Below, piece after piece: positions 1 to 33,834 of a stretch of DNA of 33,834 nucleotides. Positions within the stretch are counted from its first letter, which is position 1, and every line of letters begins with the position of its first letter. The notes below the pieces were generated by a model. It saw only the letters and a list, made by a program, of their open reading frames with translations. It had not been told where the DNA came from and ran no database searches. The stretch comes from a virus (Duplodnaviria > Caudoviricetes): IMG/VR virus record IMGVR_UViG_3300042545_001008, positions 1-33,834 of that record. The stretch is one strand, 5' to 3'. The position numbers and the translations under genes were made by a program.

Positions 1-369
1 CTCATCATTGCCAGGCATGGTCGCGCCAGCAAGCACAGTGACGGCCCAAGTGTTGGTGTTGAATTTTACGTAAATAATGTCGCCGTTCGCAACCGTCAGC
101 GTGTGGTAGGCGCGTCGCGTGCCGATATTAGTTGAGCCAAAAGACGAGGTACCCATCCATGTGCCCGCCATCACCTTCACGGTCGGGCCGGCATGGTCGA
201 GCACGGAAATATCGAACTCGCGCTCGCCGTTCACAGGCAGCAGCCCCTCGGGGCGCTGATACGGCATCGACTCGTTCCGGTCGGTCTCCGGCTGATTCCT
301 GCCCGGCGCGTGCGGGATGACTTCGCGAATCCTTTGCAGGATCACATCAGGGATGTCGGGTTCGTCCAT
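1..369 (-). CDS. Putative tail-region protein, truncated by the left window edge (MDEPDIPDVILQRIRE...)
   Basis: My translation. ATG at 367-369 overlaps the TAA of the upstream gene (TAATG coupling) and the frame stays open to position 1. Not in the ORF track. Confidence 0.65.
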   Translation of the reverse strand, partial: MDEPDIPDVILQRIREVIPHAPGRNQPETDRNESMPYQRPEGLLPVNGEREFDISVLDHAGPTVKVMAGTWMGTSSFGSTNIGTRRAYHTLTVANGDIIYVKFNTNTWAVTVLAGATMPGNDE

Positions 370-1745
370 TATCCGGTGACGGTGGTTACGGCCTTGCGGA
401 GAAGGTGATACTTCCAGCGCACGATGTCGCAGCTATGCACGATGCCGGACACCGCGGACAGGAACGCGCTCGCGCCGCTCGTCCCAGTCCAAGATGGCCC
501 CACCACGCCGATGTATCCCCACTTCGGATTGTTGCTCGCGGTGTTGAAGTTCGGCACCGTCACGGTTCCGTTCACCGCAACGCCGCGCAGCGAGACGTTG
601 TAGAACAGGCCGCTGAAAATCAGGTCTTTTGTCTCCGGGGTGAAGTAGGCGTTGACCGTGGCGGCGGTCTGCGATCCCGCGTAGGTGAAAGTGGTGGTAG
701 CAATCGCCTGCCGTGAACCTCCGGAGACAATCGGCCAGTTCAGATTCACGATCACCGCGCCGTCGTTGCCGGCAAAGTGATCCAGCGTCGGCGATCCAGT
801 CACCACGGAAGGGTAATGGATCTGCATCGTGTCGGTCTTCGTGACGGTGATGCCAGCGAAGTCCAGCAGCGTGCTTGTGATTTTCCATCCGTGAACCGAG
901 GAAATCGGCTGATAGATGATGTCCGATCCGGCGACTTGCGTGTAGGGCGCAGACGGCTTCGCCACCATTTGCTTCGTCACGGAAACGTCGGTCTGCGTCT
1001 CTCCGTCGATCTCGTAGCGGATCGTCGCCGGCCCCGGTAGCGTCTGCCATACGCGCGTGACTGAGTAGAAAAGGTTCCCCATCTCGCCCTGCTCGGGCAC
1101 TGCCTCCTGGTCGATCAGGATCGCGGTCTGGTCTTGGATGGATGCCGTTGCCGTCGCGCCTGTGCCGCCGCCGCCGCTGAATGCGACCGTGGGAGTCGTG
1201 ACGTATCCGGTGCCCTCTGCCGTGAGCAAAAGCGCGACCACGGCCCCGTCGCGAATCTGCGCGATCGCCGCCGCCCCGGTGCCTGATCCCCCGCTGAATG
1301 TCACCGTGGGGGCTGTCAGGTAGCCGCTGCCGCCCGCGGTGAGCGCGATGCCGATGACCGCCGTGAGCGGCGTGCCGGCCGTGAGCGCGGCGTAGGCGCT
1401 CTTGAGGATCGTGTACTTGCGGATGTAGGTCGGCGCGGCGTGGCCGCCCTCCAGATACTTCAGGGAAAGATTGTGCGCCTCCTGCGCGTTCTGCGACGTG
1501 GCCCACACCCGCCGCATGTATTGCTTGTCCCCGTCGCCATCCGCCTCTTTCTGCGAGACGAGGCGGTAGTTGCTCGCGCCCTTCCGTGGCGTACCAATGA
1601 GAACCGGGGTGTAACCGGCGTCGAGCAGCACGTCCTCCACGAGCACGAGATCCCGGACGTTGGCCGTCGGGTAGATCGTGGATGGCTCAAGCAGCCGATT
1701 CTGCGCCTGCGAAAGTCCGTAGTCCCTGCGCGCCCCGAGGCTCAA
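369..1745 (-). CDS. Virion tail structural protein (458 aa)
   Basis: Two copies of GxGYxTxPTVxFSGGxGTGAxAxA, a repeat common in phage tail proteins. Thr/Val/Gly-rich. Overlaps the stop of the adaptor gene. Confidence 0.65.
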   Translation of the reverse strand: MSLGARRDYGLSQAQNRLLEPSTIYPTANVRDLVLVEDVLLDAGYTPVLIGTPRKGASNYRLVSQKEADGDGDKQYMRRVWATSQNAQEAHNLSLKYLEGGHAAPTYIRKYTILKSAYAALTAGTPLTAVIGIALTAGGSGYLTAPTVTFSGGSGTGAAAIAQIRDGAVVALLLTAEGTGYVTTPTVAFSGGGGTGATATASIQDQTAILIDQEAVPEQGEMGNLFYSVTRVWQTLPGPATIRYEIDGETQTDVSVTKQMVAKPSAPYTQVAGSDIIYQPISSVHGWKITSTLLDFAGITVTKTDTMQIHYPSVVTGSPTLDHFAGNDGAVIVNLNWPIVSGGSRQAIATTTFTYAGSQTAATVNAYFTPETKDLIFSGLFYNVSLRGVAVNGTVTVPNFNTASNNPKWGYIGVVGPSWTGTSGASAFLSAVSGIVHSCDIVRWKYHLLRKAVTTVTG

Positions 1746-2749
1746 TAGAGGTATCCGGCGCCGCGACGCCGCCCCCGGAACGGCGGCGTGTAGTTCGCCG
1801 CCTGTTGGCTTGCTCCCTGCGGTTTGGCATTCTGGAGCGACTTGATCGCGAGTTCATACTGCCGGAAAATCTCCGCGCGCCCGGCGATGTTCGTGAAAAG
1901 AGGGTCGCCGCTGAGATGCTGCCGCGCCACCGCGTAAATCGTGAGTTCAGGGAACCAGACTACGGTATCCGTGCCCGGGTCGGTCGTGTGATCCCCGTTG
2001 TCAATGTCGTCCGCCGTGACGACGGGCGGTGTCGCCAGCAGCCGGTAGTCGAGCGGGTAGTCCGCCGACGGCATCGGCCCGATTCGCAGGTAGGTCGTGC
2101 GCGTCGCCGTGCCGGTCTGCTCATACCGGGTGTCCACAAAGTAGGAAACTGGCTGTCCGCTCAGTTTGTTCATCGCCGCGCTGCCGTAGCCGACGCTGTT
2201 CCAGCCGTGCATGGTTCGGATCACGCCGGCATATCTCTGAAGCTCCTCCCAGCTCGATGCCGGCAAGAGCACGCGCTGCCCGCGGATCTCCACCGGGTCG
2301 AGGATCACCATGTCCGTGCTCGGAAGCTGGATGGCGTCGCAATAGACCGTGGCCGAGTAGCTGCCGGTCGCGCCGAGGAACGGGCGGAGAAGCTGCGTGC
2401 TGGATTCGAGGATTTCGTTGTCCTGCGTGTCGCCGCTCGCGAAGACGATGGTGCAGCCGAGCATCCATGAGGCGTAGCCGGATGTGATGCTGATCGTGTT
2501 CGAGTATTGCGTGCAGCTCACGGTGACTGCCGTGGGCGCCCGCAGAACGGCACCGGTGCGCCGCTCGAACATGGCGCTCGGGCTCCGGTCCCAAAGCTCG
2601 ACATACGCGCCGTTGATGGCCGCGCAGATGGAGTCTAGGTCGCCCGGCGAAGGCCCGCGGGTGTCGCTGTTGTCGGTCGCGCCAGCCGGGGTGAGCGTGC
2701 GCAGGCCGAGATCCCGCATCAGTTGCTTGGCGAGCGTGTGGATCGTCAT
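1742..2749 (-). CDS. Putative head-tail adaptor/connector protein (335 aa)
   Basis: Located two genes after the capsid gene. N-terminal helix (LDSICAAINGAYVELW) and the GQPVSYFV...LRIGPMPSADYPLDY segment resemble podovirus-type adaptors. Confidence 0.55.
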   Translation of the reverse strand: MTIHTLAKQLMRDLGLRTLTPAGATDNSDTRGPSPGDLDSICAAINGAYVELWDRSPSAMFERRTGAVLRAPTAVTVSCTQYSNTISITSGYASWMLGCTIVFASGDTQDNEILESSTQLLRPFLGATGSYSATVYCDAIQLPSTDMVILDPVEIRGQRVLLPASSWEELQRYAGVIRTMHGWNSVGYGSAAMNKLSGQPVSYFVDTRYEQTGTATRTTYLRIGPMPSADYPLDYRLLATPPVVTADDIDNGDHTTDPGTDTVVWFPELTIYAVARQHLSGDPLFTNIAGRAEIFRQYELAIKSLQNAKPQGASQQAANYTPPFRGRRRGAGYLY

Positions 2750-2769
2750 CGGGGTGATCCGGGGGGTTG

Positions 2770-3324
2770 CTACGTCTCGATGTCGTCAGCGGGCGCGGCA
2801 TCGGGTTTCGGCGCGCTGAGAAGGGCGATCATGTCGTCCTTGTTCGGGTTTCCGATCAGCGGGATTCCGCGCTCCTTCATCATCGCGCGAAGCTCGCGGT
2901 GTCCGAGTTCGGCCAGCGGACGCGCGGCTTGCGCGGCGGGCTCGTTGGCTCCGGTCGCGTTCACGAGTCCGGTAAAGGCATCCGGCGTCCGGGTGTTTGT
3001 CTGCTCGGATTTCAGGCGCGCGATCTCCGATTTCAGGCGCGCGATCTCCGCTTTCGCCGCCGCAAGTTCCTCCGTCAGCCGCTTCACGTCGTCGCCGGAT
3101 TCGGCCACCGCGACCACCGGCCACCACTTGATCACGTTCGGATGCTTCGCGATGTCGGGCAGGATCGTATTCTGGAACTCGTCCAGGTCGAACTCTGCCG
3201 TCTGGTGTCGCATGTCCTTCTCGTGGAAGTGGGCGCGGTCATAGACCCTGCCGCTCCTTCCCTGCAAAGAGGGCATGACGTTGCGTGCGGTTCCGTAGGT
3301 GACGAGTTTGATTTTGGCAGACAT
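2770..3324 (-). CDS. Coiled-coil protein with a C-terminal SAP/HeH/Rho-N-like helical domain (184 aa)
   Basis: ELGHRELRAMMKERGIPLIGNPNKDDMIALL fits the HeH/SAP pattern. Such genes often follow capsid genes. Confidence 0.6.
   Translation of the reverse strand: MSAKIKLVTYGTARNVMPSLQGRSGRVYDRAHFHEKDMRHQTAEFDLDEFQNTILPDIAKHPNVIKWWPVVAVAESGDDVKRLTEELAAAKAEIARLKSEIARLKSEQTNTRTPDAFTGLVNATGANEPAAQAARPLAELGHRELRAMMKERGIPLIGNPNKDDMIALLSAPKPDAAPADDIET
3008..3049. repeat. Perfect 2 x 21-bp tandem duplication encoding EIARLKS twice
   Basis: gatttcaggcgcgcgatctcc x2. Adds exactly one coiled-coil heptad. Confidence 0.9.
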
Positions 3325-3349
3325 AGAGGATTGAAAATTGAAAGACTGC

Positions 3350-3381
3350 GCCCCGGCGGAGACATGACGCTCCGCCGGGGC
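3350..3381 (-). terminator. Probable intrinsic terminator/attenuator after the major capsid gene
   Basis: Perfect 12-bp stem gccccggcggag / ctccgccggggc with an 8-nt loop, ~20 nt after the capsid stop. On the minus strand it is followed by T-rich GCAGTCTTTCAATTTTC. Confidence 0.7.
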
Positions 3382-3400
3382 CGGCTATGAACCACACAAA

Positions 3401-4987
3401 CTAGGCGATGACGGGAGCGCCGGGCACAGGCAGTGCGTGGCACGAGACCACGAAGCCGGGGCACACACCGTCAGAACGCTCCACAAGGGCCGCGCCCCAC
3501 ACCTTCTCCGCACCGATTTCATGATCCATGTCATGATTCAGGTGCTCCTCGGTGCGCTTGCCGAACTGCGGGCTCACTTTCGAGCCGTTGATCGTGCCGA
3601 CGCCGCAGATAAGGGCTTCCGCGCCGAGGCCGAGCGAGCGACCGAACGGGGTGCCGAGGATGTTGCACTCGACCACGAGGGAGCCGATCGGGAATGCCCA
3701 ATCAGTGGTTTCCCCGGTGAGGCCGAGCACGACCTTGCTGAACAGGGTGATTTCGAGGCCGGTGTTGACCTTGAAGCCGAACACGCCCCACACGCCCGTC
3801 GAGGGGTTGATGACGAGGATGTAGCGCAGCGTGGCGGTGTCCGCGGCGATGGTGGCGCCCCAGTGGTAGGTCCACGGGGCGTTGCTGAAGTAGCGGGTGT
3901 ACTCAGGGGCGGGCGTGACTGCTGCCGCCGCCGCGCTGCCGCCGCCCTTCACGGCGATGGTGCCGCCATTGACCGTGGTGCCGCTGAACGTCGGGGCGAG
4001 TGCCGCTCCGAGGTAGAGGCGCGGGGCGAGAAGGGATCCAATCGGTCCCCAGTTCCCGTGATCGAGCTGGTCCCAGCGGTAGATTCCCACGCCGTCCCAA
4101 TCCACGAAGTTGCCCTTGAACTGCGGGTTCTTGTCCCCGCGCTCACCCGCCAGGCGGATGCCGGCGAGGTAGTCGCTTTCGCTCTTGAGGTGGCTCAGGG
4201 CGTAGTGCGTGCCGAAGACCATGTAGTTCTTCACGCGGCTGCCGCCGGAGTCCATCGCGCCGGTCGCCATCGGAAGCGCGCCGTTGCTGGTGAGGATGTT
4301 CCGCGTGTTGCCGATCGTCGCGGTGTCCATGTAGTGCGCCGTCTTGATCGTCGCGATGGTCGAAGGGCCGCCCACCGTGAACATCTTGTTCCGGCTGGAC
4401 GCCTCAGACTTCGCGATCATGAGGCGAAGCATATCGTCGTTGTTCTTGATGGCGTGCTGCTGGCTCAGACCTTGCTTGATCATGCCGTCGAGACGACCGC
4501 CGACCATCGTTTCGTCGCGGGCGACGCTCTGGTAGCCCACGCCGAACCACTGGCGACCGATCTTCACGTCGAACGAGCCGGCCTGAATCTTGTTGGCCGA
4601 ACCGGTGCGGACGCCCGCGCCCTGCACGCCGGGGCCGCCGAAGCCGCCGTAGGTCGTGACATGCACGGTGGAGCCGGACACTTTCTCGGTGTCGGTGATC
4701 TTGACGATGGCCTTGCCTGCGTCGCCCTCGCCCATGAATCCATCCGCGAGCGGATTGTCCTGGTATGCGGCGTCCGCGCCCTTCACGACCTTGAGCGCCC
4801 AAATCTCCTGTTCGAGATTGGCGTTCTGCGTGGTGAGGTCGCCCTTGGTGGTGGCGTTGGCGACCGGGTAGCTCGTGCCGAGCGCCGGGACAGTGAGGAA
4901 TCCGAACAGCGCGGCGAGAGCCAGCGGGCCGGAGACGAATGCGAGTGCGGCCACGAAGAGCAGCCGGAAGATATTGCGATTTTTCAT
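3401..4987 (-). CDS. Major capsid protein, N4-gp56/DUF4043-like (528 aa), with a hydrophobic N-terminal leader
   Basis: TDTEKVSGSTV...GPGVQG...FDVKIGRQ and AGERGDKNPQFKGNFVDWDGVGIY match my recollection of the N4-gp56 capsid family. Follows a scaffold-like gene and precedes a terminator. Confidence 0.8.
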   Translation of the reverse strand: MKNRNIFRLLFVAALAFVSGPLALAALFGFLTVPALGTSYPVANATTKGDLTTQNANLEQEIWALKVVKGADAAYQDNPLADGFMGEGDAGKAIVKITDTEKVSGSTVHVTTYGGFGGPGVQGAGVRTGSANKIQAGSFDVKIGRQWFGVGYQSVARDETMVGGRLDGMIKQGLSQQHAIKNNDDMLRLMIAKSEASSRNKMFTVGGPSTIATIKTAHYMDTATIGNTRNILTSNGALPMATGAMDSGGSRVKNYMVFGTHYALSHLKSESDYLAGIRLAGERGDKNPQFKGNFVDWDGVGIYRWDQLDHGNWGPIGSLLAPRLYLGAALAPTFSGTTVNGGTIAVKGGGSAAAAAVTPAPEYTRYFSNAPWTYHWGATIAADTATLRYILVINPSTGVWGVFGFKVNTGLEITLFSKVVLGLTGETTDWAFPIGSLVVECNILGTPFGRSLGLGAEALICGVGTINGSKVSPQFGKRTEEHLNHDMDHEIGAEKVWGAALVERSDGVCPGFVVSCHALPVPGAPVIA

Positions 4988-5027
4988 TGGATTAGAGATG
5001 TGAGATTTGGGTTGGGTTGTTGGTGGA

Positions 5028-6122
5028 CTACCTGCGCAGCACGTATCCCGAGTTCCCCGGAGTGGGTGATAGCTTCTCCAGGTCTGCGAGACTCATGTTT
5101 GCGGCTTCTGCGAGCGAGAGGGCCTTTGGCGCGGGCGGTGTCGCGGGCGGTATGCTCGCGGCCCCTCCTGCGGTCGTGGGCTTGCGGACTTGCGGCGTCG
5201 GTTGGGTTGCGGTCGCTGCCGCTTGCGCGGGGGCGTCCGACTCCATGAGCGCGGCGAGTTCCTTGGCGACCGAGGTTCCGTTGTCGGCGGCGCGCAGTTT
5301 CGCCAGTTGCATGGCGGCTTCGGCGGCGATGACTTCGGGAGCCTTCGGATCACTCAGGAGAACACTGCGAGCGGGATCTTTGGCGATCGACTCGATGCGT
5401 GCAGCGATGGCTTGTGCCAGTTCGGACTTCGGATCAGTGGATGAAGGGAATTGCCCCTTCGCGGCCTTGATTGAGTTCGAGCGTTCTGTGGCGAATGCGT
5501 CCTGTTTTTCCGCGGCGGCTTTCGCCTGCTGCGATTCAACGGCCGCCTTCTGCTGCCTCAGTTGCTCGATCTCGTCCTTGGCCTCCTCCAGTTCCTCGGT
5601 GCCGAGTGACTTCGCGAGTTCCTTTCGCCGGTCCATCGCCGCATTCAGCTTTTCGTCCAGTTCCGTCAGCGCGTCGCCGTGCTGTGGTTCGGGTTCGGGG
5701 TCTGGTGTGGCTACGGGCGCCTGCTTCTGCTGGCGCGCTTCGACAATCTCGATGCGCTCCTTCAGGCTTGGCACCGTCTCCCCTGCATCCTTCAGCGCCT
5801 TGCCGAGCGCAATCGCTTGCTGCTCGGTGTCGCTGAACTGTGCGGTGGAGACGCGGTTTGGCAGGATGCGATCCGATTTCGGGTCCGCGGGCGGCGTGGT
5901 TTCGCCTGCCTGCGGTTCCGGTTCGGTCGTGATCGCTGCGGGAACTGCTTCGGTTTCTGGCTGGTTCGCGGCCTGCATCCTCGCCAACTCCGCCTCTTGC
6001 TGTGCAAGAACGTCGTCGAAGGGGTCGCCGGTCGCGGTTGGAGTCGCCTGCGTTTCCGCGGGCGTTGCTGTCGCTGCTGCGCTTGCGGGATCTGTGACCT
6101 CCGCTGGTGCTGTGTTTTCCAT
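5028..6122 (-). CDS. Capsid scaffolding protein (364 aa)
   Basis: Acidic Pro/Ala/Thr-rich N-terminus, central coiled coil, short C-terminal helix (MSLADLEKL). Directly upstream of the capsid gene. Confidence 0.7.
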   Translation of the reverse strand: MENTAPAEVTDPASAAATATPAETQATPTATGDPFDDVLAQQEAELARMQAANQPETEAVPAAITTEPEPQAGETTPPADPKSDRILPNRVSTAQFSDTEQQAIALGKALKDAGETVPSLKERIEIVEARQQKQAPVATPDPEPEPQHGDALTELDEKLNAAMDRRKELAKSLGTEELEEAKDEIEQLRQQKAAVESQQAKAAAEKQDAFATERSNSIKAAKGQFPSSTDPKSELAQAIAARIESIAKDPARSVLLSDPKAPEVIAAEAAMQLAKLRAADNGTSVAKELAALMESDAPAQAAATATQPTPQVRKPTTAGGAASIPPATPPAPKALSLAEAANMSLADLEKLSPTPGNSGYVLRR

Positions 6123-6181
6123 TGCGATCCGCCGCCTGCTTCATCGCATTCGCGGATGGCAAGCAAAATCTTTCGCGGTCG

Positions 6182-6358
6182 TTACCCTGGGTTGATCGAT
6201 CCGAATTTTCCGCGAGGGACGCCGACGGTGTGCGACTTCCCGTTCGGCCTGCGCTTCTCCCATTCGCGCAGCTTCCTCCGGGTCTCCTTGTTGTTCAGGG
6301 AGTAGCGATTTCCCTCGACTCCCCCGCTGTTGAATGCCGCCGGCAGTGTTTTGTTCAT
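6182..6358 (-). CDS. Small basic hypothetical protein (58 aa, MNKTLPAAFNSGG...GSINPG)
   Basis: My translation. ATG at 6356-6358, TAA at 6182-6184. Fills the gap on the coding strand and is below the ORF-track cutoff. Confidence 0.5.
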   Translation of the reverse strand: MNKTLPAAFNSGGVEGNRYSLNNKETRRKLREWEKRRPNGKSHTVGVPRGKFGSINPG

Positions 6359-6369
6359 GGTTCAGATTT

Positions 6370-6456
6370 CTATTTTTTCCCGCCAAGCGTGGCGCAGAGC
6401 ACGACGATGCCAGCGAAGATGAACACCGCGAGGATGCCAGTGGCGGCGAAGTTCAT
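6370..6456 (-). CDS. 28-aa single-TM peptide (MNFAATGILAVFIFAGIVVLCATLGGKK)
   Basis: ATGA overlap with the endolysin stop, one hydrophobic helix, basic C-terminus, TAG at 6370-6372. Confidence 0.5.
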   Translation of the reverse strand: MNFAATGILAVFIFAGIVVLCATLGGKK

Positions 6457-6920
6457 GGCCGGGCAAACTGCCAGTGCATCCAGTCGAAGTCCCTCGCGCG
6501 GCCATAGCTGACTGCGCCCTCGCCCTCGATGATTTTCCACATCGGCAGGTATTCGAGGCGGGCAAACCGCGCAGTGCGCTTCGTCTCCTTGAGCATGTTC
6601 CTGTCCGCATCAAGATCGACGGCGCACCCCCATGAATGGATTGACCACGCGCTTTTGCTCCCGCGCTTGAGCCGCACGTTCAGGCAGCCCCCAAACTGAT
6701 CGATCCCAAGCTCGCGCAGCTTCTCCTCGCCGTATTCGCCTTTCAGCTTCGTGAACACTCGCAGCATCGCATCTGCGACCTTCTCGTGGCACGTCATCTC
6801 GGTGATGCGCGTGGCCTTGTCCCAGTCCAACACCATCGGGTAAGGCAGGACGATCTGCGTCTGGTTCTCGCCCTTTGGCCCGTAGAACTTCGGGCACTGT
6901 GCTTCGGTGGGCCAGTTCAT
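6453..6920 (-). CDS. Endolysin, M15-family Zn peptidase (155 aa)
   Basis: GGCLNVR...WSIHSWGCAVD (SxHxxGxAxD) and DWMHWQ motifs. Adjacent to holin-like genes. Confidence 0.85.
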   Translation of the reverse strand: MNWPTEAQCPKFYGPKGENQTQIVLPYPMVLDWDKATRITEMTCHEKVADAMLRVFTKLKGEYGEEKLRELGIDQFGGCLNVRLKRGSKSAWSIHSWGCAVDLDADRNMLKETKRTARFARLEYLPMWKIIEGEGAVSYGRARDFDWMHWQFARP

Positions 6921-7333
6921 CGGAACTTCTCCTCGGTGTCTTTCTTGATCGGCGCGTAGCTCGGGTCGTCCTTGTATCGCTCGGCGTACTCATGGACGAT
7001 GCGTTGCACGTTCTCGGTCTTCACTTCGCTCTTGGTGCTCGATGCGACATTCTGCGCGACACTCTCGAACTTCGCCGCCGCCGCGTTGGAGAAATTCTCC
7101 GCCGTCTGGATTCCGAGATAGGCGAGCAACATCGTCGTGACCGCCCACTGGAAGTGTTGAGTGATCGAAACGAATGCAGTCAGTTGCTCCGGCGTGGTGA
7201 ACGTGTAGAGCGTCCTCACGGTCGCCCAATACAGCCCCCATTCCGTCCAGATGGCGAACAGGGTCATCAAGAATTTCCGCGAGGCGAAGTTCATCGCGAG
7301 CGTTTTAAGTAGTCGGGTAAGGAAGGCTTTCAT
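6917..7333 (-). CDS. Holin-like membrane protein (~138 aa; likely start MKAFL at 7333)
   Basis: SRKFL motif, two hydrophobic segments and a charged C-tail. ATGA overlap with the endolysin start. Confidence 0.6.
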   Translation of the reverse strand: MKAFLTRLLKTLAMNFASRKFLMTLFAIWTEWGLYWATVRTLYTFTTPEQLTAFVSITQHFQWAVTTMLLAYLGIQTAENFSNAAAAKFESVAQNVASSTKSEVKTENVQRIVHEYAERYKDDPSYAPIKKDTEEKFR

Positions 7334-7338
7334 TGGGG

Positions 7339-7719
7339 TTATCGTTTGAAATATGCAAAGGCTGCGAACCCGATGGCCGTCAGGCTGAATGCAGAGAACC
7401 ACATCCACTTCGCTTTCGCCTGATTTGCCGCATCCAGCCGCGCCTTGTCCCGCTCCCATGTGCGTGTGTCGAGCGTGCCCTGCACGGCCTGCGTCTCCGC
7501 GAGTGCAGCAGCGTGGGCGGTCGTGAGGATGGCGAGCTGTGCGAGCGCGGAGTCCGTCTGCGCCTGCGCTTCATGGAACAACACCTGCATCTGCTTCACC
7601 AGCTTCACGATCTCCGTGCGCGTCTTGCCGTCGGTAACGGGGCGCGCCGTGGGGACAGTCTGCGAGTTCGCCATCGCCAGCAACACCCACAGTATGAGCA
7701 ACGGCAGGCACGGCCTCAC
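7339..7719 (-). CDS. Spanin-like protein: N-terminal signal/TM, coiled coil, C-terminal TM (126 aa; GTG start at 7719)
   Basis: GTGA overlap with the lipoprotein stop. LPLLILWVLLAMA at the N-terminus, Ala/Gln coiled coil, WMWFSAFSLTAIGFAAFAYF-KR at the C-terminus. Confidence 0.5.
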   Translation of the reverse strand: MRPCLPLLILWVLLAMANSQTVPTARPVTDGKTRTEIVKLVKQMQVLFHEAQAQTDSALAQLAILTTAHAAALAETQAVQGTLDTRTWERDKARLDAANQAKAKWMWFSAFSLTAIGFAAFAYFKR

Positions 7720-7946
7720 GGTTCGTCCTCCAGCAGCCGGAGAATCCTTCCGGCCTTGTAGTCCACGCGGGAGAGGATGCGCTTCACTTCCTTGCCGTCG
7801 CGGCGCGCCCGCGCAGTGGCAGCCGTGGCGGTGGTGAGATGCCGCACGAGTGGGGCCGTCTCGTTGCCGCGGTGTTGCGTGGCACAGCCGGTGAACATGC
7901 AGAGCGCCGCGAAAACGGCGAGGATGATGTAGAGGGTTCGGTTCAC
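7716..7946 (-). CDS. Small lipoprotein, o-spanin candidate (76 aa)
   Basis: MNRTLYIILAVFAALCMFTG-C signal with lipobox. Basic helical body. Lies in the lysis cassette. Confidence 0.65.
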   Translation of the reverse strand: MNRTLYIILAVFAALCMFTGCATQHRGNETAPLVRHLTTATAATARARRDGKEVKRILSRVDYKAGRILRLLEDEP

Positions 7947-8290
7947 GGCTTGCGGCTGATAGCATCTAAGGTCGCCGCGAGCCGATCCTGCGTGCGGATT
8001 GCGAGCTGCTGCGACTCGGAGATTTTGGACAGGTTTGCTTTAACCTCAGACATCGTGGTTTCCACGAGCACCAGTCGGGCGTCCTGCCGAATCGCAACTT
8101 CGCGCCCCTGACTCCACACCCCGATTCCTCCAAGAAGCATCACGGTGGCAGTGAGGACGTGCCCCAAGTTCACCGTGCCATCGAATTTCCACCGCCGGGC
8201 CTCGCGCTCAGCGCGCTCGCGCTCGCGGGCGCGCTGCTTCGCGAGTTCTTGCGCTTTGCTTTGCTCTTGTTCGAAGTCGGTCATTGGCAA
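7943..8290 (-). CDS. Single-TM coiled-coil protein, holin/lysis-accessory-like (115 aa)
   Basis: FDGTVNLGHVLTATVMLLGGIGVW TM segment followed by a coiled coil. Confidence 0.55.
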   Translation of the reverse strand: MPMTDFEQEQSKAQELAKQRARERERAEREARRWKFDGTVNLGHVLTATVMLLGGIGVWSQGREVAIRQDARLVLVETTMSEVKANLSKISESQQLAIRTQDRLAATLDAISRKP

Positions 8291-8296
8291 AGGAAA

Positions 8297-8614
8297 TTAC
8301 CGACGCGCAGGCGGCACGAACAGGGCTTCCAGGCCCGCTTTGATGTCTGTGCCGAGCAAGGACAGCACGCGGGCTTCCACGTCGGCCTGAGTGTAGTCGC
8401 CTGCCTTGTCGTAGTCCTCACCCTCCCACAGCGTAAGCTGGAACGGGCAGGGTGCGATGCGGGCGACGCAAGACCTGCGCTCGGAGTTGTCAATGGTCGT
8501 CACGTCCAGCTTGGACAGCGTGATCGGCTTCTGAACTCGCTCCTGCGCGGGTTGGCCGTCGCGAGCGGGACGGTGGATGGTTGGAGGCTGAATGGTGACG
8601 GTTTGAATGTTCAT
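8297..8614 (-). CDS. Hypothetical protein, possible fibre assembly chaperone (105 aa)
   Basis: Immediately follows the beta-solenoid fibre gene. Globular-looking (LTLWEGEDYDKAGDYTQADVEARV). Function inferred from position only. Confidence 0.5.
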   Translation of the reverse strand: MNIQTVTIQPPTIHRPARDGQPAQERVQKPITLSKLDVTTIDNSERRSCVARIAPCPFQLTLWEGEDYDKAGDYTQADVEARVLSLLGTDIKAGLEALFVPPARR

Positions 8615-8626
8615 GGTGAATCGAGG

Positions 8627-10048
8627 TTAGAGAAGTCCGGTGCCGAGAATATCCATCTCGGGGAATTGGAGGGTGAGCGTGCCGGTGACGTAGGTGGACG
8701 TGGCGTAGTTGCGCCAGTAGGTGAATGCAGCGGCGTGCTGGCGGACAGTGGCGTTGCCGGTGATGGTGCCGTTGTTGTAGCTGCTGTCGTTGAAGGTACA
8801 GTCTCCGGTGATGGTGCCGTAAGTGTAGCTGGTGTCGTTGAAGGTGCAGTTGCCGGTGATGGTGCCTAAGCCGCCATATGTGTCAGCACTGGAATCGTTG
8901 AAGGTTGTATTACCAACTATGTAGCCCGCTGTTTTTTGGGTGCTGTCGTTGAAGGTGACCGTTCCGGTAATGGTGCCATTGCCTTGCAGTGCGGTAGAGT
9001 CGTTGAAGGTAACATCTCCGTTGATGGTTCCGCCATACATACCGCCATAGCTATTACCAGAGAACGTGACATTGCCGGTAATCGCACCGTCGATGCCGTA
9101 CAAGTAACCTCCATTAAGGAAGTCACAATCGCCGTTGATAGTGCCTTCGTTGAAGTAGACCGTCCCGCCTGAGGCTACCGTGCAGTTTCCGTTGATAACG
9201 CCAGGGTAGCCATTGACGACCAGTCCTCCCACGCAGTCACCGTTGATGGTTCCGTAGTTGTAATTGGAACTACCCCACGTAAAGTCCCCGTTGACGATGC
9301 CGTTTACCACAGGAGAATTGTTGCCGTTACGGCTGTTGCCGTCGAAAATGCAGTTGCCGGTGATGGTGCCTTCGTTGTAGCTGGAATCGGTGAAGGTGCA
9401 GTTGCCGTTGATGGTGCCGGTGGTGTAGCTGGTGTCGTTGAAGGTGACGTCGCCGGTGATGGAGCCGCTGTTGTAGCTGGAATCGTTGAAGGCGATGTTG
9501 TAGCTGTAGATGGTGCCTTGGTTGGAACTGCTGTCGTTGAAGGTGGCGGTGGCGACGGCGTAGTTGCCGTTGCCGAGGAGGCCATTATTGCTGCTGGTGT
9601 CATTAAACACGAAGTTCGCAGCCAGTAGTGTCACCTGAAGCCCGCTGTTCCCGTTCACCGTCACCAACCCAAGCACGTCCGACGAAGGGGTGCCCGTCAC
9701 ATAGCCGTTGCCGGTTGCGATGACGACATCATCGGCGGTTACGGGAATCACATGCAATTCGCAAGTGAGGTCGCTCGTCTCAGTGGAGATTGCGGCCTGA
9801 GACAATTCAAACGTCGTCCCGTCTGTAATACTCGCCACGGTGGTGCCGGTGTCTATGCCGTCGCCAGTGATGGGTCGCCCCACCACAAGACCCGCCGTGC
9901 TGTCGCAGGTCACTTCCGTGTCCGTGTCAGTGACATTCACGCCGGTCAGGGTGCCGGAAAAGCCCTCAGTGCAGGCGGCATTCGACCACCAGTTCCCAGG
10001 GACGTCCCAGTTTTGGTCAACTGAGTTTTTGAAGTAGCGTGTCGGCAT
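8627..10048 (-). CDS. Beta-solenoid repeat protein, putative tail fibre/spike (473 aa)
   Basis: Many ~17-aa repeats of consensus TFNDSSYNxGTITGNC. Rich in N, G, T, S and D. Confidence 0.7.
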   Translation of the reverse strand: MPTRYFKNSVDQNWDVPGNWWSNAACTEGFSGTLTGVNVTDTDTEVTCDSTAGLVVGRPITGDGIDTGTTVASITDGTTFELSQAAISTETSDLTCELHVIPVTADDVVIATGNGYVTGTPSSDVLGLVTVNGNSGLQVTLLAANFVFNDTSSNNGLLGNGNYAVATATFNDSSSNQGTIYSYNIAFNDSSYNSGSITGDVTFNDTSYTTGTINGNCTFTDSSYNEGTITGNCIFDGNSRNGNNSPVVNGIVNGDFTWGSSNYNYGTINGDCVGGLVVNGYPGVINGNCTVASGGTVYFNEGTINGDCDFLNGGYLYGIDGAITGNVTFSGNSYGGMYGGTINGDVTFNDSTALQGNGTITGTVTFNDSTQKTAGYIVGNTTFNDSSADTYGGLGTITGNCTFNDTSYTYGTITGDCTFNDSSYNNGTITGNATVRQHAAAFTYWRNYATSTYVTGTLTLQFPEMDILGTGLL

Positions 10049-10051
10049 AAA

Positions 10052-10885
10052 TTAATCCACGAACTCCGTGAATCCTCCAGTAAGGGAAACGAGGCACCAT
10101 GCCCCGCCCATGTATTTGAGTTTGAAAATGTAGGACTTCCAAGCCGTGAGTGTCTTGGGGAAGGTTGCCGCACTGTCGCTGGCCCGTTGGATGTCCGCAT
10201 GGAAGTCCAATGTGTGCGCTCCGTCTGCCCACCTTACGATCACCGTGATTTCAGAGACGCATTCCTCCGGGGTTCCGGTCGGCACCTGAAACGTGGTGTT
10301 CCCGCTCATGTAGCCGTATTGCGTCCCGCCGTTGGCGAGGCTCAGGGTGACATTTCCGGTGAGCTCACCAATCGAATACGCTCCGACCGGCTTCTGCCCA
10401 CGAGACCACACCGCAGCACCGGTGGAAGCATCCAAGCAGTAATATGGAGTGCCGTCCGCCATTTCCCACGTCGTGTCCGTGGTGTAGCCGAGCGTGGTGT
10501 CGTCGGTGACGGTAGGGGCAACGGGTGCGTAGAGGACTTTGCGAACCGTCGTGCTATTGTCCGAGAGGACGAACAAGTAGCCGAGGGCAAACTTGTACTC
10601 GTAGCCCACCGAGCAAATGATTGAGAAGCCTGCGGTTCCGGCGATGCCTTTGTTGGGCGTGCTCTGCTGCCACTTGGAGCCGTTGAACAGATTGACGATG
10701 GCGTTCTCGTCCATCGTGCCGCCCGCGAGGGGGAGAGCCTTCACTGCCGCCGCCAGTTCCTCTTTGGTGATACTGGATGCCTTGCTGCCCGCAGCGGCGG
10801 AAATGTCGAGAACTGGAATCAAGTCCCCGTCCGCGACGGTGAAACGGGTCAGACTTGCTGCTGCGGAGATTGCTGTGTCGGCCAT
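10052..10885 (-). CDS. Putative tail fibre protein (277 aa)
   Basis: N-terminal AISAAASL...DGDLIPVLDISA...SITKEEL anchor-like segment, ALPLAGGTM, APTVTDDTTLGY, and a C-terminal beta domain. All are patterns seen in phage fibres. Confidence 0.6.
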   Translation of the reverse strand: MADTAISAAASLTRFTVADGDLIPVLDISAAAGSKASSITKEELAAAVKALPLAGGTMDENAIVNLFNGSKWQQSTPNKGIAGTAGFSIICSVGYEYKFALGYLFVLSDNSTTVRKVLYAPVAPTVTDDTTLGYTTDTTWEMADGTPYYCLDASTGAAVWSRGQKPVGAYSIGELTGNVTLSLANGGTQYGYMSGNTTFQVPTGTPEECVSEITVIVRWADGAHTLDFHADIQRASDSAATFPKTLTAWKSYIFKLKYMGGAWCLVSLTGGFTEFVD

Positions 10886-10889
10886 AAAT

Positions 10890-11048
10890 TTATTCGGTTA
10901 GCATGAAACTGTCGCTTTCCCACAGGACGCCTTGACCGGCTTCCCACATCCAGACGCTGCTGGCACCACCGGGAGTGGAGTCACCGCCGACCGAGGCCCG
11001 CAAGTTCCAGAAGTCCGGGAAGCCTGGGAAATTCGGGAGCCGGCGCAT
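10890..11048 (-). CDS. 52-aa small protein (MRRLPNFPGFPDFW...WMWEAGQGVLWESDSFMLTE)
   Basis: My translation. ATG at 11046-11048, TAA at 10890-10892. Fills the gap with 3-nt and 4-nt spacers to its neighbours. Confidence 0.65.
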   Translation of the reverse strand: MRRLPNFPGFPDFWNLRASVGGDSTPGGASSVWMWEAGQGVLWESDSFMLTE

Positions 11049-11051
11049 GGC

Positions 11052-11330
11052 CTATCCCTCCTTCAGCGTGAAGCCCTTGCCGGTCGTCGCGCCATAGATG
11101 GACACGGCGCCGTCGGGAACAAAACTCTCGAATGTCTGCCCGGTGCCCGCGGGGAACAACAGGCTGCCATTCGCAGCCGAAGCCGTGCCGCCGAAGTTCA
11201 CCCACATGTCCGCATCGGACACGTTCTGGAAGATGAGAATCTTGCGCGACGTGGCCGCGGCGAGCGCGGTCTGTGCCGTGCCTCCGGTTGTGATAGTCCC
11301 GCTGGCGTCCCTGAGTGGTCCGTGGTTCAT
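11052..11330 (-). CDS. Small beta-rich virion structural protein (92 aa)
   Basis: SGTITTGGTAQ...RKILIFQNVS...MWVNFG...GAVSIYG pattern resembles small phage structural proteins. Confidence 0.6.
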   Translation of the reverse strand: MNHGPLRDASGTITTGGTAQTALAAATSRKILIFQNVSDADMWVNFGGTASAANGSLLFPAGTGQTFESFVPDGAVSIYGATTGKGFTLKEG

Positions 11331-11359
11331 GGTGGCCTTGGTAGGGTTCCCGCGCCGGA

Positions 11360-11878
11360 TTAGCCCGTGATGGTGATGCCGCCGGCAGCCGCGCAGATCG
11401 CGCTCGCATACCAGTAGGTGCCATCGGATTCGAGCTTGAGCCGGTCGCCGGCCACCGCCGTGCTCGCCACGAAGTTCACCTGGTCGCCGCCCGCGGTCGC
11501 TTCCGCGTCTTCCGCGGCACCGCTCGAACTGAGCACATGGCCGATGATGATGTCCGTATTCGAGGCACCCGAGGAAACGATGTAAGCCGTGGTCGGCGCC
11601 GTCTTCACGAGGAAGTCGAACGCGAGCCCCGCCGCCGGAGCCGGCAGCGTGACGGTGAAGCCGCCCGCGAGATTCAGCAGGATGAGCGCGCCGGAATCGC
11701 TCACGTCGAGCGTCGCCGCCGCGGTGAGCGTGATCTGGCGTGCCTGCTTCTGAATGACGCCGTTCGGGTCCACCAGACCGCGCGCCAGTGTGGCGACGGG
11801 AGTGGACTCCGCCCGCGGGAGCAGGAGGCGGTTGAGGAATGCTTTGGCTGCTGCTTTGGCTGCTTGGAATGCGGTCAT
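11360..11878 (-). CDS. Virion decoration/fibre-like protein (172 aa)
   Basis: FTVTLPAPAAGL...GDRLKLESDGTYWY module, common in phage fibre and decoration proteins. Confidence 0.6.
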   Translation of the reverse strand: MTAFQAAKAAAKAFLNRLLLPRAESTPVATLARGLVDPNGVIQKQARQITLTAAATLDVSDSGALILLNLAGGFTVTLPAPAAGLAFDFLVKTAPTTAYIVSSGASNTDIIIGHVLSSSGAAEDAEATAGGDQVNFVASTAVAGDRLKLESDGTYWYASAICAAAGGITITG

Positions 11879-11945
11879 TTTGTGGAGTGGTGAGAGGTGA
11901 AGTGGCTGCTAATCACGCGCGGATTACTTTTTTCAACGTCTAAAG

Positions 11946-12200
11946 TCAACGACTTTCGCGCGTGCGCAGAATCTTTTTTGAGCGCTCAGTTTCCCGAGCG
12001 TGCCAGCCCTCCAGCTCGCGCAGCTTTTTCATGGCCTGAATCCACTCCGCACGCTCCGCCGGCGTCTTCGCCTCGTCCTCGTGCATCTCCGCAGCCTGCC
12101 CCGCCAGCGCCGCCAGCTTCTCCTGGAACACGAACCAAGCCGCGTTCTTCGCCAGCGCCGCCAGCCCGTCGAGATAGTCGTCCGGCGATGGCTTGCTCAT
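11946..12200 (-). CDS. Small helical protein after the portal (84 aa)
   Basis: ATGA overlap with the portal stop. Helical-hairpin composition typical of post-portal genes. Confidence 0.6.
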   Translation of the reverse strand: MSKPSPDDYLDGLAALAKNAAWFVFQEKLAALAGQAAEMHEDEAKTPAERAEWIQAMKKLRELEGWHARETERSKKILRTRESR

Positions 12201-14569
12201 GCCGCCCCTCCTTCATTGGACGTTGGACCGCGTAAAGGCCGCGTGGCCGCGTCCCCCGCGGCTTTACGCGGTTGGGCGTTGGGCGTTGGGCGTTCCTTCC
12301 CCTTCGGCGCAATCGCATCCTCATACGCCTGAATCGCCTCGATGCCCACAGGCAGCTTCACGCTCTCCATCAGCATCGCCTTCCCCTCCGGCGGGAGATC
12401 CTTGTAGGAGATGTTGATGCGTTCGGCAGGCGGTGTGTCGTCCACCGGCGGCGGCAGTTGCACCGGCTCGCGGATGATTTTGTCCGAGCCCGGAATGTCG
12501 AGATTGCGCAGCAGCTCCACGTAGAGCGGCCGCGCGCCGGCCTTCTCGGATTCCGGCAGCGCGAGATACTGCGTGTGGACCTGGATGGCCTGTTGCGAAT
12601 GTTCGATCACTTCGCGCTGACGGAAGCGCGTCATGGTGAGCCGCACATTCAGCCGCAGGTTCTTCACATCCTCGCGCGTGAGCGTCGCCACCGCGGCATT
12701 CTCGCCCTCGCCATAGTTGAACGTCTCATCCGCATCGTGGTTCGAGTAGAGCAGCGTGAGCAGCTTCCACAGCGCATCCGCCAGCCCGTCCCGGATCGCT
12801 CGCGCCGGGCGCTTGTGCAGCGTGCTCCCGCTCGCCAGCACGGACTGGATGCCCGTCGCCGTGCTCGTAGCCGGCATGTCGCCCAGCCCGCCCTGCGCGC
12901 TCGATGTCACGCCGGTTTCGAGCTGATTCAGCTTCATGAAAAACTCGAGCAACTGCCACGAGCCCGCGTCCGCATTCGGCAGCACGAGCGCCTGCATGAA
13001 GTCCTGCATCGTCTTGCCCGTCTCGCGCGTCACGCGGGCACCGGGACGAAACACCACGTCATTGATGTCCTCCTTGATGGCATCCTCGTCCACGCCCACC
13101 ATCGGGTTGGCGATCATCTCATTGCGGTGTAGGATGCTGTTGAAAATCCGGTCCGCATTGTTCTGCACGTCCTCGTACAGCTTCCACCACCCGCGCCCCG
13201 GCCACCGTCCCGGCAGACTGTATGCGGCCACGACCGTATAGACCGACGTGCCCGCCGGCAGGATGTTGCACCCATACTCCACATAGAAAAGCTGCTCGCT
13301 GTCCATCAGCACCGTGCCAAAGAGCAGCCGCGGATTCCCCTCGCCCTCCGGATCCCACTCCATCTCGAAGTCCAAGCACTTGATCAGCGGGTTCTTCTCA
13401 TCCCCGCCCGAGCCCGCCGGCGACGGTCCCTCCGTGCGCGCCTCATCCTTGCTCGTCGTCGTGTCGTTGCGGATCTTGTCAAACATCGCGACCGTCTCCG
13501 CGTCCCAATTCTTCTCCTCCACCCCGCTCGCCTGGCGCACCTTCGCCTTCAGCGCGGAAAAGCGCATCTCATAGACGTGCCCGCGGAAGTCGGCATCCTC
13601 GATGTCCGCATAGCTCGGCGCGCAGCGGAAGTTCTTCCAGTCAATCGTCTGCGGGTCCAGCCCGTTGTAGCGCACTTCCTCCTCCTCAATCAGCATCTCC
13701 TCGAAGTGCATCCCCTCCCCCATGATGATCGTCGGATCCTTCACCAGCACGAGCGCCCCCTCGCCAGTTTCCTCCGTTTCCATCCCGTTTCCAAGTTCGC
13801 CCATCGTTTCCGCCGCTTCTCCATCCGTTTCCAAGTCGTTTCCACTCTCGCCCTGTTCCACCACCGGCGCTTCCGGCACCGCCTCCCCTTGGACGTTGGA
13901 CGTTGGACGTTGGACGTTGGACGTTTCCTGCTCCTGCCACTCATCCTCCTCGTACGCATAATCCCCCGTGCTAGTCAGCACCGGCTCCCCATCCGGCCCG
14001 ATGAGCACACTGCGCAGCCGGTGATACTTCTGCACATCGCGCTTCCACGCCGTCCGCAAAATCGCCTCCCCAAAGTTCATCACCCGCTCCACCACATCCT
14101 CCCCGTGGTCCTGAAATTTCGCCTCGCGCAGCTTCCACGCGGAATGCTCGTAGATTTTCCCCGCGAGAATCGTGTCATTCGTCCCCTCCGGGATCGCCGC
14201 AAACCACGGCAGCGACCCAAACAGGTCATCCTGAATCCGCGCCACGATGAACCCGATGCCGCTGCGGATCAGCCCCATCGTCTCATTGCGAAGCTGGAAA
14301 ATGTCCCCGTCCGGCCCGCCCAGGCGCGCGCTGAAGTCGTTGTCCATGTACTCCTCGGCCAGCATCCGCTCCGTGCGGAAGTCCGCCATCTCCCCGAGCA
14401 CATCCTTCTCCCGTTGCAGCACCAGTTCCACGAGCTTCTTGCAACAGTCCTCCCCGGTCTTCTTCTCCACCTGTTTCAGCCAAAGTTGAGCGGCGGTCTT
14501 TTTCATAGGCGTTTCGTTTCGTGTCTGTCTTTGAGCCGAATCTTGCAGCGTGTCCATTTCGGTGTTCAT
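12197..14569 (-). CDS. Portal protein (790 aa)
   Basis: Size plus motifs DLFGSLPWFAAIP, FGEAILRTAW, PGRGWW..YEDVQ, ETGVTSSAQG and TSTATGIQSVLASG, characteristic of P22/N4-like portals. Confidence 0.85.
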   Translation of the reverse strand: MNTEMDTLQDSAQRQTRNETPMKKTAAQLWLKQVEKKTGEDCCKKLVELVLQREKDVLGEMADFRTERMLAEEYMDNDFSARLGGPDGDIFQLRNETMGLIRSGIGFIVARIQDDLFGSLPWFAAIPEGTNDTILAGKIYEHSAWKLREAKFQDHGEDVVERVMNFGEAILRTAWKRDVQKYHRLRSVLIGPDGEPVLTSTGDYAYEEDEWQEQETSNVQRPTSNVQGEAVPEAPVVEQGESGNDLETDGEAAETMGELGNGMETEETGEGALVLVKDPTIIMGEGMHFEEMLIEEEEVRYNGLDPQTIDWKNFRCAPSYADIEDADFRGHVYEMRFSALKAKVRQASGVEEKNWDAETVAMFDKIRNDTTTSKDEARTEGPSPAGSGGDEKNPLIKCLDFEMEWDPEGEGNPRLLFGTVLMDSEQLFYVEYGCNILPAGTSVYTVVAAYSLPGRWPGRGWWKLYEDVQNNADRIFNSILHRNEMIANPMVGVDEDAIKEDINDVVFRPGARVTRETGKTMQDFMQALVLPNADAGSWQLLEFFMKLNQLETGVTSSAQGGLGDMPATSTATGIQSVLASGSTLHKRPARAIRDGLADALWKLLTLLYSNHDADETFNYGEGENAAVATLTREDVKNLRLNVRLTMTRFRQREVIEHSQQAIQVHTQYLALPESEKAGARPLYVELLRNLDIPGSDKIIREPVQLPPPVDDTPPAERINISYKDLPPEGKAMLMESVKLPVGIEAIQAYEDAIAPKGKERPTPNAQPRKAAGDAATRPLRGPTSNEGGAA
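12216..12294 (-). repeat. AACGYCC heptamer array (5 units, unit 4 interrupted by a 42-bp palindromic insert) in the portal 3' end
   Basis: Minus strand reads AACGCCC x3, AAC-[42 bp]-GTCC, AACGTCC, AA. Arms accgcgtaaag (12227-12237) and ctttacgcggt (12262-12272) are exact reverse complements. Confidence 0.85.
13889..13925 (-). repeat. AACGTCC x5 heptamer array inside the portal gene
   Basis: ttggacg x5 + tt on the plus strand. Encodes TSNVQRPTSNVQ. Confidence 0.95.
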
Positions 14570-14584
14570 CGGTGGTTCCCTTTT

Positions 14585-15346
14585 TTACGGAGTGAATGGC
14601 AGCACTTCGACGTTGAAGCCGCAGTCCCTGCGTTCGGCGTCGGCATGATGCGACTTGATATGCCGGATCCACTGCTTTGCGGCGGCCTTCCAGCGGTAGC
14701 CGCGCGCCTTGGCCTTGTCGCGGTCGTCAAAGTTCACGATGGCGAGCAGCGTCACCATCGGTTGCCGCGCGCTTTCGAGCACCGCGTCGAGCCCGGCGGG
14801 TGTGGAAATGTAAGCGTCGAGCACCTTGAGCATCGTGAGCACATCGAAGACGGCCCGGTGCGCAAACGGGTTCAGGAATCCGTGCTCCGCGGCCAAGTGG
14901 ACGAGCTTGCGCGTGGAAATGGAGGCAGGATAGGGCACATCCATGCAGGTATCCACCCACAGCAATTCCTGCGCGGCAGCCGCGGCCGTGATCGTCGCGG
15001 TCTCCGGCACCGCCGAGAAGCGAACCATTTGCGCCTCGAACATCGGGCGGTCGAAACCGTTGCCGTTGTGCGCCACCACGATGCCAGCCGTCGCCGCCAT
15101 CGCGCACAGCCGGCGAAAGGCGGCGGCGGGTGCCACCCCGTAGGCATCGAGCATCGCCTGCGTGATCCCCGTCAGGCGCGTGATTTCGTCGGTAATGGGC
15201 GGCCCGTCCGCGTGCTTCACGAGCGTGTTAAAGATCTGCACGGGCATCCGGGCATCCGTGTCCCAGAGCACCGCGCCGATCTCAGTGATCCGGTCATCCG
15301 CGAAGGACAAGCCGGTGGTTTCAAAGTCGAGGCCGAGGATGAGCAT
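14585..15346 (-). CDS. DEDDh (DnaQ-like) 3'-5' exonuclease (253 aa; start MLILG at 15346)
   Basis: Exo I LGLDFETTG, Exo II VAHNGNGFD, Exo III AHRAVFDV. Small C-terminal domain DRDKAKARGYRW...KQW. Confidence 0.9.
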   Translation of the reverse strand: MLILGLDFETTGLSFADDRITEIGAVLWDTDARMPVQIFNTLVKHADGPPITDEITRLTGITQAMLDAYGVAPAAAFRRLCAMAATAGIVVAHNGNGFDRPMFEAQMVRFSAVPETATITAAAAAQELLWVDTCMDVPYPASISTRKLVHLAAEHGFLNPFAHRAVFDVLTMLKVLDAYISTPAGLDAVLESARQPMVTLLAIVNFDDRDKAKARGYRWKAAAKQWIRHIKSHHADAERRDCGFNVEVLPFTP

Positions 15347-15347
15347 G

Positions 15348-15608
15348 TTATTCCTCCTTCTCCTTCTTCGCGAAGGCACTCAGCAGCACCGTGTCCGCGC
15401 CCTTGTCCATGTGCGCGCGGGCAAGGATGAGCAGCGAAGGGCAGAGCGCATCCGCGTTCAGCTTGATCCACATATTCCTGCCGCCGTCCTCATACTCCGT
15501 CTGCATCAGCGTCCCGAGACGCCGGTATCGCTTCTTGATCTTGTCGCCCGATTCGTAAGAGCCGACAGGGATGGAGATGTCCCCGAGTTCCGTGGTGATG
15601 TTTGCCAT
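15348..15608 (-). CDS. Small protein, possible PC4-like ssDNA-binding protein (86 aa)
   Basis: VGSYESGDKIKKRYRRLGTL...GRNMWIKLNA resembles small phage beta-sheet ssDNA-binding proteins. The CDS is well supported; the function is tentative. Confidence 0.5.
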   Translation of the reverse strand: MANITTELGDISIPVGSYESGDKIKKRYRRLGTLMQTEYEDGGRNMWIKLNADALCPSLLILARAHMDKGADTVLLSAFAKKEKEE

Positions 15609-15637
15609 GTGTGTTGGTTGGTTGGTTGGTAAAATTC

Positions 15638-18600
15638 TCAGCGTTTCCCGTTCAGCATCGCCTTGCGCATCTCGCGCTTGTAATCGCCCTCCTCGCCATG
15701 CACGGCGCGCTCGTAGCCGGCCTTGTCCACGGGCTTGATATTTACGAGCCCGTAGCCGAGCAGCGTCTTCCAGCGCGGGAGCCGGCGGTCATCCGCGGGA
15801 TCCACAAAGGTCGCCGTCGGTTTCCCGTCCTTGTTCACGCCAAAATTCGTCGCGTTCGTGTGCCCCTTGGCCTGCACCTGCGCGAGTTCTTCCACGGCGT
15901 TGTCGAGCAGCTTGGTCTTGATTTTCCCCGCGGGCGGAAGCGTCTTCGAGGCGAACGGCAGGCGGCTCTTGACACCCTCCATCACGCCGGGGTCATACCC
16001 CAGCTTCTCGTTCGGCGTCAGCCGGCGCTGTTGCGGGTCCACCAAGTCCCGCACCATCGAGAGCATCGGTTGCGGCGCCACGCGCGCCAGCGCGAAATCC
16101 GTCGCCATCCCGCCGAGCGTCGTGCTCACGGACTGACTCCCCGTGTACTTGCTTTCGTTCCCGCGGACCTTGTTCACCACCGTCAGCAGGATGCCCTCGC
16201 TCACCAGGTCGCCCGCAAACTCCCGCCACATGTTCGCAGCCTCCGTTTGCAGCCCGCGGGCGTGCGCCTTGTCCGCGCCCAGCGCATCCAGCGACGTGGC
16301 CGTGGCGAGCAGCACGGATGCGTAAGGAATCTGCCGCGTGCGCAGCCAGTAGGAGTCCCCGTCCTTCTGTTCGCCAAACATCCTCGCCAGCGCCCGTGTC
16401 GCCGTACCGAGCACCGGAATGTCGGAAATGTCCATCCGGCTCGAAGTGTCGAATGCCCGGTCCATCCGCTTGCCCGCCTGGTCAAAGCTACGCCCCAGCC
16501 GGTCCACCCGGTCCTTGTCATCGTCTCCGCCGCCGCGCCCGAGGTGCAGAATCGCGTATGCGGCCGCCTGCATCAGCGTAAACGTCCCGAGGTTCGCGAT
16601 GGAATGCGCCAGCTTGGGATTCATCTCCGGCACTCCGCGCTCCTCCGCCGCGGCCTTCATCCGCTTCCCGGCCTCGGTGCCCGCGAGGAACGGTGCCGAC
16701 GCCAGCTTCGCGCCGAGCCACGTCACCACGTCCGCCGAGCCGCCGCCGAGCCAGCGTTTCGTGTTCCGCATGTAGTTGTAGGCCCATCGGAAATACGGCA
16801 GCACCAGGTTGCGCCCCACGTTCACCACAGGCGTCATGTCCACCGTGCCCACGGCGAAACGGTGCCCAGGGTCGAGCCACCACGGAACGTTGTCGTAATC
16901 CATCGCGTATGCCAGCCCGACCGCGCGCGCCTGCACCATCAGGTCATCCGGCTGCTTGGCGAGCCACGACTGCATCCACTGCATCCGCTGCTTGCGGTTC
17001 GCAAACTTGAATCCTTGTTTCTCCGCATCCTCCGCCGCCACCTCCGCGTGCGCGATGAGGCTGGCAAATTGGAGTTGCTGCTTCGCCCGCGGGTCCATCT
17101 CGCCGAAGCGCGTGAGCTTCAGCAGCGCCGCCGGCACGTTCGCCTGTTTCAGATGCTCCCATGCCGTCATCTTCGCTTCCGTCATGGACTGCGCCGCTCC
17201 CGCAATCTGCGAGTTCCCTTCCGAGTATTCCATCGGGGCCACGGCATCCATCATCCGCCGACGCGCCGGAATGAACCAGCGGTTCGTCACGATGCCCTTG
17301 GTAAGATTCCACGCCTCCGAGGCCGACACCCGCGCCGCCTGCGGGTCCGCCTTGCGCAACAGGAGCGACACCTGCGCCTGTTGAATCAGCCGCATCCCCT
17401 TGAACACTTCGTTGCCGACGAAATTCATGAACGCCGTTGAGGGCCGCACGAGGAACGCCGCCACCGCGGAGCGAGTCATCGAGGCGAAGAACCGCATGAT
17501 GGCACTGCCCGATTGCGTCGCCGCCATCGGTCGCACCAGCGCCGCGAACACTTCCTTGCGCATCATCTTGTTGCCCGTCAGATCCTGCCACGCCTTGCCG
17601 CACAGCTTGCGGAGCGCGTCCATGTCCTGCGTCGCCACGGCATTCGTCCACTTCACCAGTTGCTCCTTGCTCATCCCCATCGCCGCGCCATACGCCTGCG
17701 CGAGCTGCGGCAGCGCGTGCGTGTTCACCGCCATCCAGCCCGAGGGCACGCCGCCGACCGCGGGAATGTCCTTCACCGCCAGCGGAATCAGCCGCTCGGC
17801 CATCTCGCGCCGCGACCGCTCCGCGTGCGCTTCCATCGCGCGGATGGCGAAGCCCTCGAAAAGATTCTTCACCTCGCCCGTCTCGCGCGCCTGGCCGCTC
17901 TTGTATTCGCGCGCGCCGCTCTTGAAATTCTTGTTCAGCAGGTTCGTCACCCCCTGCCCGATCATGCCGGCGAGACTGCGCGTGCGCTGGATCTCCGGCA
18001 CGTAGCCCTCCACCGCGTCCAGTTCCCCGTGCGGTGACACTTCCCCGAAGAACTTCCGCAGCGCGTGCCGGTTGAACTCCGGCAGCACCGTCCCGCGGGA
18101 ATCCGTCACCCTGGCGTCCGCCATGTCCGGCGAGATCCAGAGCGTGAGGTAATGCCCCGCGCCGTTGAACCGCTCCATAAACGTGTCGTAAATCTTCTGC
18201 TGACGCTCCGGCGAAAGCTCGCGGAGGAGCTGATACCCGCCCGCGTCCTCGATGTAGTTCCCCACCTTCAGGAACTCCGTGCCGCGCTCCAGCCATTGCC
18301 CGGTGGTCACGCCCGAGGCTTCCGCCTGGTTCTTGAAGATGATGCCCGCGCGCTGGTCGAAGGTCGAGAACGTCGGATTGCCGTCCACATCCACGCCCGT
18401 CGCATTCAGCCGCGAAGCCGTCGGCAGCAATTCCGCCGCGAACTGCTTGAACAGCGCCTTGCCCTTGCCGCCATGCACCGCGTCGAGCCCGGCCCGCGCA
18501 TCCGCCAGCATCCGCTCCATCATCTCGCGCGTCGCCGCCGCCGCCTTCGCCGCGCGAATCTCGCCGGCATCCACCGCATCCTTCGTCCCCGGCGCACCGC

Positions 18601-21600
18601 GCTCCATCGCATCCTTCCATCCTTTGAAAAGGAACGAGTAAATGTCGCCCATCACCGACAGCTTCTCACCCGGCATCATCGTCCCGCCCGGCGTCGGCGG
18701 ATCCAGCTTCTTCAGCGTCGCCTCGCGTTCCCGCGCAATCTGAGCCTGGTCCAGCGCCGACTCCACCAGCACCCCGCCCACACTCATCCCCTGCCCCGCG
18801 CCCAGCGAGGAAGCTTCCGCGTGCTTGGCAAAGAGCGCACTCCCCTGCGTCCGCTGCTGCGTCTTGAGGGCTTCGGGGATGGCGAGGGAATGGACGGAAA
18901 CTGTTCCCTCGGGAACATTGCGGCGCTCGCGCATGTAGCGTTCATTGTTTTCCTGCGAACCGCGGAGACTATTGCGCGTCAGAAAAGCCTGGTAAGATTC
19001 GGTGGTGAATGAGTCCTTGTCAGGAATCTCCGCCCTCCCCGCCTTCACCCCAAACTTCTTCGCCAGATCGTTCGCGATGGACGGGAGCATCTGGTCATAG
19101 ACGCGCTTCAAGCCTTCGCCGCCGACTTTGAGATCGCCTCCCGAGAGTCGTTTCAGTTCGGCCACGCCTGAACCTTCGCCCGCCACGATCTTCGCGGTCA
19201 GTTCCTTGCCGACAATCTCCGCAAGTTGGTCGGCGGTCTGATTCTGCTTTGCCATCACGCTGCGCCCGTCGCGCTCCACGTCAATGTTGTAAGTCCCCGG
19301 AGTGAATCCTGGGCTGTGAAACACGGCATCCACCTGCTTGCTCAGGTCATACCGCTCCGCCTGCTGCTCGCCAGTCGTCCAGGCAATCGCGTCCGCGCCC
19401 TCGTCCACGGCATCGCGCAGCGCCCGCTTCATGCCGATCTCGTAGATGCGCTTGCGCAGCTCCGGCGGCATCTTCTCCTGCTCGCCCTTCCCCGGCCCCT
19501 GCATCTCCTCGATGAAGTAGGTCCGCCGCCCCTCCGCGTCCGTGCGAATGTTGCGCCGGAAGCGGACGATGGGATTTGCGATGTCCGAGTATTGCGAGTG
19601 GCCGTCGCGCCAGTTCTTCCCGAGTCCTGCATCGAACTTCGCAACCTGCGCGCGATAAGTCGGAAACTCTCTATGCAGTTCGTCCCTTAGCTCGGTTGGA
19701 TTCCACGTCCCGCTGTAAAGGTGGTTATTGAGTTCCACGTCCCGCTGCGCTGGCGTGACGCTGCCGTGAATCATTGCAAGTTCGTCGTCGAACGCTGCTG
19801 CCAGCTTCGGGTTTTTACGCTCCAACTCGGCAAAGGTGACGTGCTCAATCGCGGGCGCGGTCTGCTTCGGCCACGTCACAAACATCTCCCGATAGCTCCC
19901 CTCGTCCGCGCCGGGGAGTTGGTATTGCGAGAAGTGCGGACTCGCTTCATCTTTTGAAAGAGCATCTTCCCGCGCCACCTCCTTCGTAGTCATATCTCGC
20001 CGCCAATTTGAGCGCCCGTATTTCGCGATCATTTCTGAACGAAAATCGGTCAGCGATTGCAGCACCACATCCTGCACCGTCGCCTGCCGTTGCAGCGCGT
20101 AGCCCGTCAGTTCCGCCTTCGTCACCTTCTCGCCCGGATGCTTTCCAGCCAGCGGGGAAAGCGGATCCTCTAGGATGCCGCTCCGCGCGATCTCATCCTT
20201 CTTCGCGCCTTTCTCAATCGCCGCCCGCGCCTGCTGCACCGTCATCGTCTCCTGAGGCAAAGCCTGCACCGTCCTGGTAAGCGCGGAGTAGAACGCCGGC
20301 ACCGGATCCACCGGCTTCGCCAGCAGCACCCCATCCGAGTCCACGCCCTTGAAGCCGGCGCGCTGCATGATGGCCTTCACCGCGGCCCGCGCCGTCTGCG
20401 CCACCTTGCTGATGGCCTGCTTGCTCACGCCCTTCTCCTCCGCGATGTCCTCCATCGTCCGCCCTTCCATGAGCCCGAAAAGAATGCTGCGCGGATACTC
20501 CGGCAGCTTCGCAATCGCCGCCTGCATCCCCTCGCGCGTCTCCCGGTCCTCGATCGGGCGAGTCACCTCGTCCGCCCCGTTCCGGCTCACGTTGTCCTTC
20601 CAGGTCTCCCCTGTCTCCGCGTCTAAGGTGGCCACCTCCGCCCGCGCCTGCGCGCCTTCGCCCGTGAACATCGAATTGAGCGAATTGCGGATCGCCCGCG
20701 CCGCATAGTTCCCAAACGGCCCCTTGTCCGGCTGCCACCCGCGCGCCGCCTTCACCAGCGCCAGCCGCGCCTCGCTCACCACATCCTCCATCGGAGCCGT
20801 CACATTCGAGTAACCCCGCGCAATGCTCACCGCCAGCCCAAGATTGTCCTGCACCAGTGCGGTGAGGTTGAGAGACGCCGTGCGCAGCCGTCGGCCGTCC
20901 GCTCCGTTCCACTCTGCAAGAGCCGACGCGCCGTCACGCTGCCCGGCGCCGGATTTGGCGAGCAGCGCGCCACTCTGCCGGTCATCCTTTGCCACCGGCT
21001 CGCCGTTCTTGTGCGTGATCTGGATCTTCGCCTCGTCGAAGATGACGTAGTTGTAGGTGCGGCCATTCCGTAATTCCTCAACATGCCTTTCCGCCGCCGC
21101 TTTTGAATCAAACGAGCCGAGCCCGGTGTTGTTCTTCCGATCCAAAGCCACCCACGATCCCGATGCGCCCGACACGATCTGAATATCATCACTCACCGCA
21201 GGAATGCCCCTACTCCCATGGTCGAGAAATCGAATGCCGGGGATGCCGAGAGAGGCGAGCTTGGCGGATGCGGCCTGAAAGTCGTTGTAACCGCCGCGCA
21301 GACCGTCTGATGGTCGAACGCCAGACCGTGCTGCAAGACGGTTATAAAACCCCGCGCCGGTTCGCGGCTTGTTGTAATGGCTTACCCCGTCCGCTTCCAG
21401 CACTGGCCCGTCAGTCAATGGAACGGATTGCAACGTCCTCCGCACCTTCCCACTCTGCTCACTCAGCGGCTTGTCCCAATCCAGCAGTTCATCCGGCTCC
21501 ACGTCGAGCGAGACGGTGTAGGTGTTGCCGACCGCCTCCGACTTGTCCAGTTCTTGCAACAGTGGAGCGGGCACCTCTGAGCGCATCTGTTGCGCCAGTC

Positions 21601-24600
21601 CGCCCCCGCCTTTCACGAAGCTCGCCAGCGACTCCACATCCATCCCATGCACCCGTCCGATCACCGCCTCCCGGCCGTAGTGCTCGCTGAACATCCGCCG
21701 GGCCTCATCCGTCGGGCGAAACCGCTTCAGGTCACTGCGTCCCGCATGGCGGTAGGACTGTGCCACTTCGGGATTCTCCGCGAAGTAAAGCCCCCACCCG
21801 TACGCCTGCGCGCCCTCGCCGGTGCCAATCTTCTCCAGCCTGAAATTGTCCACTTCATGCGGCGTCCCGTGGAACGCCACCTTCGCCAGCAGCACCCCGC
21901 CGCTCTCCTCCAGCGCCTCATGCAGCGCCGGGTTGCGCGCGGCCTCCATCACTCCGCTATGTGCAGCCGAGCCACCACTTGCGGTGATGGCATCGATCGG
22001 ACGCACCCATACGTCCTTCATCGCGGCCTTGAACTCATGGATCATCGTGGTTTCGCGTGCGGAAAACTGCGTGCTCCCCGGAGCGGCAGTCTTCGCGGGG
22101 AATGAAAGGATGGCACCGTAGGCCGCGCCGCCTGCCGCCTCGCGGGCGATCACGCCCATGTCCGCATCCACGGGATAGCGATGCGCAGCGATCAGCTTCA
22201 GCTTCGTGTCGAGGTGCAGGACGTGCAGGTGGTCCGGATCTGCGGTTTTCAGCGTCCGCATGATCGCAGCCGCCGTCGGGCCCTGCATCAGTTCGCGGCG
22301 CGTGTGCGCTGCCACTGCCTCCCAATCCGCGAGCGCCGGCCCGTCGGGCTTGTCCAGCTTCGGCAGCCGGTAGTCCTTATCACCAGGAAAGGCATTTGGA
22401 CGCTCGGACAGCTGTCCAGATTCGAGAAACGAAAAGAACCGCCCGCCGTTGGTAATGACGTGATCCAGAAGCGGTGTCCCGATGCGCCGCCCGGCTTCCA
22501 TCGCCTTGTCCGTCGCATTCAAATCGGCGTTACTCGGATCCGGGTCGCCGCTGGGATGATTGTGCGCGAGCACAAACCCGGAAATCGGCACGCCTGGATT
22601 CAGCCGGCGTGCTTCCTCGATGATGCCCGCAATCTCGCGCGGCGTCATCACCGTTTCATTCAGCGCGCCCACGGTCATGATCTGCGAGTGGATCACCTGC
22701 CGGTTGTTGTCCAGCACCGCGATCTTCGTGGACTCAAAGAACGGCGTGCGCTGCATCATGCAGAACGCCGCAAGGTCTGCCGGCGATTGAATCACCGCAC
22801 CCCGAATGTCGAACGTCGGGATTTTCCGGCTGACAAAATCCGAAAGGATGGACGACATCGGCACCCCGTCGGCGATGCCCTTGCGCACCGCCTCCGCGTC
22901 ACCGGTCGTCAGTCCATGATAAACGCCGGCCTGGGCTGCCCGCTGTCCTGCGAGGTTCCGATCCACTCCTCCGCCGGCTGATACTGCATCCGCTCCACGG
23001 GCGTAACCTTTCCCTTGCACGGCCTGTGCCTGCGCGATGGCCTTGATTGCTTCCGGTTGGAGGGCTTTCGGGACATCGGCATGGTCCAAATAACCCTGCA
23101 CCGCCCCCGGTGTCAATGCCGGTGCGCGGTCCCACAGGCCCAGCCCGGCCGTCGCAAAATCCCCGCCGAAATCCCCCTGCTTCGGGTCGTGCTTCGCCAG
23201 CAGCGCGCCGCCCTGCGGAACATGCTCGGCCACCCGGATGTCGATTGGCGTCAGCGTTCCGGTCGCTGGATTCTTCTTCCAATTCTTCGGCGAGGCGTCA
23301 GTGACAGCAAGCCCGTGCCCGACATAGACGCCGTGCGTCTTTTCAGATTTCTTCGGAAATCCCCTCGCCTTCATCCATGCGTCAATCTCCGCCTCGATAG
23401 GATTCGGGCCTTTGATGTATGGCTGGCTGATCACCAGTGCGAGCCGATGGCTTTCGGGATAAAAAGTGATGCCCTCCAATTTTTCACCCCCGCCGAAAAC
23501 GGCATCACTGAGTGCCATCCGCTCTAAATATTCGAGCGGGAATTGCGGCTTGTCGAGCGTCACCTTGCCGACACGATCCCCAAACTCCTTAAAGAAAACC
23601 CTGTGCTCTACCCCGCCGTCATCCTCCTTGCGACCGGCAAACTTCTGAGGCGGGATTACCCGCTTGTTTTTGACAGCCCACTCAATGAGTGCTCGTCGCT
23701 CTGCTTCGTCAGAAGGGAGGCTCTGTTCCTCTGCGATTCTTCCCGCATTTCCTGCAACGTGGGCGTAGGCATCCTGAGAAACTCCTCCCTCGCCTCGTGA
23801 AAGGTCAACAAGGGCTTGGCGGACTCTGGCTGCTGTTTCGCGCTCATGCCGTGACTCATACCCGCCTTTCCCCTCGCGGTCAACCTTCGCAAGCAAACTC
23901 CCTTGCATCTGCCCCGCAGCCTCGCGTTCCACAGGCTCACCGTTCCGGTGCGTGATGCGGATCTTGCCCTCGTCGAAGATGACGTAGTTGTAGGTCTGCG
24001 CGCCTTGCATTTCACGCAAGGTTCGCTCTGCAATCTCTTGCGTTGCATACGGTCCCGACTTGTAAAACTTCGCTGCCGTGACAATCACCCAACCATCGCC
24101 AGCCGCATCGGGTTGAACGCTCAATGCGCCTCCAGTAGCGCCGATTCCCCTGCTCCCCTGATCCAGATACCGGATGCCGGGGATGCCTGCTTTTTGCAGT
24201 TGAGTCGAGGCGTACCGGCGTGCGTCAACTTCCTCGTCATTAGAATCCTGCAAGGCGCGATAGGCGTCACTTCCAGGCTGCTCTATTTGCTTTTCACCTA
24301 CCGGCATTCCAAATGCCCGCGCAAGCGCACGCCGCACCTTCTCACTCTGCTCACTCAGCGGCTTGTCCCAGTCCAGCAGTTCATCCGGCTCCACGTCGAG
24401 CGTCACGGTGTAGGTGTTGCCAGCAGGCGCGCTCGATACGGGATTCGTGCGTTGAGAGGACACCAGATCATAGACCCGCTGGAAACGGTCCCGCTCCCGG
24501 CTCTTTGCTGCCGTTTGGCGCAACCATGAAGCCGCGGTGCGCTTTGCCGCAGCGATGTTTCCGCCATTGAGCGTGAACGCGATCGCGGCCTGCGCCTCGA

Positions 24601-27600
24601 TGCTGCCAGTTTCAATCGCCCTGCCGTTCCATACGTGATTGTCGCCCGGAAAGCGGCCGTCTCTGATTTGTTGTTTCGTGCTTAGGGTGTTCCGATACTC
24701 CTCCGCCACCGCTTTGTTCTCCGCGAAGTAAAGCCCCCAGCCATACACCTGCGCGCCCTCACCCGTGCCAATCTTCTCCAGCCTGAACGCATCCACTTTA
24801 TGCGGCGTGCCGTGGAACGCCACCTTTGCAAGAAGGCTGCCGCCTTCTTCCTGCACCATTTTCGCAAACAGGCTCCCCTGCTCCTGCCCCGGCGCAAACT
24901 TGCCCACGCCGCCCTTCGCCGCATCAAAAAGCGGCGTCTCCCCGCCGCCAAACATGTCCGCAGTCGTGTCCCCCGCATTGGCCCCCTTGAACTTCGCCGC
25001 CTTCTCCGCTTGCAGGATCGCCAGCGCATTCGCCGCACGCTGCTTCCCGGCCAGTGTCTTCTCTGAATCCCCAGCCGCAGGCTTCACCGCTTCCGGCAGC
25101 GCCAGCGTCCCCTGTGCAGACTGAATCTCCGCAATCTTCCGCAGCAGCGCCGCGCACGCCTTCGCATCCGTCACGATCTTTCCATTCAGCTTCGCGACCT
25201 CCGCCGCTGGCCCGCCAAACAGCGAATCCCCGGACTGCATGAGATGATTCCGCTGCATGATGTTCCTGTTCATCCGCGCGCGAATCGTGTCGAGCGCATC
25301 CCTCATCCGCACCCCAACCGGCCCGAGCACCGCGTCATCCTCCACGAGCGACTTCAGCAGCGGCACATCGCCGCGCGCCGGCACCATGCCAGCAATCAGG
25401 TCCGCCTTTTCCGCCAGCCGTCCAGCGTCACGCAAGAATGCAGCCTCGGCATCCGCTGCCGCGCGCCGCTGCGTCTCAGCCTCCGCCTGCTCTGCGAATG
25501 CGGAAACAGCCGGCGTCGCGACCTCCCCGCCAAACTCCCTCTGGTTCGGGTTCTGCTTGGCAAGCACCGCGCCCTGTCCCTCGTCCTCACCTTGCTCCGC
25601 GGGCTCAATCTTCGCGTAAATCGTCTCCCCGCTGTACACGTCCTGAATCCCATACGTGTCGCCATCCTCCAGCGTCACCTGATCGGCCGCCACCGCGATG
25701 ACCTTGAGCTTCGTGCCGGCCACTTCCACCTCGTCCCCGATTGCCAGCGTGCCGTCTTCGGGGCGGATGAGCTGCGTGCCCGCCGCGGGTTTCGCGGCAT
25801 CCTGCTTGAAGTCGGCATCCTTCGCCTGCTGCTCCGCTGCGTCGCGCTCGTGGGCCAATGCCTGCGCCTCGACCGCGAGTCGCGTCTGAAACGCCCCGGC
25901 CAGCGCCACGAGCATTGTGTCCACATGCGCGTCGGCAATCAAGTTCGCGTCAGCCATCATCTGCGCCGCCTCGTCCAGCGCCACGCCTTGCCCGCGCGCA
26001 GCAAACAGGCCCGCGCGCAGGCGCTCGGGGAGGTATCCGACCCCATCGTATTCCCCGCCAATGCGTTTGCTGACCAGTTTGAAAAAGTTCGTCCCGTCAA
26101 CGTCCCTTGTCAGCTTCCCGCGGTTCTTCATCTCGCGGTCAAACGCCGTCCCACGCGACCGCAGTTTGCCGATGTCGTTCAGTAGAAAATCAATCGCGTC
26201 CTCCCCGCCAGGCGAGGGCGGAAGTTCCCGCTGTCGGCGCTTAAATTCACGCCGCTGCTTCAGTGCCTCCTGCTTCGGCGTCAGCGGTTTGTCCGGCTGC
26301 ACCGCAGGCGTAGGTCCCGCATTTTCCGCATTTTCCGCACCCTGGGCGTTGGGCGTTGGGCGTTGGGCGTTGGGCGTTCCCGCCACCGCCGCCGCCAAGT
26401 CTTCCCCCTCCACATCCGTCCCGCCCTTCTCAAACCATTTCGCCATCGTCGCGCGAACTTCCCGCCCCAGCTTCGCCATCTCCGAGGCATGAAGCGGGTG
26501 CCCCATGTCGAGCAGCTTCGCCGCCAGCCGCTTGATCGCATCCACCGCCGACCGCACCCACTGCCCGAGCTTGCTGGAGCCGAAAAGTTTCCACGTCTCC
26601 TCGGTCAGTTGCTTCTGGTTCAGCATCCGGTCCAGCTCCATCGCAAACGCCCAATCCGCCGCGAAGACATCGGTTCCGTCTTCCTGCGTCCCAATTTGGA
26701 TGCCGTCGGCAATTTGCTGCATCGCCTCGTCCAGCGTCTTCGCCCGGCCTGCCGCGGACTGCAAGTCCCCGTAGTACACATTGAACGCCCCGAGCACCGC
26801 ATCCGTCGCGTCCTGGCGTTCCGCAGGGTCCGCGATCGTCGCGATGCGTGTCTTCAAATCCTCCAGCGCGCCGCGCATCCATTGGGCTCGGTATTGGTCC
26901 GCCGTCCCGGTGAATGTTCCCGCCTGCTTCTCAGCCCGATACATCTCCAAAAGCGCCTGCCCTCCGAAGAAATGCCAGATTTCCTCATCCACCGCCGCAT
27001 TCGCATGGTCCCCGCTCTCGAACTCTGCCGGGTTGAGATGGATGGAAAGCTTCTCGCCATCCAAATGCGCAAGCGTCGAGCCGGCAGTCTGCTTCACCGT
27101 CACACCCGCGCGCTCCAGCGCCGCCAGCCGTTTTCCGGCCTGCCCGTTCTTCCCTAAGCCGGTGTAGAATTTTGCCCCGCTTGCGCTACTTGCGATTCCA
27201 GCCGCCGCCGCACCCGTCGGGCCGCCGCCTTGGCCTCCACTCGCGCCAGAAGCTCCTCCCTGCGCGCCTCCCGCGTTCCCTCCTCCGCCGGAGGCTTGCG
27301 CAGCGGATGACCCTGCTCCGCCCAGTTGATTGGTTTGCGAAACACCCGAGGCACCAGCCTGTCCACCTCCGCCTTGCGGTTGGCCCGCAGAAGCTGCTTC
27401 GGCATCAGATGGCGGGGAATTTTCATCTCCCACAGCAGACGCCGAACCCGCCCCGCCGTCAACCGCCACCGGAGTGATTTTTTGAATCGTCCACCCCGGC
27501 CCCTTCCGCTTCGCCACATTCGCCCGCGCCGCAGCTTCATTCCCGCCCGGCACCGGAAAGTTCGCCACGTTCCCCTGCGCATCCACCGCCTCCACATTCC

Positions 27601-30600
27601 AAGTCCCGCCAGTCGAAGCCGCGGCCGCATTCCCCCCTTGGACGTTGGGCGTTGGGCGTTGGGCGTTGGACGTTCCCGCCGCCCCGCTCCGAGCCGCCGC
27701 CCGGCGTACAGCCTCCCCGGCCGCAGCCGTCACCCGCCTCGTGGCATTCACCAAAATGTCCAGCCCTTGGTCCGCCAACCTCAAAGCATGGTTTGCAGAC
27801 TCCATCGCCCCGCCCGTGATCACCACATTGAACTTCGCCGGAGCCGCCACAATCGCCTTCCGCAGCGCCGCCGGCAACAGCGGAACCGCCTGCTCCGTCA
27901 CGACCAATCGCCCGTCTTCCGCCTGCGCCACCAGTCCGAGTTCCGCCAGCTTCGCAGCCTTGTCCGGCGCGAGTTGCCGACCCTTCTCTGCCACATCCGC
28001 AAGGTCGCGCGCCATCGCCGCCCCCACATGCGCGTTGATTACCGCCTGCCCGAGTCCTTCGCTCTCGTTGTCAAAGCCGCCCTCCCTTTCCACGATCATC
28101 TTCGCCGCCTGCTGCTTGTTGCCAGGCAGCCAGATGTCCCTGCCTTCCGCTCCCATCGCCACCGCAGCCACTTGCAGATGCGGATTGCTGGAAAGTGCCG
28201 GAGCCAGCGCACGGCTTTCGACCCCAATCAGGTTCCCGAGATTCCGCGACGCAGCCGACGACACCGCCAGCAGCCTGCCAGTCTCCTCATGGATGGCATC
28301 CAGCGCCGTGCCCGCCGCACCCTGCGCCACACCCATCGCCACTGGATCGTTGGATTGGTTCGCCGCATCCAGCGTAGTCCTCGCCGCATCCAGCGCCTCG
28401 TGCATCGCCTCCCATCGCCCAGCCATTGCCCTGCCACCCTTGGGCCGGTTCCAACGGTCGGTGATGGTTCCAAGCAGGGCACCGCCGAGGCCGATCATCC
28501 CTCCAGACCCCACCAACGATTCCGCCCAGCCATCGAACGGGCTCTGCCCCTGCATCATGTTTTGCCCCACGTCTGAAGCCATTTCTCCGCCGCCCAAGCC
28601 GGCCATGCGCCCGGCGAATTTCCCCGCCGACTGTGCCCACGGGCTCTTGCCCAGCGTTGAAAGTTTGTGCGCCACTTTTTCTCCGAGGAAATCGCCCCAC
28701 CTTTCCGAAAGCATCAGCGGCACACCCTCACTGGCAATGTCCGCCAGCCGGTTGAATGCGCCCATGCTCCGGTCACTGCCCTTCATCGAGATGTCCGTGC
28801 CATACATTCCACCCGTGATCCCACCGCGCGTCAGGTTCAGCGCCATCGCGCTTTCCACGCCGCCAGCAGCCAGCCGGGCCTCCGCCAGCCTTCCGACCAG
28901 CCCGGCACACATGAAAGAAAGCATGGAGCCGCCACCCGCGGCGATGACATTGATCCAATGCAGCTTGTCATCCACCACCTTTGCCAGCTTCTCGGATAGA
29001 AACGCGCGCTGCGCCACTTCTTGCGGATTATTCTCATCCACTTCGATATTCCCGGCACCTACGCCAATCAGTGCTTGATAAAATGCGTTCCCGGTAGCCG
29101 TCGCCTGCGCACCGAATTTCCCGGCTTCCAGTTCCCGGATCAGCGACTCAGCACCGCCCAGCGTCAGATTCAGGCTCATCAGCGCAGCCTTTTGCTTACC
29201 GCTGCCTAGAAGTCGGAGGCGCTGATTGCCGTCATCCATCGTCACCCACGACGCCTTGCCGTCCGCCACCGCCTTCTCATGCGCCGCCCGCTGCTCCGCA
29301 CTCATCACACTCTTTCCGGCCTCCCACTGCTTTTCCATCTCCGGCCACGCTTTGAACACCTGTTCCGCTCCGGCAGCATCCAGATTCCCGATCAGTTGCT
29401 GTGCGGCCTCTGCCTCCCTGGTCCTCATCACTTGCGCCGCCGAGCGCCCCAGCGTGAAGCGGGTAAGTGTGGAAGCGATTCCGCCCAGCGTCGAGTTCGT
29501 CTGCGCCATGAACCGCTTGAAGCCGTGACTCGATCCATCCGCCTTTTCCTGCGCCTCAATCTTCGCGATGTCCTCCCGCAGCTTCGACTCCCGCTCATGG
29601 ATCGTCACGATCGCCTCGTCCAGATTCGTCAAGTCCTTCAACGCTTGTCCCCATTGCCCGCCGAAATTATTCTGCTTTCCGCCCACATCCCGCGCCTCCA
29701 CCAGCTTTTCCGCAGCTTGTCGCAGCGCCCTCTTTGCGTCGCGCTGAGTTTCATGCGACGCATTCACGTTCGCAATGTCGCGTTGCAGTTGGTTCAGCGG
29801 CACTTCCAGCGACACCTTTCCGACTTCCGGCACGGCGTCAGGCCCGGCAAGGTCGAGGTTTCCGCCACGCGCCAGCGCGGCCTTTGCGCGCTCGTACATC
29901 GCATCCGCACTCTGCCCATCCACCATCGGCGACACCTTCCGCGCCGCGTCCAGTGCCAACACCGTGCCCTCCAGCACACTGCCGCCGGAACGCCCGGCCC
30001 ATTCGTTTGCCTTGCTCGAAATCTCAGCCGCCGCGATCCCCATCGTTTCGCTCGCCGCCCATGCTTCCGGCGTCTTGAAGGTATCCAGCAGTTTCGCGTG
30101 CGCAGCCTTTGCTGCCTCGCGCGCCGCCGCCAGCGGCTCATTCACAGCCGCCCGCGCCTTCACAAACACCTGCTCCACCTTCTGCCAGTCACCCGCGCCT
30201 TCCGGTGCAAGCGCCGCATCCGCAAACGCCTTACGCCGGGCTTGGCTGATCGCCGCCAGCTTCGGCTCCGCCGCCTCATGCGCCGCATCCAGCGCGAGCG
30301 AAGCATCCCGCACCTCGCCGGCCAGCTTCGTAAATCCCATTGCCTTGACAGCCGCCTGCCTCACCCCCTCATCCGCCGCAGCTACCCGCGCCTCCAGTTC
30401 CGGCACCTTCGCCGCCACTTCGGGTTTCAGCAGCGCCTTGTCCCGCAGCGTGGTCAGGTCTTCCACCGCTTTCGCGCGCGCTCCCTGTGCCGCTTTCAAT
30501 TCTCCTAACACCCCGTCCCTCGTTTCCTCGAACTGCACCATCATCGGCGCAGTCGCCGTCTTCGGCGCATACCGGGTTCGATTCAGCAATTTCAGGTTCG

Positions 30601-31786
30601 CTGCCTTCTCCGCCGTGTCCTTATCCAGCGCATTCTTGAGGTCGTTCTGCTTCTTGATTGCGAGATCCAGTGCGTGAACCGCGGAAGCCGGCCCTCGATA
30701 CGCCGCATCCGCCGTATCAAATTCGGCTTTCCGCGCCTCCAGAGTCTGCTGCACAATCGGCTCCACCTTCCCTCCATTTGCCAGCGCCAAGTTTTCCACG
30801 TTCTTGCGTGCCGCATCATAGGCCACCTTTGCTTTGTCCCGGGACGACTTCAGCGCCGAAAATGGAATGCCGTCAGCAGCATCCGTGACGTTCCCACTGG
30901 CATCGTAAAGCTGCTTGGTCGCCTCGAATGCACGCTGATCCTCCATCCGCCGCAGTTCCACACGCGCCTTGTCGTGCTTGGCGCGGAGTGAATCAACTTC
31001 CAGCGTCGCCTCCTGCCGCTTCTGCCAGTGCTCATCCACCCCGATGTCATGCCTCACACCATCTTCCTCGTAATACCGCTCCCCGGTTTCGGCATCCCGG
31101 TGCAGCTTGCCCTCGTGCTCCAGGTCTTTCGGGATTGGATCCCCGTTCTCCGGCTGGTAATCCCTCACCCACCGCCCGCTCTCCGCGTTGTAATACGATT
31201 TTCCGATGAAGCCCGCCGTCTTTTTCAACGTGCCGTCATCGTTCAGCGCCACCGTTTCGGTTCCGTCCGGTGCAACCGTCGTCTGGACGCCAGTGCTCTT
31301 GAGATATTTGAGCCGCCCCGCCTCCGCCTTCTTCTGCGCAGCCATCCCGGCCGCCGCCTCACGCCGCCCAGCCACGTCCGCCGCCCGCGCCTGCCGCTGT
31401 TGCGCCGCAGCCTGGCGCTCGGCATCCCGCTGTTGCGCCGCAGCCTGGCGCTCGGCATCCCGCTGTTGCGCCGCAGCCTGGCGCTCGGCATCGCGCACGC
31501 CCTGCTCGGCCACCGACACGTTCAGCCGCGTCGCCTGTTCATCGGTCATCCCCTCCGGCCTGCCAATCGCACCCATCGCCGCCAGCTTTTCCAGCCGTGC
31601 AGAATGGTTTTCTCCAGTCTCACCCGGAAGGGCATCGGGGCGGAATGCCGCGTCAAACTGGTTCGCCGGCATCGGCCTCGGCGAAGGCGTTGGCGCATCC
31701 GCCACCGCATCCTCCGGGTTCACATTGGGTTCGTCCGGGTTAAGTTCGTCCGGGTTGAGGTCTTCGGTGTCAGGAGGCCATGCCAT
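15638..31786 (-). CDS. Giant polyvalent protein, probable internal virion/ejection protein (5382 aa)
   Basis: Uninterrupted 16.1-kb ORF. Coiled-coil and Gly-rich hydrophobic N-terminal part, a central string of enzymatic modules (listed separately), helical C-terminal ~1060 aa. Lies in the morphogenesis region. Confidence 0.9.
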   Translation of the reverse strand: MAWPPDTEDLNPDELNPDEPNVNPEDAVADAPTPSPRPMPANQFDAAFRPDALPGETGENHSARLEKLAAMGAIGRPEGMTDEQATRLNVSVAEQGVRDAERQAAAQQRDAERQAAAQQRDAERQAAAQQRQARAADVAGRREAAAGMAAQKKAEAGRLKYLKSTGVQTTVAPDGTETVALNDDGTLKKTAGFIGKSYYNAESGRWVRDYQPENGDPIPKDLEHEGKLHRDAETGERYYEEDGVRHDIGVDEHWQKRQEATLEVDSLRAKHDKARVELRRMEDQRAFEATKQLYDASGNVTDAADGIPFSALKSSRDKAKVAYDAARKNVENLALANGGKVEPIVQQTLEARKAEFDTADAAYRGPASAVHALDLAIKKQNDLKNALDKDTAEKAANLKLLNRTRYAPKTATAPMMVQFEETRDGVLGELKAAQGARAKAVEDLTTLRDKALLKPEVAAKVPELEARVAAADEGVRQAAVKAMGFTKLAGEVRDASLALDAAHEAAEPKLAAISQARRKAFADAALAPEGAGDWQKVEQVFVKARAAVNEPLAAAREAAKAAHAKLLDTFKTPEAWAASETMGIAAAEISSKANEWAGRSGGSVLEGTVLALDAARKVSPMVDGQSADAMYERAKAALARGGNLDLAGPDAVPEVGKVSLEVPLNQLQRDIANVNASHETQRDAKRALRQAAEKLVEARDVGGKQNNFGGQWGQALKDLTNLDEAIVTIHERESKLREDIAKIEAQEKADGSSHGFKRFMAQTNSTLGGIASTLTRFTLGRSAAQVMRTREAEAAQQLIGNLDAAGAEQVFKAWPEMEKQWEAGKSVMSAEQRAAHEKAVADGKASWVTMDDGNQRLRLLGSGKQKAALMSLNLTLGGAESLIRELEAGKFGAQATATGNAFYQALIGVGAGNIEVDENNPQEVAQRAFLSEKLAKVVDDKLHWINVIAAGGGSMLSFMCAGLVGRLAEARLAAGGVESAMALNLTRGGITGGMYGTDISMKGSDRSMGAFNRLADIASEGVPLMLSERWGDFLGEKVAHKLSTLGKSPWAQSAGKFAGRMAGLGGGEMASDVGQNMMQGQSPFDGWAESLVGSGGMIGLGGALLGTITDRWNRPKGGRAMAGRWEAMHEALDAARTTLDAANQSNDPVAMGVAQGAAGTALDAIHEETGRLLAVSSAASRNLGNLIGVESRALAPALSSNPHLQVAAVAMGAEGRDIWLPGNKQQAAKMIVEREGGFDNESEGLGQAVINAHVGAAMARDLADVAEKGRQLAPDKAAKLAELGLVAQAEDGRLVVTEQAVPLLPAALRKAIVAAPAKFNVVITGGAMESANHALRLADQGLDILVNATRRVTAAAGEAVRRAAARSGAAGTSNAQRPTPNVQGGNAAAASTGGTWNVEAVDAQGNVANFPVPGGNEAAARANVAKRKGPGWTIQKITPVAVDGGAGSASAVGDENSPPSDAEAASAGQPQGGGGQAGASGVSQTNQLGGAGSSAAQASGGGGNAGGAQGGASGASGGQGGGPTGAAAAGIASSASGAKFYTGLGKNGQAGKRLAALERAGVTVKQTAGSTLAHLDGEKLSIHLNPAEFESGDHANAAVDEEIWHFFGGQALLEMYRAEKQAGTFTGTADQYRAQWMRGALEDLKTRIATIADPAERQDATDAVLGAFNVYYGDLQSAAGRAKTLDEAMQQIADGIQIGTQEDGTDVFAADWAFAMELDRMLNQKQLTEETWKLFGSSKLGQWVRSAVDAIKRLAAKLLDMGHPLHASEMAKLGREVRATMAKWFEKGGTDVEGEDLAAAVAGTPNAQRPTPNAQGAENAENAGPTPAVQPDKPLTPKQEALKQRREFKRRQRELPPSPGGEDAIDFLLNDIGKLRSRGTAFDREMKNRGKLTRDVDGTNFFKLVSKRIGGEYDGVGYLPERLRAGLFAARGQGVALDEAAQMMADANLIADAHVDTMLVALAGAFQTRLAVEAQALAHERDAAEQQAKDADFKQDAAKPAAGTQLIRPEDGTLAIGDEVEVAGTKLKVIAVAADQVTLEDGDTYGIQDVYSGETIYAKIEPAEQGEDEGQGAVLAKQNPNQREFGGEVATPAVSAFAEQAEAETQRRAAADAEAAFLRDAGRLAEKADLIAGMVPARGDVPLLKSLVEDDAVLGPVGVRMRDALDTIRARMNRNIMQRNHLMQSGDSLFGGPAAEVAKLNGKIVTDAKACAALLRKIAEIQSAQGTLALPEAVKPAAGDSEKTLAGKQRAANALAILQAEKAAKFKGANAGDTTADMFGGGETPLFDAAKGGVGKFAPGQEQGSLFAKMVQEEGGSLLAKVAFHGTPHKVDAFRLEKIGTGEGAQVYGWGLYFAENKAVAEEYRNTLSTKQQIRDGRFPGDNHVWNGRAIETGSIEAQAAIAFTLNGGNIAAAKRTAASWLRQTAAKSRERDRFQRVYDLVSSQRTNPVSSAPAGNTYTVTLDVEPDELLDWDKPLSEQSEKVRRALARAFGMPVGEKQIEQPGSDAYRALQDSNDEEVDARRYASTQLQKAGIPGIRYLDQGSRGIGATGGALSVQPDAAGDGWVIVTAAKFYKSGPYATQEIAERTLREMQGAQTYNYVIFDEGKIRITHRNGEPVEREAAGQMQGSLLAKVDREGKGGYESRHERETAARVRQALVDLSRGEGGVSQDAYAHVAGNAGRIAEEQSLPSDEAERRALIEWAVKNKRVIPPQKFAGRKEDDGGVEHRVFFKEFGDRVGKVTLDKPQFPLEYLERMALSDAVFGGGEKLEGITFYPESHRLALVISQPYIKGPNPIEAEIDAWMKARGFPKKSEKTHGVYVGHGLAVTDASPKNWKKNPATGTLTPIDIRVAEHVPQGGALLAKHDPKQGDFGGDFATAGLGLWDRAPALTPGAVQGYLDHADVPKALQPEAIKAIAQAQAVQGKGYARGADAVSAGGGVDRNLAGQRAAQAGVYHGLTTGDAEAVRKGIADGVPMSSILSDFVSRKIPTFDIRGAVIQSPADLAAFCMMQRTPFFESTKIAVLDNNRQVIHSQIMTVGALNETVMTPREIAGIIEEARRLNPGVPISGFVLAHNHPSGDPDPSNADLNATDKAMEAGRRIGTPLLDHVITNGGRFFSFLESGQLSERPNAFPGDKDYRLPKLDKPDGPALADWEAVAAHTRRELMQGPTAAAIMRTLKTADPDHLHVLHLDTKLKLIAAHRYPVDADMGVIAREAAGGAAYGAILSFPAKTAAPGSTQFSARETTMIHEFKAAMKDVWVRPIDAITASGGSAAHSGVMEAARNPALHEALEESGGVLLAKVAFHGTPHEVDNFRLEKIGTGEGAQAYGWGLYFAENPEVAQSYRHAGRSDLKRFRPTDEARRMFSEHYGREAVIGRVHGMDVESLASFVKGGGGLAQQMRSEVPAPLLQELDKSEAVGNTYTVSLDVEPDELLDWDKPLSEQSGKVRRTLQSVPLTDGPVLEADGVSHYNKPRTGAGFYNRLAARSGVRPSDGLRGGYNDFQAASAKLASLGIPGIRFLDHGSRGIPAVSDDIQIVSGASGSWVALDRKNNTGLGSFDSKAAAERHVEELRNGRTYNYVIFDEAKIQITHKNGEPVAKDDRQSGALLAKSGAGQRDGASALAEWNGADGRRLRTASLNLTALVQDNLGLAVSIARGYSNVTAPMEDVVSEARLALVKAARGWQPDKGPFGNYAARAIRNSLNSMFTGEGAQARAEVATLDAETGETWKDNVSRNGADEVTRPIEDRETREGMQAAIAKLPEYPRSILFGLMEGRTMEDIAEEKGVSKQAISKVAQTARAAVKAIMQRAGFKGVDSDGVLLAKPVDPVPAFYSALTRTVQALPQETMTVQQARAAIEKGAKKDEIARSGILEDPLSPLAGKHPGEKVTKAELTGYALQRQATVQDVVLQSLTDFRSEMIAKYGRSNWRRDMTTKEVAREDALSKDEASPHFSQYQLPGADEGSYREMFVTWPKQTAPAIEHVTFAELERKNPKLAAAFDDELAMIHGSVTPAQRDVELNNHLYSGTWNPTELRDELHREFPTYRAQVAKFDAGLGKNWRDGHSQYSDIANPIVRFRRNIRTDAEGRRTYFIEEMQGPGKGEQEKMPPELRKRIYEIGMKRALRDAVDEGADAIAWTTGEQQAERYDLSKQVDAVFHSPGFTPGTYNIDVERDGRSVMAKQNQTADQLAEIVGKELTAKIVAGEGSGVAELKRLSGGDLKVGGEGLKRVYDQMLPSIANDLAKKFGVKAGRAEIPDKDSFTTESYQAFLTRNSLRGSQENNERYMRERRNVPEGTVSVHSLAIPEALKTQQRTQGSALFAKHAEASSLGAGQGMSVGGVLVESALDQAQIAREREATLKKLDPPTPGGTMMPGEKLSVMGDIYSFLFKGWKDAMERGAPGTKDAVDAGEIRAAKAAAATREMMERMLADARAGLDAVHGGKGKALFKQFAAELLPTASRLNATGVDVDGNPTFSTFDQRAGIIFKNQAEASGVTTGQWLERGTEFLKVGNYIEDAGGYQLLRELSPERQQKIYDTFMERFNGAGHYLTLWISPDMADARVTDSRGTVLPEFNRHALRKFFGEVSPHGELDAVEGYVPEIQRTRSLAGMIGQGVTNLLNKNFKSGAREYKSGQARETGEVKNLFEGFAIRAMEAHAERSRREMAERLIPLAVKDIPAVGGVPSGWMAVNTHALPQLAQAYGAAMGMSKEQLVKWTNAVATQDMDALRKLCGKAWQDLTGNKMMRKEVFAALVRPMAATQSGSAIMRFFASMTRSAVAAFLVRPSTAFMNFVGNEVFKGMRLIQQAQVSLLLRKADPQAARVSASEAWNLTKGIVTNRWFIPARRRMMDAVAPMEYSEGNSQIAGAAQSMTEAKMTAWEHLKQANVPAALLKLTRFGEMDPRAKQQLQFASLIAHAEVAAEDAEKQGFKFANRKQRMQWMQSWLAKQPDDLMVQARAVGLAYAMDYDNVPWWLDPGHRFAVGTVDMTPVVNVGRNLVLPYFRWAYNYMRNTKRWLGGGSADVVTWLGAKLASAPFLAGTEAGKRMKAAAEERGVPEMNPKLAHSIANLGTFTLMQAAAYAILHLGRGGGDDDKDRVDRLGRSFDQAGKRMDRAFDTSSRMDISDIPVLGTATRALARMFGEQKDGDSYWLRTRQIPYASVLLATATSLDALGADKAHARGLQTEAANMWREFAGDLVSEGILLTVVNKVRGNESKYTGSQSVSTTLGGMATDFALARVAPQPMLSMVRDLVDPQQRRLTPNEKLGYDPGVMEGVKSRLPFASKTLPPAGKIKTKLLDNAVEELAQVQAKGHTNATNFGVNKDGKPTATFVDPADDRRLPRWKTLLGYGLVNIKPVDKAGYERAVHGEEGDYKREMRKAMLNGKR
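18845..20314 (-). other. Unassigned module of the giant protein (FYSAL...YREMFV...FIEEMQG...AWTTGEQQAERYDLSKQV)
   Basis: Bounded by GVLLAK and GSALFAK. I recognise the motif series from other large phage proteins but cannot name the family. Confidence 0.55.
20333..20953 (-). other. Sigma-70 family module (regions 2 and 4) of the giant protein
   Basis: Region 2: LVQDNLGLAVSIARGY...EDVVSEARLALVKAARGWQPDKGPFGNYAARAIRNSL. Region 4 HTH: IAKLPEYPRSIL...GRTMEDIAEEKGVSKQAISK. Confidence 0.85.
20972..21880 (-). other. ADP-ribosyltransferase-like module 2 (ART-PolyVal-like)
   Basis: AFHGTPH...IGTGEGAQAYGWGLYFAEN...LLDWDKPLSEQ...GIPGIRFLD...YNYVIFDE. Confidence 0.75.
21899..23191 (-). other. RadC-like JAB module followed by a degenerate second JAB-like copy
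   Basis: Intact AHNHPSGDPDPSNAD (core at 22523-22564), upstream E...VLDNNRQVI, downstream LLDHVI. The second lobe (HLHVLHLDTKLKLI...VRPIDAI) lacks the HxH ligands. Confidence 0.85.
23210..23884 (-). other. Ser/Thr/Tyr kinase-like module (Kinase-PolyVal-like)
   Basis: GGVEHRVF, VGKVT, EYLERM, VISQPYIKG, catalytic DASPKN, and PID. Confidence 0.75.
23903..24823 (-). other. ADP-ribosyltransferase-like module 1 (ART-PolyVal-like)
   Basis: AFHGTPH...IGTGEGAQVYGWGLYFAEN...LLDWDKPLSEQ...GIPGIRYLD...YNYVIFDE. Confidence 0.75.
26344..26378 (-). repeat. AACGCCC x5 heptamer array in a linker of the giant gene
   Basis: gggcgtt x5 on the plus strand. Encodes TPNAQRPTPNAQ. Confidence 0.95.
26425..27170 (-). 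other. Zincin-like metallopeptidase domain with an EExxH variant motif (approximate bounds)
   Basis: Beta-strand LSIHLNP followed by helix AAVDEEIWH (EEIWH at 26972-26986) and a distal Glu in FAMELDRM (26636-26638). Confidence 0.5.
27640..27674 (-). repeat. AACGYCC x5 heptamer array in a linker of the giant gene
   Basis: ggacgtt, gggcgtt x3, ggacgtt on the plus strand. Encodes TSNAQRPTPNVQ. Confidence 0.95.
31394..31492. repeat. Perfect 3 x 33-bp tandem repeat encoding DAERQAAAQQR
   Basis: ccgctgttgcgccgcagcctggcgctcggcatc x3. Confidence 0.95.
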
Positions 31787-31821
31787 AAATTCAGAGGGTT
31801 GGGAGCGCCAAGCCCGCGATT

Positions 31822-33081
31822 TTACAGCGAGGCGTTCAACATCCGCCGCCGCCGTTCCACGTCGGAATCAGCAGCAGGCACATCCTTCGTCCGGTCCATC
31901 ATCCCGGAAGTCAGCCCGTCCATTCCACCAGCATTCGCAATCCCCAGCGGTGATCTGCGGTTCCCACCCGGACGGCCCAACGCTCCGTATCCAATCCTTG
32001 CGTTTTCGGTCGGGGTGAGCGGGATGCTTCGCATTGACAATGAAAGACGCTCCATCATGTCGCGCTCCTCCTCTGATCCACGGGCAGGTTGCTCGACTCC
32101 AGTTGAAGGAGATGAAGGCACAGGCTTAGGCATCCCTTCCAAAAGCGTGTTGCGCCCGCGATACGCTTTGTCGGCCGCGACCCCCGCAAGTGCGGCGTCA
32201 ATCGTGGACGGGTCTGGCGCGTTCGCCGAATTGGTCGGGCCTGCATCGCTCGCAGGCGCGGGCGCAGGCTTTCCGTCCAGAATCTTCGCCACAGGCAGCG
32301 ATGCCGCGGGGATTCGACGCTGCGCATCCTCCGCGCTCTGAGCCATCGCCGCGACCCTCTTATTCACCCCGGCCTTCACCCCGGCCAGCGTGTCCGCGAA
32401 CCGCTGCCGCTCGGAAACAAATTTCGACCCGTCCTCATTGTAAATCCCAGCCGTAGCCGCCGCAGGAGCGGCATCGAACCGGGAGGTTCCCGAACCGTAA
32501 ATGCCAGTGATGCTACGGGACCCATCCGGGCGAACGACCAATGTAGATCCATCCGGCATCGAGCCAGTAGTGCCTCCGTTCAGCGATGCAGCACGCTGCT
32601 CGGCACCCGATGCAGCGCCGGCTGCCATCGCCGCCCCGATCATCATCGGACCCACACCCGGCACGACCATATCCGCCGCCGCGCTCGAACCGCGGACGGA
32701 ATCCGACCGCGGTGTGAGACTACCCTGCGGTTCAGGAGCGCGCAGTGCCACCTGCCTGCCGAGCGCGTTTTCCGGCACAACCAGCGCCCCCGGTCGAGGT
32801 GCCGCATCCGGCCCGCGCTGTGCGACCGTCGGCTGCGTGGGAATCCGCGGCTTGGAGAAGTTGAAAAATGCAGACGGCTCCACCTTCAAGTTATTGCGGC
32901 CCGAGGGTGCCATCTCCGTGGTCTTGCCGCGATACAGCCCGCCATTGATTGTGCCGCGCTGAATATCCCCATTGATACCCCGCTCAACCGTACGCATCCC
33001 CATCCGCTTCACATCAGGCAGATCCGCATTGATCACGAGCGGGCGTTTCCGACGGGCGAATAGAGTGCTGAAATCGGACAT
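31822..33081 (-). CDS. Low-complexity Ala/Gly/Pro/Arg-rich protein, possible internal virion protein (419 aa)
   Basis: Long ORF on the coding strand directly upstream of the giant gene. Looks mostly disordered, with one hydrophobic stretch (MVVPGVGPMMIGAAMAAGAA). Confidence 0.6.
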   Translation of the reverse strand: MSDFSTLFARRKRPLVINADLPDVKRMGMRTVERGINGDIQRGTINGGLYRGKTTEMAPSGRNNLKVEPSAFFNFSKPRIPTQPTVAQRGPDAAPRPGALVVPENALGRQVALRAPEPQGSLTPRSDSVRGSSAAADMVVPGVGPMMIGAAMAAGAASGAEQRAASLNGGTTGSMPDGSTLVVRPDGSRSITGIYGSGTSRFDAAPAAATAGIYNEDGSKFVSERQRFADTLAGVKAGVNKRVAAMAQSAEDAQRRIPAASLPVAKILDGKPAPAPASDAGPTNSANAPDPSTIDAALAGVAADKAYRGRNTLLEGMPKPVPSSPSTGVEQPARGSEEERDMMERLSLSMRSIPLTPTENARIGYGALGRPGGNRRSPLGIANAGGMDGLTSGMMDRTKDVPAADSDVERRRRMLNASL

Positions 33082-33087
33082 GCTTCC

Positions 33088-33116
33088 CGCCTAGCCTCTC
33101 GGTCTTTTCCTGTCAA
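33088..33116 (-). promoter_or_regulatory. Candidate promoter for the 419-aa/giant gene unit
   Basis: Perfect TTGACA (33116-33111), 17-nt spacer, weak -10 TAGGCG, ATG 6 nt later (would give a leaderless mRNA). Confidence 0.35.
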
Positions 33117-33168
33117 CGTCTATTTTCCGCTCCCTCCCGCAATCGTTCACGCCCATGCCTGTTCACAC

Positions 33169-33208
33169 AACCGCGTGAGGGCGGAAAGCCCTTTTACGCG
33201 GCGCGGTT
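33169..33208 (-). terminator. Stem-loop just after the terminase stop; terminator or REP-like palindrome
   Basis: ccgcgtg-agggc-ggaaa-gccct-tt-tacgcgg. No strong U-tract. Confidence 0.4.
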
Positions 33209-33216
33209 CAACTTCT

Positions 33217-33834
33217 TCACCCCGCGCGCCGCCGCTTCCGCGTCCGATACCGCGCCGCGCCGTCAATCAGATACGCCCCCATCGCGAGCGCGAGAACATC
33301 GTCGTCGTGTCGCCCGTGCGCCGCCGCGAACCGCCCGCGCTTGTCCCGCACGAACGTCTCCAGCTCCTCGACGATGTGCATGTCCTCAATCTCCATCCCT
33401 GGCACCCATTCCTTCTTCCCGTCGTCGCGCTCCACTTCCATCCCATGCACCAGCGATTGCAGCCTCGTGATAATCGCGTGCCGCGTCTCCTCGGTCTGCG
33501 AGAACCCAAGCTGCTCCGTGACTTTCTCAGTCACCCGCGTGAGGATCTGCTGACGATACAGGTTCAGCCCCGCGCGCTTCGCGCCGACGACCACCCACTC
33601 CCCCTTGTTCGTCTCCACCACGAGCGTGCAGTTGCCATACCAACGGCACAGCATCGCCAGCACGTAGAGGAACACCCGCTCCGTCGGATGATGTTCGAGC
33701 ACTTGCCACATGATGCGCGCCACCACGCGCGGCCTGCGGTGCAGCACCTTGCCATCGGGCAACACCGTGTCGTCCCCCGCGCGCAGCACGAGCACGCTCG
33801 AATTGTCCAAGTCGCCCTCGCCATCCGTCACGTC
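33217..33834 (-). CDS. terL: Terminase large subunit, C-terminal RNase H-like nuclease domain (5' part outside the window)
   Basis: EGDLDNSSVLV, YGNCTLVVETN, GLNLY, LGF, ELETFV, AAHGRHDDDVLALAMG. Confidence 0.9.
   Translation of the reverse strand, partial: DVTDGEGDLDNSSVLVLRAGDDTVLPDGKVLHRRPRVVARIMWQVLEHHPTERVFLYVLAMLCRWYGNCTLVVETNKGEWVVVGAKRAGLNLYRQQILTRVTEKVTEQLGFSQTEETRHAIITRLQSLVHGMEVERDDGKKEWVPGMEIEDMHIVEELETFVRDKRGRFAAAHGRHDDDVLALAMGAYLIDGAARYRTRKRRRAG

Follow-up and report, generated by a model that had tools for sequence, protein, structure and literature searches.

The window analyzed here, a 33,834-nucleotide stretch of phage DNA, carries a giant gene (15638..31786, on the minus strand, as are all features below) which, from its open reading frame and domain matches, encodes a polyvalent protein of 5382 amino acids. 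The gene lies in a terminase-portal-capsid region: the C-terminal part of a terminase at the window edge (33217..33831), a SU10-type portal protein (12197..14569), the major capsid protein (3401..4987) and an endolysin are all encoded on the same strand. In its very large size, its place in the virion (late) gene region of a phage, and its combination of ART-PolyVal, Kinase-PolyVal, RadC/JAB and zincin-like domains, the protein resembles the polyvalent proteins described in PMC5512222. Disparate domains are joined in one polypeptide (Kinase-PolyVal, RadC/JAB and sigma-70, with two ART matches below the cut-off), and the domain sets vary among the relatives (P0002, L005, P0003 and P0007).

Modules of the giant protein

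The N-terminal region (aa 1-1534; 27185..31786) is collinear with its homologues, had no family match and contains Gly-rich hydrophobic stretches at aa 945 and aa 1090; it may have a role in ejection or at the membrane. It is followed by a gluzincin-like (MPTase-type) domain (aa 1535-1800; 26387..27184), the candidate processing peptidase, with EEIWH at aa 1601-1605 (26972..26986), an EExxH form of HExxH, and a distal glutamate, Glu1717 (26636-26638). The translation then shows the first of nine junction motifs, GAVLAK, ending at K2077 (25556..25573), and each of the next eight segments ends in a further copy. A module without assigned function (aa 2078-2309, 232 aa; 24860..25555), of which no homologue was present in the fetched sequence set, ends in motif 2 (GSLFAK, 24860-24877), and a 12-aa spacer (24824..24859), likely the scar left by a lost module, ends in motif 3 (GSLLAK, 24824-24841). 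ART-like module 1 (aa 2322-2634, 313 aa; 23885..24823; motif 4, GSLLAK, 23885-23902), a Kinase-PolyVal module (aa 2635-2865, 231 aa; 23192..23884; motif 5, GALLAK, 23192-23209) and a RadC/JAB module (aa 2866-3302, 437 aa; 21881..23191; motif 6, GVLLAK, 21881-21898) precede ART-like module 2 (aa 3303-3611, 309 aa; 20954..21880; motif 7, GALLAK, 20954-20971), a sigma-70-like module (aa 3612-3824, 213 aa; 20315..20953; motif 8, GVLLAK, 20315-20332) and an unnamed module X (aa 3825-4321, 497 aa; 18824..20314; motif 9, GSALFAK, 18824-18844). The conserved, family-defining C-terminal domain (aa 4322-5382, 1061 aa; 15641..18823) is motif-free.

The module labels of the original prediction held for the kinase (34 bits, cut-off 27), RadC/JAB (94 bits) and sigma (Sigma70_r2, 44 bits) modules. 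Neither ART label reached its cut-off of 31.2 bits: the two ART-PolyVal matches (28.2 and 27.2 bits) cover only the first 45-49 residues of modules that are 41% identical to each other. The idea that the chain holds seven host-takeover enzymes was overstated, given that a sigma factor is not an enzyme, that the ART matches are below the cut-off and that aa 2078-2309 and aa 3825-4321 have no assigned function. Module X is related to 593 other large proteins; its structure model is poor (pLDDT 43.5, built from 3 sequences), and its Atlas matches were all under 0.9. The C-terminal domain matched no Pfam, PHROG or NCBIfam model, which sets the protein apart from the set of PMC5512222, and none of 50,697 records of named phages. 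No relatives were found in GTDB genomes, and a single-protein viral scan was empty.

The junction motif as a joint between swappable modules

All nine predicted coordinates gave the predicted peptides in the frame of ORF 15638-31786, and the lysines (aa 2077, 2309, 2321, 2634, 2865, 3302, 3611, 3824 and 4321) and the segment lengths above were also as predicted. The pattern G-x(1,2)-[LV]-[LF]-A-K occurs at nine distinct sites (12 overlapping matches) in the protein, whereas 2000 shuffled versions averaged 0.13 and never exceeded 3, and LLAK is its most over-represented 4-mer (6 versus 0.28 expected). Because the pattern was chosen after seeing the data, the Poisson value of ~2e-14 was multiplied by ~3e8 candidate patterns of the same shape, giving ~5e-6. 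A Gly/Gln/Glu-rich flexible run precedes the motif. The Pfam matches all lie wholly between motifs and the ART matches begin at residue 3 past the lysine, so that the motifs are, as had been proposed, at module boundaries and not inside folded domain cores. An assembly artefact as the origin of the motifs was ruled out: all nine are inside unitigs of sequencing run X1, possibly the source of the stretch, and are therefore not assembly joins. Loose contig ends from four runs showed no pile-up at the motifs among the matches listed.

Strict copies were absent from aa 1-2070 and aa 4322-5382, as predicted, from the other five reading frames and from the 21 other ORFs of this partial contig (5629 aa scanned), among them the capsid, the portal and the candidate scaffold, whose propeptides would carry the motif of a prohead protease. 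This distribution bears on the possibility that the motif is cut by another protease, either of the host or of a phage, in the latter case a head or maturation protease whose gene lies beyond the window. In the prohead-protease systems of T4, phiKZ and SPN3US, as described in PMC5694885, a short motif that differs between phages directs the cutting of packaged proteins, ejection proteins included; furthermore, the motif-bearing proteins P0004, P0005 and P0006 lack [HE]ExxH in the same ORF, and the window is partial (33.8 kb, with 81.8 kb for the contig of a close relative). However, the separate protease of those systems trims the propeptides of many head proteins after Glu, capsid and portal among them (PMC5694885), whereas the motif here lies between the internal domains of one protein. 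Because the motif is far above chance and confined to one protein, a dedicated reader fits better than a general head protease, and we consider cutting by another protease to be distinctly unlikely. The JAB domain of the protein itself is also a poor candidate for a general reader: the motif-bearing P0003, P0007, P0008 and L001 have no JAB match.

The codons vary between the copies, as had been noted, with identical codons in 52 of 122 same-residue pairs (0.43, compared with 0.48 ± 0.09 expected from the codon usage of the gene), and nucleotide conservation beyond the protein level is absent among these copies. Since codon identity does not exceed the chance level, the motif is conserved as a peptide, and the retention of A and K in 9/9 copies with randomised codons indicates that selection acts on the peptide. 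The motif is also a point of module exchange, which goes beyond the original prediction. In the two close relatives P0002 and L005, whose C-termini are 93-97% identical, the blocks in common with the window protein begin and end at the motif, and the order of the modules differs: JAB-ART2-sigma-X-C in the window protein, helicase-sigma-JAB-C in P0002 and helicase-JAB-sigma-X-C in L005. G-x-[LV]-[LF]-A-K is a joint between swappable modules.

With breakpoints in the motif, it could be a mere recombination joint or insertion scar at short DNA homology, with a peptide that has no job of its own. Two motif copies of L005 have 29 identical bases across the motif, which points to recent identity; where P0004 carries a module flanked by two copies, P0005 shows a doubled motif, an arrangement that resembles the 12-aa spacer; and the GC3 of the modules ranges from 0.62 to 0.87. 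The evidence above for selection on the peptide weakens this reading, as does the hydrophobic-hydrophobic-small shape that distant relatives retain, and we regard it as very improbable.

Junction peptides in distant relatives

The sequences of more distant relatives indicate that the junction peptide is lineage-specific and not a fixed LLAK, a feature missed in the original prediction. These proteins have junction peptides of their own (xMKR, LMMAP, LSAKP, FSL and FSVQ) in which the hydrophobic-hydrophobic-small shape is kept, and the end of the sigma module varies with the protein that carries it (VLLAK, ILMKR, GLAAPVP, SLMMAP and VLYAAK). Among 14 proteins, from which the window protein and two close relatives were excluded, junction likeness within a protein was 15.5 versus 13.5 ± 0.5 (29 pairs, p=0.0008; shifted control, p=0.74). 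In an independent set, 33 of the 120 proteins found by module X, it was 13.8 versus 12.0 ± 0.4 (43 pairs, z=4.6, 0/3000 permutations), with p=0.74 and 0.30 for two controls. Homologues with other module sets do have recurring boundary motifs, in agreement with the original prediction.

Enrichment at BLAST ends was modest for a generic pattern (z 1.9 and 2.3; 56 held-out proteins), and a narrower pattern, written after seeing those 56 proteins, gave z 2.2 and 3.4. Blind motif discovery with anchored 4-mers was underpowered (p<1e-3 in 8/54 proteins versus 9/108 controls), and with unanchored 5-mers few of 50 proteins yielded a clear motif, LLAK going undetected even in the window protein. The per-protein listing of motifs was noisy, and the last junction of several family members lacked a clear motif.

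A candidate peptidase and the possible processing of the chain

In 2017, Iyer, Burroughs, Anand, de Souza and Aravind proposed that the MPTase processes the polyvalent chain into functional units (PMC5512222), and the question of their processing, and of its sites, dates from that proposal. The EEIWH domain is, judged by sequence, a credible gluzincin-like peptidase, as had been predicted. In its AlphaFold model (pLDDT 79), an N-terminal helix and three strands are followed by the ExxH helix and a later helix with the second Glu, the layout given for MPTases in PMC5512222. Among 20 homologues of the domain, 17 have EExxH, 3 have HExxH and all 20 have the distal Glu; the [EH]ExxH count is partly built in, given that only rows having this motif were retained. 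Between P0029 and P0031, two sister sequences, the first position of the motif changes from E to H or the reverse, and [HE]ExxH was found in 84/120 module-X proteins, compared with 6.6 after shuffling. EEIWH departs from the textbook HExxH, and because HExxH occurs in 3/20 homologues of the same domain, we regard the window domain as a variant and not as a textbook zincin-like MPTase. EExxH is not among the active-site variants in the available text of section 8 of PMC5512222. In fold searches with the model, no match in PDB or BFVD reached E<=0.001 and no Z exceeded 5. The best Foldseek match was MATCAP (E=0.13), the best BFVD matches included polyvalent proteins (E 0.04-0.05), and VIA zincins scored Z 3.5-4.0, lower than unrelated rows; the Atlas matches were unnamed, one cluster having LPD23 in 18%. 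A predicted complex of zinc, aa 1535-1790 and a double-motif linker of 35 aa scored 0.00, with about half of the alignment rows misaligned, and weighs neither for nor against cutting.

Our preferred reading, to which we attach an even chance, is that the candidate peptidase at aa 1535-1800 cleaves the chain at the motif and releases about seven modules once the protein has been packaged or ejected. The giant protein would be loaded into the head and leave it together with the DNA. The predicted peptidase, if active with Glu as the first metal ligand, would cut in cis or in trans, either following ejection or while the protein refolds, and the products would be about seven modules besides the N-terminal and C-terminal parts. 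Gluzincins such as thermolysin favour a hydrophobic P1', and since the ART fold begins right past the lysine, the cut would probably fall N-terminal to the two hydrophobic residues of the motif. Short DNA likeness between the motif copies would double as a crossover point, which would explain the module shuffling. The first metal ligand in the window protein is Glu and not His, a counterpoint to this reading. Other counterpoints come from PMC5512222, in which N4 virion RNA polymerase, with an HExxH domain, is described as packaged unprocessed, and ArdC and TraC1 as transferred at full length.

A rather unlikely alternative, which we nevertheless rank above the other two, is that the chain stays whole and the motif is a binding or pausing signal for a factor that acts in packaging, unfolding or ejection, perhaps the C-terminal domain of the protein itself, and that would thereby handle the domains one after another. 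Hydrophobic-basic hexapeptides of this kind look like chaperone-binding sites. The unprocessed N4 polymerase fits this alternative, being a single-chain 'beads-on-a-string' protein with flexible links between its subdomains, which is believed to unfold when it is ejected (PMC13434306). The motif also tracks likeness in the C-terminal domain no worse than likeness in the peptidase: P0001 and P0002 have LLAK in common with peptidase identity of 51-56% and C-terminal identity of 97%. Trees of the two domains, the second a quick one, are largely congruent or unresolved, and therefore do not show whether the motif goes with the peptidase or with the remainder of the chain, or which of the two domains would read it. 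On the other hand, a strict, protein-specific small-hydrophobic-hydrophobic-small-x peptide after a flexible run appears more typical of a protease site, a relative of the ART module stands alone in phage phiGT1, and modules with targets in different places would benefit from release, as argued in PMC5512222.

Self-cutting would make the window protein work like MARTX toxins, with their cysteine-protease autoprocessing, and viral polyproteins, in which one chain has an internal protease and repeated sites between effector domains; its protease class and domains are unrelated to theirs, and it is not a member of these systems. N4 virion RNA polymerase and phi24B gp47, the latter detected in virions by proteomics (10.64898/2026.04.10.717836), are likewise giant proteins with a metallopeptidase-like domain that are packaged or ejected, but no repeated junction peptide is mentioned for either in the available text of the sources. 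The giant proteins of Omnitrophota (10.1101/2023.11.21.568195) are also multi-enzyme, and self-cleavage is proposed for them; unlike the window protein, they are cellular and have C39/S8 peptidases, and their authors call the cleavage points unknown. The available text of PMC5512222 gives no cut-site or junction motif ('linker' occurs 0 times), whereas the window protein has one, and we found no published repeated junction motif in polyvalent proteins in the literature searched, whose coverage leaves out most subscription papers.

With nine motif copies, a candidate peptidase whose catalytic residues can be named, and differing motifs in the relatives, processing becomes testable. If it is true, then this would be polyprotein processing at scale in DNA phages; it would define where unnamed injected effectors, module X among them, begin and end, and would point to a group of sequence-specific proteases that differ in specificity. 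More tentatively, and with somewhat less than an even chance, we suggest a general polyprotein strategy in tailed DNA phages, in which each polyvalent protein would have a short cutting code of its own, a fast-evolving zincin in that protein (in this case the EExxH form) would read it, and newly captured modules would be fitted with it. Such a code would be both a release signal for injected effectors and a joint for shuffling, and would mark the exact boundaries of hundreds of unnamed effector domains.

Junction peptides and modules of the giant protein

The window is a single 33.8-kb contig, and an ORF on its minus strand (15638-31786) encodes the giant protein of 5382 aa. The neighbours of this gene, among them a terminase part, an SU10-type portal, the major capsid protein and an endolysin, mark a phage head gene region. 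In every feature that could be tested, the giant protein agrees with phage-type polyvalent proteins. Its junction motif, G-x(1,2)-[LV]-[LF]-A-K (hereafter LLAK), is a real feature: translation reproduced all nine peptides of the original prediction, and scanning found nine distinct sites, against a mean of 0.13 and a maximum of 3 in 2000 shuffles. By our own arithmetic, this excess still stands after a rough correction for post-hoc choice of the pattern (~5e-6). Ala and Lys are invariant, Leu occupies position -3 in eight of nine copies, and Gly, Gln and Glu are abundant just upstream. As predicted, the protein ends (aa 1-2070 and the last 1061 residues) contain no strict copy; none was found in the other reading frames or the 21 other window ORFs either. 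Unitigs of run X1, possibly the sample from which the window comes, span all nine motifs, and read coverage of the window was highest in lake and freshwater metagenome runs. A literature search found no description of a repeated junction peptide in polyvalent proteins.

The motifs separate, in order, a 232-aa unassigned module, a 12-aa spacer, an ART-like module, Kinase-PolyVal, RadC/JAB, a second ART-like module, sigma-70 and the 497-aa module X (aa 3825-4321; 18824-20314). The kinase, JAB and sigma assignments of the original prediction were upheld, whereas both ART matches fell below the Pfam cut-off. Its placement of the motifs at domain boundaries agrees with our search, since no motif interrupts a Pfam match and those to ART start 3 residues past the lysine. 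The ART module has a relative that phage phiGT1 encodes as a stand-alone gene; in vir555 this relative forms part of a protein with a zincin, where QFQA and RFQL flank it. Module X matches no Pfam, PHROG or NCBIfam model and has 593 relatives among large proteins. It also contains a conserved IEE-x-Q motif.

Motif versions and module exchange among relatives

A profile search with the 1061-aa C-terminal domain (aa 4322-5382; 15641-18823) yielded 152 relatives; the family, of at least 152 clusters, has no library match and no isolate. Relatives with other module sets also have recurring boundary motifs, in versions of their own recognized by eye: xMKR (P0003), L[AG]APVP (P0007), L[FA]AD (P0004, P0005), L[FYL]AS (P0008), [FY]SV[QE] (L003, L004), [FY]ALDP (P0068, P0072), LMMAP (P0019) and L[SA]AKP (P0045). 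Homologues of the sigma, ART, JAB and X modules in different proteins each end in the motif used by the protein that contains them. The motif belongs to the protein and not to the module, and two pattern-free tests of junction likeness point the same way. The first covered 35 junction windows from 14 family members (the window protein and its two close relatives excluded); within-protein junctions scored 15.5 versus 13.5 ± 0.5 when permuted (p=0.0008; shifted control, p=0.74). The second drew on an independent set of 120 proteins identified by their module X, 33 of which had at least two usable junctions. Here, junction pairs within a protein but of different module type scored 13.8 versus 12.0 ± 0.4, and none of 3000 permutations reached this value (p=0.74 and 0.30 in the controls). 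Other results weigh in the opposite direction: blind motif discovery mostly failed, motif enrichment at BLAST ends was modest, and the last junction had no clear motif in several family members.

The close relative P0002 (6881 aa) has a C-terminus 97% identical to that of the window protein, and the blocks common to both (sigma, JAB and C-terminal) each begin or end at LLAK. The module order is JAB-ART2-sigma-X-C in the window, sigma-JAB-C in P0002 and JAB-sigma-X-C in L005, another close relative, whose helicase is 96% identical to that of P0002. Two motif copies in L005 have 29 identical bases in common, and thus DNA recombination does use the joint. That the motif is a mere recombination scar is nonetheless very improbable, being weakened by codon randomisation among copies. 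The predicted codon differences were borne out: of 122 pairs with the same residue, 52 also have the same codon (0.43 versus 0.48 ± 0.09 by chance), so that the peptide is the conserved thing among the nine copies. At the place where P0004 has a module flanked by two motif copies, P0005 has a doubled motif, suggesting a deletion scar as the origin of the 12-aa spacer.

Window and P0002 are 97% identical in the C-terminal domain, compared with 51-56% in the peptidase-like domain and 30-35% in the N-terminal region; the gene ends therefore have different histories.

The candidate peptidase and proposed cleavage at the motifs

The model of the candidate peptidase (aa 1535-1800; 26387-27184; pLDDT 79) contains a helix, three strands, a helix bearing EEIWH and a later helix with Glu1717, the layout given for polyvalent-protein MPTases in PMC5512222. 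Fold searches with it neither confirmed nor excluded a zincin. An iterated profile gave 20 homologous domains, 17 with EExxH and 3 with HExxH, only rows with either form being retained; the distal Glu, which was not a selection criterion, is present in all 20. Since P0029 and P0031, sisters in the tree, differ by E versus H at the first motif position, EExxH is an HExxH variant retaining the general-base Glu. [HE]ExxH in a hydrophobic context occurs in 84 of the 120 module-X proteins versus 6.6 when shuffled. Identity to the window domain is 56% in P0002 (LLAK), 41% in P0003 (xMKR) and 23-25% in P0007, P0008 and L007. Likeness in the C-terminal domain ranks the proteins in much the same way, so co-variation with the motif does not point to the peptidase in particular. 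Motifs also occur in P0004-P0006, whose ORFs contain no candidate peptidase domain. These three start with MK[IL]LxCFR and are missing the N-terminal region as well as the peptidase, which suggests a split gene.

The motif, its position, its role in exchange and the conserved domain are observed. We propose, giving it about an even chance, that the protein is packaged in the phage particle, and ejected unfolded or loosely folded, and that its own zincin-like domain cuts it at the motifs, freeing about seven modules; the motif-free N- and C-terminal parts would serve packaging and ejection. Here we infer the packaging, the peptidase activity, the timing and the scissile bond. That MPTases cut polyvalent proteins into functional units was proposed by Iyer et al. 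2017 (PMC5512222), the available text of which gives no site motif. For Omnitrophota giants, cleavage points are described as unknown by West-Roberts et al. (10.1101/2023.11.21.568195). Cutting by another protease is harder to reconcile with the lack of motif copies in capsid and portal, and we regard it as unlikely. The motif might instead be a handling signal on a chain that stays uncut. The N4 vRNAP supports this reading, as it is packaged whole despite its HExxH domain (PMC13434306 and PMC5512222); we consider the reading rather unlikely.

Heptamer repeats and other features of the window

Both the giant protein and the portal contain T-[SP]-N-[AV]-Q-R-P-T peptides, encoded by in-frame (CAACGYC)n heptamer repeats on the minus strand (27641-27668, 26345-26372, 13892-13926 and 12275-12288) that reach very high depth in lake metagenomes. 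In a GTDB scan for these repeats, Verrucomicrobia were named for 36 among the first 80 loci listed, which gives a weak hint of a verrucomicrobial host. A DnaQ-like exonuclease gene (14585-15379) lies between the giant gene and the portal, and the major capsid protein (3401-4987) begins with a long hydrophobic stretch resembling a signal peptide, which is unusual in a capsid protein.
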